Positions 1 to 35,103 of a stretch of DNA of 35,103 bases are shown here, piece by piece. A program made the position numbers and the translations under genes. The stretch lies in assembly GCA_049968235.1 (NCBI GenBank), contig JBMFRC010000029.1, positions 1 to 35,103 on the forward strand. The letters run 5' to 3'. Source of the DNA: Candidatus Hydrogenedens sp. (GTDB lineage Bacteria; Hydrogenedentota; Hydrogenedentia; Hydrogenedentales; Hydrogenedentaceae). The first letter of the stretch is position 1. The number at the start of each line of letters is the position of its first letter. Under the pieces are notes generated by a model. It had not been told where the DNA came from. It did no database searches and saw nothing but the letters and a program-made list of their open reading frames with translations.

Positions 1-10
1 TTCTCAACCT

Positions 11-985
11 GTGGGTGAAGGAACCGCTTTCATTACAAACATAGGAAAAACTATTTTTGTGTTTAACTCGAATGAATATGAAAATACTCAACAAACTTTT
101 CAAATTACACATTTACCTGCGCCCGTTCGAAAATTTAGTGCAAATCGGAATGCGGAAGGAGTTGTGATAAAATGGCCCTTTAGGGAAGGAGATATTTCAT
201 ATCAAGTTTACCGTAGGTTCCCCCCCGAAACTTCATTTCAGTTATTGGCTCGAGGTCTGGATTCTAGAGAGTGGAAAGATACATCCGTATTACCTCAACA
301 AACCGTTGCTTATTCTATAACAGCGTTAACATCTGAACAAGAACCCTTTTCAGGAACTGCAAACTATGGGGATTATTTCATTTTTAGTTCTGTTGAAAGT
401 AGAATTGTAGAAGAAGTTGTTCTCGCACCGGAAACATTTGTGGCAGAAAGCGTCCCTATTATTCAGTCAACAAATTTGTTAGGTGGACAAGCAACATGCA
501 AAGACCCTTCGGATGAATTAGAATTAGCCCAAAAAGAACAAGTGAATGTTATTAAAAAAGCGATGGAATTACTTGAATCTGCATTTATAGGAAGAAATGT
601 GGATTCAATAGTGAATTTATTTGCTCCTTCATATAAAGATACTTCTGGTAGAGGTGTGGACTATATCCGTGCTGGATTGGAGTTGTTTCTCCATCAATGT
701 CAATATCCGAAAATTATCTGGCAAGTTCGCCGATGGCTTTTTATTACCACACCAGAGAATCAAACACAAGTAAAGATGGCACTATTTTTAAGGATGAAAG
801 GATACAAAATTTCAGATAGCATGGGTATTAAAGGAAATATCCCTATAGAGATATTATCAGGGATTGATGGCGAAACTACTTTTACATGGGCTTTACAAGA
901 TAATCAATGGAAGATAATTCAGATAGAACCCACTCTTTTTGAAATAAAGCAATTTAACAAATATGATATCCCTGCCTCTGAATAA
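11..985 (+). CDS. Hypothetical protein, possibly 5'-partial. An Fn3-like beta-sandwich segment is followed by an NTF2-like (SnoaL/DUF4440-type) C-terminal domain.
   Basis: ORF-track 324 aa starting at GTG 11. The frame has no stop back to position 2, so the true start may lie upstream of the window. The central segment (WPF..GD.SYQVYRR...TAL) looks like a fibronectin-III fold. The C-terminal ~130 aa resembles NTF2-like folds. This rests on pattern recognition only. Confidence 0.35.
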   Translation: MGEGTAFITNIGKTIFVFNSNEYENTQQTFQITHLPAPVRKFSANRNAEGVVIKWPFREGDISYQVYRRFPPETSFQLLARGLDSREWKDTSVLPQQTVAYSITALTSEQEPFSGTANYGDYFIFSSVESRIVEEVVLAPETFVAESVPIIQSTNLLGGQATCKDPSDELELAQKEQVNVIKKAMELLESAFIGRNVDSIVNLFAPSYKDTSGRGVDYIRAGLELFLHQCQYPKIIWQVRRWLFITTPENQTQVKMALFLRMKGYKISDSMGIKGNIPIEILSGIDGETTFTWALQDNQWKIIQIEPTLFEIKQFNKYDIPASE

Positions 986-1016
986 AACAATATACTTAAT
1001 ACCTGTCCAAATCTTT

Positions 1017-2036
1017 TCAGATAATCTTTTTAACTAATTTCTCAATCTCTGTGTATTTAACGAGAGAATTATAATCAAATAAGCAGCTCATTGCTTTAGA
1101 AACTACCTCTACACCATTTTCTGTTAAAACAGCAATTGGATTTAATCCTGCCAAAACAAGAATACCTGTTCTACCATTGGGAACAGACATATCCATGATC
1201 GGTTGGTTGGGCGTCCCGAATGCAAGAATTCCCCCTAACAAACATTTCTCAACTTCTTTTGACAATTCCTTTGCTTTGTTAAGTGAAACAGAAGGTATCT
1301 CACGGAAACTAACACCGATAACTCCGTTTCCTGTCTTTGTTGCAGACCATACATTTGTCATTCGTCCCCGTATGAAAATTTCAAGTGGGTCTATTGTAGT
1401 TCCGTCATAACTTATGATTTGTGTGAAACGTTTGGGTTCCCCATCTTCTAACTCTACAAGTGTCCCAAAACGGGAAGTCATTGGAATACCATATCGGAGA
1501 AATATCCCATTCAGACTAACACTGCAAATAGTCCCAATGGCTATGTGTTTTTTAGGAACACGAAAAGAACCTAATGTCTGTTCTTCATCAACAATGGTTA
1601 ATAATTTCCCCATACCCAGATTTTTCTCATAAACTTGAGATATTTTATTAATGTATTTAGGGAAATGTTCTTTTTTCAGATAACTAATATTTAATATTAT
1701 GTTCCCCTGTTTTTTTTCAAGGTCAAAATCCATGCGAAATGCTAACTCTTCTACTTTGGAAGAAACAAAACCCACTTTATCTACCGCAAGTTCTGTTTCC
1801 AATTCTTCCCTGCCACGGTTCGTAATTTTTCTCCCTTTTCTACCTAAATTCTCCGTCCAACCCATACGGTCAGTCAGTATCAAATAATCACGAATAGCAC
1901 GGTCTGTTAATTCTATTCCTGATAATCGTAATATTTCAGAAATACGTTCACTACCAATAGGTTCTTCATTGTTTGACAAAACATAAAGTATTGCTTGAAG
2001 TTGCCTTTTTATTTTTATATCACGAAAACTTTTCAT
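1017..2036 (-). CDS. nrpR: NrpR-like transcriptional regulator: an N-terminal RNase-R-type winged helix plus a single NrpR regulatory (DUF128) domain.
   Basis: The N-terminus (ILYVLSNNEEPIGSERISEILRLSGIELTDRAIRDYLILTDRMGWTE..GRKGRKITNRGREEL) matches the NrpR winged-helix consensus (HTH_12 type). The ~340 aa size fits single-domain NrpR homologues. Two GGAA-spacer-TTCC palindromes, the NrpR operator signature, lie in its upstream intergenic region. It is transcribed divergently from gdhA. Confidence 0.55.
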   Translation of the reverse strand: MKSFRDIKIKRQLQAILYVLSNNEEPIGSERISEILRLSGIELTDRAIRDYLILTDRMGWTENLGRKGRKITNRGREELETELAVDKVGFVSSKVEELAFRMDFDLEKKQGNIILNISYLKKEHFPKYINKISQVYEKNLGMGKLLTIVDEEQTLGSFRVPKKHIAIGTICSVSLNGIFLRYGIPMTSRFGTLVELEDGEPKRFTQIISYDGTTIDPLEIFIRGRMTNVWSATKTGNGVIGVSFREIPSVSLNKAKELSKEVEKCLLGGILAFGTPNQPIMDMSVPNGRTGILVLAGLNPIAVLTENGVEVVSKAMSCLFDYNSLVKYTEIEKLVKKII

Positions 2037-2057
2037 AATAGTCTCCCTAAGACTAAA

Positions 2058-2075
2058 AGCGGAAATATTTCCGCT
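2058..2075. promoter_or_regulatory. Perfect 18-bp palindrome AGCGGAAATATTTCCGCT (GGAA-N4-TTCC core). Candidate NrpR operator in the nrpR leader, possibly autoregulatory.
   Basis: Read directly: positions 2058-2075 are self-complementary. This lies 22 bp upstream of the nrpR start codon at 2036. Its half-site CGGAA and flank TTCCGCT are shared with the second palindrome at 2178-2193. Confidence 0.45.
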
Positions 2076-2139
2076 TATTTATTTATATCATATTTTACAC
2101 AAAACAAAATATATCGTCAAAATATCTATATAATTTGAT

Positions 2140-2170
2140 TTGAAAACATTAAATTATTTGTATTATAGTA
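2140..2170 (+). promoter_or_regulatory. Putative sigma70-type promoter of gdhA: TTGAAA -35, then a TATTAT/TATAGT -10 region with a TG just upstream.
   Basis: TTGAAA is at 2140-2145. TGTATTATAGT is at 2159-2169 after a 15-19 bp spacer. The GGAA-N6-TTCC palindrome follows immediately downstream. The RBS AAGGAG at 2234-2239 sits 6 nt before the ATG at 2246. Confidence 0.3.
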
Positions 2171-2177
2171 TCCAAAT

Positions 2178-2193
2178 CGGAAGTGTGCTTCCG
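2178..2193. promoter_or_regulatory. Palindrome CGGAAGTGTGCTTCCG, an exact GGAA-N6-TTCC. Candidate NrpR operator overlapping the start region of the gdhA promoter.
   Basis: Read directly: CGGAAG (2178-2183) and CTTCCG (2188-2193) are reverse complements around a TGTG spacer. GGAA-N6-TTCC is the published NrpR operator consensus in methanogens. The site lies just 3' of the predicted -10 and ~50 bp upstream of the gdhA ATG. Confidence 0.5.
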
Positions 2194-2221
2194 CTAACTT
2201 ACTGTTTATTACTAATAATAA

Positions 2222-3589
<1,368 letters not shown>

Positions 3590-3631
3590 TCACATTTTAT
3601 ATCGAATAAGTTTTATCCTTGAAAATAAAAA

Positions 3632-3658
3632 TCAGGGGCGTAATTCATACGCCCCTGA
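3632..3658. terminator. Bidirectional intrinsic terminator between convergent gdhA and the bifunctional-nuclease gene.
   Basis: An 11-bp perfect stem TCAGGGGCGTA/TACGCCCCTGA surrounds the loop ATTCA. A T-rich tract lies on the minus-strand side (AAAATAAAAA on plus) and a weaker one on the plus side. Confidence 0.6.
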
Positions 3659-3683
3659 TAATCTTTAATGGTATTTACTACGA

Positions 3684-4184
3684 CTAAAAAGTATCATCCT
3701 CATCTTCCTCGTCATTATCCAATCCTTCGCCGTGTTCATCTTCGTGGTCTTCGTTATCTTCAACCTGAAATTCAATTTCACGACTTGCTGTATCCATAAC
3801 CTCTTCTGCTACAAAGATAGGACACCCTATCCGTATTGCAATAGCAATACTATCACTGGGACGGGCATCAATTTTTAATATCTGTTCAATTTGCCCCTCT
3901 GCGTTCTTCTGCTCAATATTCATATGCGCAAAAAAAGTGTCGTTTTCTAACTTGTATATAGTTACCGATTGTAATCGGGCTCTAAGACCAGCAAGTAAAT
4001 TACAAATTAAATCGTGAGTTAATGGACGAATAGGTTTTTCTCTCATTTGTGCCATTTGTATAGAAACCGCTTCGGGAATGCCCACTAAAATTGGCAAAAT
4101 TCTTCCATCAGATTCTAATAGCACCAGAGCTCCACCTGTATCATTGGGAGTTTTGGTTACCGCAAGTAATTTCACTTCTATCAT
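3684..4184 (-). CDS. Bifunctional nuclease (BFN/DUF151) family protein with a highly acidic C-terminal tail.
   Basis: 166 aa. Its N-terminal ~130 aa resemble the DUF151 bifunctional DNase/RNase fold (LVLLESDGRILPI.VG..EA..I...). The C-terminus is DNEDHEDEHGEGLDNDEEDEDD. Confidence 0.5.
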   Translation of the reverse strand: MIEVKLLAVTKTPNDTGGALVLLESDGRILPILVGIPEAVSIQMAQMREKPIRPLTHDLICNLLAGLRARLQSVTIYKLENDTFFAHMNIEQKNAEGQIEQILKIDARPSDSIAIAIRIGCPIFVAEEVMDTASREIEFQVEDNEDHEDEHGEGLDNDEEDEDDTF

Positions 4185-4311
4185 TAAATTATCCTTTTCT
4201 AATTATAATGTTTATCTTTTCATTATAACATGTATTTTATCGATTTCATTATAAATACCTTTTTAATTTAGTTGTTGAATTTTTTAATCTATGATTTTAG
4301 AGATAATAAAA

Positions 4312-4779
4312 TTACTTAGATTTTTGACGAATTTCTTGAAAGAATTTTGTTAGAAGTGAACCACATTCATCGGCACAAATACCGGGAACAACGATAGGCT
4401 GATGATTAAATCGAGTATCAGCCAGGAGGTTCATCAAGGTTCCACAACACCCTGCTTTAGGGTCCATAGCACCAAAATAAACTTCAGGAATCCGTGATAA
4501 TATAATAGCCCCCGCACACATAGGGCAGGGTTCTAATGTTACATACATTCTTGTGTTTTCCAATCGCCAACTTCCCAATGCAGAAGAAGCTGAAGTAATG
4601 GCTAACATTTCCGCATGTGCTGTAGGGTCCTGCAACTTTTCTCTTTGATTATATCCACGGGCTATAATAGAATTGTTATATACAATTATACAACCAACAG
4701 GAACTTCTCCCTGTTCGTATGCCTTCTGTGCTTCCGAAAGAGCCTGTCGCATATAATATTCATGAGATATATTAAACAT
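4312..4779 (-). CDS. tadA: tRNA-specific adenosine deaminase (tRNA A34 deaminase).
   Basis: 155 aa. It carries the CDA-fold zinc motifs HAEMLAI and PCPMCAGAI, and its size is typical of TadA. Confidence 0.9.
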   Translation of the reverse strand: MFNISHEYYMRQALSEAQKAYEQGEVPVGCIIVYNNSIIARGYNQREKLQDPTAHAEMLAITSASSALGSWRLENTRMYVTLEPCPMCAGAIILSRIPEVYFGAMDPKAGCCGTLMNLLADTRFNHQPIVVPGICADECGSLLTKFFQEIRQKSK

Positions 4780-4852
4780 ACGCTAATAAATAATATCTCC
4801 TATCTCGTTCTTTTATAGTAAAACTTTCATATTTTAACATAAAGATAAACAG

Positions 4853-5659
4853 ATGAAATATTCCCAGCAATTAGAATTTTGCTTTGAAGATGCTGTAATA
4901 AATACCACAAGAGATAAACCTATTGCAAAACCTGCAATTACTATCGATGAATCTCCGAAGGATGTAAAAAAAATCGAAATATTCGTAAATAATCTTCAAA
5001 AAGACCCATGTATTAAAGAAGTGTCTATAAAAAGCATAGGAAAGAAAATAGAAATTAACATTAAATATCATTATGGGAAAGACAAGACTTATTGGGCTTA
5101 CCCTTCTCTATTAGATGCCAACAACGAAGAATTTGAAATCATTAGAAAAATCTTTACACATCAAAATATTTCTCCCGCTATCTCTATGCCTCTAATAAAA
5201 AAACATTTAATTTTTCGTCCCTGTCATTGGAAATTAAACTGGACACCCGAAGGAAAACATTACAATTTAGAAAATTATTTCAATGAACTTAATCGCAAAT
5301 ATTTCATGGGTAAATTAAAAAACAAGATTTATTGGTCTAAAAGGAAATTTTTATCAAATAGAATAAGGAAACAATATCGATTTTGTCTGGGTTTTTTCTG
5401 TAAAGGTTGTTTGCAAATATTTATTAGCCCATTACTCGATACCGATAAAATACCCAATATAATATTAGAGGTAATTGTATATCACGAAATGGTCCATGCA
5501 TACCTTTTTAATGACTTTCCCCACAGTGATAAATCCCATGGTAAAAAATTTAAACAACTGTATTCCCTGCATCCCCATGTAATAGAAGTAGAAAAGATTC
5601 TTAAAACTCCTGGAATTTATAAAATATTAAGAAAAGAAGCCACTCAAAAATCTTTATAA
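4853..5659 (+). CDS. SprT-like zinc metallopeptidase family protein.
   Basis: 268 aa. It has a C-terminal HExxH motif (VIVYHEMVHAYL) followed by a downstream HGKKFKQL. This is the SprT-like arrangement (HEmcH ... HG..F). The N-terminal ~150 aa are of unknown function. Confidence 0.5.
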   Translation: MKYSQQLEFCFEDAVINTTRDKPIAKPAITIDESPKDVKKIEIFVNNLQKDPCIKEVSIKSIGKKIEINIKYHYGKDKTYWAYPSLLDANNEEFEIIRKIFTHQNISPAISMPLIKKHLIFRPCHWKLNWTPEGKHYNLENYFNELNRKYFMGKLKNKIYWSKRKFLSNRIRKQYRFCLGFFCKGCLQIFISPLLDTDKIPNIILEVIVYHEMVHAYLFNDFPHSDKSHGKKFKQLYSLHPHVIEVEKILKTPGIYKILRKEATQKSL

Positions 5660-5671
5660 GTAAGTTCTGGT

Positions 5672-6211
5672 ATGAAATATAAAATTGTATTATCTGTTAT
5701 TGTTTTACTTTCAATGATAGGTAGTGTATATGGAGGATATAAAATTACACGGTTTCTCTTTACTAATTATGCCAAGCCTTTTTCCATACCTTCGGAAGAA
5801 TTAAACGATTATGAAGATTTGTGGCTATCTGTATCCATTTTATCGGACATATTAACAGAATATAATAAGCGAATGAAGGAAAAAGGAAATGCTTTTGCTC
5901 TAAAAGAGAGAGAGTGGATAATTCATAGTGCCCAGCCAACATTACAAAAGATAAAAGAGAAAATATTAGAAAAGCAAAATCAAAAAAGACAACGCTCAGA
6001 AAAAGTAGAAATATTATTTAGACAAATCCAATATTTAAGTGAGCGAATAAATACTATGTTTCAATTTCCCGCAGATGAATCCTTAAAAAAAGCCGTTTTT
6101 GCCGATTTTTATCAATATTTATGTTTATTACACGAATATATTGAACAGAAAAAACTCCAGAGACTTATTCCTACAAGTAGAATCGTGGTAAGATTTCAAA
6201 AAAACTTGTAA
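5672..6211 (+). CDS. Hypothetical membrane-anchored protein with a single N-terminal TM helix or signal anchor and a K/E/Q-rich helical region.
   Basis: 179 aa. The N-terminal hydrophobic segment is IVLSVIVLLSMIGSVYGG. The remainder looks like a charged coiled coil. The gene lies 12 bp after the SprT-like gene and is probably co-transcribed with it. No recognisable family. Confidence 0.35.
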   Translation: MKYKIVLSVIVLLSMIGSVYGGYKITRFLFTNYAKPFSIPSEELNDYEDLWLSVSILSDILTEYNKRMKEKGNAFALKEREWIIHSAQPTLQKIKEKILEKQNQKRQRSEKVEILFRQIQYLSERINTMFQFPADESLKKAVFADFYQYLCLLHEYIEQKKLQRLIPTSRIVVRFQKNL

Positions 6212-6287
6212 ATTATGGAAGTCTTTATATGTAACAAATTTAAATAATAATTGTATACCTAAGTAAAGAAAATATCTGGAACGAGAA

Positions 6288-6923
6288 ATGACAAAAACAT
6301 CCGATAATAAAGCATTTGATGATAATCCTCGTTCTTCATACTCAGATGAAGCACTCATGTCGCTTCTTGTTCGAGGCGAAGAAATGGCTTTAACCGAACT
6401 TGTTCAGCGGTATCAGAACGAGGTGTTCCGTTTCTGTTACCATTATCTACGGGATATAGAAAAAGCCAAAGATGCTGTCCAGGAGGTTTTTTTACGCCTC
6501 TATATTGCAAGAGACCGCTATGATAATGAAAAAAGTTTTAAACCATGGATGTTATGTATTGCCCGAAATTTATGTCTAAATGAATTAAAACGGCAAAAAT
6601 TGGTCCATTTTGAAACGTTCGAAGGCTATATTGAAAATCAGAGTCGTGAGAACGAAGAAGAGATAGAAGGAATAGACATTCCAAAGACATTAACACCTTT
6701 TGAACAACTTGTAATTAAAGAAAAACAAAAAATTTTATGGGAGGAACTTAATGACCTACCTGAGGAAGCACGTGAAATTGTTGTATTAAGATACTTCGAA
6801 CGGTTACATGCGAGGGATATAGCAGAAATAATGGGTTCCACAGAAGGAGCCGTCCGTACAAGACTTCATCGGGTACTGAAATATTTAAAAGAGCGTCTGG
6901 ATGCACGGGGGGGATTTCAATGA
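6288..6923 (+). CDS. RNA polymerase sigma-70 factor, ECF subfamily.
   Basis: 211 aa. Region 2 (FRFCYHYLRD..AKDAVQEVFLRLY) and region 4 HTH (LPEEAREIVVLRYFERLHARDIAEIMGSTEGAVRTRLHR) are present. It is translationally coupled (ATGA overlap at 6920-6923) to an anti-sigma-like gene. Confidence 0.9.
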   Translation: MTKTSDNKAFDDNPRSSYSDEALMSLLVRGEEMALTELVQRYQNEVFRFCYHYLRDIEKAKDAVQEVFLRLYIARDRYDNEKSFKPWMLCIARNLCLNELKRQKLVHFETFEGYIENQSRENEEEIEGIDIPKTLTPFEQLVIKEKQKILWEELNDLPEEAREIVVLRYFERLHARDIAEIMGSTEGAVRTRLHRVLKYLKERLDARGGFQ

Positions 6924-8875
6924 ATAATGAATGTGAGAAATATAGAAATCTGATTTTAGAAAATCTCGAAAATAATTGCGAAGAAATTTATTTGCCAGAG
7001 CATATGCATCTTTGCCCTTCCTGCTTGGCTTTCTATAATGATATACAAAAATTAAAAAATAATTTAGAAACACTTGGTCTTATAATTAAAGAAACAATTC
7101 CCAAAATAGATGTCAGTGAAAATATAAAAAATGAATTGAAAAAGATAAAGAACGGTGAAATAGTAGTTCGGAAAATTGTAGAGCAAGAAGATAATATTCC
7201 GGAATTTGCAGAATGGTATGCATATATCGAAAATGACATAGATGAAGTAGCACGCTATCGTTGCGAATTAAGGATGGAAAAATCTTCACATGCAAAACAA
7301 GAAATAGAAAATTTAATAACAATACACCATGCCATAGATGAAATAGGTAGGTCATGGGAATGCCCTACCTTAAATGAAGATTTAACATACTGTATTATGG
7401 AGAAAGTCCACGAGTATAAATTATTTACTTCAATAGAAGAGAAGCATAGCGAAATAGATGTAATAGAAGAGCAACTCTATGAACTTTCTCATGTAGTTTC
7501 AGATTCTATCCGGGATATAGACATTGCCTCTAAAGTTGCAAAAAAGGCAAAGGAAATTTCACTGAAACAATCTAAGAAAGAAAAATCACCGCAAAATATA
7601 GTTAGCATTCTCTCTGTTAGAAAAGAAAAAGAAAACAAGAAATATTCTTTCAGTAATTATGTTATTCCTATTGCTATTGCGGTTGTGTTATGTCTTACTC
7701 TTTTAGGTGTTTATTTAAATAATTATTTTACTCAGGTTGATGATATAAAACAGGTTCAGGTTGCAACGAAGGAGATAGGAAAAGAAGGGCAATCATCATC
7801 AAAAATGGGTTTATATGAAACAACAGAACCCTTTTATATGAAGGGTAATAATATACTTGTTGAAAAAATCGGAAAAGATACAGAAAAAAGAACAAAGAAT
7901 AGAAAAAATAACTACGCCGAAGGGTTATTAAGTAATTGGACAAAACAGTTGAAAAATAATGCCCTAGAAAATGCAGGAAAATTAATGCGAATGGGAGTTT
8001 GGGCAACTCTTACCCCGGAAGAAGCCCGTGCATTACTACAAAAATCAGGACTTTCACCAGAAGCGGTATTAGGTGCTGTCCAATTTCTTCCCCCTGATGA
8101 GGCACGTGTAGTCCTTCAGGCGGCAATAGATAATAATCCCAACGATGCCTATTTAAGATATGCTATGGTCCAGACTTTGATGAAAATGGATAATGTATCT
8201 GAAGACGAATTGTATACACATTTGACGACATGGAGTCAATTAGACCCGGGGAATGCACTTCCGCATTTTATAGAAGCGGAGTTGTATTTCCAAAATGGAG
8301 AAAAAGACAAAGCACTCACCTGTGTTACGGATGCGGGGAATACATCCAATTACAATTCCTATGCGGCAATAACTGCAAAAGTATATATGGAAGCGTTGTT
8401 AGCAAAAGGTGTAGACCCTGAAACCGCTAAATTATTAGCATCCGCATCTATGGGGCTTCGTGAAGTTCAGACGATAGAAGAGATTGCACAAACTTTAATG
8501 GAATATGGAAGGGCTTATGAAGAGGCAGGAGATTATAACACCGCATTATTAATATATGAAGCCTTGCGAAGTTTAGGAATTAAAGTAGATATGAGTTCTG
8601 CTTTAATTCAAGAAAAATTAGCGGGCTTAAAATATACACAAGAGGCTATTAACGCTATGTTTCGTCTGATGAATACTACGAACTCATTCTCAGATACACA
8701 ATCTCTTATTGACTTTACTCAGACCCTTAGTGAAATGATAACAAACTACAATTTAGCAATGGATAGTTTCTATAAACTATTTGATAATTCAGACCCGACT
8801 GAGATTCTTCAAATATTAAATCTTTACCTTGCCAATGGGAACACTTCTATCCCCTTAAATTTATCTAATAAATAA
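6920..8875 (+). CDS. Anti-sigma factor with a zf-HC2-type N-terminal zinc finger, a single TM helix and a large extracytoplasmic helical (TPR-like) C-terminal domain.
   Basis: 651 aa. It has an H-x3-C-x2-C motif (EHMHLCPSCLAF) near the N-terminus, typical of ECF anti-sigma factors. Its 4-nt overlap with the sigma gene indicates coupling. A hydrophobic helix YVIPIAIAVVLCLTLLGVYL lies at about aa 245-268. The ~390-aa alpha-helical C-terminal region is of unknown specificity. Confidence 0.6.
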   Translation: MNNECEKYRNLILENLENNCEEIYLPEHMHLCPSCLAFYNDIQKLKNNLETLGLIIKETIPKIDVSENIKNELKKIKNGEIVVRKIVEQEDNIPEFAEWYAYIENDIDEVARYRCELRMEKSSHAKQEIENLITIHHAIDEIGRSWECPTLNEDLTYCIMEKVHEYKLFTSIEEKHSEIDVIEEQLYELSHVVSDSIRDIDIASKVAKKAKEISLKQSKKEKSPQNIVSILSVRKEKENKKYSFSNYVIPIAIAVVLCLTLLGVYLNNYFTQVDDIKQVQVATKEIGKEGQSSSKMGLYETTEPFYMKGNNILVEKIGKDTEKRTKNRKNNYAEGLLSNWTKQLKNNALENAGKLMRMGVWATLTPEEARALLQKSGLSPEAVLGAVQFLPPDEARVVLQAAIDNNPNDAYLRYAMVQTLMKMDNVSEDELYTHLTTWSQLDPGNALPHFIEAELYFQNGEKDKALTCVTDAGNTSNYNSYAAITAKVYMEALLAKGVDPETAKLLASASMGLREVQTIEEIAQTLMEYGRAYEEAGDYNTALLIYEALRSLGIKVDMSSALIQEKLAGLKYTQEAINAMFRLMNTTNSFSDTQSLIDFTQTLSEMITNYNLAMDSFYKLFDNSDPTEILQILNLYLANGNTSIPLNLSNK

Positions 8876-8898
8876 CTTTTTAAGATTACACTAATACT

Positions 8899-10176
8899 TT
8901 ATATGTTGGGTTTACGCTCATTAAGTCCTGTATAAATTTGGCGAGGGCGATGTATTCTTGTATCCGGGTCGTTTCTCATTTCTAACCAATGTGCAATCCA
9001 CCCCGGTATTCTACCTAATGAAAATAACACAGTAAACATTTGGGTAGGAATGCCCATTGCGCGATACAGTATTCCACTATAGAAGTCAATATTGGGGTAC
9101 AACTTGCGTTCAATAAAGTAATCATCATTCAAAGCCACTTCTTCAAGATTTTTCGCTATTTCTAATAGCGGGTCATTTATTCCCATTTCCGCAAAAATAG
9201 CATCCACCGCACCTTTTAGTAACTTGGCTCTCGGGTCATAATTTTTATATACACGATGCCCGAAACCCATAAGCCTGAAATCCGAATCCTTTCTCTTTGC
9301 CAGTTCAACATACTTTTTGTAGTTTGACCCATCTTTATAAATCATTTCTAACATTTTTAGCACTGCTTCGTTGGCACCGCCATGCAAACGACCCCACAAT
9401 GCACTGATACCAGCAGAAACACTTACATAAAGGTTCGCCATGGAACTACCAACCATACGAACTGTAGATGTACTGCAATTCTGTTCATGGTCAACATGTA
9501 ATATAAGAAGTAAATCAAGAGCCTTTTCAAAAACTTTAGGGACAATATATTCTTCTGCAGGTGATGCGAACATCATACGAAGGAAATTGGCACAATACGA
9601 AAGGTCTGTTTTCGGATATATATAAGGTTCCCCAATAGATTTTTTGTAAGAAAATGCTGCGACTGTTTTTGCCTGACCGATAATTCGAACAATAATATTA
9701 TTTAAATCCTCTTTCTCATAATTTGGGTAAAATGAAGGCATAGCCGCTATCATTGAACTTAAAATGCTCATAGGATGTGCATCCAGAGGAAAAAACGAAA
9801 AGAAGTTGACCATACTTTGATGAATAAAACTATTCAAAGTAAGTTGTCTTCTCCATTCTTTCGCTTGTTCAGGAGTAGGTAACTCACCATAAATTAGTAA
9901 ATAAGCAATTTGAGAAAAAGGAAATTTACCTGCAAGACTTTCAATGGGATAACCACGATACCTTAATATTCCTTTGTCTCCATCAATATAAGTGATACCA
10001 CTTTTGCAAGAACCTGTATTCCCATATCCCGGGTCATATGTTAATGCTCCTGTTGTATCTCGTAATTTTCGTATATCAATTCCTATTTCATTCTCTGTTC
10101 CTTCAAATACAGGGAGTTCGTATTCTTTCCCGCGAAGTATTAATTTGCATGTTTCTGTCATATTTTTCCCTTTCAT
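8899..10176 (-). CDS. gltA: Citrate synthase.
   Basis: 425 aa. Citrate-synthase signatures are present (GYGNTGSC..., the GHRVYKNYDPRA active-site region and the HWLEM-type C-terminal region). The true start may be the internal Met at MTETCKL. Confidence 0.95.
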   Translation of the reverse strand: MKGKNMTETCKLILRGKEYELPVFEGTENEIGIDIRKLRDTTGALTYDPGYGNTGSCKSGITYIDGDKGILRYRGYPIESLAGKFPFSQIAYLLIYGELPTPEQAKEWRRQLTLNSFIHQSMVNFFSFFPLDAHPMSILSSMIAAMPSFYPNYEKEDLNNIIVRIIGQAKTVAAFSYKKSIGEPYIYPKTDLSYCANFLRMMFASPAEEYIVPKVFEKALDLLLILHVDHEQNCSTSTVRMVGSSMANLYVSVSAGISALWGRLHGGANEAVLKMLEMIYKDGSNYKKYVELAKRKDSDFRLMGFGHRVYKNYDPRAKLLKGAVDAIFAEMGINDPLLEIAKNLEEVALNDDYFIERKLYPNIDFYSGILYRAMGIPTQMFTVLFSLGRIPGWIAHWLEMRNDPDTRIHRPRQIYTGLNERKPNI

Positions 10177-10222
10177 TTATAACTTTATCCAGTATTGATT
10201 ACATTAAATTTTTATTATATAT

Positions 10223-11827
10223 TTAATTTTTGATGTTAAATTTTCGATTAAATATTGATAAAATTTGTTTTATTTCCTTGATATTTAGAGACCATGCAGT
10301 TACCAAATATGTCAGGGAACAAACCAACCCTGTAAAACAAATATAAAGACTTAATACTATTATTCCATTTATATTTTTTATATTAAAAAATAAGTTTATC
10401 AAAAAGAACATACAAATTACAATAAAAATGGAAATCCCGTATTTCAATATATTCAATAAATACTGTTTGTTGATAAGATTTCCTACTTTGAATCCAATAA
10501 TGATAAATAAGATAAAAAAGTTTGTCCAGAAGGATATTGTAGTGGCTATAACTAATCCAAGATAGTCTAAAGGTCTAACTAAAAGAATATTTAAGACAAT
10601 ATTTAATATCATACTAAATGATGAAGTAATAACCGGTATAGTCGTAATATTCATGGCGTAAAAACCCTGAGTTAATACTTTTACACCGGAAAAACCAATA
10701 ACCCCAATGGAGTAGATAAAAATTGCATTTGCTGTTCTTTGAGTTAATTCTTCCCCAAAATGTCCCCTTTCAAAAAGTAATTGGACAATTGGCTTACCAA
10801 GAAGCATCAGCATAACCATAGCGGGTAATATCATAAATAATGTTTGTAAAAGTCCTTCCTGTAAAGCACCTCGAATTTTTGGATATTCTTTATTTGCAAA
10901 ATACCGCGATAACTCAGGGAGAAGAGATACAGACACTGCCGTACCAAAAATAGACAAAGGTAATTGTATAAGCCGATTTGCATAAAAAAGAGCAGATACC
11001 GTCCCTTCTGATAAAGAATATGAGAAAAAACTATCTACCAATTTATTAACTTCGCCGGCAGCCTGTCCAAAGATTATAGGGATAAGTAAAATAAATGCTT
11101 TTTTTACACCCTGTTGATTCCAATTAGTTGTAAAACCTAAACCTCCTAATTGTTTCTGAGCCTCAAAATATAAAACTCCTGCCTGAGATATACCTCCTAA
11201 CCAGAGTCCTATTACAAGCGACCATATAATATTGATAGAAAAAAAATAAGGAATAAAAATAGAAATAATTAAGGCGATATTGAGTAATGCGGGTGTTATT
11301 CCCGGTATTTTATAATCTCCCAGGACAAATAGGGGAGCCATCATAAAAACAGCGATTCCTATCCAGAAGAGATAAGGAAAAGACCACTGTAAAACACGAA
11401 CTGTTAATTGAAGTTGTTCTTCAGATTTCGGTAATTCTTGTGTAAATGTACTTAATGAACCTAATAATTGTGGAACAAATGGCATGAGCAGGACACCGAT
11501 TAAAGATACTCCTAAAAGAATTAAGAACATGATGGAAAAAAGAGAACTAACCAGTTGTTTCATAGCATTTCTTCCCTGTGTTTCTTCACATTCGGAAAGA
11601 ATAGGGACAAAAGAAGCATTAACCGCACCTTCCCCTAATAAATCTCGCAATGTGTTTGGTAAACGAAAAGCAAAGAGAAATGTGTCTCTTGAGAAATCAG
11701 GGACAAACCACCCTATCAAAATATCTCTAACCAGTCCTAAAATACGACTGAACATGGTTCCCCCCGCAAAAATCAATGCATACTTCCATCGAGAAATGGA
11801 TGTTTTGTCTGTTAGTTCTGTTTTCAT
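10223..11827 (-). CDS. murJ: Lipid II flippase MurJ (MviN).
   Basis: 534 aa polytopic membrane protein. The N-terminus (FSRILGLVRDILIGWFVPDFSRDTFLFAFRLPNTLRDLLGEGAVNASFVPIL) closely matches the MurJ N-terminal consensus. Confidence 0.9.
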   Translation of the reverse strand: MKTELTDKTSISRWKYALIFAGGTMFSRILGLVRDILIGWFVPDFSRDTFLFAFRLPNTLRDLLGEGAVNASFVPILSECEETQGRNAMKQLVSSLFSIMFLILLGVSLIGVLLMPFVPQLLGSLSTFTQELPKSEEQLQLTVRVLQWSFPYLFWIGIAVFMMAPLFVLGDYKIPGITPALLNIALIISIFIPYFFSINIIWSLVIGLWLGGISQAGVLYFEAQKQLGGLGFTTNWNQQGVKKAFILLIPIIFGQAAGEVNKLVDSFFSYSLSEGTVSALFYANRLIQLPLSIFGTAVSVSLLPELSRYFANKEYPKIRGALQEGLLQTLFMILPAMVMLMLLGKPIVQLLFERGHFGEELTQRTANAIFIYSIGVIGFSGVKVLTQGFYAMNITTIPVITSSFSMILNIVLNILLVRPLDYLGLVIATTISFWTNFFILFIIIGFKVGNLINKQYLLNILKYGISIFIVICMFFLINLFFNIKNINGIIVLSLYICFTGLVCSLTYLVTAWSLNIKEIKQILSIFNRKFNIKN

Positions 11828-11837
11828 AGGAGATTCT

Positions 11838-13421
11838 TCATTTCTTTTTCTGTAAGAGAAGTAAAATATAAACGATAAAACCTGAGAAACTTAAAAATAA
11901 CGAAACCAAATCAGGATTAAAATGTAGTACATAATTAGACGCCACCGGGACCTTATAAATTCCTCCTGAACGCAATCGGACACCAATTTCCGGATAATCT
12001 GACATGGGTTCATAAACAAAGGTCTGATTTTTGCTGATAATTGTATTTACCGGGAAAAATGTCCCTGATGGGGTAAACAAGCCTGATATACCTGTATTGG
12101 TGCAATGTATAACAGGAAGTCGAGTTTCGATAGCACGCATTCGGCATATCTCTAATTCCTGACTAAGTGCATTAGTCGCCCCAAACCATGACAAATTGGT
12201 TAAAACGGCGAGAAGGTTGGCTCCCTGTTTTTTCAAATTATAAGCCATATTGCTAAAAAGTACTTCAAAACAAATGAGTGGTCCAATAACTAATTGTTTG
12301 TTAATAGCAAATATTTTCTGTTCTTTCCCCGCCGTAACATCGTAAGGTAAAATACTTCGTAAAAAAGGGAGGAACTGAGATAATGGTAAATATTCCCCAA
12401 AGGGTGCTAAATGGACTTTATCATAAAAATCCATAACTTTCCCTTCTGGGTTTACCCAGATACAGGAATTATAATCATTCCCTTCTGAATCTATTCTTGT
12501 TGTGCCGGTGATAAGATGTACGGATTTTTCATGTGTGAAGTTTTGAATTAGTGATAAAATCTCTTTGTTCTTATAATCAGACATAATCAGTGCTTCAGGC
12601 CAGAAGACAACCTGAACATTTTTATTTTCAATCAGATTGTTAGTATATTGAATAGTCCAGCGAACCATATCTTCATACCATATAGGGTCAAACTTCATTT
12701 CTTGGGGGAAACAGGGTTGCACAATGGCTACATGAATATCATTCTCTTTTTGAGTTTTTACACCTGAAAAAAGGAAGAATCCTACGAAATGGACCAAAAG
12801 TATAATAGCGAATGCATGGATTAAATACTTCCATCTTCCTTGTTTAGTTAGAATTACGAAGGCGATTAACATATTTATAGTTATGATAAAAAAGGAAAGA
12901 AACGGAACACTTCCAATAACAACCAATTGAGAAAAATAAATATCGGGACCCTGACTATAACCCAAATTACACCAACCGAAACCTGTTAGTGTATGTCCCT
13001 GTATCCATTCTATCCCTACCCAGAGAAGACCAGAAATATATACTTTTGTCAGGATGGATGCATTTTTTCCATATTGTGAGAAGCAATAACCATACATAGC
13101 CCACAAAATAGAAAGACCCGCTGATAGACACTGATACCCAATAAAAGCAGGACCCCCAACCCAAAACATATTTGTGATAAGCCAGTTAAGCGTAAATGAA
13201 TGAAAAACCCATCCACTTATAAAAAAGTAAAGAGATACCTTCAATGGGTTTTGTTCAGGAATTGCGACAACGAGTAATGGGACAAAGGCAATCCATATTA
13301 AAAAGTAAAGATGGAATTTAGGGAAACATAAGAATAAAATAATCCCTGTTGCAACAGAAAGAAAAAAAGGGTTCTTTATTAATTTTTTAATTTTTTGAAT
13401 AAAAGATGAAATCTTATTCAT
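11838..13421 (-). CDS. lnt: Apolipoprotein N-acyltransferase.
   Basis: 527 aa. A multi-TM N-terminal half is followed by a CN-hydrolase domain. The catalytic Cys sits in the ICFE context (GPLICFEVLF, compare E. coli LICYE). Confidence 0.85.
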   Translation of the reverse strand: MNKISSFIQKIKKLIKNPFFLSVATGIILFLCFPKFHLYFLIWIAFVPLLVVAIPEQNPLKVSLYFFISGWVFHSFTLNWLITNMFWVGGPAFIGYQCLSAGLSILWAMYGYCFSQYGKNASILTKVYISGLLWVGIEWIQGHTLTGFGWCNLGYSQGPDIYFSQLVVIGSVPFLSFFIITINMLIAFVILTKQGRWKYLIHAFAIILLVHFVGFFLFSGVKTQKENDIHVAIVQPCFPQEMKFDPIWYEDMVRWTIQYTNNLIENKNVQVVFWPEALIMSDYKNKEILSLIQNFTHEKSVHLITGTTRIDSEGNDYNSCIWVNPEGKVMDFYDKVHLAPFGEYLPLSQFLPFLRSILPYDVTAGKEQKIFAINKQLVIGPLICFEVLFSNMAYNLKKQGANLLAVLTNLSWFGATNALSQELEICRMRAIETRLPVIHCTNTGISGLFTPSGTFFPVNTIISKNQTFVYEPMSDYPEIGVRLRSGGIYKVPVASNYVLHFNPDLVSLFLSFSGFIVYILLLLQKKK

Positions 13422-13518
13422 GAGTAGTTCGGATTATTTTCTGTTAAATAAGATAAAATTTTTGTTATTAAGTATACAACATATTATCAGAATGGAATTT
13501 GTATTTTCAGACTGTAAA

Positions 13519-14655
13519 TTACAAGTCGTCCTGCATGGCTTTAATTTCTTCTTCAATTCGGTCTGTATTTTGCCATTTATCCCCCCGTTTTTCCCAGAAC
13601 CGAATTGCACTGGACCCTTCCTCAGACATGGTCCGCAGGTCAACCACTGTAGGCTGGACAAATATAAGAAGGTGGGTAATATCCGATTGGGCTCTTCGGG
13701 AACGGAAAGGTATTCCTATTAGAGGAAGTTTCCCAATTCCCGGAACACGATTCTCAGATTTTCGAATATTCCGACTGGAAAGCCCTCCGATGACCAGCGT
13801 TTGCCCATTAGGGACAATGACAAAACCTGTTTGGGAACGCTTTGAAAATACAGGTAGGTCAATTCCTCTGAGACGGTCAATACGACTAATATCCGTTACA
13901 TCCAGTTGCTTGATTTCCAGTTGTATCATATTATTGGGTAATATTGTTGGAACTAATTCCAGATTTACTCCTATATCCCGCCACGCAACGCTTAAGTTTG
14001 GGGTAGCTGATTTTGTTATTGATTGATAAGGGATTTGCCCACCTGCTTTTATTACTGCGGGTGTAGCATTCATTACTAAAATCTCTGGTTTAGAAATAAG
14101 GTCAACATCAGATTTAGTTTCCAATGCACGAAAGACTCCATCCAATGTTCCATAATCCCATGTAAGTATGCTGAATGTTAAACCTCCTCCTTGTGGGGAT
14201 TGTATTCCAGGAAGTGATGCGTTTTCATCTCTTCGGATAGGTTTTTCACTAAAATCGGGATTTTTATAAGGAACGGCAAAAGGAGGTTGCGAAGGATTAG
14301 AAGATGGAGCAGGTATGGTGACTGAAGAAAAGTCCTGGGAGAAATCCATTGTATTTGTAGTTATTTGTGGTATTTTTAAATGTTCGTTTTCTTTTTCTCT
14401 ATAAAAACGTACAAAATTTAGATTTGTACCTAACTTTCTCATTCCGTTTTCATTTGTTTCACTAATCCATACTTGTACCTGTACCTGACGTATATCTTCA
14501 GGTGGAGGTGGTGTTGACGGAGGTGGTGGAGTAGCGGGTGGGGCTGGAGCCGGTTGTTGAGCGTCTTGTGCAAAAAGGTTAATTGTAAGTAATAAAAGAA
14601 TCGGCAATATATAAAATATCACAAAATATGTATATGTAAAGTTACTACGTTTCAT
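13519..14655 (-). CDS. Short secretin-family outer-membrane channel protein (secretin paralogue 1).
   Basis: 378 aa. A signal peptide ends ...LFAQDAQ and a Pro-rich linker follows. The C-terminal secretin-domain consensus is clear: GQTLVIGGL..RN.....VPGIGKLPLIGIPFRS.......LLIFVQPTVV. The size matches pIV/CpaC-class short secretins. The ATGA overlap at 14652-14655 couples it to paralogue 2. Confidence 0.65.
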   Translation of the reverse strand: MKRSNFTYTYFVIFYILPILLLLTINLFAQDAQQPAPAPPATPPPPSTPPPPEDIRQVQVQVWISETNENGMRKLGTNLNFVRFYREKENEHLKIPQITTNTMDFSQDFSSVTIPAPSSNPSQPPFAVPYKNPDFSEKPIRRDENASLPGIQSPQGGGLTFSILTWDYGTLDGVFRALETKSDVDLISKPEILVMNATPAVIKAGGQIPYQSITKSATPNLSVAWRDIGVNLELVPTILPNNMIQLEIKQLDVTDISRIDRLRGIDLPVFSKRSQTGFVIVPNGQTLVIGGLSSRNIRKSENRVPGIGKLPLIGIPFRSRRAQSDITHLLIFVQPTVVDLRTMSEEGSSAIRFWEKRGDKWQNTDRIEEEIKAMQDDL

Positions 14656-15869
14656 TTTCTGCCTTTTCCCTCATTTAAATCGGAGTCCACTCCATTTTCA
14701 TCTTTATTGATTTGAACACCTGTTATTCCCTCAGCTATACCTTCAGGGATTTCCTTCAATCCACCTAATACATTGGTAATTATTTCAGTAGGTGAGATTT
14801 TTGTAGATTTCTTTTCTTCTTCTGATGTAAAACCATACTGGTCTGCTACTGTATATGAAGGTCTCCATAACTCTGCTTTTAATAAGAACACAAGTTCTCT
14901 GCGTCCTTCATCTTTTTTCTTATTTCCTACTCCCTGACTTAGAGGTATTTCCGGTGTTTTAAAAGGGGTAACTCTTTGAATTAAACCATTTGCTAACCCC
15001 TCTCCCTGTATTAGCCAGGGGACAGAAGAGGATGTCTTTGTGCGGGTATTGCGATACAATCCCCCTAAAATTAACACCTGTCCATGTCGAACCCAGATGG
15101 TAGTTGTGATACTCCGTGAAATAAATTCAGGGACACTTATTGTGTTCGCTGTATTGCCTGCGATGGCTACATTAAGGCGTTGTCCTTCTTCTGTAATGGC
15201 TGCAGTGATTGTTAACTGAATATAAATATCTTCTGTTGTTCGTGGGTCTCCATCATCATCAATGACTTTATTTGCCTGAACACTTAAATTGACACCTGTC
15301 GGTTTAAATTCTGTTACTTGCTGTGTTACTACACCAATAACAATGGTGTTTTCATAAGGTATTTCTTGCACAGTTTGTATTACAGTAGGAGCAGATGCCC
15401 CCACCGGTACTAATGCCTTAGGACGAGATAGAATAAAAGCACGGTTTTGACTAACTAATGCTTGAAGTACCGCTTCAAAATCGCCCCATTTGCTTGTCAT
15501 CCTATCCAGAAACACAGTTATTGTCGGGGATTGGGTTGTAGGAAAAGTTAAATCACCTGTTGTTATGGTTGGATTCCCTAACGATACTCTACCATAGGGA
15601 CGAGGGTCTGTTTTTTGTCGGAAATAACCGGATAGCCCTGTTTCACTTCCAATGTGTGTCTGAAATTCAATAATTTTAACGGATACATTGACCTGTTGAG
15701 GTGTTGGGTTTTGAGCGAAAGTTATTAAAGTTAGATTTATAAGGTATATAAGGAAGAAGAAAATTCTATTGTTTTTATCAATTAAAAAATTCCCTTTTAG
15801 AGAGTAATGCATATATGTGCTAAAGTAATTTTGTTTTATTTTATTCATCGTAATAAGCCATATAATCAT
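14652..15869 (-). CDS. Short secretin-family protein (secretin paralogue 2). The start codon is uncertain; alternative starts are 15848 or 15812.
   Basis: 405 aa as tracked. The likely signal peptide is ...IFFFLIYLINLTLITFAQNP, whose cleavage region is paralogous to gene 1. A degenerate secretin core is present (GQVLILGGLYRN.....VPWL...GLANGL ... ELVFLLKAEL) with an insertion before the final strand. The tracked start overlaps the upstream TPR gene by 29 nt. No clear SD precedes any of the three candidate ATGs. Confidence 0.55.
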   Translation of the reverse strand: MIIWLITMNKIKQNYFSTYMHYSLKGNFLIDKNNRIFFFLIYLINLTLITFAQNPTPQQVNVSVKIIEFQTHIGSETGLSGYFRQKTDPRPYGRVSLGNPTITTGDLTFPTTQSPTITVFLDRMTSKWGDFEAVLQALVSQNRAFILSRPKALVPVGASAPTVIQTVQEIPYENTIVIGVVTQQVTEFKPTGVNLSVQANKVIDDDGDPRTTEDIYIQLTITAAITEEGQRLNVAIAGNTANTISVPEFISRSITTTIWVRHGQVLILGGLYRNTRTKTSSSVPWLIQGEGLANGLIQRVTPFKTPEIPLSQGVGNKKKDEGRRELVFLLKAELWRPSYTVADQYGFTSEEEKKSTKISPTEIITNVLGGLKEIPEGIAEGITGVQINKDENGVDSDLNEGKGRK

Positions 15870-16818
15870 AGTGGTCTACATTTTCTATATTATCAAAATT
15901 TACAAACTGCGCACTAAAAGGTTTAATTTGCCCCGAACTCAAGTTTCCAAGTGTAATAGTTTGTGTATCATAAACAACTCCACTAAATCCATAGATTGTT
16001 AACTGAACAGTTACATTTCGCAATGTTCTTGAACTACGGTTTCGAACCTGTCCGGAAACATTATATATATGATGTTTGAAATCACTGGACCAACCTAATG
16101 AGCGTCCACTTCGGAAAGAGGTTACATTAAAGAAAACAATAGGATTTTTTTCTGCTTCGCGTTTAAGTGCTTCTTCGGGAGTTAATACAACAATTTCACC
16201 ATTTGCTCCTTTTTCAAGCCTGCTGGAAATAACAGGATGAGACCAATAATTCGAATCTAAAGAAATTATAGATTTATAAAGATTTCCCGCTTTAGAGAAG
16301 TTCTGATTTATCCAATACCAATTGGCTAACTGTAACATAATATCTATATTTTGAGGTTCTTGCTGTAACTTTTGTTCAAGCATTCGAATCTGGTTTTCTA
16401 TCGTATCTACTTTTTCGATGTGGTTTATCGGTGAACCTATTAATGTTCCTATTTGTTTGCGAGAATGTTCCGCATATACGCCCTGTGGTGCTAATTGTAA
16501 ATATTTAATATAATAACTTAATGCATTTTGAGGACTTCCTAATTCTTGATATACAACCCCTAAAAAATAAAATGCGTTAGTATCCTTTTCTCCACTTTCT
16601 ATAACCGATAATAATTTAGGTAGAGCTTGAGAAAACTGTCCTTTTTCGATTAATTGCTGAGCCAGTTTTATTTCAGAAAAGGTAGTATTTGTATTATAAA
16701 GGTTTCGATGGCTTAGGTTCAGAAAATCCTTATCGCGTTTTATAAAAGGATTCCCCTGACAATTACCTAGATATAAAAGAAGGATTACTCCTATTATTAT
16801 TCTGTAATAATATACCAT
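15841..16818 (-). CDS. TPR-repeat secreted protein or lipoprotein; candidate pilotin or assembly factor.
   Basis: 325 aa. The N-terminal signal sequence has an atypical possible lipobox, LGNC. It has at least 3 TPR-like helical repeats (AFYFLGVVYQELG..NALSYYIKYLQLAP...). The C-terminal ~120 aa form a beta-rich domain of unknown family. It lies immediately upstream of the secretin pair. Confidence 0.5.
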   Translation of the reverse strand: MVYYYRIIIGVILLLYLGNCQGNPFIKRDKDFLNLSHRNLYNTNTTFSEIKLAQQLIEKGQFSQALPKLLSVIESGEKDTNAFYFLGVVYQELGSPQNALSYYIKYLQLAPQGVYAEHSRKQIGTLIGSPINHIEKVDTIENQIRMLEQKLQQEPQNIDIMLQLANWYWINQNFSKAGNLYKSIISLDSNYWSHPVISSRLEKGANGEIVVLTPEEALKREAEKNPIVFFNVTSFRSGRSLGWSSDFKHHIYNVSGQVRNRSSRTLRNVTVQLTIYGFSGVVYDTQTITLGNLSSGQIKPFSAQFVNFDNIENVDHYDYMAYYDE

Positions 16819-16881
16819 GGATTACCTTTTGATTTTATTGTAGAAATATAATTGTTTAAGGATTTTATAAATATTCCAATA

Positions 16882-17286
16882 CTATCTTTTTGCAAGTCTT
16901 TCTAAAACTTTAGAGGTAATATCTTCGGCAGGAATTTGTTCACCAGTATTCTGCCAGTAATTAAACTCTGCCACAAGGTCAAACTGACTTTCTTGTGCTA
17001 CCTCTTGTATTGTTTTTACTGCCCGTTCACTGGCTTTGCTTAGCATTATCCAGTATTTCGCTGTGCCCGCCTCTATTTTCCTTTCTTTAATGCCTGCAAA
17101 TTCAGGTGTCGCTTGAATAATCTCTTCAAATTTAACCAGACCCGGTTTATTAAATTTGGAGGCAGTTCCCCAAAATATTTTCTGTTCATCTACCTTATCC
17201 GGTGATAAAGATAATGGGTCGGCTAATGCCCATAAATTACTGCACAGAAGGGCGAGGCTTATTATTAGAATTGTGCTTACCCGCAT
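16882..17286 (-). CDS. Small secreted protein, OmpH/Skp-like periplasmic chaperone candidate.
   Basis: 134 aa. The signal peptide is MRVSTILIISLALLCSNLWALA. The C-terminal segment (VAQESQFDLVAEFNYWQNTGEQIPAEDITSKVLERL) resembles the conserved C-terminus of Skp/OmpH proteins as recalled from memory; this was not verified. It is the first gene of the minus-strand envelope cluster. Confidence 0.4.
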   Translation of the reverse strand: MRVSTILIISLALLCSNLWALADPLSLSPDKVDEQKIFWGTASKFNKPGLVKFEEIIQATPEFAGIKERKIEAGTAKYWIMLSKASERAVKTIQEVAQESQFDLVAEFNYWQNTGEQIPAEDITSKVLERLAKR

Positions 17287-17778
17287 ATGATTCTCCTTTC
17301 CTTATGTGCAAGTTCTTGTTTCAAATATATTCTTTTAATTTACCTATATTAAACATATACTTATTTAATCTTTGTTCATATATAAAAAGTTCCATTTCTT
17401 TTAAAAATTTTTTAAAGTTTTTACAAAAAAATACAATATATTGAGTATATTCCTATTTATAGTATATATATTGTATATCCTATATTCAAGTAAAATATAT
17501 AAAAGTTAGATTACTTTTACCAAAATAAATTGGAATAAGATAGATATAAATGAACACCGGTAAGAAATATTAGACCTATATCAACGCGATTCTATAATTT
17601 CTAATTTGACTTTTGGTTTTTAATAAGGTATTGAGCATAGGTTTTTATCTTATATGATAGAAAGTAAAATTCAAGTTATATTTGATAGGATTGTATAATA
17701 TCGTTATAGATTATTCGTTTAATGATAGTTGTTTGTATTAAAATGTGATAAATATTTTAATATGAAAAAGGATGAGAT

Positions 17779-20346
17779 ATGAATTACAGGTTCTATAGGT
17801 TTTTTATTTTTGCTGTAATGGTTAGTTTGTTTTTATGTTTTTCCCCATGTTTGTCTTATGGAAATGAAATAGGTGATGAATATTCTGCCTTCCGTTTGTT
17901 AGATAAATCTGTTATACCTGGTAAAAATATTTCGTTGGAAATTTCTTTTGGTAATTTAATAGAAAAAGAGGGAGAAGCGTTAGTTCCTCTTATTTGTGAA
18001 ATGGATGCTAAGCATAGTTATTCTTATGTCGTGGCTTCTCTTGATATTTCAGAAGAAAAAAACAACGAAACTCCAATTCCTATTAATACTATCCAAACAG
18101 TCTCTTTAGTAAAGGGATATAATCGTATTCTATTTTTATTGCCCATTCAGAAACTGAAGGATGGCATTTACTATGGAAATTTACAGGTTAAATATACAAA
18201 AGAGGAAAAACCTGCAATTGTTGTATTTCAGATAGAAAAAATATCTTCTAAAGGATTGGAAGAACAATTAAATTTTGTCTCTCAAGAGGTTGATAATGTC
18301 ATATCTTTGAATAAAGATATACAGAATGACAAATCTGTAGAATTTAACTTAATACAAAATTTATTATTACAAGCCCGTAACGAATTTAATGATAAACATT
18401 GGGAGGATTTATCAGATACTTTGAATATATTACAGGAGCAAATTTCGCAGTTAAAAGATTCGCTTCCAAAAAGTAATGCAACAGTTATTTCTCCGCAAAA
18501 AGAAGACCTTTCTTTATCCATTACTCCGGAAGGGGTATTTTCAAACAAGAAACCTGTTAATGTAATTGGGATATATTTAAATGAGCCGACGATGGATAAT
18601 GCGAAAATGGTTATTGACTATGCCATTCCTGTGGTAGTTTTCCCTATTACACTGGATAAAATGTTTCCTACAGAATCGGGAGAACAAACATTACCCGCAG
18701 ATATTATGGGGATATTGGATTATTTGTTTGAAAATAAGGTTTATGTATTGTTTCAGATAGTTCAGGAACAGGTCCCTCCATGGTTATATGAAAAGACTCC
18801 GAACATACATAAAGATGGATTTGTGGATTTATCACAGAGACCTGTGTGGGACTTAATCGAAAAAGGATATAAAGAAATAATCAATTATTGTAAAGAGAAA
18901 TCATTTTTCCTTGGAATGAGTTTGGTAACTGAGCCCAAATTTAAGTTTGATGGTGATTTTGTGCGTCAGTCCTTTATTGAATGGGTTAAAGTCAATTATC
19001 CAGACAGACAAACATTAAATCAGGTATGGCATGCACATTTAGCGAATTATGAAGAAATTACCATTTGGGATGAGGTTGCTCCTCACTGGAGTTATCAAAA
19101 TCGTAGAGCCTACCAATATGATTGGCAGAATTTTCATCGGGAAATGATTTCAAACTTGTTAAAAGGTGCATTGGACCAATTCCGCTTATTTTCCTCCGAT
19201 GTTCCTGTTTCTATTACTTTCCCGTCAACAGTTTTTGAACTGGATGAAACCAAATATACCCCTGACCGGGAACAGACGATTCCTTATCTGGACTTTATCC
19301 CCATAAGTGTTTCGTTCAATACAGAAGATACAGTATACGCTCAAGGGTATCCTGACCCTGCTGTGGATGTCGTATGGATGCGTTCGGTATCTAAGGGAAA
19401 ACCCATTATTATCTCTTCTGCTAATTTAAATTTCAAAGAGGGTATGACAGATAATGAGAAATATAAACATACGCAAAGTTTCTTATGGGAGATGGCATTA
19501 GCAGGAGCACAGATTGTCGCTGTTAATATTACAGGTGATTTAAGGGATAATGTAGAGATATGGAAAGCCATTTTTGATACAAACTCCCTGTTTTTAAAAA
19601 TTAGTCCAGAACTTAGACAATTCCAATTATCAAAGGCAATGGTACGAGTCCTGTTTAGTGATTCCTCAAAGATTCTTGATGGAGGTACCCCTCATTTAAA
19701 ATCTGCCCGGTTCGCATACGAAGGGAGTTCCTTTGCTGGGTATGATGTGTGTTTTGCAACCGAAAAAGGAATAGAAACAGGGATATTACAGGATACGAAA
19801 GTTCTTATTATGCCTCAAACATTATCTCTCGAAGATGATGTTTTCAATATTATTACAGATTTTATTCGTAATGGAAATTATGTGATTCGTGTTGGGACAC
19901 AGATTCCCTATGACCCGAAAGGTATGTCCCGTCGGGATGTGGTTCAGCCTACCAGTAATACGATATTAGTGCGTGGAATGAATCTTCCTACAGAGTACCT
20001 TCACGGCATGGATGCTTTGATTTCTAAAAAGGCTTTGGCATCTATACCAAGACCAGTAAACAAAGTAGGCTACCCATTGGAGGGCATTAAGTCAAGATTT
20101 ATCCCTTCAGAAGATGGTGGAGGATATTTATATTTGCTTAATTTGAGAAAAGAAAAAGTCCTCTGCCGACTTACCGGGTATTTACAGAAGGGATATAGTT
20201 TGATGGATAATACGGAAATTGAATTTCCTAGAGAATTACAACCTTTAGAATTAATTTTTATGAAAATGGTTCCACCGGACTACGAAAAAATTGTTCAGAT
20301 AGAACCATTACCTACAAAAAAAGTAGAGAAGAAAAAGCATAAATGA
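17779..20346 (+). CDS. Large secreted protein with a clan GH-A-like TIM-barrel glycoside-hydrolase core and a beta-galactosidase-type trimerisation-like domain (GH42-like, tentative).
   Basis: 855 aa. The signal peptide is MNYRFYRFFIFAVMVSLFLCFSPCLSYG. An N-E-P motif (IGIYLNEPT, nt 18580-18588) sits in the position of the GH-A acid/base. A candidate nucleophile is LVTEP, with the Glu at nt 18931-18933. A downstream segment VLIMPQTLSLEDDVFNIITDFIRNGNYVI resembles the GH42 trimerisation domain. The first ~240 aa are unknown. Confidence 0.35.
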   Translation: MNYRFYRFFIFAVMVSLFLCFSPCLSYGNEIGDEYSAFRLLDKSVIPGKNISLEISFGNLIEKEGEALVPLICEMDAKHSYSYVVASLDISEEKNNETPIPINTIQTVSLVKGYNRILFLLPIQKLKDGIYYGNLQVKYTKEEKPAIVVFQIEKISSKGLEEQLNFVSQEVDNVISLNKDIQNDKSVEFNLIQNLLLQARNEFNDKHWEDLSDTLNILQEQISQLKDSLPKSNATVISPQKEDLSLSITPEGVFSNKKPVNVIGIYLNEPTMDNAKMVIDYAIPVVVFPITLDKMFPTESGEQTLPADIMGILDYLFENKVYVLFQIVQEQVPPWLYEKTPNIHKDGFVDLSQRPVWDLIEKGYKEIINYCKEKSFFLGMSLVTEPKFKFDGDFVRQSFIEWVKVNYPDRQTLNQVWHAHLANYEEITIWDEVAPHWSYQNRRAYQYDWQNFHREMISNLLKGALDQFRLFSSDVPVSITFPSTVFELDETKYTPDREQTIPYLDFIPISVSFNTEDTVYAQGYPDPAVDVVWMRSVSKGKPIIISSANLNFKEGMTDNEKYKHTQSFLWEMALAGAQIVAVNITGDLRDNVEIWKAIFDTNSLFLKISPELRQFQLSKAMVRVLFSDSSKILDGGTPHLKSARFAYEGSSFAGYDVCFATEKGIETGILQDTKVLIMPQTLSLEDDVFNIITDFIRNGNYVIRVGTQIPYDPKGMSRRDVVQPTSNTILVRGMNLPTEYLHGMDALISKKALASIPRPVNKVGYPLEGIKSRFIPSEDGGGYLYLLNLRKEKVLCRLTGYLQKGYSLMDNTEIEFPRELQPLELIFMKMVPPDYEKIVQIEPLPTKKVEKKKHK

Positions 20347-21326
20347 AGGGGAAAAAAGTCTTGACAGGAACTGAAACAGGAACTACTTCGCCATTTTCTC
20401 AGAATGTTATTGCCATTGTATGGGATTTTGATTTTACATTAACTCCCCAAAATATGCAGATGCCTCTTTTCACTGCTTATGGAGTAGATGAAGAAAAATT
20501 CTGGAAAGAAGTAAATGCTTTGCCATCATACTACAAAAAGGCAGGTGTGCGTGTATCTGAAGAAACTGCTTATTTGTGGCATATTATTTCTTATGTACAG
20601 GCAGGAAAATTCCCCGATTTAACAAATCAGAAACTGCGTGAATTAGGAGGGAAAATAGAATTTTATCCCGGCTTGCCAGAATTTTTCCCGATGATTCAGC
20701 AATTATTAGAGAGAGAACCCTTTACGGAATATGATTTGAAGGTCGAACATTATATCGTAAGTAGTGGATTGACAGAGATGATACGCGGGTCAAAAATTGC
20801 CCCTTATATTTCAGGTGTATGGGCTTGTGAATTTATTGAGGTGCCCGCAGGTCCTGATGAAGACTTTTCTCAAAATCCAAAAAAAGGATTAATCAGTCAA
20901 GTTGGGTATATTATTGACCACACGACGAAAACAAGGGCTTTATTTGAAATAAATAAAGGAGTAAATAAAGTGGATGGGATTAGCGTTAATGATTCTATCC
21001 CTGAAAATGCAAGACGCGTTCCTTTCAAAAATATGATTTATATAGGTGATGGACCCAGTGATATTCCCTGCTTTTCTGTTGTGCATAAACACGGTGGTTT
21101 GACATACGCAGTCTATCCCAAAGGAAATGAATTTAAATACCAACAAGTTATTGACCTTTTAGAATCAGACAGAATTGATGCCTACGGACCTGCGGATTAT
21201 CGAGAAGATAGTGAAACGGTTTTTTGGATGCGAAACAAAGTATTAAATATCGCCAATCGAATTGTAGAAGAGAAAAAAAGTGCTTTGTATTCACAAATAA
21301 AATTGGGTCCTAAACATACAAGTTAA
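20343..21326 (+). CDS. HAD-superfamily hydrolase, possibly HAD-IG 5'-nucleotidase-like.
   Basis: 327 aa with no signal peptide. HAD motif I DxDxT is present as WDFDFTLT (compare DMDYTL of HAD-IG nucleotidases). Motif IV is present as YIGDGPSD. It is translationally coupled to the preceding gene by an ATGA overlap at 20343-20346. Confidence 0.6.
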   Translation: MKGKKVLTGTETGTTSPFSQNVIAIVWDFDFTLTPQNMQMPLFTAYGVDEEKFWKEVNALPSYYKKAGVRVSEETAYLWHIISYVQAGKFPDLTNQKLRELGGKIEFYPGLPEFFPMIQQLLEREPFTEYDLKVEHYIVSSGLTEMIRGSKIAPYISGVWACEFIEVPAGPDEDFSQNPKKGLISQVGYIIDHTTKTRALFEINKGVNKVDGISVNDSIPENARRVPFKNMIYIGDGPSDIPCFSVVHKHGGLTYAVYPKGNEFKYQQVIDLLESDRIDAYGPADYREDSETVFWMRNKVLNIANRIVEEKKSALYSQIKLGPKHTS

Positions 21327-21349
21327 CAAAAAAGTTAATTCTCTTTCCT

Positions 21350-22411
21350 TTATTTTTTACTCCAGATACCTGGGATGGTTGTGTTGCAATAAGGACATTT
21401 TCCATCGGAGAGTTTGTTGGACCAGACAGTAAAACCTGTCCGTTCAATTAATAATTCATGACAATGGGGGCAGTATGTATTTTCCATTGTCTTTACAGAA
21501 CTGGGACGATTTCCAGCATAGACAAAATGTAATCCTGCTTCTCTGGCTATTTTATATGCTTTTTCTAATTGATATATGCTGGTAGGAAAACCATTGTTCA
21601 TTTTGTAATTGGGATAAAATCCAGTTACATGCCAGGGAATATTGGGGTTTATTTTGGCTATAAATTTTGTTAATTCATGTAATTCTTCATCACTATCATT
21701 AAAACCCGGGACCAGCAAAGTAACAATTTCTACCCAGTAATCCAATTCCATAAGTTTTTCAATAGTGGAACATACAAGCGAGAGTTTGCCCCCTAATTTA
21801 TCATAGTTTTTCTGCTGGAAAGTTTTCAGGTCTACTTTGAATAATTTCATAACAGGTCGTAGAAATTTTAATACTCGTTCAGATGCATGTCCATTGCTTA
21901 CATATCCACAAATAATCCCTTTTTCCTTTGCCAAAGAGAAAATTTCATAAGCCCAATCGCTTGTGATAAGTGGCTCATTATAGGTACTAACTATTACCGG
22001 GCAATGATGTTTTATCGCAAGTTCCAGTATTGTGGCGGATGATATAGGTTCAAAACGAATAAGCGAATTAGGGTCGCGAAGAGTTTGACTACTTAACCAG
22101 TTTTGACAGAAGGGACAGTGGAAATTGCATCCCAACATACCCCAGGAGAGAGCTGTCCCTCCGGGGAGAACATGGAAAAAAGGCTTCTTTTCGATTGGGT
22201 CAATAGCCAGACCTGCTACATAATTATATGGGGCATAGAGAACCCCTTCTTTATTAAATCTTAATTTGCAGATACCTGTTTTCCCAGGAGAAATCAGGCA
22301 TTGATGTCCGCAGGAATAACAACGAACCTTATCTTTCTCTAATTGCTCATAGAGTTGCTGATGGGCAGGTCTTGAATATAGCTCTTTTAATATCTGTTCA
22401 GTGTTTTCCAT
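21350..22411 (-). CDS. amrS: AmmeMemoRadiSam-system-type radical SAM enzyme (AmrS / PFL-activase-like).
   Basis: 353 aa. An N-terminal Cys cluster (CYSCGHQC...GICKLR) is present. The hallmark DPIEKKPFFHVLPG precedes the radical-SAM CxxxCxxC (GCNFHCPFCQNW). The C-terminus has a Cys-rich zinc-ribbon-like segment (CPHCHE...CPYCN). Confidence 0.7.
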   Translation of the reverse strand: MENTEQILKELYSRPAHQQLYEQLEKDKVRCYSCGHQCLISPGKTGICKLRFNKEGVLYAPYNYVAGLAIDPIEKKPFFHVLPGGTALSWGMLGCNFHCPFCQNWLSSQTLRDPNSLIRFEPISSATILELAIKHHCPVIVSTYNEPLITSDWAYEIFSLAKEKGIICGYVSNGHASERVLKFLRPVMKLFKVDLKTFQQKNYDKLGGKLSLVCSTIEKLMELDYWVEIVTLLVPGFNDSDEELHELTKFIAKINPNIPWHVTGFYPNYKMNNGFPTSIYQLEKAYKIAREAGLHFVYAGNRPSSVKTMENTYCPHCHELLIERTGFTVWSNKLSDGKCPYCNTTIPGIWSKK

Positions 22412-22444
22412 AGTTTATCTATCAGAGCATGCTAATTTATCTTA

Positions 22445-22792
22445 TTATTGTATATCTCCTGTACCGGGAGTTTCATCAAAAAAAGCAAATTTATTTTCTA
22501 TTTTTGAATATTTTTCTGCTTCGGAAAGAGGTTCTTTGGGGATAGTTATTGCAGGCCAGATTTTGGAATATTTGGCGTTAAGTGAGATATAGTGTTTCCA
22601 CTTTTCTGGCACATTTTTTTCAGGATATATTGCATTGACAGGACATGGGTCAACACATGCTCCACAGTCAATACAATCGTCAGGGTCTATTACTAACATA
22701 TTTGCCCCTTCGTGAAAACAGATAACGGGACAGTTGCGAAGGCATTCTGTATATTTGCACTTAATACATGGTTCCGTTACAACATAAGTCAT
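22445..22792 (-). CDS. fdxA: 7Fe-type ferredoxin, Azotobacter FdxA-like, [3Fe-4S][4Fe-4S].
   Basis: 115 aa starting from the internal Met (ATG at 22792, preceded by AAAGGGAATGAT). MTYVVTEPCIKCKYTECLRNCPVICFHEG...IDPDDCIDCGACVDPCPVNAIY is nearly collinear with FdI-type ferredoxins. The ORF track's start at 22948 is an upstream over-extension that would overlap the divergent YjbQ gene. Confidence 0.85.
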   Translation of the reverse strand: MTYVVTEPCIKCKYTECLRNCPVICFHEGANMLVIDPDDCIDCGACVDPCPVNAIYPEKNVPEKWKHYISLNAKYSKIWPAITIPKEPLSEAEKYSKIENKFAFFDETPGTGDIQ

Positions 22793-22873
22793 ATCATTCC
22801 CTTTGTTTTTATGATATATTATATAACGGTTTATTGCTATTTTTGAACAAGAAATAATGGAAAGGAAAGGGAT

Positions 22874-23290
22874 ATGGTGTTTCAGAAAAATCATGTGGTA
22901 GAAACGAAGAAATATGGTCAGATGACAGACCTTACACCATGGGTGCAACTGGCGGTAGAGGAGTCCCAGTTAAAAAATGGAATAGTGAATGTATTTAATG
23001 TTGGAAGCACAGCATGTATCGGAACAATAGAATTTGAGCCCGGATTGATGGAGGATTTACCGGAACAACTCTCGCGTTTATTTCCCCCGGGACGCCATTA
23101 TGCCCACGAACAAACATGGCATGATGGGAATGGACATTCCCATTTGCAGGCAAGTTTAATAGGTCCCGGAATTACGGTTCCGTTCAAAGATAAAAAACTA
23201 ATTTTAGGAGTATGGCAACAAATATTCCATCTGGAATGTGATATTAAACCTCGAAAAAGAGATATTATGATTACAGTGATGGGTGAGTAA
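22874..23290 (+). CDS. YjbQ/UPF0047 family protein (secondary thiamine-phosphate synthase-like).
   Basis: 138 aa. Family motifs are present: TWHDGNGHSHLQASLIGPGITVPFKD.KLILGVWQQIFHLECD. An RBS GGAAAGGAAAGGGA lies upstream. Confidence 0.8.
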   Translation: MVFQKNHVVETKKYGQMTDLTPWVQLAVEESQLKNGIVNVFNVGSTACIGTIEFEPGLMEDLPEQLSRLFPPGRHYAHEQTWHDGNGHSHLQASLIGPGITVPFKDKKLILGVWQQIFHLECDIKPRKRDIMITVMGE

Positions 23291-23331
23291 TTTTTGGGGT
23301 GAGAAAATTTAATAGATATAAGAGATGATTA

Positions 23332-23361
23332 TTGTTCTTATATACGCCTTTTTTATATAAT
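23332..23361 (+). promoter_or_regulatory. Putative promoter for tRNA-Arg: TTGTTC -35, an 18-nt spacer, then TATAAT -10.
   Basis: TTGTTC is at 23332-23337. A perfect TATAAT is at 23356-23361. The tRNA 5' end at 23373 lies ~11 nt downstream. Confidence 0.3.
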
Positions 23362-23372
23362 TTTGACCTGTC

Positions 23373-23447
23373 GCCCCGATAGTTCAGTGGATAGAACAAA
23401 TCCCTCCTAAGGATTAGACCCGCGTTCGATTCGCGGTCGGGGCGCCA
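23373..23447 (+). tRNA. tRNA-Arg, anticodon CCT (reads AGG), with a genome-encoded CCA.
   Basis: A manual cloverleaf fold works. The acceptor stem GCCCCGA/TCGGGGC has 7 perfect pairs. The D stem is GTTC/GAAC. The anticodon stem AATCC/GGATT carries the loop CTCCTAA, giving anticodon CCT. The T stem CCGCG/CGCGG carries the loop TTCGATT. The discriminator is G and the 3' end is CCA. A T8 run follows at 23448-23455. Confidence 0.85.
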
Positions 23448-23531
23448 TTTTTTTTAGGGAAGGTGCGGGTATTTATTTTTTTTCAAGTAAAGTGGTATGA
23501 TAATAAGAAGCTTTATAAAGGAGGAAGTATT

Positions 23532-24635
23532 GTGGGATTTTCTGTAGGAATTATAGGTTTACCCAATGTAGGTAAGAGCACATTATTTAATGCTTTAACG
23601 CAAAGTAAACATGCACAGGTAGCCAATTATCCTTTTTGCACGATAGAACCCAATCATGCGGTTGTGAAAGTTCCAGACGAAAATTTAGAACGTTTATCCG
23701 TGTTAATTCAACCTAAACAAACGGTTCATGCAACAATAGATTTTGTAGATATTGCAGGATTGGTAAAAGGGTCTCATAAAGGGGAAGGGCTTGGAAATCA
23801 GTTTTTATCACATATTCGAGAAACAGATGCCTTAATTCATATTGTCCGTTGTTTCGAGGATGAAAATATTGTCCATATTAACGGGAAGGTAAATCCGATT
23901 GAAGATATTGAAATCATTAATATAGAACTGGTATTTGCAGATTTACAACAATTGGAACGAAAAATTGAAAAGTTACATAAATATATTAAAGGTGACAAAA
24001 AAGTTCAACCCTTGCTGGAATTATGTGAAAGATTAAAACAACATTTTGAAAAAGGATTTCCAGCAAGAACTTTCCCGGAAAATGATACTGAACTATTTCA
24101 GGTACTAAATGAAGAAATGCGATTTACCACTGGAAAAAAAATAATTTATGTGGCTAATGTGGATGAAAAAGGATTGGAACACGACCCTCCTGTAATAAAT
24201 GAAATTCGTCAATTAGCGGGAAAAGAAGGGACGGAAGTAGTTAAAGTTTGTGCCCAATTGGAAATGGACCTGGCAGAAATGAGTGAAGAGGAACGAAAAG
24301 AATTTCTGGCTATGGATGGGGCTATGGAATCAGCTTTGGAACAGGTTGTTCATGCAGGTTATCGACTCCTGAATTTAGTAACATTTTATACGATGGCACC
24401 TCCAAAAGAAATACGGGCATGGGCTATTAAAGAAGGAACACATGTGGGAAAAGCAGCGGGAATGATACATACCGATTTCGAAAAGCACTTTGTATGTGCA
24501 GAAGTAATTCCTGTAAAGGAATTTTTAGTGCATGGAGGTGAAGCGGGTGCCAAACAGGCTGGAGCATGGCGAATTGAAGGTAAAGATTATATTGTTAAGA
24601 ATGGAGATTGTATATACATTAGGGCAAATGCATAA
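23532..24635 (+). CDS. ychF: Ribosome-binding ATPase YchF (Obg-family GTPase/ATPase).
   Basis: The G1 motif GIIGLPNVGKSTLFNALT and NYPFCTIEPN are present, plus a C-terminal TGS domain. The likely true start is GTG at 23532 (VGFSVGIIG...), 8 nt after the RBS AAGGAGGA at 23517-23524. The ORF-track start at 23463 adds 23 non-conserved residues. Confidence 0.9.
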   Translation: MGFSVGIIGLPNVGKSTLFNALTQSKHAQVANYPFCTIEPNHAVVKVPDENLERLSVLIQPKQTVHATIDFVDIAGLVKGSHKGEGLGNQFLSHIRETDALIHIVRCFEDENIVHINGKVNPIEDIEIINIELVFADLQQLERKIEKLHKYIKGDKKVQPLLELCERLKQHFEKGFPARTFPENDTELFQVLNEEMRFTTGKKIIYVANVDEKGLEHDPPVINEIRQLAGKEGTEVVKVCAQLEMDLAEMSEEERKEFLAMDGAMESALEQVVHAGYRLLNLVTFYTMAPPKEIRAWAIKEGTHVGKAAGMIHTDFEKHFVCAEVIPVKEFLVHGGEAGAKQAGAWRIEGKDYIVKNGDCIYIRANA

Positions 24636-24676
24636 ATTTTCGTTTACAATAAAATTATCAAAAAGGGGAGATAAGT

Positions 24677-27600
24677 GTGAAAACAGCACCTTTTACCCAA
24701 ATGTTAGTTATGACTATTGTTGTCTTGTTCGTAATTTCCTGTGGAGGTGGAGATGTTAATAAAGGAGAGGGAACAAAAGAAATTGTATCCCAATCTCAAA
24801 ATGTTGCAAAAGAGGTTCCTAAAATACCGACACAGGAAGAAAATTTTTTGGTGCCAATATCCCAGTATCCTTTACCAGGGGATGCGATAGAAAAAAAGTT
24901 TATTTTATTCTTTGATAAAAATGTGCATTTCCCACCGGAGGTCCCTATTGATGAATATGTTAAAACAGAACCACCTTTAAAAGGGATTACGGACTGTGTA
25001 GAGAATAAAATTGTTTTTAATATACTGCAGGCTATTCCCAAAAATGTAGATGAAGTGGTGTTTCATATTCATCCGGAGTTGCAGTCAGAAGAGGGAATAA
25101 AAATAAATCCTCAAAATTTGAGTTATCGGGTTCCTGTTGAAGAAGTGCAGGTAGTAGAAGGAAATTTTAGTGAAGTGGGTGAAGATTATTTTATATTTTC
25201 ACTGGATTTTAACCACTATGTTATAGGGGATGATATAAAACATTTCATTTCCTTAAAGGACCAGAATAATGCGGATGTAGAATTTGATGTAAAATCTCCG
25301 GGACAATTCATAAATACAATAAATTTGCATGTAAAATGGACAGGAACTGAGTCTTATAAACTTTTAATTAAACCGGGCTATACAGATTACCGCAAGAAAT
25401 ACAAGGGACAGGGGGCTTATTTTGAATTTCCAATAAAAGATACATTAGAAGTTGTAGAATGTAAGAAGAAAAGTAATATGGGATATCAGATTGTATTTTC
25501 CAGACCGGTTTCGTCAAAAGCCATTTACAAGTGTCTGCGTATAGCATCATCTACTCAGAATAATATACCTTACTATGTTATACCTGCAGATGTGAGAGTC
25601 GTGCAAGAGATAGCAATAGATTTGCCCCAGAATTTAGAACAAATTGGAGAGGGAAAAATATCCAAAGCATGGATAATAAATTTGAAGAATCCATCTTTCC
25701 CTATGTATTCAGTCTCTATTGAGTTAAGAAAATCTACATGGTCTAACGATATGGCTCTTCTTCCTGAGGAATACCGATGGGAAACAAAAGTGAAGGAAGA
25801 TGGTGGGTTCAGTATTTACTATTCGTATTGGAAGAGTAATGGACTTGATGGTGTCTCTTGTTTTTTGAATATGACAAAGGTGAATAAAGAAACCTTTATG
25901 AAATATTTTGAAGTCATACCGCCTGTAGATAATCTTTCTATTAAGGATAGCCAGTGGAATGAAGTGGAGATAAAAGGGGACTGGAAGACGGGTGTAAAAT
26001 ACCTCTTAAAATTTAAGGCGGGTTTACAATGGGGAGAAAATAGTGGGACCGATGAGAATCCAAAATATATGTTGTTAGAAAGGGATTATGCATATACAAT
26101 GAAAGATGTTCCACAATTCAAAACACTTGATTTTGATAATAAAGATAAGTTTTATATCATTCCTTTCCATGAGAAGAACTACATTCGTGTTGGTTCACGT
26201 AATGTGTCCAAAGGATATATTCATATTTATCAAGTTATGCCCGAAAACCTTTCTATTTGGTTAGGGAATGTTTCAGAGAATACGGTTCCTTTTGAAATTA
26301 ATGAGAGAACTAGCAAATATCTTACTTCTATTCCCGTAGAGTTTCCCAATAGTGTGGATAGAGCAAGTTTCATTGATGTAGATATAACACAATATTTATC
26401 AGATGTCCCGAAAGGAATATTTACATTATGTTTATCGGATAATAGTAACCCGGGTAGATTAAGAGCAAGTTGGGAACCCAAAAAACAAGAAGAGGAATCT
26501 CAATTGGAAAATTATGGTTATGAGTGGGAGGATAGAGGAGATTCTTATTACTATCCTTACGGCGGTTCGAATGATGGAGATTCGTTTTATCAGGATGTAA
26601 AAGGTACAAGAAGTGCTATCCGATATATATTGTGGACTCGGTTAGGTGTTGTTTCTCATTGGGATGATGCAAGTTTAATGGCATTTGTTCATGATTTAAT
26701 AGATTTGACTCCACAGATGGGTGCTGTGGTCTCTGCTTATTCCATAAAGAATCTTAAAGTGGTGGAGGGAGTATCGGATAATAACGGTATTGTAAAGTTG
26801 ATTTTGGGAAAACAGGATTTAGGAACTCCACGGCTTCTTACTGTCAGGACGGATAAAGATTTTTCTTTTGTTTTATTAAAACCCAAAGAGTTACCTACAT
26901 TAAAAGAACTTGAAAAGTATGATAGTTTTGAAAAAGATAGATATGAAGCATTTATTTATACGGATAGGAATCTTTACCGACCGGGAGAATTGATACACTC
27001 TCGCTGGGTTGTACGGAAGAATTATGGCGCGGATATTATTAATGCTCCTCTGGAATTACGGTTTATTAATCCACAAAAAAAAGTTGTTCATCGTAAGATT
27101 GTGAATTTATCTGAATGGGGAACAGGGGGAGAAGACATAATAACAGAATTCACTTATTTGACGGGGGCTTATACTTTAGGCTTATATGTTCCCGGAGGAG
27201 AACTTTTATGTGGTTCTATTCCTATTTATATTGAAGATTTTGTGCCGGATAGAATTAAAAACGAAATCACTGTTCCTAACAAATTCTGGATTGTTGGTGA
27301 TGAACAAAGTTTTGAAGTTTCCTCTCAATATTATGTAGGACCACCTGCAGTGGATTTGCCATCTAAAGGTAAGTTAATTATTACTCCTACAGAATTTGAA
27401 CACGAAAATTGGAAGGGTTACCGATTTGGTAATGATGAAATATTAAAAACTGTAGTTATGGATTTAGGAGTTCAGAAAACAAATGAAGAAGGGAAATCTA
27501 ATTTTTCCTTTAATTTTAGTCCACCGGGACCTATTAATAAACCGATAGAAATTTCTATTGTGAGTGAAGTTTCAGAGGCAGGAGGTAGAGCCGTTTCTGC

Positions 27601-30600
27601 GGTGAAAAAAGTCAAAGGCTATCCTGAATCCGTTCTTTGTGGTCTAGGTGTGGAAAAAGTCGAAGATAAGTTGCAGGTTGTAGTAGCGTTGGTTGATAAG
27701 GATTTTGCTCCTGCTCTGGATGAAGAAGTGATTGTGTATTTAGAGAAAGTCGAATGGCGATATGTTAACCGGTATTATTCTGGAAGTAGTAGAAATACTT
27801 TTCCACAATGGGACCGTTACTTTACATTAATTGAGCAAAAGAAGGTAACCACAAGTGGTGGGAAAGCCACTGTTTACTTAAATATTCCCCAATATTATTC
27901 TACATATCGTATTAGAGCGCAGAGAACCAACGGGAAAGTTTTTTCAGAAGTCTCTTTTTATTCTGTTCCGGGCAAGATGATAAATCTTAAAGGAGGACCT
28001 CCGGAATTGGTGAAAATCCATATTGAGGATAAAAAATGGTTAGCCGGTGAAAAGGTTCCAGTAAATATTGAAGTTCCTTTTGATGGGAAAGCGGTTGCAG
28101 TGATACAGGGAGATAAAGTGTGGGATATGCAGGTCCTGGATATAATTTCCGGGAAAGGCAGTTTCTCTTTTGAGGTGAAAGAAGAATATTTCCCAAATGT
28201 TTGGGTTGGAGTGTCTGCTCTTCATGTCCCCACAAAAGAGGAAACAATTAGTCCTTATTCTACATTTTCTTTTGCGAAGGTAGATATTGAAAAGCCAACC
28301 CGAAAAATGAATGTTGAAATCTTAAATGTGCCAGAAGAAGTTAAACCTCAGAATACAATAGAGATTGGAGTTAAAACAACAGATAACAATGGGAATCCCG
28401 TTGCTTCAGAATTAACAGTTGCATTGGTCGATGAAGGGATACATTCTATTTTAGGTTATACTTTGCCCAATCCATACGAGTGGTTCGGTAGGTCACGATA
28501 TTCACCTATTCGCCGTGTACATTATTATGACCATGTAGCGTATGGCTATGACCCATTATCGCCCTCAGGGGATATGATAGCCCGACAATTATCCGCAGGG
28601 AAGCCAGAGATATCAGAGTCGTGGATAAAACCATTAGCGTTATGGTCAGGCTCTGTTAAAACGGATGAACAGGGGCAGGTAAAAGTTTCTTTTAATCTAC
28701 CCGAATTTAATGGAACTGTAAGGTTAGTTGCAGTGGGTGCCAATAAAGAGTTGGTAGGTTCCTCTGAAACGAAAATGTTTGTAAGACGACCCTGTGTTAT
28801 TCAAACGCACCTCCCTCGATTTCTACGACCAAATGACCGTGCTATAATTTTTGGCAGAGGGTTAAATGCTCAAGATAATCCGTTAGATATTAATCTCTCG
28901 TTAACACATAACGATGTTGTGGATATTGAGCCTTCTCAGATACACTGGGAAGCCGTTCCTAAAAATCTCAGCCTTTCTCCTGAAATCGTCCTATCTTGTC
29001 TTACAGGGACGAAAAATGCAGAGTTGAACTGGCAATATAATATTGTTGATAAAACGGGAAATATTATTGATGAATATTCAGAACATACTGTTATTCCCGT
29101 TCATTTGCCGTCTATATACGAGCAAAGAGTAAAGTCGTATGTGGTCCCAATTGGAGGAAATTTACAATTAGACACTTCCGAATTTGTTAACAATCCATTA
29201 TTAGAGACAGAAATCAAGATAGGTAGCACTCCATTTCTACGAATAGAACCTGCATTAAAATGGTTAAGGACTTATGATTATTGCTGTTGTGAACAAAAAA
29301 TTTCACGACTCTATCCTTTGTATATATTCCGCAATTTTTTGAAAGAATCTATGGAAGATGTCATTTCTAAAGAGAATTATGACCAATTATTATTAACAAT
29401 GGTAGATAGCTTGTTTGCACATCAGCAGGCGAACGGAGGTTTTTCGCTCTGGCCCTATAGTAATTCTACGGATATAAAAGCGTCCCTGCATGTGGCATTT
29501 CTACTGACGATGATTAATCGAGATAAAACATTGCCTTTACCTGAAAAACTCTATCAGCGGGTGCTTGCTTTTCTACAAGATGTATGTTCAGAAGAGAATA
29601 CAGAGGATTCCGTTAATGACCAATTTAAGGCTTATGCATCATTAATTCTTGCTTTAAATGGAGACCCTTCCGCATGTGAACGAGTTAATAATATGTTAAA
29701 AGCAGATTATCCACGGAATTTGAAAGTTCTACTTCTTCTGACAGCAGATATTTGTGGTGTTCCTCGTGAAGAATTGAAGAAATATGTGCAATTACTTCAA
29801 TGGGAAACATCTGTAGAAAACCAGATATGTCCATGGGAATATGGTTCTTCTGAAGTACGGGAGTATGCCTTGAAACTTATCTCAAAAGTGATTGCGGATG
29901 AACCCTTGGATAGCATTCATGAAACACAAAAACCTCTTATGGATTATATCTCTAATTATACAGGTTATACGACCTATAATTTGTCTATGATACTGCTGGC
30001 ATTAGATATAAGCTTTAAGAAGATGAATATACAGCCTTTTGAATATCAGACAGAAATAAAAATAGATGATAATGTCCAGACGCTTAAAGGCACAAAACTG
30101 CTTAAACGAAAGAAGCAGGGACCCACAAATATAGAAATTAACAATCAAGGAAATTCTCCATTGTTTGTTTATTGGACTATACGCGGGATTTCAAATAATC
30201 CACCTAAAGACGCACAATCAAAAAACATAGAATTGCAACGGATTCTTTACAATGCTCGCAATAAGACAAATATGGAAAGTCCTTACTTGCAGGGCAGTGT
30301 TTATGTAATGGAGTATCAAATAAAACCTCAAAAAGACGCTCAAAATTTAATTCTAACTCAATTGCTACCCGCAGGATTTGAGATTGAAAATCCGAGGCTT
30401 AAACAGGAACAAATATCGGATATATTCTCATCGATATCCAAAGAACCCGTCAATACGATTACCCCTGAACATATAGAAATAAGAGATGATAAACTTATTG
30501 TTGCCCTTCCTTCGTTAAGTTCGAGAAATAAGTATTCTTATGTATGTGCTATTCGTGCAGTTACGAAAGGAAGTTTTGAATTTCCAGGTGCTTATATTGA

Positions 30601-30661
30601 AGATATGTATGAGCCTGAAACTTTTGCTTGTCTTGCCACAACACAAATAGAAATCAAATAA
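24677..30661 (+). CDS. Bacterial alpha-2-macroglobulin family lipoprotein (YfhM/ECAM-like), thioester-containing.
   Basis: 1994 aa with a GTG start and the RBS AAGGGGAG. The lipoprotein signal has the lipobox VISC. The thioester CxEQ motif is present as C-C-C-E-Q (nt 29282-29296). A PBP1C gene lies immediately downstream, the conserved yfhM-pbpC arrangement. Size and domain-rich beta architecture are typical. Confidence 0.85.
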   Translation: MKTAPFTQMLVMTIVVLFVISCGGGDVNKGEGTKEIVSQSQNVAKEVPKIPTQEENFLVPISQYPLPGDAIEKKFILFFDKNVHFPPEVPIDEYVKTEPPLKGITDCVENKIVFNILQAIPKNVDEVVFHIHPELQSEEGIKINPQNLSYRVPVEEVQVVEGNFSEVGEDYFIFSLDFNHYVIGDDIKHFISLKDQNNADVEFDVKSPGQFINTINLHVKWTGTESYKLLIKPGYTDYRKKYKGQGAYFEFPIKDTLEVVECKKKSNMGYQIVFSRPVSSKAIYKCLRIASSTQNNIPYYVIPADVRVVQEIAIDLPQNLEQIGEGKISKAWIINLKNPSFPMYSVSIELRKSTWSNDMALLPEEYRWETKVKEDGGFSIYYSYWKSNGLDGVSCFLNMTKVNKETFMKYFEVIPPVDNLSIKDSQWNEVEIKGDWKTGVKYLLKFKAGLQWGENSGTDENPKYMLLERDYAYTMKDVPQFKTLDFDNKDKFYIIPFHEKNYIRVGSRNVSKGYIHIYQVMPENLSIWLGNVSENTVPFEINERTSKYLTSIPVEFPNSVDRASFIDVDITQYLSDVPKGIFTLCLSDNSNPGRLRASWEPKKQEEESQLENYGYEWEDRGDSYYYPYGGSNDGDSFYQDVKGTRSAIRYILWTRLGVVSHWDDASLMAFVHDLIDLTPQMGAVVSAYSIKNLKVVEGVSDNNGIVKLILGKQDLGTPRLLTVRTDKDFSFVLLKPKELPTLKELEKYDSFEKDRYEAFIYTDRNLYRPGELIHSRWVVRKNYGADIINAPLELRFINPQKKVVHRKIVNLSEWGTGGEDIITEFTYLTGAYTLGLYVPGGELLCGSIPIYIEDFVPDRIKNEITVPNKFWIVGDEQSFEVSSQYYVGPPAVDLPSKGKLIITPTEFEHENWKGYRFGNDEILKTVVMDLGVQKTNEEGKSNFSFNFSPPGPINKPIEISIVSEVSEAGGRAVSAVKKVKGYPESVLCGLGVEKVEDKLQVVVALVDKDFAPALDEEVIVYLEKVEWRYVNRYYSGSSRNTFPQWDRYFTLIEQKKVTTSGGKATVYLNIPQYYSTYRIRAQRTNGKVFSEVSFYSVPGKMINLKGGPPELVKIHIEDKKWLAGEKVPVNIEVPFDGKAVAVIQGDKVWDMQVLDIISGKGSFSFEVKEEYFPNVWVGVSALHVPTKEETISPYSTFSFAKVDIEKPTRKMNVEILNVPEEVKPQNTIEIGVKTTDNNGNPVASELTVALVDEGIHSILGYTLPNPYEWFGRSRYSPIRRVHYYDHVAYGYDPLSPSGDMIARQLSAGKPEISESWIKPLALWSGSVKTDEQGQVKVSFNLPEFNGTVRLVAVGANKELVGSSETKMFVRRPCVIQTHLPRFLRPNDRAIIFGRGLNAQDNPLDINLSLTHNDVVDIEPSQIHWEAVPKNLSLSPEIVLSCLTGTKNAELNWQYNIVDKTGNIIDEYSEHTVIPVHLPSIYEQRVKSYVVPIGGNLQLDTSEFVNNPLLETEIKIGSTPFLRIEPALKWLRTYDYCCCEQKISRLYPLYIFRNFLKESMEDVISKENYDQLLLTMVDSLFAHQQANGGFSLWPYSNSTDIKASLHVAFLLTMINRDKTLPLPEKLYQRVLAFLQDVCSEENTEDSVNDQFKAYASLILALNGDPSACERVNNMLKADYPRNLKVLLLLTADICGVPREELKKYVQLLQWETSVENQICPWEYGSSEVREYALKLISKVIADEPLDSIHETQKPLMDYISNYTGYTTYNLSMILLALDISFKKMNIQPFEYQTEIKIDDNVQTLKGTKLLKRKKQGPTNIEINNQGNSPLFVYWTIRGISNNPPKDAQSKNIELQRILYNARNKTNMESPYLQGSVYVMEYQIKPQKDAQNLILTQLLPAGFEIENPRLKQEQISDIFSSISKEPVNTITPEHIEIRDDKLIVALPSLSSRNKYSYVCAIRAVTKGSFEFPGAYIEDMYEPETFACLATTQIEIK

Positions 30662-30667
30662 AATCAT

Positions 30668-32989
30668 ATGAAGTTAAGATTGTCAAGATATTTTTATATT
30701 TTACCTGTCATTTTTATTGTTCTGTATGTGACATACCATTTTTATATATTATGGACAAGTGGACCTGATAACCCTCATGAATTCCTGAATAGTTCTTATT
30801 CACCGCAGATTTTGTCAAAAGAAGGAAAATTGCTGTGGGTCGGGCTAAATGAAAGCGATAAATGGTGTTTGCCTGTCAATATTGATAAGGTATCACCAAA
30901 CTTAATTCATGCAACCATAGCTCTCGAAGACCAACATTTCTGGGACCATCATGGTGTAGATTTATTTGCGGTATGTAGAGCGATAGTCCAAAATTTATTT
31001 TCCTCAAAAATTGTTTCTGGTGCTTCCACAATTACGATGCAAGTGGTAAAACAATATTATCGAAATCATGAATGCACCATTCCTGATACTGTTTATCGTA
31101 AATACTACTTTAAACTATTTCAAGCGGTTCAATCTCTGCGATTGGAGAAGTATGCAACCAAGAAAGAGATACTACAAGCATATTTAAACAATGTTTCTTA
31201 TGGTGCAAATTTAGTGGGTGTTGAGTCTGCTTCATATCGTTATTTCGGTAGAAGTGCGGAAATGTTAAGTATTAATGAGAGTGCACTTCTTGCTGGTATT
31301 CCCAAAGCACCGGAGAAATATCGTCCTGATAAAAACCTATCACAAAGCCTCCAAAGAATGCGGTTTGTGTTAAAACGAATGAATGAAGAAGGCTATATTG
31401 ATAAAAAGCGGTTTGCTGAAGTAGTGAAAAGCAGGGTAGATGTCAATTATTATCCCTTTCCTGCTTATTGTAAACATTGGGCTGAGGAAACTGCACAGGT
31501 TATGGATGAGAAAAAAAATGTAAGAACATTCTTAGATTATGATATTCAGGTTCAAATAGAAGATATATTAAAGAAGAAGATTCTGCAGTGGAGTCCTGAG
31601 ATTACTATTGCTTCTGCTATGGTTGTAGATGTTCCTTCAGGTGAAGTATTAGCACGAGTGGGCGGTATCTCAAAAAGACCGCGAATACCTGTTAGCTATC
31701 TGGATTTTTGTTGTATCCCTCGTTCACCGGGGTCTGCATTAAAGCCTTTTTTGTATTGTATGGCTATGGAGAAAGGATTATTGTTCCCTGAAGAAATTTT
31801 GTATGATTCGGATTTTGACGCAGGTAATTATTCTCCTAAAAATTTTGATGAAATATTTCATGGTTTTATTGATGCTACTACTGCTTTAAGATACTCATTG
31901 AATATCCCTGCTGTTATTCTTATGCAGAGGACAGGAACACTTTCTTTCATAGATAAGTTAGAAAAATCGGGGCTTAATTTATTGAAAGATAATCCAAATA
32001 TTCTTAATTCGGGATTGGGGATTGTCTTAGGAAACTGTGAGGTAAATATGGAAAATATGATGCAGGCATATTTCTGTTTGGCTAATGAAGGGCTTTTCAA
32101 GAGGATTAAATATTCTGATGATGGACAAGAGGATGTATCCCTCCAGGTATTTGACCGTGGAACTATTTCTATACTTTACAAAATGATGGAGAATCACCTG
32201 GTGGGAGAAGTCTCAAAAGATATGGTTCGGTTATCAAGAGAGCCTATTCGTATATGTTGGAAAACGGGAACATCTTCCGGACGACGAGATGCGTGGGCTT
32301 TCATTTTCAATAAACATTATCTTGTCGGTGTCTGGATGGGAAATCCTCAATCCACGGGGAGTGCAAAATTGGTTGGGGCTTTGACAGCCTATCCTACTGC
32401 ATGTGATATATTCCGAATACTCCCAGAAAAGAAGGGCTATGAGTTTCCTGATTTCCCAAACGAAGATGTTCGCCCCGTAGAGGTTTGTAGTTTAAGTGGT
32501 TTACCTGCAAATCCCTATTGTAAATCCAAAAAGACTGTTTATGTTTCAAAAAATATGCCGTTGTCGCGTATATGTGATGTTCACTATTATGATATGTATA
32601 CCGCACAGGTAAAAGAAAGGTTTCCATCACAAAGTAAAGGCTGGGATTTAGCAAAAGTAGGTATTATCTCTAATGAAGGTGGGGTTCAAGACACAAAGCT
32701 ACATCTGAAAATAATATCTCCTGCAGATGGCTCAAAATTTATATATAGTTCTAACTCGAATCAGAACAGTGTCCGTTTGAGAACTTCAAGAGATGATACT
32801 TATAAGATATATTGGTATATTGATGACCGTTTTATAGGGGAAAGTTCCTCCGAGCAACCGTTATGGTGGGACTTAACTGCTGGAAAACACAAAATTTTTT
32901 GTCTGGACAGCACAGGGGAAAGTGATACAGTTTATGTGGATGTAAAAACTCCTGATGAAACACTGCAAATTGCAAATGCGAATAAGTAA
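30668..32989 (+). CDS. pbpC: Penicillin-binding protein 1C (bifunctional GT51 transglycosylase / transpeptidase).
   Basis: 773 aa with an N-terminal TM anchor. The GT51 motif is EDQHFWDHHGVD. The transpeptidase motifs are SxxK (SPGSALKP), SxN (SLN) and KTG (WKTGTSSG). A C-terminal PBP1C-specific beta domain is present. The gene starts 7 nt after the A2M stop. Confidence 0.9.
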   Translation: MKLRLSRYFYILPVIFIVLYVTYHFYILWTSGPDNPHEFLNSSYSPQILSKEGKLLWVGLNESDKWCLPVNIDKVSPNLIHATIALEDQHFWDHHGVDLFAVCRAIVQNLFSSKIVSGASTITMQVVKQYYRNHECTIPDTVYRKYYFKLFQAVQSLRLEKYATKKEILQAYLNNVSYGANLVGVESASYRYFGRSAEMLSINESALLAGIPKAPEKYRPDKNLSQSLQRMRFVLKRMNEEGYIDKKRFAEVVKSRVDVNYYPFPAYCKHWAEETAQVMDEKKNVRTFLDYDIQVQIEDILKKKILQWSPEITIASAMVVDVPSGEVLARVGGISKRPRIPVSYLDFCCIPRSPGSALKPFLYCMAMEKGLLFPEEILYDSDFDAGNYSPKNFDEIFHGFIDATTALRYSLNIPAVILMQRTGTLSFIDKLEKSGLNLLKDNPNILNSGLGIVLGNCEVNMENMMQAYFCLANEGLFKRIKYSDDGQEDVSLQVFDRGTISILYKMMENHLVGEVSKDMVRLSREPIRICWKTGTSSGRRDAWAFIFNKHYLVGVWMGNPQSTGSAKLVGALTAYPTACDIFRILPEKKGYEFPDFPNEDVRPVEVCSLSGLPANPYCKSKKTVYVSKNMPLSRICDVHYYDMYTAQVKERFPSQSKGWDLAKVGIISNEGGVQDTKLHLKIISPADGSKFIYSSNSNQNSVRLRTSRDDTYKIYWYIDDRFIGESSSEQPLWWDLTAGKHKIFCLDSTGESDTVYVDVKTPDETLQIANANK

Positions 32990-34537
32990 TTACCAATAAG
33001 TATAGAATAAAGCCTCTGTTAACACAGTTTGAAAAATTAAGAAAAGAACAATTACACCAATGGTATTGGTTAAATGATTTCTCCAGAAATGTAATGACGG
33101 GATAAGGAAGAAAGGGAATATATATAAAGCGGAGCGTTCTCCCTCGCCGGGGGCAATATATGCAATAGTTAAAATGAATAGGGTAATCAAAAATAGAACA
33201 ACCTCAAATTTTTCTTCCAGATTTTTTGTCCTTATTTGTCCTAAAAAACCAAAGAGTATAGGAATTCCGGTGAAGTATATCCAGGAAAGAGGAGTAAATA
33301 ATTTAAACCACCATAAAGAATAACGGGGAGCAATAATTTGTAATGATTGAATGTCTTCTCGGAACATCTTTTGTGCTTGTAAAAATACCTGGATGGGTTT
33401 ATAACCTGTAATTAAATATAGAATAGAATAAAAAGAAAAAAAACCTATGCACATACAAATAGATAATAGTATTAATCGGGGAAGGAATTGTTGTTTTTTA
33501 TATAGACAAACAATTCCCCGAAGAAGAAAATATATCCCAATTGAAAGCAAGGTAAATTTAAAAAGGGATAAAACAGCAAAAGATATACCAGACACAAATA
33601 CGAGAGGGATAGAGGATTTGTTTATAGATTTTTCAAATGTCCATAAGGAAAGGAACAAAAATGGCATATACAGAATTTCAGTAGAAGTTGCACAGAAAAG
33701 TACCAGAGAAGGAATTATCGTATATAAAAATGTGCCTATTATTGCTATTTTTGTGTTATTACATAATAATTCTTTTATCCATAGAAACAACGGGAATATT
33801 GCCAGTCCACCAAATAATATAGTAAATAGCGAGAGAGGCATTGGGGATTTTCCTATAAAATAAGAACAAAACCAGAGTAAAGAAAGCGGTCCTGGGGGAG
33901 CCAATCTCCCATGTAAAGATAAATAGGGTTGTATTTCATGATAACGATTAAAAAGTTCAAAAATACCCTTAGTAATTCCTATGTCTCCAATATATTCATA
34001 TTTTGTCCGTTGATAAGGTTGGGCTATAGTGGATAATCCATCGCGAATACTTGCGACTTCTATGGAAAATAAAATATAAAACAGGTATATTCCCAGAAGT
34101 ATGAAGATTGTTTTTTTTTTGTCTTCTCCATTGTTACTTCCTAAAAGTTTTATAAATAGAGAAGTGGAAGCGATTGTAAGAAGAAATAAAAAAATATGAT
34201 TGAACATTTGATAAGAAATTCCTTTATCCCGAATATAAGAACAAAATAATAATAAGATTAAGCAGAAGAGTATGATCATTATTTTGTGAATTTTATGAGT
34301 TAAACAAAGAGTAGAAAAACCTCCAATTAATATAATAAATGGTAGTTGCAGGGAATAAAGAAGAGAAGGGTAAATGGGTTTCCATAATGCATAAAAGGGA
34401 GTAATATGCCGATAAATAGGTTCAATCCCAACTACATAAAATAGAGAGACCGTCACAAAGTAAATGAAAAGTAAAGATAGAAATATGCAGAGATACACAA
34501 TTTCAGTTTTTATTCTCATATTTTGATTCGTATCCAT
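32990..34537 (-). CDS. Polytopic integral membrane protein of unknown function, possibly a GT-C-fold glycosyltransferase or polymerase-like protein.
   Basis: 515 aa with at least 11 predicted hydrophobic helices and a mid-protein soluble loop (QPYQRTKYEYIGDIGITKG...HGRLAPPGPL). No catalytic motif is recognised. Its stop directly abuts the pbpC stop (TAATTA at 32987-32992). Confidence 0.35.
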   Translation of the reverse strand: MDTNQNMRIKTEIVYLCIFLSLLFIYFVTVSLFYVVGIEPIYRHITPFYALWKPIYPSLLYSLQLPFIILIGGFSTLCLTHKIHKIMIILFCLILLLFCSYIRDKGISYQMFNHIFLFLLTIASTSLFIKLLGSNNGEDKKKTIFILLGIYLFYILFSIEVASIRDGLSTIAQPYQRTKYEYIGDIGITKGIFELFNRYHEIQPYLSLHGRLAPPGPLSLLWFCSYFIGKSPMPLSLFTILFGGLAIFPLFLWIKELLCNNTKIAIIGTFLYTIIPSLVLFCATSTEILYMPFLFLSLWTFEKSINKSSIPLVFVSGISFAVLSLFKFTLLSIGIYFLLRGIVCLYKKQQFLPRLILLSICMCIGFFSFYSILYLITGYKPIQVFLQAQKMFREDIQSLQIIAPRYSLWWFKLFTPLSWIYFTGIPILFGFLGQIRTKNLEEKFEVVLFLITLFILTIAYIAPGEGERSALYIFPFFLIPSLHFWRNHLTNTIGVIVLFLIFQTVLTEALFYTYW

Positions 34538-34748
34538 GATATATTTTCGTATCAGTTTATTATCGGCGTCTATGTTTTTCGTGAAATGTTTCGTTTATAT
34601 AAAAATTATATATTGTATTTTTCAGATAAGAATAAGAACTTTTTTCCAAGAATAAACATAAATACTATAAAAGAAAAAAAGGAAACAAGTAAAAAGCAAT
34701 TATTTTATGATATTATAATGTCCTCAAGGAGGGAAGATAATATTAGCA

Positions 34749-35103
34749 ATGCAATGGTTGTATCAGGAATATTGGAAGAAAAATAAAGATTCGAGCAGAA
34801 TTCGCAAAGCGTTTTTATTCTCGATAATTTTCCATATTGTTATATTTGTTCCATTTTATTTTTATAAATTTAGAACACCGGAACCCATACCCTTAGTGTT
34901 TCAGGTTTCATTAGAAAATCCTGTTCCCGATAAACCTATAACACAAGAAACTTCACCCGAACCCCCGAAACCTGAACCTCCAAAACCTGAACCCCCGAAA
35001 CCTGAACCCAAACCCGAGCCGAAGCCTGAGATGAAACCAGAGCCGAAACCGGAACCAAAGCAAGAACCCAAACCTGAGCCAAAGCCGAAACCGGAACCTA
35101 AAC
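34749..35103 (+). CDS. tonB: TonB-family energy transducer (or TolA-like), 3'-truncated by the window end.
   Basis: ATG at 34749 with the RBS AAGGAGGGA at 34726-34734. Manual translation gives MQWLYQEYWKKNKDSSRIRKAFLFSIIFHIVIFVPFYFYKF... (an N-terminal TM anchor). A Pro-rich periplasmic spacer follows: SPEPPKPEPPKPEPPKPEPKPEPKPEMKPEPKPEPKQEPKPEPKPKPEP. The ORF is not in the supplied track because it has no stop within the window. Confidence 0.5.
   Translation, partial: MQWLYQEYWKKNKDSSRIRKAFLFSIIFHIVIFVPFYFYKFRTPEPIPLVFQVSLENPVPDKPITQETSPEPPKPEPPKPEPPKPEPKPEPKPEMKPEPKPEPKQEPKPEPKPKPEPK
34953..35103 (+). repeat. Tandem coding micro-repeats (CCnGAAxCnAAACCT-type 12-18 nt units) encoding the (P-E-P-K) spacer of TonB.
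   Basis: Read directly: GAACCCCCGAAACCTGAACCTCCAAAACCTGAACCCCCGAAACCTGAACCCAAACCCGAGCCGAAGCCTGAG... These are in-frame Pro/Glu/Lys repeats. Confidence 0.7.

What the first reader, a model, noticed from the sequence alone, without database searches (positions are those of the whole stretch)
2058..2193. Two related perfect palindromes share the half-site CGGAA: one in the nrpR leader (N4 spacer) and one over gdhA (N6 spacer)
AGCGGAAATATTTCCGCT (2058-2075) is an 18-bp perfect palindrome 22 bp upstream of the nrpR start. CGGAAGTGTGCTTCCG (2178-2193) lies ~100 bp away over the gdhA promoter. Both end ...TTCCGCT.

Two operators of different spacer length in one divergent region suggest autoregulation plus target regulation. 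They may also permit cooperative binding or looping. Methanogen NrpR operators also come in tandem pairs.

The N4 variant is atypical. It may indicate a different binding geometry for a single-domain NrpR.
Basis: seen in the sequence. Interest (0 to 1): 0.5.

Follow-up and report, generated by a model that had tools for sequence, protein, structure and literature searches.

The report
Paired NrpR operators, nrpR–gdhA promoter region
Two short inverted repeats between a bacterial nitrogen-repressor gene (nrpR) and a glutamate dehydrogenase gene are very probably the repressor's binding sites, and the same pairing of a 14-bp and a 16-bp site recurs next to nrpR in many bacterial lineages, which gives a testable picture of a regulator so far studied only in methanogens.

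Summary
Both repeats are present at the stated coordinates. Site A is CGGAAATATTTCCG (2060-2073), part of a 20-bp perfect palindrome at 2057-2076. Site B is CGGAAG-TGTG-CTTCCG (2178-2193), an inverted repeat whose 4-nt centre is not palindromic.

They lie between a divergent HTH + single-NRD nrpR gene and an NADP-specific gdhA. Each starts 8 bp downstream of a -10-like hexamer. The window holds 3 CGGAA-N2-8-TTCCG matches against 0.10 expected.

Comparative evidence is strong:
- In six relatives with 79-91% NrpR identity, the two sites are the conserved islands of the intergenic region.
- In 33 nrpR-gdhA intergenic regions, CGG-N8-CCG occurs in 29 and CGG-N10-CCG in 26. Every other spacing occurs in 1-9.
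- The 14-bp box (usually CGGCAAnnTTGCCG) lies nearer nrpR than the 16-bp box in 36 of 37 loci that have both.
- The pair also occurs where the divergent partner is a Glu_synthase-domain gene instead of gdhA.

The most likely mechanism is NrpR repression of gdhA at site B and of its own gene at site A. Relief by 2-oxoglutarate is inferred from methanogen NrpR.

The "atypical" N4 spacing is in fact the commonest class beside these bacterial nrpR genes. I found no helical phasing that would support looping, and no paper on bacterial NrpR operators. Binding has not been tested.

The parts
2060..2073 (.). Site A, the 14-bp operator core CGGAAATATTTCCG (two abutting 7-bp half-sites). In this window it sits inside a 20-bp perfect palindrome at 2057-2076.
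   Evidence: Sequence and inverted repeat I5. 13 of 14 columns are invariant in 7 relatives. The class CGG[A/C]AA-NN-TT[T/G]CCG is 44 times denser upstream of nrpR than elsewhere in 80 loci.
2178..2193 (.). Site B, the 16-bp operator CGGAAG-TGTG-CTTCCG. It reads as GGAA-N6-TTCC, that is, the same half-sites separated by 2 more bp.
   Evidence: Sequence. It is conserved with 16-bp spacing in all 7 close relatives (CGG[A/C]A[G/T]....CTTCCGAT). CGG-N10-CCG is present in 26 of 33 nrpR-gdhA intergenic regions against about 2.7 expected. It matches the methanogen consensus GGAAN6TTCC.
1017..2036 (-). nrpR, 339 aa: an N-terminal winged helix (HTH_12) plus a single NrpR regulatory domain. This is the presumed binder of sites A and B.
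   Evidence: Pfam hits PF08461 (E 7e-12) and PF01995 (E 1.3e-79). The NRD aligns to PDB 3NEK (MJ0159) at E 5e-29. [quoted passage not shown]
2246..3589 (+). gdhA, an NADP-specific glutamate dehydrogenase of 447 aa. This is the presumed target gene.
   Evidence: Pfam ELFV dehydrogenase domains. NCBIfam equivalog NF006929 scores 776 bits against a cut-off of 536. A close gdhA homologue (at least 60% identity) lies divergent from nrpR in 32 of the 80 related loci.
2140..2169 (+). Predicted sigma-70-type gdhA promoter: TTGAAA (2140-2145), N18, TATAGT (2164-2169). Site B starts 8 bp after the -10.
   Evidence: Consensus scan, 10 of 12 matches. The -35 (TTGAAA/TTGCAA) and -10 blocks are conserved in the 7-sequence alignment. 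This is a prediction with no transcript data.
2082..2120 (-). Predicted nrpR promoter(s). One is TTGACG (2120-2115), N17, TAAAAT (2097-2092). A proximal extended -10, TGATATAAA (2090-2082), has its hexamer ending 8 bp before the site A core.
   Evidence: Consensus scan, 10 of 12 matches. The proximal hexamer was read directly from the sequence. L001 has a perfect TATAAT at the equivalent place. This is a prediction only.
2039..2055 (-). Small inverted repeat TAGTCT-CCCTA-AGACTA over the nrpR Shine-Dalgarno (GGGAG). It would form a second leader hairpin. It is probably not part of the operator system and is listed for completeness.
   Evidence: Inverted-repeat list. RNA fold of the leader gives -16.1 kcal/mol, z -3.5. 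It is kept only in the 91% relative L081.

Best explanation
Sites A and B are DNA operators for the NrpR homologue encoded at 1017-2036.

Inferred mechanism:
- A dimer of this winged-helix + single-NRD protein recognises two 7-bp half-sites. These are CGGAAAT / CGGAAG here and CGGCAAT in most other lineages.
- The half-sites either abut (14-bp site A) or are separated by 2 bp (16-bp site B).
- Site B begins 8 bp after the gdhA -10 hexamer, so bound NrpR would cover the transcription start and block gdhA.
- Site A begins 8 bp after a proximal -10-like hexamer of nrpR, or 18 bp after the alternative -10. Bound NrpR would therefore also repress its own gene.
- By analogy with methanogen NrpR, 2-oxoglutarate would release the repressor. 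A rise in 2-oxoglutarate would then induce the NADP-GDH that aminates it to glutamate, and would also induce more repressor, giving a substrate-induced homeostatic loop.

Shown here: the sites, their statistical excess, their conservation, their order relative to the genes, and the protein family.

Inferred: that NrpR is the binder, that it represses, and that 2-oxoglutarate is the effector.
For: 1. Family and context. The regulator is HTH_12 + PF01995. Its neighbour is an NADP-GDH.
2. Site B equals the published methanogen NrpR operator consensus GGAAN6TTCC.
3. Excess in the window: 3 matches against 0.10 expected.
4. Close-range footprint. In 7 sequences with 79-100% NrpR identity and 69% mean column identity, site A is 13/14 invariant. 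Site B plus the gdhA -10 form the other invariant block.
5. Long-range conservation:
   - CGGMA-Nx-TKCCG counts over 678 kb peak at x=4 (58, against 4-18 for the other spacings).
   - Gap-2 sites occur at 1.72/kb upstream of nrpR against 0.040/kb elsewhere. Gap-4 sites occur at 0.59 against 0.018/kb. Gaps 5-7 have none upstream.
   - 53 of 79 loci have an A-type site (0.23 expected) and 41 of 79 a B-type site (3.4 expected).
   - In 33 nrpR-gdhA intergenic regions only N8 (29) and N10 (26) stand out among N2-N16.
6. Order. A lies nearer nrpR than B in 36 of 37 loci.
7. Partner genes. The boxes occur with either of two 2-oxoglutarate-aminating partners: gdhA (divergent in 32 loci and downstream on the same strand in 2) or a Glu_synthase-domain protein (21 loci).
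8. Promoter geometry. There are 8-bp gaps between -10-like hexamers and both sites. In a distant Spirochaetales-labelled bin, B lies 15 nt after TTGACA-17-TAAATT of gdhA. In about half of 42 loci, -10-like hexamers end within about 14 bp upstream of B, clustering at 6-11 bp.
9. The 2-oxoglutarate-dependent release of NrpR from its operator is established in methanogens (PMC11957540; PMC4902934).
Against: - No binding, footprint or expression data exist for any bacterial NrpR.
- Transcription starts are predicted from consensus matches in AT-rich DNA, where such matches are common (4 found against 3.4 expected in the region).
- One protein binding two spacings that differ by 2 bp (about 68 degrees of twist) is unusual and unexplained.
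- A sister clade (L004, L014, L087) keeps nrpR but has neither gdhA nor the boxes. The boxes therefore track the nrpR+target pair rather than nrpR alone.
- In L060 and L068 the A box lies after the nrpR stop codon rather than in front of nrpR. A is therefore not always an autoregulatory site.
- Methanogen nrpR is reported not to be nitrogen-regulated (PMC9765008). Autoregulation would be a difference from the model system.
- Many loci come from related MAGs, so the counts overstate the number of independent events.
Confidence: 0.75

Rival explanations
1. Site A acts at the RNA level. If the nrpR transcript starts at the distal promoter, the palindrome forms an 8-bp hairpin in the leader, followed by UUUU. 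It would then work as an attenuator, terminator or stabiliser rather than as a protein-binding DNA site.
For: The terminator-like scan reports AAGCGGAAATATTTCCGCTT + T-run on both strands. The leader folds at -16.1 kcal/mol with z -3.5, with a second hairpin over the Shine-Dalgarno. Changes from CGGAAA/TTTCCG to CGGCAA/TTGCCG preserve pairing.
Against: - Only the 14-bp core is conserved. The stem extension (AAG/CTT) and the U-run are lost in L001, L002, L003, L083 and L085.
- Across phyla the half-site sequence is conserved, not just the pairing (logo).
- The same half-sites recur in site B and in B-type sites on the other gene's side, and also in untranscribed or differently transcribed positions.
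- Many A boxes would leave only a 2-4 nt loop.
- There is no Rfam family at threshold. The only hit is a sub-threshold csRNA match at 32 bits against a cut-off of 57.
Confidence: 0.07
2. The boxes are operators, but for a different transcription factor that controls glutamate-forming genes. NrpR merely sits next to those genes.
For: No binding data exist. The sister clade keeps nrpR but has lost both gdhA and the boxes, so the boxes follow the target gene as much as nrpR.
Against: - Site B fits the experimentally defined NrpR consensus GGAAN6TTCC.
- The boxes accompany nrpR with two unrelated partner genes, gdhA and a Glu_synthase-domain gene.
- They also lie between two divergent nrpR paralogues in L076.
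- The A box sits 30-165 bp upstream of the nrpR start in most loci.
Confidence: 0.08
3. A and B work together as one looped repression complex, with a tetramer bridging both sites, rather than as two independent promoter-specific operators.
For: - The pair is kept together even where nrpR and gdhA are co-directional. In L060 and L068, A and B lie 157 bp apart, both upstream of gdhA.
- Both boxes are lost together in the sister clade.
- Methanococcus nif uses two operators (title of Lie et al. 2005, cited).
Against: Centre-to-centre distances vary from 38 to 316 bp with no helical periodicity (Rayleigh p > 0.2 for periods 9.5-12 bp). Each site in the window has its own adjacent -10-like hexamer.
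Confidence: 0.2
4. The repeats are chance palindromes or sigma-54 (-24/-12) promoter elements of nitrogen genes.
For: GGCA...TTGC half-sites resemble TGGCAC-N5-TTGC. The looser GGAA-N4-8-TTCC pattern is only mildly enriched in the window.
Against: - The window-level excess is 3 against 0.10 expected.
- Conservation across loci is massive.
- Sigma-54 spacing corresponds to gap 5. That gap has zero high-scoring sites upstream of nrpR, while gaps 2 and 4 have 61 and 21.
- In the window, the GG and GC dinucleotides of site B are not at the sigma-54 distance.
Confidence: 0.01

Closest known systems
NrpR operators of Methanococcus maripaludis (nif, glnA; consensus GGAA-N6-TTCC)
   Same: - The repressor family is the same (winged helix + NrpR regulatory domain).
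- Site B has the same GGAA-N6-TTCC inverted repeat.
- The targets are nitrogen-assimilation genes.
- The operators come in pairs.
- The effector logic via 2-oxoglutarate is presumed here and shown in methanogens.
   Different: - This is a bacterial host (Candidatus Hydrogenedens) with sigma-70-type promoters rather than TATA/BRE.
- The regulator has one NRD, not two.
- The target is gdhA (or a Glu_synthase-domain gene in other lineages), not nif or glnA.
- There is a second, shorter 14-bp spacing class, which is the dominant one in bacteria.
- The regulator's own promoter carries a site, whereas methanogen nrpR is reported as not nitrogen-regulated.
- The two sites are about 120 bp apart, each at its own promoter, rather than in tandem at one promoter.
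Methanosarcina NrpRI (NrpR1), the HTH + single-NRD form
   Same: The domain architecture is the same: a DNA-binding region plus one NRD. JGI names some of the bacterial homologues 'global nitrogen regulator NrpRI'.
   Different: In Methanosarcina, NrpRI works with a second, HTH-less protein, NrpRII. No NrpRII gene is seen next to the bacterial loci. From my own memory, not checked here, the reported M. mazei operator motif differs from GGAA-N6-TTCC.
Divergent repressor/target modules with autoregulation (generic bacterial design, for example TetR/tetA-type intergenic regions with two operators)
   Same: The genes are divergent, there are two palindromic operators in one short intergenic region, and each overlaps one promoter. 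This gives simultaneous target repression and autorepression relieved by a small molecule.
   Different: The protein family is unrelated. The two operators here differ systematically in half-site spacing (14 against 16 bp), and that difference is conserved across phyla.

Membership tests
NrpR family repressor (protein 1017-2036) | N-terminal winged-helix DNA-binding domain | tested here: met
   PF08461 HTH_12, residues 15-79, E 7e-12, above the gathering score.
NrpR family repressor (protein 1017-2036) | NrpR regulatory domain (NRD, PF01995/DUF128) | tested here: met
   PF01995, residues 88-325, covering the full model, E 1.3e-79. It aligns to the solved NRD of MJ0159 (3NEK) at E 5e-29. There is one NRD, as in Methanosarcina NrpRI, not two as in M. 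maripaludis.
NrpR family repressor (protein 1017-2036) | Binding released by 2-oxoglutarate | not testable with these tools
   This is known for methanogen NrpR. Here only NRD conservation is seen. Both common partner genes encode enzymes that consume 2-oxoglutarate, which is consistent but indirect.
NrpR operator (DNA sites 2060-2073 and 2178-2193) | Inverted repeat GGAA-N6-TTCC | tested here: met
   Site B, GGAAGTGTGCTTCC, fits exactly. Site A is GGAA-N4-TTCC and does not fit the methanogen spacing. It belongs to a 14-bp class that is the commonest beside bacterial nrpR genes.
NrpR operator (DNA sites 2060-2073 and 2178-2193) | Located at or just downstream of the core promoter of a nitrogen-assimilation gene | tested here: inconclusive
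   Both sites start 8 bp after -10-like hexamers, and the gdhA promoter blocks are conserved. However, transcription starts are only predicted. Such consensus matches are as frequent in shuffles of this AT-rich region (4 against 3.4).
NrpR operator (DNA sites 2060-2073 and 2178-2193) | Bound by NrpR protein | not testable with these tools
   This needs EMSA, footprinting or DAP-seq. The only support here is co-occurrence with nrpR across lineages.
Sigma-54 (-24/-12) promoter | GG and GC elements at the fixed TGGCAC-N5-TTGC spacing | tested here: not met
   The A and B classes correspond to gaps 2 and 4. Gap 5 has no high-scoring site upstream of nrpR in 80 loci.
Intrinsic terminator / leader attenuator (site A) | GC-rich hairpin followed by a conserved U-run | tested here: not met
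   The hairpin + T-run is present in the window and in L081 only. The T-run and the outer stem are absent in L001, L002, L003, L083 and L085, while the 14-bp core is invariant.

The most novel reading that the evidence does not exclude
Bacterial single-NRD NrpR proteins, in Hydrogenedentota and in bins labelled Planctomycetota, Verrucomicrobiota, Desulfobacterota, Spirochaetota, Nitrospirota and others, form an undescribed and widespread 2-oxoglutarate-sensing control module for glutamate-forming enzymes (NADP-GDH or a Glu_synthase-domain protein).

The conserved use of two operator spacings, 14 bp near nrpR and 16 bp at the target promoter, would be functional. Either it sets a hierarchy of affinities, so that target and regulator are derepressed at different 2-oxoglutarate levels, or the two spacings are preferred by different ligand or oligomeric states of NrpR. 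In the second case the effector would redistribute the repressor between the two sites instead of simply releasing it.
Probability: 0.3. Interest if true: 0.75.

Novelty: new variant of a known kind. Interest (0 to 1): 0.6.

Why it matters
NrpR is the textbook nitrogen repressor of methanogens. Its many bacterial homologues (700 hits; at least 588 relatives confirmed in the species-representative genome collection) have no described function or binding site in the literature I could search.

This locus and its relatives give three things:
- a concrete operator model, with a 7-bp half-site in two fixed spacings;
- a likely regulon core of enzymes that aminate 2-oxoglutarate;
- a simple experiment, NrpR with and without 2-oxoglutarate on a 170-bp fragment.

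If confirmed, this would add a nitrogen/carbon-balance regulator to uncultured phyla where NtrC-, GlnR- or NtcA-type control is not established. It would also provide a natural system for asking how one winged-helix dimer reads two half-site spacings.

Tried and rejected
1. GGAA-N4-8-TTCC as a window-wide statistic gave 13 matches against 5.1 expected. It is too loose, and the other hits are mostly inside ORFs (for example 23127 and 23168).
2. I looked for further operator-bearing nitrogen genes in the window. Pfam annotation of the other ORFs found no glnA, amtB, glnB or GOGAT. The only other exact CGGAA-N6-TTCCG (23167) lies inside a UPF0047 ORF.
3. I looked for extra regulon members in the 9-kb flanks of the 80 loci. 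There are a few isolated high-scoring sites, but ORF calling in the GC-rich bins was too ambiguous to assign targets. I dropped this line.
4. The helical phasing test for looping was negative.
5. I compared the recognition helix with the half-site variant (GGAA against GGCA). The window clade has ...TDRAIRDYL... where most GGCA lineages have ...SERAVRNYL... However, other GGAA-site loci (L041, L042) have a different helix, so there is no clean specificity rule.
6. The Rfam scan of 1900-2400 gave only a sub-threshold csRNA hit, which I treat as chance.
7. The sigma-54 promoter reading was rejected on spacing.
8. The literature searches found nothing on bacterial NrpR. One search was uninformative because 'nifor' matched 'uniform'. 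The NrpR structure paper and the induction-mutant paper are not held. I therefore could not check the oligomeric state, HTH geometry or 2-oxoglutarate-site residues against the source.
9. NCBIfam gave no name for NrpR or for the Glu_synthase-domain partner.

Full report
**1. Observation**

The window sequence contains AGCGGAAATATTTCCGCT at 2058-2075. It extends to a 20-bp perfect palindrome at 2057-2076. CGGAAGTGTGCTTCCG lies at 2178-2193.

The second element has perfect 6-bp arms around a non-palindromic TGTG centre. It is therefore an inverted repeat, not a perfect palindrome. Both elements share CGGAA/TTCCG and are followed by ...TTCCGCT.

- ORF 1017-2036 (-) has an HTH_12 winged helix plus one NrpR regulatory domain (PF01995, E 1e-79).
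- ORF 2246-3589 (+) is a glutamate dehydrogenase, and matches the NADP-specific equivalog NF006929.
- Homologue names place the window in Candidatus Hydrogenedens, phylum Hydrogenedentota.

CGGAA-N2-8-TTCCG occurs 3 times in the 35-kb window against 0.10 expected. Two of those lie in this 209-bp intergenic region. The third (23167) is inside a UPF0047 ORF.

**2. Local anatomy**

A consensus scan predicts a gdhA promoter: TTGAAA (2140-2145), N18, TATAGT (2164-2169). It predicts an nrpR promoter on the minus strand: TTGACG (2120-2115), N17, TAAAAT (2097-2092). Reading the sequence directly, there is also a proximal extended -10, TGATATAAA (2090-2082), for nrpR.

Site B starts 8 bp after TATAGT. 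The site A core starts 8 bp after the proximal TATAAA hexamer, or 18 bp after TAAAAT. Both sites therefore lie at or just downstream of the predicted transcription starts, the classic position for steric repression.

These promoters are predictions in AT-rich DNA. The scan finds no more promoter-like matches than in shuffles (4 against 3.4).

**3. Close relatives**

I aligned six loci whose NrpR is 79-91% identical (L081, L001, L083, L002, L003, L085) with the window. Mean column identity is 69%.
- The site A core CGGAAAT(A/T)TTTCCG is invariant in 13 of 14 columns.
- Site B (CGG[A/C]A[G/T]....CTTCCGAT) keeps its 16-bp spacing in all seven sequences. Together with the adjacent gdhA -10 block and a TTGAAA/TTGCAA -35 block, it forms the other conserved island.
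- L002 and L003 have CGGAAG....CTGCCG, which mixes GGAA and GGCA half-sites within one operator.
- The outer stem (AAG/CTT) and the T-run after site A are not conserved beyond L081.

**4. Distant relatives**

A scan of one genome per species with an NrpR alignment returned 80 loci.
- A close gdhA homologue lies divergent from nrpR in 32 loci, and downstream on the same strand in 2 more.
- A ~530-aa Glu_synthase-domain protein (PF01645) is the divergent partner in 21 loci.
- A glutamine-dependent NAD synthase is the partner once.

A 14-bp palindrome recurs in the nrpR-gdhA intergenic regions. It is CGGCAAnnTTGCCG in most lineages and CGGAAATATTTCCG in the Hydrogenedens genus. A 16-bp version with the same arms lies toward the partner gene. 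One genome, for example, has AACCGGCAAAATTGCCGGTT and AACCGGCTGGTATATGCCGGTT.

Quantitatively:
- CGGMA-Nx-TKCCG counts over 678 kb are 11, 4, 5, 13, 58, 6, 17, 11, 10, 4, 18, 8, 13 for x = 0-12.
- I scored two 6-mers CGG[A/C]AA and kept sites with at least 11 of 12 matches. Gap-2 sites occur at 1.72/kb in the 450 bp upstream of nrpR against 0.040/kb in the remaining 608 kb. Gap-4 sites occur at 0.59 against 0.018/kb. Gaps 5-7 have none upstream.
- 53 of 79 loci have an A-type site (0.23 expected from shuffles). 41 of 79 have a B-type site (3.4 expected).
- Among the 33 nrpR-gdhA intergenic regions, CGG-N8-CCG is present in 29 and CGG-N10-CCG in 26. Every other spacing from N2 to N16 is present in 1-9, with a shuffle mean of 2.6-2.9.

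The site logos read nGGCAA-WW-TTGCCn (A) and CGGCAAT-NN-ATTGCCn (B). This is the same 7-bp half-site, either abutting or 2 bp apart.

A lies nearer nrpR than B in 36 of 37 loci that have both. The pattern holds with either partner gene. With the Glu_synthase-domain partner, 18 of 21 loci have A and 18 of 21 have B.

**5. Informative exceptions**

- A sister clade of the window's NrpR (59-61% identity; L004, L014, L087) keeps the BFN-nuclease-to-nrpR synteny. It has no gdhA and neither box.
- In two Spirochaetales-labelled bins (L060, L068), gdhA lies downstream of nrpR on the same strand. Both boxes sit between the nrpR stop and gdhA. A comes directly after the stop codon. B lies 15 nt after a TTGACA-17-TAAATT promoter. 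B is thus consistently the promoter-proximal operator of the target. A is usually, but not always, in front of nrpR.
- In about half of 42 loci, -10-like hexamers end within about 14 bp upstream of B sites, clustering at 6-11 bp. For A sites the positions are bimodal.
- Centre-to-centre A-B distances range from 38 to 316 bp and show no helical periodicity.

**6. Mechanism**

The best-supported reading is that both sites are operators of the adjacent NrpR. Site B would repress gdhA and site A would repress nrpR.

Methanogen NrpR binds GGAA-N6-TTCC operators and is released by 2-oxoglutarate (PMC2723118; PMC11957540; PMC4902934). Site B has exactly that form.

Both common partner genes encode enzymes that convert 2-oxoglutarate to glutamate. 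The inferred logic is substrate induction: high 2-oxoglutarate releases NrpR, the aminating enzyme is made, and 2-oxoglutarate falls. Autorepression would add negative feedback on the regulator.

What is shown is the sequence pattern, its excess, its conservation and its position. The binder, the sign of regulation and the effector are inferred.

How one protein reads two spacings is unexplained. The conserved GGC/GCC triplets are 9 bp apart in A and 11 bp apart in B, which straddles one helical turn. A has a conserved AT-rich centre that could be deformable, and flexible wHTH arms could accommodate both. This is my inference.

**7. Rivals**

- *RNA hairpin or attenuator for site A.* The leader folds well (-16.1 kcal/mol, z -3.5) and looks like a terminator. 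However, only the 14-bp core is conserved. The half-site sequence, not merely the pairing, is kept across phyla. The same half-sites occur in B sites elsewhere. No Rfam family matches at threshold.
- *A different transcription factor.* This cannot be excluded without binding data. It is disfavoured by the match to the NrpR consensus and by co-occurrence with nrpR across two unrelated partner genes and in a pair of divergent nrpR paralogues (L076).
- *Looped cooperative complex.* This is possible, since the pair is kept or lost as a unit, but it lacks phasing support.
- *Sigma-54 promoters or chance.* Both are rejected.

**8. Comparison with known systems and novelty**

The protein is a member of the NrpR family, since both defining domains are met. 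Site B meets the methanogen operator definition. Site A does not meet it on spacing, but belongs to a class that dominates beside bacterial nrpR genes.

Differences from the methanogen system:
- a bacterial sigma-70-type promoter context;
- a single NRD;
- gdhA or a Glu_synthase-domain gene as target instead of nif or glnA;
- an operator at the regulator's own promoter, whereas methanogen nrpR is reported as not nitrogen-regulated;
- the conserved dual spacing.

Six literature searches found no description of bacterial NrpR operators or regulons. Two key subscription papers could not be read, so prior mention there cannot be excluded.

I rate this a new variant of a known kind, with interest 0.6. 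Its interpretation is partly supported: the operator pair and the autoregulation-plus-target idea hold. 'N4 is atypical' is reversed by the comparative data, and looping is unsupported.

Noticed in passing
window 2039-2055 (minus-strand leader of nrpR): The inverted repeat TAGTCT-CCCTA-AGACTA would form a hairpin, UAGUCUUAGGGAGACUA, that encloses the nrpR Shine-Dalgarno (GGGAG). Together with the site A hairpin, the leader folds at -16.1 kcal/mol (z -3.5). It is kept, with wobble pairs, only in the 91% relative L081.
   Followed up: partly
window 23127-23140 and 23167-23182: GGAATGGACATTCC and CGGAATTACGGTTCCG (a third exact CGGAA-N6-TTCCG) lie 41 bp apart inside the UPF0047 (YjbQ-like) ORF 22874-23290, about 200 bp upstream of tRNA-Arg(CCT) at 23373-23447. 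They are probably coding-constrained chance matches, but the window expectation for such sites is only 0.10.
   Followed up: partly
L004, L014, L087 (loci of NrpR homologues 59-61% identical): This sister clade has the same dCMP-deaminase, BFN-nuclease and nrpR synteny but no gdhA between BFN and nrpR, and no CGGAA/CGGCA boxes. gdhA and both operators were therefore gained or lost as one unit.
   Followed up: partly
L033, L038, L040-L042, L045, L046, L049, L050, L054-L056, L058, L062, L064, L067, L069, L070, L073, L074, L079: In 21 loci the divergent partner of nrpR is a ~530-aa protein with a partial Glu_synthase (PF01645) domain and no NCBIfam name. These loci carry the same pair of 14-bp and 16-bp boxes. 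In L037 the partner is a glutamine-dependent NAD synthase.
   Followed up: partly
L076 151-2772: Two nrpR paralogues are arranged divergently. A perfect 14-bp box (CGGCAAATTTGCCG) lies 39 bp before one, and a perfect 16-bp box (CGGCAACCATTTGCCG) lies about 30 bp before the other.
   Followed up: no
L068 4999-5034: The 14-bp box sits at the centre of a 36-bp perfect palindrome, TATTTCTTTAACGGCAATATTGCCGTTAAAGAAATA, immediately after the nrpR stop codon. It has no T-run, and its role (operator, terminator or both) is unclear.
   Followed up: no
80 loci, DNA outside the nrpR upstream regions: Half-site pairs with a 5-bp gap (CGGCAA-N5-TTGCCG-like) are among the most frequent classes in flanking DNA (29 hits, comparable with gap 8 at 30) but are absent upstream of nrpR. 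They may be sigma-54 -24/-12 promoters.
   Followed up: no
window 3632-3658: The GC-rich hairpin TCAGGGGCG-N9-CGCCCCTGA lies between the convergent gdhA (ends 3589) and the BFN-domain gene (ends 3684). It is a likely bidirectional terminator.
   Followed up: no
L003, L005-L008, L014, L021, L025, L028 (record titles): Several MAGs labelled 'uncultured Nitrospirales' or 'Candidatus Bathyarchaeia archaeon' carry nrpR-gdhA loci nearly identical in organisation, and in L003 81% identical in NrpR, to Hydrogenedentota bins. The taxonomic labels of these bins look unreliable.
   Followed up: no
window 1978-2081 (+): There is a sub-threshold Rfam match to the streptococcal csRNA family (32.4 bits against a gathering score of 57, E 0.019). 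It is driven by the site A hairpin plus T-run, and I treat it as chance.
   Followed up: yes

What the first reader, a model, noticed from the sequence alone, without database searches (positions are those of the whole stretch)
13519..17286. Orphan outer-membrane channel module: Skp-like protein, TPR signal-peptide protein and two tandem short secretins, with no pilus/T2SS/T3SS partners in the window
The four minus-strand genes are contiguous and partly overlapping:
- a small Skp/OmpH-like secreted protein
- a TPR protein with a signal peptide (pilotin or assembly-factor-like, compare TadD or BamD)
- two translationally coupled secretin-family proteins of only ~380-405 aa

Secretins normally sit beside their ATPase, platform and pilin/pseudopilin genes. 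None of those occur anywhere in 35 kb.

The module is instead embedded in a co-directional envelope-biogenesis cluster that continues through lnt, murJ and gltA. A self-contained module of chaperone, pilotin and a hetero-paired secretin may therefore form a stand-alone outer-membrane pore, for example for DNA uptake or export, or a new OM assembly component. It is not an ordinary pilus secretin.
Basis: partly seen in the sequence, partly recalled or inferred. Interest (0 to 1): 0.7.

Follow-up and report, generated by a model that had tools for sequence, protein, structure and literature searches.

The report
Paired short secretins with lipoprotein partner
This bacterium and its relatives carry a conserved gene block for two different stripped-down outer-membrane channel proteins (secretins), a lipoprotein helper and a small chaperone, encoded away from any pilus or secretion motor; it looks like an undescribed two-subunit version of a well-known pore.

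Summary
Four co-directional minus-strand genes encode:
- a small secreted Skp-like protein, p134
- a TPR lipoprotein with a C-terminal FxLYD domain
- two secretins, S2 then S1, whose stop and start codons overlap (ATGA)

The window is a whole 35,103-base contig of a Candidatus Hydrogenedens MAG. It contains no pilin, ATPase or platform gene in any frame.

The block is not a local oddity.
- The order p134-TPR-S2-S1 recurs in every Hydrogenedentota locus with enough upstream sequence.
- The core TPR-S2-S1 also occurs in Sumerlaeota and four unnamed lineages, so the duplication that produced S1 and S2 is ancient.
- Both secretins consist of a signal peptide, one N3-like domain, the secretin domain and a conserved tail. 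They lack N0.
- The S2/S1 overlap is kept in 65 of 74 loci, and their evolutionary distances co-vary strongly. I infer a hetero-oligomeric channel.

"Stand-alone pore" is not shown. These genomes carry prepilin-like genes. In one related lineage the block sits beside pilin-like genes and a pilMNOPQ operon that has its own canonical PilQ.

My best reading is a new minimal, two-paralogue secretin with a dedicated pilotin and chaperone, serving a type IV filament or T2SS-like machine encoded elsewhere. I class it as a new variant of a known kind and found no paper describing it.

The parts
16882..17286 (-). p134: small secreted periplasmic protein, a short Skp/OmpH-like putative chaperone. It is an accessory member of the module.
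   Evidence: - It has an N-terminal signal peptide (MRVSTILIISLALLCSNLWALA|DP).
- The Pfam OmpH hit scores 22.2 bits, below the 32.4 cut-off, and aligns to the C-terminal OmpH motif.
- 16 of 24 orthologues hit OmpH weakly, best E 9.4e-6.
- No PDB sequence homologue was found.
- It lies upstream of the TPR gene in 57 Hydrogenedentota loci.
- It is present in 3 of 6 outgroup lineages.
15841..16818 (-). TPR-FxLYD outer-membrane lipoprotein, the putative pilotin or assembly factor of the secretin pair.
   Evidence: - Cys20 is invariant, and the orthologues carry a lipobox (LAGC, LSSC, LNAC and similar).
- TPR repeats span about residues 50-200.
- The FxLYD domain (NF038353) scores 35.9 bits against a cut-off of 23, and is present in 26 of 26 orthologues and in L088.
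- Full-length orthologues precede the secretin pair in all six outgroup contexts, with 175-255 bits to the family profile.
- Cross-hits to PilW, BamD and YbgF are all far below their curated cut-offs.
14652..15848 (-). S2: the divergent short secretin, made of a signal peptide, one N3-like domain, the secretin domain and a conserved C-terminal tail. The mechanical ORF extends to 15869; the likely start is Met8.
   Evidence: - Pfam Secretin E is 2.2e-17.
- The AF2 model (pLDDT 62.8) shows the N3 beta-alpha-beta-beta-alpha fold plus long beta hairpins and an AHL-like helix at residues 284-300.
- The top 37 Foldseek PDB hits are all secretins.
- There is no PDB sequence hit at E<=1e-3.
- Orthologues across the phylum are 50-90% identical.
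- It is only 26% identical to S1.
- No N0, Secretin_N or STN domain was detected.
13519..14655 (-). S1: the canonical-looking short secretin, made of a signal peptide, a Pro-rich linker, one N3-like domain with a disordered insertion, the secretin domain and a helical S-domain-like tail.
   Evidence: - Pfam Secretin E is 7.8e-37, covering the full-length profile.
- PDB sequence hits include PilQ (9.1e-21), GspD (4.7e-20) and RcpA (7.6e-18), all in the secretin domain only.
- AF2 and Foldseek: the top 40 hits are all secretins.
- The C-terminal tail has invariant A350, F353, W354 and E370.
- Its start overlaps the S2 stop (ATGA).
10223..13421 (-). lnt (11838-13421) and murJ (10223-11827): co-directional downstream genes. 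They form a syntenic context in much of Hydrogenedentota and are not part of the conserved core.
   Evidence: - Pfam assigns LNT_N plus CN_hydrolase to lnt, and MurJ to murJ.
- lnt follows S1 in 49 loci and murJ in 37 loci, but not in L003 or in any outgroup lineage.
- No terminator-like site lies between S1 and lnt.

Best explanation
The four genes encode the parts and assembly factors of one outer-membrane secretin channel of an unusual, minimal, two-paralogue type.

**Shown**
- S1 and S2 are genuine secretins reduced to a signal peptide, one N3-like ring domain, the pore-forming secretin domain and a conserved C-terminal tail.
- The upstream gene encodes a TPR lipoprotein with an FxLYD beta-domain.
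- The first gene encodes a small secreted protein with a weak Skp/OmpH signature.
- The block TPR-S2-S1 is an ancient, vertically inherited unit in Hydrogenedentota, Sumerlaeota and other lineages.

**Inferred**
- S2 and S1 are made in fixed ratio through stop/start overlap and co-assemble into a hetero-oligomeric ring. The arrangement could be alternating protomers or two coaxial rings.
- p134 may keep the protomers unfolded and soluble in the periplasm.
- The TPR lipoprotein is matured by Lgt, Lsp and the Lnt encoded just downstream, and is sorted to the outer membrane. There it would act as pilotin by binding the conserved C-terminal tails, as TadD does for RcpA and PilF/PilW do for PilQ.
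- The channel most likely serves as the exit gate for a type IV filament-class machine (T2SS-like or pilus) whose ATPase, platform and prepilin-like subunits are encoded elsewhere in the genome.
- Because N0 is absent, coupling to the inner-membrane part must use a different adaptor than GspC or PilP binding to N0.
For: **Secretin identity and domain make-up:**

**Lipoprotein pilotin-like partner**
- Invariant Cys and lipobox, TPR repeats and FxLYD domain.
- Known precedent: PilF-like TPR lipoproteins bind the secretin C-terminal S-domain (PMC10499894).
- Both S1 and S2 have conserved C-terminal tails.

**Unit conservation**
- The order p134-TPR-S2-S1 holds in all roughly 57-63 Hydrogenedentota loci with enough upstream sequence.
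- Orthologous TPR-S2-S1 occurs in Sumerlaeota (L087) and in four unnamed lineages (L088, L090, L092/L093, L094). In the two lineages compared by BLAST, L087 and L088, the first secretin matches S2 best and the second matches S1 best.
- TPR-S2-S1 duplicates as a unit in L027.

**Hetero-oligomer**
- The S2 stop overlaps the S1 start by 4 nt in 36 loci and by 1 nt in 29, out of 74. The overlap is 8 nt in L087 and 4 nt in L093.
- The S1 and S2 distance matrices correlate at r=0.86. The partial r is 0.80 after removing the lnt+murJ background, against 0.39-0.48 for S1 or S2 with TPR or p134.
- Both paralogues are kept at about 50% identity across the phylum.

**Link to type IV filament machines**
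- Prepilin-type N_methyl/DUF1559 genes lie in L001, L079, L080 and L093.
- A GspG above its curated cut-off (126.9 against 88.85 bits) lies 7 kb from the block in L094.
- Three pilin or pseudopilin-like genes, then pilMNOPQ, lie directly downstream of the block in L088.
- PilT-family ATPases are present in Hydrogenedentota.
- Scattered T2SS and T4P loci are documented (PMC4793230).
Against: - No physical evidence exists for a heteromer. I know of no hetero-oligomeric secretin (own knowledge), and paralogues with the same fold could co-vary through shared constraints alone.
- No GspE/PilB, GspF/PilC, PilD, GspC or PilMNOP gene lies within +-10 kb of the block in 79 species loci.
- I could not scan whole genomes, so the presence of a partner machine in Hydrogenedentota is not demonstrated.
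- The lack of N0 removes the only known docking site for inner-membrane partners.
- In L088 a canonical PilQ is also present, so at least there the pair is not required as the T4aP secretin.
- Prepilin-like genes are numerous in these genomes, so their proximity may be chance.
- The pilotin and chaperone roles are inferred from weak family resemblance and gene order only.
Confidence: 0.5

Rival explanations
1. Stand-alone gated pore. The S1/S2 ring, assembled by its own lipoprotein and chaperone, works without any pilus or pseudopilus motor. It would act as a large gated outer-membrane conduit, for example for uptake or release of macromolecules.
For: - Both secretins lack N0 and any other periplasmic coupling domain.
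- The block is never next to ATPase or platform genes in about 85 contexts.
- It is core-genome-like, syntenic with lnt and murJ and vertically inherited.
- L088 has a separate canonical PilQ for its T4aP.
- The module carries its own assembly factors.
Against: - Every characterised secretin works with an inner-membrane machine. This statement rests on my own knowledge plus the review-level text in PMC10499894.
- An ungated or self-gated pore of this size would be costly, and no energy source or substrate-recognition part is visible.
- Pilin-like genes abut the block in L088 and L093.
- Scattered encoding of secretins is common.
Confidence: 0.2
2. Two separate homo-oligomeric secretins that share one pilotin. 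S1 and S2 would each form their own ring and serve two different machines, for example a T2SS-like system and a pilus. They would be kept adjacent only because they use the same TPR lipoprotein and chaperone.
For: - All solved secretins are homo-oligomers; every secretin hit is a single-species ring.
- S1 and S2 are only 26% identical and have different tails.
- Some genomes add a third S1-type copy: L043, L046, L051 and L064.
Against: - The stop/start overlap, implying fixed stoichiometry, is kept in 88% of loci.
- The partial correlation of the S1 and S2 distances is 0.80.
- Neither paralogue is found without the other wherever sequence is available on both sides.
- The order S2 then S1 is invariant.
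Confidence: 0.15
3. General outer-membrane biogenesis operon. The TPR lipoprotein would be the phylum's BamD and p134 its Skp, and the secretins would be incidental neighbours or clients.
For: - 24 of 26 TPR orthologues hit TIGR03302 BamD, best E 6.2e-13.
- PDB profile hits to BamD chains fall in N-terminal register.
- Weak YfiO Pfam hits occur in L087 and L090.
- There is an OmpH-like signal in p134.
- The neighbours are lnt and murJ.
Against: - BamD scores are far below the curated cut-off: 25.8 bits against 81.4 for L088. YbgF, MamA and PilW score comparably, which is typical TPR cross-matching.
- The protein carries an extra FxLYD domain in every orthologue.
- Its gene is welded to the secretin pair in every lineage and duplicates together with it in L027.
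- p134 is missing from three of the six lineages outside Hydrogenedentota.
Confidence: 0.05

Closest known systems
RcpA-TadD secretin-pilotin complex of the Tad (type IVc) pilus (PDB 8odn; PMC10499894)
   Same: - It is a short secretin of about 420 aa with a classical secretin fold.
- Its dedicated PilF-like TPR lipoprotein binds the secretin's C-terminal S-domain and is needed for assembly.
- S1 matches RcpA at E 7.6e-18, and both models hit 8odn.
   Different: - RcpA has a VirB9-like N-domain and sits in the tad operon with the ATPase and pilins.
- It forms a single-species ring.
- Here there are two paralogues, no N-domain beyond N3, an FxLYD domain on the lipoprotein, and no tad genes nearby.
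PilQ with PilF/PilW/Tgl (type IVa pilus secretin and TPR lipoprotein pilotin)
   Same: - The arrangement is a TPR lipoprotein plus a secretin, often encoded apart from pilB and pilC.
- S1's best PDB sequence match is V. cholerae PilQ, E 9.1e-21.
- There is a weak PilW hit, TIGR02521 at E 1.7e-9.
   Different: - PilQ is 570-900 aa with AMIN, N0 and N3 domains, and is encoded in pilMNOPQ.
- S1 scores 117 bits against the 284-bit cut-off of TIGR02515.
- In L088 a true PilQ coexists with the pair.
GspD with GspS/AspS (T2SS secretin and pilotin)
   Same: - The N3, secretin and S-domain core matches GspD positions 336-591.
- NCBI's pipeline names both proteins GspD.
- A GspG is present in one module-bearing lineage.
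   Different: - GspD has N0, N1 and N2 domains for GspC docking and lies in the gsp operon.
- Its pilotins are small non-TPR lipoproteins.
- S1 scores 116.5 and S2 53.6 bits against a cut-off of 351.
Filamentous-phage pIV (PDB 7ofh)
   Same: It is of similar size, about 405 aa, and is a secretin encoded without a pilus ATPase. Both models hit 7ofh.
   Different: pIV keeps N0 and works with the phage inner-membrane proteins pI and pXI. It is a mobile-element gene and forms a homo-oligomer. The present block is core-genomic and vertically inherited.
BfpB-BfpG (type IVb secretin complex with a second protein in the ring; PDB 9u5s, PMC12531336)
   Same: It is a precedent for a secretin channel built from two different polypeptides. 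9u5s is among the fold hits.
   Different: BfpG is a small accessory protein, not a second full secretin, and the bfp operon contains the whole machine.

Membership tests
Secretin superfamily (PF00263) | C-terminal secretin domain scoring above the Pfam gathering threshold | tested here: met
   S1 scores 126.9 bits and S2 63.6 bits against a cut-off of 27.5.
Secretin superfamily (PF00263) | Secretin fold: long beta-hairpins of the double barrel preceded by an N3 ring-building domain | tested here: met
   The AF2 models have pLDDT of about 63 overall and 75-90 in the hairpins. The top 40 Foldseek PDB hits for S1 and the top 37 for S2 are all secretins.
Secretin superfamily (PF00263) | Assembly into a 12-16-mer outer-membrane ring | not testable with these tools
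   This needs multimer prediction or biochemistry.
T2SS GspD (TIGR02517 equivalog) | Full-length match above the curated cut-off, including N0, N1 and N2 | tested here: not met
   S1 scores 116.5 and S2 53.6 bits against 351.35. Only GspD positions ~335-591 (S1) or ~335-559 (S2) align, and no Secretin_N or N0 hit appears at E<=1.
T2SS GspD (TIGR02517 equivalog) | Encoded with, or in a genome with, gspC, E, F and G | tested here: inconclusive
   There are none in the window or within +-10 kb in 79 species loci. Whole genomes could not be scanned. GspG lies 7 kb away in the outgroup locus L094.
T4aP PilQ (TIGR02515) | Match above cut-off; AMIN, N0 and N3 architecture; pilMNOPQ context | tested here: not met
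   S1 scores 117.4 and S2 50.2 bits against 284.35. There are no AMIN or N0 domains. In L088 a separate canonical PilQ is present.
Tad RcpA/CpaC | N-terminal VirB9-like or pilus-formation N domain, and a tad operon context | tested here: not met
   No N-terminal domain hit was found, and no TadA, TadB or TadC lies nearby. Only the secretin domain resembles RcpA.
TPR lipoprotein pilotins (PilF/PilW/Tgl/TadD) | Lipobox with invariant Cys; TPR superhelix; gene or function tied to a secretin | tested here: met
   Cys20 is invariant and a lipobox is present. TPR repeats are present. The gene is adjacent to the secretin pair in every lineage.
TPR lipoprotein pilotins (PilF/PilW/Tgl/TadD) | Sequence membership (TIGR02521 PilW, NF033762 Tgl) above cut-off | tested here: not met
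   PilW scores 37.5 bits against 154, and Tgl has E 0.022. It is therefore an analogue, not a member.
TPR lipoprotein pilotins (PilF/PilW/Tgl/TadD) | Binds the secretin C-terminal tail and is required for its outer-membrane assembly | not testable with these tools
   Both secretins have conserved tails. Binding was not tested.
BamD (TIGR03302) | Match above the curated cut-off of 81.4 bits | tested here: not met
   The L088 orthologue scores 25.8 bits. The window protein does not reach E<=1e-3. 24 of 26 orthologues give weak hits, best E 6.2e-13.
Skp/OmpH (PF03938) | Match above the gathering threshold of 32.4 bits | tested here: not met
   The window protein scores 22.2 bits and L088 scores 26.8. 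16 of 24 orthologues hit weakly, and only on the C-terminal motif.

The most novel reading that the evidence does not exclude
The S1/S2 pair would be the first hetero-oligomeric secretin. It would work as a self-contained outer-membrane channel, with its own BamD-like lipoprotein and mini-Skp, independent of any type II, type III or type IV-filament motor. It would be a core envelope component of Hydrogenedentota, Sumerlaeota and allied lineages.
Probability: 0.2. Interest if true: 0.85.

Novelty: new variant of a known kind. Interest (0 to 1): 0.6.

Why it matters
Secretins are the universal outer-membrane gates of T2SS, T3SS, type IV pili and filamentous phages. Every characterised one I know of is a homo-oligomer with N-terminal domains that dock onto an inner-membrane machine.

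An ancient, obligatorily paired, N0-less secretin duo with its own lipoprotein and chaperone, conserved across several little-studied phyla, would matter in three ways if the inferences hold.
- It would show that secretin rings can be built from two paralogues.
- It would define the minimal pore-forming unit.
- It would raise the question of how, or whether, such a ring is coupled to a motor.

It would also give a concrete outer-membrane candidate for handling the many prepilin-like (DUF1559) proteins of these phyla, whose export route I am not aware of having been established.

On the practical side, automatic annotation as "GspD" is misleading for this family. It would make KEGG-style inferences of a T2SS in these MAGs unreliable.

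Tried and rejected
- **Literature.** Ten full-text searches found no paper that describes this module or any hetero-oligomeric or orphan bacterial secretin. The topics were Hydrogenedentes/Hydrogenedentota/Hydrogenedens with secretin, pili or secretion; DUF1559 with secretin; Sumerlaeota; heteromeric, two-secretin or tandem secretin; and orphan or stand-alone secretin.
- **Partner machine near the block.**
  - Walker-motif and prepilin-motif scans of 1.13 Mb of related loci found only an orphan PilT-like gene after murC-ftsQ-ftsZ.
  - Following that gene into other contigs showed it is not in a pilus cluster.
  - tblastn of PilM, N, O, P, Q and the pilin-like proteins of L088 against all loci gave nothing.
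- **Other conserved neighbours.** All-against-all clustering of flank ORFs gave only lnt, murJ and the GH42-like gene, besides antisense shadow ORFs.
- **p134.** A profile search against the PDB gave nothing significant.
- **BamD reading of the TPR protein.** I considered it and rejected membership on curated cut-offs.
- **Taxonomic identity of L088 and L090-L094.** Cluster look-ups returned no organism names.
- **Rejected readings.** A mobile-element or phage pIV origin is rejected because the block is vertically inherited and core-syntenic. A T3SS secretin is rejected because there are no T3SS genes and the weakest family scores are to T3SS models.

Full report
**1. What is in the window**

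The window is low in G+C (about 35%). It is the whole of a 35,103-base contig of an NCBI MAG labelled Candidatus Hydrogenedens sp..

On the minus strand, read 5' to 3', lie seven genes:

| Gene | Coordinates | Length |
|---|---|---|
| p134 | 17286-16882 | 134 aa |
| TPR protein | 16818-15841 | 325 aa |
| S2 | 15869 or 15848 to 14652 | 405 or 398 aa |
| S1 | 14655-13519 | 378 aa |
| lnt | 13421-11838 | 527 aa |
| murJ | 11827-10223 | 534 aa |
| gltA | 10176-8899 | 425 aa |

- S1's ATG overlaps S2's TGA (ATGA).
- The TPR stop overlaps the S2 start by 8 nt if S2 begins at Met8. Orthologue alignments and a 398-aa NCBI record both favour that start.
- No terminator-like hairpin separates S1 from lnt on that strand.

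**2. Identities of the four proteins**

- **S1** matches Pfam Secretin over the whole profile (126.9 bits). **S2** matches positions 1-137 (63.6 bits). The cut-off is 27.5 bits.
- **Subfamily models.** Against NCBIfam, both secretins align only to the C-terminal N3-plus-secretin part of GspD, PilQ, MshL and SctC. All scores are far below every equivalog cut-off: S1 gets 116.5 against 351 for GspD and 117.4 against 284 for PilQ.
- **N-terminal domains.** No N0, Secretin_N, STN, AMIN or BON hit was reported even at E<=1.
- **PDB sequences.** S1 finds PilQ, GspD, RcpA, InvG and pIV, always through the secretin domain. S2 finds nothing at E<=1e-3.
- **Structure models.** The AlphaFold models were built on 35-36 homologues and have mean pLDDT of about 63, rising to 75-90 in the hairpins. 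Each shows:
  - a signal peptide;
  - one N3-type beta-alpha-beta-beta-alpha domain interrupted by a low-confidence insertion;
  - the long hairpins of the secretin barrel;
  - an AHL-like segment;
  - a conserved tail.
- **The tails.** In S1 the tail forms two helices with invariant A350, F353, W354 and E370. In S2 it carries the motif SPTxVITGVLxGIxxIPQGIAEGI.
- **Fold search.** Foldseek against the PDB returns only secretins among the first 40 (S1) and 37 (S2) hits.
- **Relatedness.** S1 and S2 share 26% identity.

The **TPR protein** is a lipoprotein.
- Cys20 is invariant in 26 orthologues, and the preceding residues form a lipobox in nearly all of them.
- Its C-terminal 70 residues match the FxLYD domain above cut-off in 26 of 26 orthologues.
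- TPR cross-hits go to YbgF, BamD, MamA and PilW, none near the curated thresholds. For BamD, the one orthologue checked against the printed cut-off scores 25.8 bits against 81.4.

**p134** has a signal peptide. Its C-terminal stretch (...AVKTIQEVAQESQFDLVAE...AEDITSKVLERL) aligns to the end of the OmpH profile. The score is sub-threshold in the window protein (22.2 against 32.4 bits), but 16 of 24 orthologues repeat the hit.

**3. Absence of partners**

- None of the 29 ORFs of at least 100 aa in the window matches a pilus, T2SS or T3SS component family.
- No prepilin motif or GspE/PilB/PilT/TadA Walker A motif occurs in any frame.

**4. Conservation**

- **Within the phylum, homologues.** Homology searches find S1 and S2 orthologues at 50-90% identity in hundreds of metagenomic proteins. 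Those that carry a taxon name are mostly Hydrogenedentes.
- **Within the phylum, genomes.**
  - A scan of one genome per GTDB species returned 128 relatives. The 79 loci kept are mostly labelled Hydrogenedentota. The remainder carry generic or other labels, such as uncultured Nitrospirales or uncultured bacterium, which I take to be labelling artefacts.
  - In every locus with enough upstream sequence the order is p134-TPR-S2-S1.
  - By clustering, S1 is in 80 loci, S2 in 72, TPR in 63, p134 in 57, lnt in 49, murJ in 37 and a divergently transcribed GH42-like gene in 37. Nothing else recurs.
  - L003 shows the block without lnt and murJ.
  - L027 duplicates TPR-S2-S1 as a unit. L043, L046, L051 and L064 add a third, S1-type copy.
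- **Beyond the phylum.**
  - A profile of S2 run against 1.84 billion representatives gives 14 full-length clusters above 340 bits. The scores then fall to 153 bits or less, for short secretins of 290-390 aa.
  - One of these clusters is Sumerlaeota.
  - Their contexts show the same block:

| Locus | Lineage | Genes in order (lengths in aa) |
|---|---|---|
| L087 | Sumerlaeota | TPR316-Sec356-Sec345 |
| L088/L089 | unnamed | OmpH-like147-TPR343-Sec330-Sec346 |
| L090/L091 | unnamed | TPR309-Sec302-Sec314 |
| L092 | unnamed | 147-TPR304-Sec391-Sec371 |
| L093 | unnamed | 144-TPR318-Sec336-Sec373 |
| L094 | unnamed | TPR313-Sec298-Sec347 |

  - All six TPR proteins are full-length orthologues including the FxLYD part, at 175-255 bits, and all have lipoboxes. 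p134 orthologues are present in three of the six.
  - In L088 and L087 the first secretin matches S2 best and the second matches S1 best. The duplication therefore predates these lineages.

**5. Evidence that S1 and S2 act together**

- The S2 stop and S1 start overlap by 4 nt in 36 loci and by 1 nt in 29, out of 74 Hydrogenedentota loci. The overlap is 8 nt in L087 and 4 nt in L093.
- I computed pairwise distance matrices over 31 species that have all six genes.
  - S1 and S2 correlate at r=0.86.
  - After regressing out the mean lnt+murJ distance, the partial r is 0.80.
  - The corresponding values for either secretin with TPR or p134 are 0.39-0.48.
- This is consistent with physical interaction. 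It could also reflect shared constraints on two proteins of one fold, so I treat it as supportive rather than conclusive.

**6. Is it an orphan?**

- Across 1.13 Mb of flanks, the only T2SSE-family gene is a 330-aa PilT-like ATPase that follows murC-ftsQ-ftsZ in L039. The same arrangement occurs on other contigs. It is not part of a pilus cluster.
- Prepilin-type genes do occur:
  - N_methyl/DUF1559 proteins in L001, L079, L080 and L093;
  - a GspG above its curated cut-off 7 kb from the block in L094.
- The most informative context is L088. In order, the block there is followed by:
  - three prepilin-like genes: 136 aa with weak PilV, GspI and XpsI hits; 359 aa; and 629 aa with a weak GspK-like N-terminus;
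  - a HEAT-repeat gene;
  - pilM, pilN, pilO and a pilP-like gene;
  - an 857-aa PilQ with AMIN, Secretin_N and Secretin domains.
- So the block can sit inside a type IV filament gene neighbourhood. Yet it is not that lineage's canonical T4aP secretin.
- Scattered encoding of T4P and T2SS genes is documented for cyanobacteria and Legionella (PMC4793230). Distance from the motor genes is therefore not in itself unusual.

**7. Mechanism**

- **Shown:** the domain make-up, the lipoprotein nature of the TPR protein, and the conservation and coupling of the unit.
- **Inferred by analogy:** the roles, based on RcpA-TadD and PilQ-PilF. In those systems a PilF-like TPR lipoprotein binds the secretin's C-terminal S-domain and is required for ring assembly (PMC10499894).
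- **Proposed sequence:**
  1. p134 would chaperone the protomers in the periplasm.
  2. The TPR-FxLYD lipoprotein, N-acylated by the Lnt encoded just downstream, would carry or nucleate them at the outer membrane through their conserved tails.
  3. S1 and S2 would co-assemble into one ring.
- **Function:** the most probable role is exit gate for a T2SS-like or pilus machine encoded elsewhere.
- **Open question:** the absence of N0 leaves the coupling to the inner membrane unexplained. That gap is what keeps the stand-alone reading alive.

**8. Comparison and novelty**

- The block works like a secretin-pilotin pair, but it fails the curated membership tests for GspD, PilQ, RcpA/CpaC, PilW, BamD and Skp.
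- I know of no secretin that combines an obligatory second paralogue, no N-terminal domain beyond N3, a TPR-FxLYD lipoprotein and a mini-Skp. The full-text searches found none. This statement rests partly on my own knowledge.
- I therefore rate it a new variant of a known kind, with interest 0.6.
- The main open point is what else the complete genomes encode, and I could not test it with the scans available.

Noticed in passing
window 17779-20346 (+): An 855-aa signal-peptide protein has weak GH42 and GH167 glycoside-hydrolase similarity (Pfam E 2.1e-6; PDB 9whd E 8.5e-7). It is transcribed divergently from the module. Its orthologues hold the same position in about 37 Hydrogenedentota loci. 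It could be a cargo or merely old synteny.
   Followed up: partly
L039:20353-20925; L083:9190-10182; L084:10001-10993: Hydrogenedentota and related contigs carry a 330-aa PilT-like T2SSE ATPase directly after murC-ftsQ-ftsZ, away from any pilus genes. This is an odd, conserved position at the end of the division cluster.
   Followed up: partly
L027:8389-11779; L043, L046, L051, L064 (between S1 and lnt): Some Hydrogenedentota species have a tandem second copy of TPR-S2-S1 (L027). Others have a third, S1-type secretin inserted before lnt.
   Followed up: no
L088:12487-20993: In an unnamed lineage with 55% G+C, the orthologous module is followed by three prepilin-like genes, a HEAT-repeat gene, and pilM-N-O-P plus a canonical 857-aa PilQ. 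That makes three secretin genes in one 12-kb stretch.
   Followed up: partly
window 1017-3589: An NrpR-type regulator (Pfam NRD1_2, E 1.3e-79), best known as the nitrogen repressor of methanogenic archaea, lies divergently next to a glutamate dehydrogenase gene in this bacterium.
   Followed up: no
window 24677-32989 (+): A 1994-aa bacterial alpha-2-macroglobulin gene is followed by a PBP1C-type transglycosylase/transpeptidase gene (773 aa). This is the known yfhM-pbpC pairing.
   Followed up: no
window S2 residues 199-216 (about 15222-15275, minus strand): S2 orthologues carry a nearly invariant acidic loop (A.x.V.DDDGxPxTTEDxYI) between two barrel hairpins. S1 lacks it. It may be a metal-binding or lip feature specific to the S2 paralogue.
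   Followed up: no
window 11-985, 5672-6211, 32990-34537: Three ORFs of 324, 179 and 515 aa have no Pfam or NCBIfam match.
   Followed up: no

What the first reader, a model, noticed from the sequence alone, without database searches (positions are those of the whole stretch)
13519..15869. The two secretins are tandem paralogues with diverged pore and gate regions, suggesting a hetero-oligomeric channel
Both share near-identical signal-peptide cleavage contexts (...NLFAQDAQQP versus ...LITFAQNPTPQQ) and the core G-Q-x-L-[VI]-[IL]-GGL-x-RN-x-R block. Paralogue 2 has an insertion before the terminal strand and has lost the canonical GIP/LFR motifs.

The ATGA overlap implies stoichiometric co-expression. 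Known secretin pores are homo-oligomeric. A co-expressed degenerate paralogue would be atypical and could act as a cap, gate or assembly scaffold.
Basis: seen in the sequence. Interest (0 to 1): 0.5.

Follow-up and report, generated by a model that had tools for sequence, protein, structure and literature searches.

The report
Conserved, co-translated pair of secretins
Two adjacent genes in a Candidatus Hydrogenedens genome both encode outer-membrane secretin channel proteins, and the pair is kept together, in the same order and with overlapping stop and start codons, across at least two bacterial phyla, which suggests a two-subunit secretin complex where every characterised secretin pore is built from one protein.

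Summary
ORFs 13519-14655 ("SecA", 378 aa) and 14652-15869 ("SecB", 405 aa), both on the minus strand, are secretins by Pfam, profile comparison and predicted fold. They share 26% identity and an ATGA stop/start overlap. SecB lacks the canonical VPxLGxIPxLGxLF motif and carries an insertion and a long tail.

SecB is not degenerate. It is as conserved as SecA and has every secretin β-strand.

The pair sits in a cassette: OmpH-like protein, TPR/FxLYD lipoprotein, SecB, SecA. All 75 non-redundant Hydrogenedentota loci with enough sequence keep this cassette. So do nine more distant loci, two of them Candidatus Sumerlaeota.

The SecB-stop/SecA-start overlap (4 or 1 nt) is present in 70 of 76 loci. 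The other junctions of the cluster show it in 1-35%. The two proteins' distance matrices co-vary beyond the neighbours' signal (partial Mantel r 0.72-0.86).

In the distant loci SecB keeps the canonical motif, so the pairing is older than the motif loss.

Best reading: an obligate two-secretin outer-membrane complex, probably serving a type IV filament machine. Hetero-oligomerisation is inferred, not shown. I found no published precedent. Verdict: new variant of a known kind, moderately high interest.

The parts
16882..17286 (-). OmpH/Skp-like small periplasmic protein (134 aa, signal peptide). First gene of the conserved cassette.
   Evidence: Weak Pfam OmpH match, E = 1.8e-4, below the gathering score. 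Orthologue present upstream in 67 related loci. Also present in distant loci L083 and L090, and next to the single-copy secretin in L087.
15841..16818 (-). TPR + C-terminal FxLYD-domain lipoprotein (325 aa). Candidate pilotin or assembly factor.
   Evidence: TPR Pfam hits. NCBIfam FxLYD_dom 35.9 bits against a cut-off of 23. Cys after the hydrophobic segment (LLYLGNC); 52 of 70 orthologues match a lipobox pattern and most others have G-C or A-C. Orthologous in all nine distant paired loci. Named 'FxLYD domain-containing protein' MGC8739621.1.
14652..15869 (-). SecB: divergent minimal secretin (405 aa from the first ATG; 398 aa from ATG 15848). Signal peptide, one N3-like domain, secretin core, altered C-terminal motif, conserved tail.
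15012..15461 (-). SecB secretin-domain match (residues 137-286; Pfam profile positions 1-137 of 169).
15228..15260 (-). SecB acidic hairpin-tip insertion DDDGDPRTTED (residues 204-214). About 10 residues absent from SecA and nearly invariant in the SecB family.
   Evidence: BLASTP gap. Invariant D204, D206, T211, D214. Lies between modelled strands 181-204 and 215-235.
14901..15020 (-). SecB residues 284-323: VPWLIQGEGLANGLIQRV... Predicted helix plus insertion, replacing the canonical VPxLGxIPxLGxLF loop.
   Evidence: Helix 284-300 in the model. Pfam and hhalign alignments stop here. The replacement segment is conserved as LPWLTQGED..NGL.QRV.P.
14655..14867 (-). SecB C-terminal tail (residues 335-405) with the conserved amphipathic segment SPTxVITGVLxGIxxIPxGIAEG. 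Absent from the SecB orthologues of distant loci.
   Evidence: helix 360-373. Distant-locus orthologues are only about 290-330 aa long.
14652..14655 (-). ATGA stop/start overlap between SecB and SecA.
   Evidence: A -4 or -1 overlap is present in 70 of 76 loci, against 1/67, 8/78, 1/45 and 13/37 at the other junctions of the cluster.
15841..15848 (-). ATGAATAA overlap between the lipoprotein stop and the probable SecB start (second ATG).
13519..14655 (-). SecA: canonical minimal secretin (378 aa). Signal peptide, Pro-rich linker, one N3-like domain with an insertion, full secretin domain, short helical tail.
   Evidence: Named 'GspD' MGC8739619.1.
13639..14127 (-). SecA secretin domain (residues 177-339; Pfam profile positions 1-169 of 169).
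13705..13746 (-). SecA canonical C-terminal loop motif VPGIGKLPLIGIPF (residues 304-317).
   Evidence: Aligned to VPLLGDIPLLGQLF of V. cholerae GspD.
10223..13421 (-). Context only: lnt (11838..13421) and murJ (10223..11827) follow on the same strand. Linked to the cassette in about half of the related loci.
   Evidence: No terminator-like site between SecA and lnt.

Best explanation
The two genes encode the two subunits of one outer-membrane secretin complex. SecA is a canonical minimal secretin: signal peptide, a single N3-like domain, a complete secretin domain. SecB is an ancient, equally constrained paralogue with the same β-strand topology.

The two are translated in a coupled fashion from one mRNA, together with a TPR/FxLYD lipoprotein (pilotin-like) and a Skp/OmpH-like chaperone. 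They co-assemble, most simply as a mixed ring with about 1:1 stoichiometry, into the outer-membrane portal of a type IV filament machine (T4P or T2SS-like) whose inner-membrane parts are encoded elsewhere.

In Hydrogenedentota, SecB has further specialised. It has no hinge glycines in the first inner hairpin, an acidic hairpin-tip insertion, a helix in place of the amphipathic loop motif, and a conserved C-terminal tail. These changes would give the pore two kinds of gate and membrane-contact elements.

Shown: both are secretins; strict co-occurrence, order and overlap; co-variation; pairing older than the motif loss.

Inferred: physical co-assembly, stoichiometry, role of the lipoprotein, and the machine served.
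For: (1) Both are secretins by HMM, profile comparison and fold.

(2) All 75 non-redundant Hydrogenedentota loci with sequence downstream of SecB carry SecA next, on the same strand. The six loci without SecA all end within about 360 nt after the SecB match.

(3) Nine more distant loci keep the order lipoprotein, SecB-like, SecA-like: L083-L086 and L088-L092, with L084 and L086 from Candidatus Sumerlaeota. Where it was scored (L083-L086, L088-L090), gene 1 scores higher with the SecB profile and gene 2 with the SecA profile. The duplication therefore predates the split of these phyla.

(4) A stop/start overlap of 4 or 1 nt occurs in 70 of 76 loci at this junction. The same method gives 1/67, 8/78, 1/45 and 13/37 at the neighbouring junctions. 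The overlap is also seen in Sumerlaeota L086 and in L088.

(5) Distance matrices correlate at r = 0.82 for SecA-SecB, against 0.58-0.69 for either secretin with other neighbours. Partial Mantel r is 0.72-0.86 after removing the neighbour (species) signal, against 0.30-0.61 for controls.

(6) Constraint is equal: median distance 0.73 for each protein. Family sizes are similar: 405 and 415 clusters.

(7) The cassette holds one lipoprotein and one chaperone for two secretins.

(8) In L083 two pilin-like ORFs (GLTLIE and GVTLIE N-termini) directly follow the pair, and pilM follows further downstream. Type IV pilus genes are reported in all Sumerlaeota MAGs (PMC8092238).
Against: There is no direct evidence of contact between the two proteins.

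Every solved secretin is a ring of one secretin sequence; all PDB hits have 12-17 identical chains per ring. Known partners are non-secretin proteins (PMC12531336). The field regards mixed multimers as likely non-functional (PMC3230066).

Overlapping stop/start codons are common in operons in general.

The mirror-tree signal could come from constraints shared by any two secretins of one cell, such as the same outer membrane or the same pilotin, rather than from contact. It also rests on best-HSP fragments and on permutation tests that do not model phylogeny.

The link to a type IV filament machine rests on a single locus (L083). It is absent from the window and from the ±6 kb flanks of about 80 Hydrogenedentota loci. 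Both proteins lack an N0 domain, the usual contact to the inner-membrane platform.
Confidence: 0.5

Rival explanations
1. There are two independent homo-oligomeric pores. SecA and SecB each form their own ring and serve two different machines or two substrates, for example a T2SS-like and a T4P-like system. They are merely co-regulated in an outer-membrane biogenesis operon that shares one pilotin and one chaperone.
For: All characterised secretins are homo-oligomers. Both proteins have the complete secretin strand set, so each could in principle close a barrel. In distant loci both copies keep the canonical membrane-loop motif. The two have distinct conserved C-terminal tails.
Against: Not one of about 84 loci has lost, separated or reordered one copy. 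The -4/-1 overlap is conserved specifically at this junction. Rates co-vary beyond the controls. Co-translating two related secretins that share a pilotin is the situation thought to produce mixed multimers (PMC3230066).
Confidence: 0.25
2. SecB is an assembly factor or an accessory ring rather than a pore-wall subunit. It would be a secretin-derived scaffold, cap or periplasmic collar that nucleates, stabilises or gates a homomeric SecA pore. This is analogous in role, not in fold, to BfpG/TcpQ, TsaP or pilotins.
For: In Hydrogenedentota SecB lacks the canonical amphipathic loop motif and the hinge glycines, and it has an extra acidic loop and tail. Known secretin complexes do contain stoichiometric accessory rings at 17:17, 15:15, 14:14 and 14:7 (PMC12531336). 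Coupled translation fits a fixed partner ratio.
Against: SecB keeps all six long β-strands of the double barrel with high model confidence (pLDDT 80-95). Its orthologues in distant loci are entirely canonical minimal secretins with the membrane-loop motif. The ancestral state of the pair was therefore two pore-competent subunits.
Confidence: 0.15
3. The cassette is not part of a type IV filament, T2SS or T3SS machine at all. It is a stand-alone outer-membrane channel tied to envelope biogenesis (linked to lnt, murJ, a Skp-like gene and a BamD-like lipoprotein), for example exporting a polymer or surface lipoproteins.
For: No ATPase, platform or pilin gene lies in the window or in the ±6 kb flanks of the Hydrogenedentota loci. 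Lnt-MurJ follow the pair in about half of the loci. Both secretins lack N0-N2 domains. One orthologue of the lipoprotein is annotated BamD/ComL-like and shows a weak YfiO hit.
Against: Secretins are known only from filament or needle-type machines and filamentous phage. In L083 pilin-like genes directly follow the pair, with pilM further downstream. Synteny with lnt/murJ is lost in many loci while the four-gene cassette stays intact.
Confidence: 0.1

Closest known systems
T2SS secretin GspD (V. cholerae, E. coli, P. aeruginosa XcpQ; PDB 9k8v, 5wq8, 5wln)
   Same: It is the best sequence match for the SecA family: E about 3e-30 over N3 plus the whole secretin domain, including VPLLGDIPLLGQLF aligned to SecA's motif. 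Same fold for both proteins.
   Different: GspD has N0-N3 domains and sits in a gsp operon. It forms a homo-15-mer with a dedicated small pilotin. SecA and SecB have only one N domain and score 116 and 54 bits against the equivalog cut-off of 351. They come as an obligate pair away from any gsp genes. The NCBI name 'GspD' is over-specific.
T4aP secretin PilQ with TPR lipoprotein pilotin PilF/PilW (and Tad RcpA with TadD)
   Same: A secretin plus a TPR lipoprotein encoded together. SecA scores about equally against PilQ and GspD models. RcpA and PilQ are among the fold and sequence hits. Pilin-like genes and pilM lie near the pair in L083.
   Different: PilQ and RcpA are single secretins with AMIN/N0 or BON-type N-terminal domains. 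Here there are two secretins. The lipoprotein carries an extra FxLYD domain and is far below the PilW cut-off (37.5 against 154 bits).
Two-protein secretin complexes: BfpB-BfpG (17:17), TcpC-TcpQ, PilQ-TsaP (14:7), GspD-AspS/PulS (15:15)
   Same: Stoichiometric outer-membrane complexes in which a second, co-encoded protein is needed for secretin multimerisation or function (PMC12531336).
   Different: In all of these the partner is not a secretin-domain protein; it has an N0-like fold, LysM or a pilotin fold. Here the partner is itself a full secretin paralogue.
Artificial or accidental mixed secretin multimers (PulD full-length/truncated ladders; avoidance of mixed multimers in P. aeruginosa)
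   Same: They show that related secretin subunits can co-assemble into one ring when made together (PMC4604470).
   Different: Those are variants of one protein made in vitro, and natural mixing between paralogues is considered deleterious (PMC3230066). Here co-production is conserved across phyla.
Single-copy minimal secretin with an OmpH-like neighbour (locus L087)
   Same: Same short architecture (292 aa) and the same OmpH-like partner family (E = 3e-19). It scores about equally against the SecA (103 bits) and SecB (91 bits) profiles.
   Different: There is only one secretin gene and no FxLYD lipoprotein called next to it. It may represent the unduplicated state.

Membership tests
Secretin superfamily (Pfam PF00263) | Secretin-domain HMM match above the gathering score | tested here: met
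   SecA 126.9 bits and SecB 63.6 bits against a cut-off of 27.5. SecB covers only profile positions 1-137 of 169.
Secretin superfamily (Pfam PF00263) | Secretin fold (long β-hairpins of the double-walled barrel) | tested here: met
   AlphaFold core pLDDT 80-95 with six long strands in each protein. All 39-40 Foldseek PDB hits with E <= 1e-3 are secretins. TM-scores are low (about 0.3), as expected for isolated protomers.
Secretin superfamily (Pfam PF00263) | Conserved C-terminal loop motif VPxLGxIPxLGxLF before the last strand | tested here: inconclusive
   Met by SecA (VPGIGKLPLIGIPF). Not met by SecB of Hydrogenedentota (VPWLIQGEGLANGLIQRV, predicted helix). Met by SecB orthologues in Sumerlaeota and other distant loci.
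Secretin superfamily (Pfam PF00263) | N-terminal Sec signal peptide (periplasmic export) | tested here: met
   By inspection only: hydrophobic N-termini ending in ...LFA|QD and ...TFA|QN, with an AxAQ consensus in both families. No dedicated predictor was run.
Secretin superfamily (Pfam PF00263) | Homo-oligomeric ring of 12-17 identical subunits | not testable with these tools
   Only monomer prediction was available. This is the feature the hetero-oligomer hypothesis says is not met.
T2SS GspD (TIGR02517 equivalog) | Full-length match above the curated cut-off (N0-N3 plus secretin) | tested here: not met
   SecA 116.5 and SecB 53.6 bits against 351.35. The matches cover only profile positions from about 335 onward.
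T2SS GspD (TIGR02517 equivalog) | Encoded with gspC-M genes | tested here: not met
   No T2SS, T4P or Tad core gene in the 35 kb window. No pilin-type N-terminus within ±6 kb in about 80 related loci.
T4aP PilQ (TIGR02515) | Match above the curated cut-off; pilMNOPQ context | tested here: not met
   117.4 and 50.2 bits against 284.35. pilM is seen only about 5 kb downstream of the pair in one distant locus, L083.
Tad RcpA/CpaC | BON / T2SS-T3SS-N (PF13629) N-terminal domains; tad operon | tested here: not met
   No such Pfam domains in either protein. RcpA is only a mid-ranking PDB hit. The JGI label 'CpaC' on some homologues is not supported.
TPR lipoprotein pilotins (PilF/PilW TIGR02521; TadD) | Lipobox Cys plus TPR repeats | tested here: met
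   TPR hits. Cys after the signal sequence; 52 of 70 orthologues match a lipobox pattern.
TPR lipoprotein pilotins (PilF/PilW TIGR02521; TadD) | Family HMM above the cut-off; demonstrated secretin binding | tested here: not met
   37.5 bits against 154. PDB sequence search returns only generic TPR proteins. Binding is not testable here.

The most novel reading that the evidence does not exclude
The outer-membrane portal of Hydrogenedentota, Sumerlaeota and related uncultured lineages is a natural, obligate hetero-oligomeric secretin. It would be a single double-walled barrel built from two alternating paralogous subunits, with two non-equivalent sets of gate hairpins and membrane-contact elements. 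That would be the first case of its kind in a protein family regarded as strictly homo-oligomeric.
Probability: 0.35. Interest if true: 0.8.

Novelty: new variant of a known kind. Interest (0 to 1): 0.6.

Why it matters
Secretins are the outer-membrane gates of type II and type III secretion, type IV pili and filamentous phage. Every solved example is a ring of one protein, and the field assumes that cells must prevent paralogues from mixing (PMC3230066).

A pair that has been kept adjacent, ordered and translationally coupled since before two phyla diverged argues that two secretins work together here. If they share one barrel, that would change ideas about how ring symmetry, gating and membrane insertion are encoded. 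It would also provide a natural system with two distinguishable subunits for dissecting secretin assembly.

Both proteins are small (about 300-400 aa, one N domain), which makes heterologous co-expression and cryo-EM practical even though the organisms are uncultured.

The result also flags a systematic mis-annotation: both genes are labelled 'GspD' or 'CpaC' in public records.

Tried and rejected
- **Apparent fusion in L068.** A SecB-SecA fusion suggested was a script artefact. Translation shows a stop codon and a spacer of about 21 nt.
- **Literature.** Searches for heteromeric, tandem or paralogous secretins and for Hydrogenedentes or Sumerlaeota secretins found no description of such a pair. 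The library lacks most subscription-journal papers, so absence is not proof.
- **Partner machine.** The paper on Hydrogenedentota and Sumerlaeota MAGs (PMC10866078) does not mention pili or secretion systems. The preprint read discusses type IV pili only for Elusimicrobiota.
- **Taxonomy of the distant loci.** Loci L083, L085 and L088-L092 could not be assigned to a phylum. Cluster look-ups gave no organism names, and the afdb50 fold library was unavailable.
- **Recurrence of the pilin link.** The pilin/pilM neighbourhood of L083 did not recur in L089-L092.
- **Lipoprotein structure.** A PDB sequence search with the lipoprotein returned only generic TPR proteins.
- **Multimer modelling and covariation.** Multimer structure prediction and residue-level inter-protein covariation were not possible.
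- **Rejected ideas.** SecB as a decaying pseudogene-like copy is rejected because it is as conserved as SecA. The shared 'FAQ' cleavage context as evidence of recent duplication is rejected because it is a generic AxA site.
Full report
**What is in the window**

The interval 13519-15869 holds two minus-strand ORFs. I call the downstream one SecA (13519..14655, 378 aa) and the upstream one SecB (14652..15869, 405 aa). SecB is 398 aa if translation starts at the second ATG, 15848, which is the start used in the NCBI model P0001.

SecB's TGA stop and SecA's ATG start overlap as ATGA, preceded by a purine-rich stretch.

The window is a 35,103-bp contig of a Candidatus Hydrogenedens sp. metagenome-assembled genome. 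Its SecA is MGC8739619.1, annotated 'type II secretion system protein GspD'.

**Are both proteins secretins, and are they paralogues?**

- Both pass the Pfam Secretin gathering score of 27.5 bits. SecA scores 126.9 bits over the whole 169-position profile. SecB scores 63.6 bits over positions 1-137 only.
- BLASTP between the two gives 26% identity over 161 residues, E = 4e-9.
- A profile of 65 SecA-family sequences against a profile of 62 SecB-family sequences gives hhalign probability 97.9%, E = 6.6e-13. The alignment ends at the VPxL that opens the C-terminal loop motif.
- AlphaFold models built on those alignments have confident cores (pLDDT 80-95) with six long β-strands each, in one-to-one correspondence.
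- For both models, every Foldseek PDB hit with E <= 1e-3 is a secretin: A. caldus 8jvb, InvG, GspD, PilQ, RcpA, BfpB, pIV.

SecA has VPGIGKLPLIGIPFRSR. SecB has VPWLIQGEGLANGLIQRV, modelled as a helix at residues 284-300, and about 17 extra residues before its last strand. That strand (RELVFLLKAELW, 317-334) is present, not lost.

SecB also differs from SecA in three other ways:

- It lacks the Gly-Gly of SecA's IKAGGQIPYQ; SecB reads IQTVQEIPYE. SecA's first Gly aligns with the Gly of VGEEVP in V. cholerae GspD.
- It carries a nearly invariant acidic hairpin-tip insertion, DDDGDPRTTED.
- It has a conserved C-terminal tail.

My assignment of these elements to the gate hinge and the β-lip comes from memory of GspD and InvG structures. 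It was not checked on coordinates.

**Which class of secretin?**

Neither protein is a bona fide GspD, PilQ, MshL, RcpA or SctC. All NCBIfam scores are far below the curated cut-offs, for example GspD 116 and 54 bits against 351. The matches cover only the last N domain plus the secretin domain.

Both are minimal secretins: a signal peptide, one N3-like domain with a disordered insertion, and the secretin core.

By profile search of the PDB, SecA is closest to T2SS GspD (E about 3e-30). SecB is far from everything (best E = 5e-7).

**Context in the window**

Upstream on the same strand lie two genes:

- a TPR protein with a C-terminal FxLYD domain (15841..16818), whose stop overlaps the probable SecB start as ATGAATAA;
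- an OmpH/Skp-like 134-aa protein (16882..17286).

The TPR/FxLYD protein has a Cys after its hydrophobic N-terminus. Most orthologues have a canonical lipobox, so it is a lipoprotein.

Downstream follow lnt and murJ, with no terminator-like site in between.

No ATPase, platform or pilin gene is present anywhere in the 35 kb.

**Conservation of the pair**

Database searches found 405 SecB-family and 415 SecA-family clusters.

A scan of one genome per GTDB species returned 80 loci, essentially all Hydrogenedentota. With tblastn, every locus that has sequence beyond SecB carries SecA next to it on the same strand. That is 75 of 75 non-redundant loci. The six without SecA end within about 360 nt of the SecB match. 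The order OmpH-like, lipoprotein, SecB, SecA is constant. Lnt and murJ follow in about half of the loci.

The pair also extends beyond the phylum. An exhaustive HMMER search with the SecB profile found about 14 full-length representatives of the family proper. Below them is a tier of 290-390-aa relatives. Nine contigs carrying such relatives all show lipoprotein, secretin 1, secretin 2: L083-L086 and L088-L092.

L084 and L086 are Candidatus Sumerlaeota. The other seven are unassigned.

In the seven loci that were scored, secretin 1 scores higher with the SecB profile (94-168 against 65-94 bits). Secretin 2 scores higher with the SecA profile (89-249 against 17-47 bits). The upstream protein matches the lipoprotein profile (E = 1e-49 to 1e-80). 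The duplication is therefore older than the divergence of these lineages.

In these distant loci the SecB orthologue keeps the canonical VPxLGxIPxLGYLF motif and lacks the long tail.

One still more distant locus (L087) has a single minimal secretin next to an OmpH-like gene. It scores about equally against both profiles.

**Evidence that the two proteins work together**

*Translational coupling.* The stop of SecB and the start of SecA overlap by 4 nt or 1 nt in 70 of 76 loci. The same procedure applied to the other junctions gives:

| Junction | Loci with -4/-1 overlap |
|---|---|
| OmpH-like to lipoprotein | 1 of 67 |
| Lipoprotein to SecB | 8 of 78 |
| SecB to SecA | 70 of 76 |
| SecA to lnt | 1 of 45 |
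| lnt to murJ | 13 of 37 |

. The overlap is also present in Sumerlaeota L086 (1 nt) and in L088 (4 nt).

*Rate co-variation.* Pairwise protein distance matrices correlate at r = 0.82 between SecA and SecB. Either secretin against any other neighbour gives 0.58-0.69. The housekeeping neighbours correlate at 0.84-0.90 among themselves.

After regressing out the neighbour (species) signal, the partial Mantel correlation between SecA and SecB is 0.72-0.86, with p <= 0.0005 by permutation. Control pairs give 0.30-0.61.

*Equal constraint.* The median distance is 0.73 for each protein, tighter than Lnt (0.90) or the lipoprotein (1.11). SecB is a specialised protein, not a decaying one.

*Caveats.* Overlapping start and stop codons are common in operons. 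The mirror-tree signal may reflect constraints that any two secretins of the same cell would share. The permutation test also does not model phylogeny.

**Which machine does the pair serve?**

This is weakly supported. In L083 two ORFs with class-III (pilin-type) N-termini, GLTLIE and GVTLIE, directly follow the pair. One of them has a Pfam N_methyl hit. pilM lies about 5 kb downstream.

A published survey reports type IV pilus genes in all Sumerlaeota MAGs (PMC8092238).

The neighbourhood seen in L083 does not recur in the other distant loci. No pilin-type N-terminus lies within ±6 kb in the Hydrogenedentota loci.

**Comparison with what is known**

All solved secretins in the PDB copy are rings of one secretin sequence, with 12-17 identical chains per ring.

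A 2025 structural paper lists the fully assembled secretin complexes: secretin-pilotin at 15:15 and 14:14, PilQ-TsaP at 14:7, and BfpB-BfpG at 17:17. The partner is never a secretin (PMC12531336).

Variants of one secretin can form mixed multimers in vitro (PMC4604470). The diversity of secretin targeting routes has been explained as a way to prevent mixed multimers, which 'would likely be nonfunctional' (PMC3230066).

A conserved, co-translated pair of paralogues sharing one lipoprotein is the opposite arrangement. Six literature searches found no description of it. The searchable library is incomplete, so this is not proof of absence.

**Verdict**

Paralogy, conservation of both copies and their order, and coupled expression are shown. 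'Degenerate' is wrong. Hetero-oligomerisation remains untested.

| Reading | Probability |
|---|---|
| Obligate two-secretin outer-membrane complex, of which an alternating mixed ring is about 0.35 | about 0.5 |
| Two independent homomeric pores | 0.25 |
| Secretin-derived accessory ring or scaffold | 0.15 |
| Channel unrelated to filament machines | 0.1 |

The finding is a new variant of a known kind. It is testable by co-expression and cryo-EM of two small proteins.

Noticed in passing
L083:9488-14993 (distant locus, unassigned taxon): Directly after the secretin pair come two pilin-like ORFs (136 and 359 aa, N-termini ...GLTLIE / ...GVTLIE). They are followed by a 629-aa ORF with no Pfam hit, a HEAT-repeat protein and pilM. 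This is the only physical link found between the cassette and type IV filament genes.
   Followed up: partly
L087:106-1376: A single 292-aa minimal secretin preceded by an OmpH-like gene of the same family as window 16882..17286. It scores about equally against the SecA and SecB profiles and may represent the unduplicated state.
   Followed up: partly
window 17779-20346 (+): An 855-aa signal-peptide protein with a weak GH42 (β-galactosidase) match is transcribed divergently from the cassette across a 490-nt AT-rich spacer (about 28% GC). A homologue lies near the cassette in 34 of the related loci, divergently upstream in most of them.
   Followed up: partly
window 1017-2036 (-) and 2246-3589 (+): An NrpR-type regulator (best known to me as a nitrogen repressor of methanogenic archaea) is encoded divergently from a glutamate dehydrogenase gene in this bacterial contig.
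   Followed up: no
window 24677-32989 (+): A 1994-aa bacterial α2-macroglobulin is followed immediately by a PBP1C-type penicillin-binding protein (transglycosylase, transpeptidase and BiPBP_C domains). This looks like an ordinary gene pairing.
   Followed up: no
window 6288-8875 (+): An ECF-type sigma-70 gene overlaps (6920-6923) the start of a 651-aa TPR protein, a possible anti-sigma or partner.
   Followed up: no
L005, L009, L014, L018, L020, L047 and others: Many genome records carrying this Hydrogenedentota-type cassette are titled 'uncultured Nitrospirales/Nitrospiraceae', and one is titled 'Candidatus Bathyarchaeia archaeon' (L047). These are probably taxonomic mislabels or mis-binned contigs.
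   Followed up: no
window 11-985 (+), 5672-6211 (+), 32990-34537 (-): Three sizeable ORFs (324, 179 and 515 aa) have no Pfam match at E <= 1e-3.
   Followed up: no
L085:8906-9835 and its cluster: The orthologue of the TPR/FxLYD lipoprotein is annotated by JGI as BamD/ComL family and has a weak YfiO Pfam hit. Together with the Skp-like gene and lnt, this hints at a link to general outer-membrane biogenesis.
   Followed up: no
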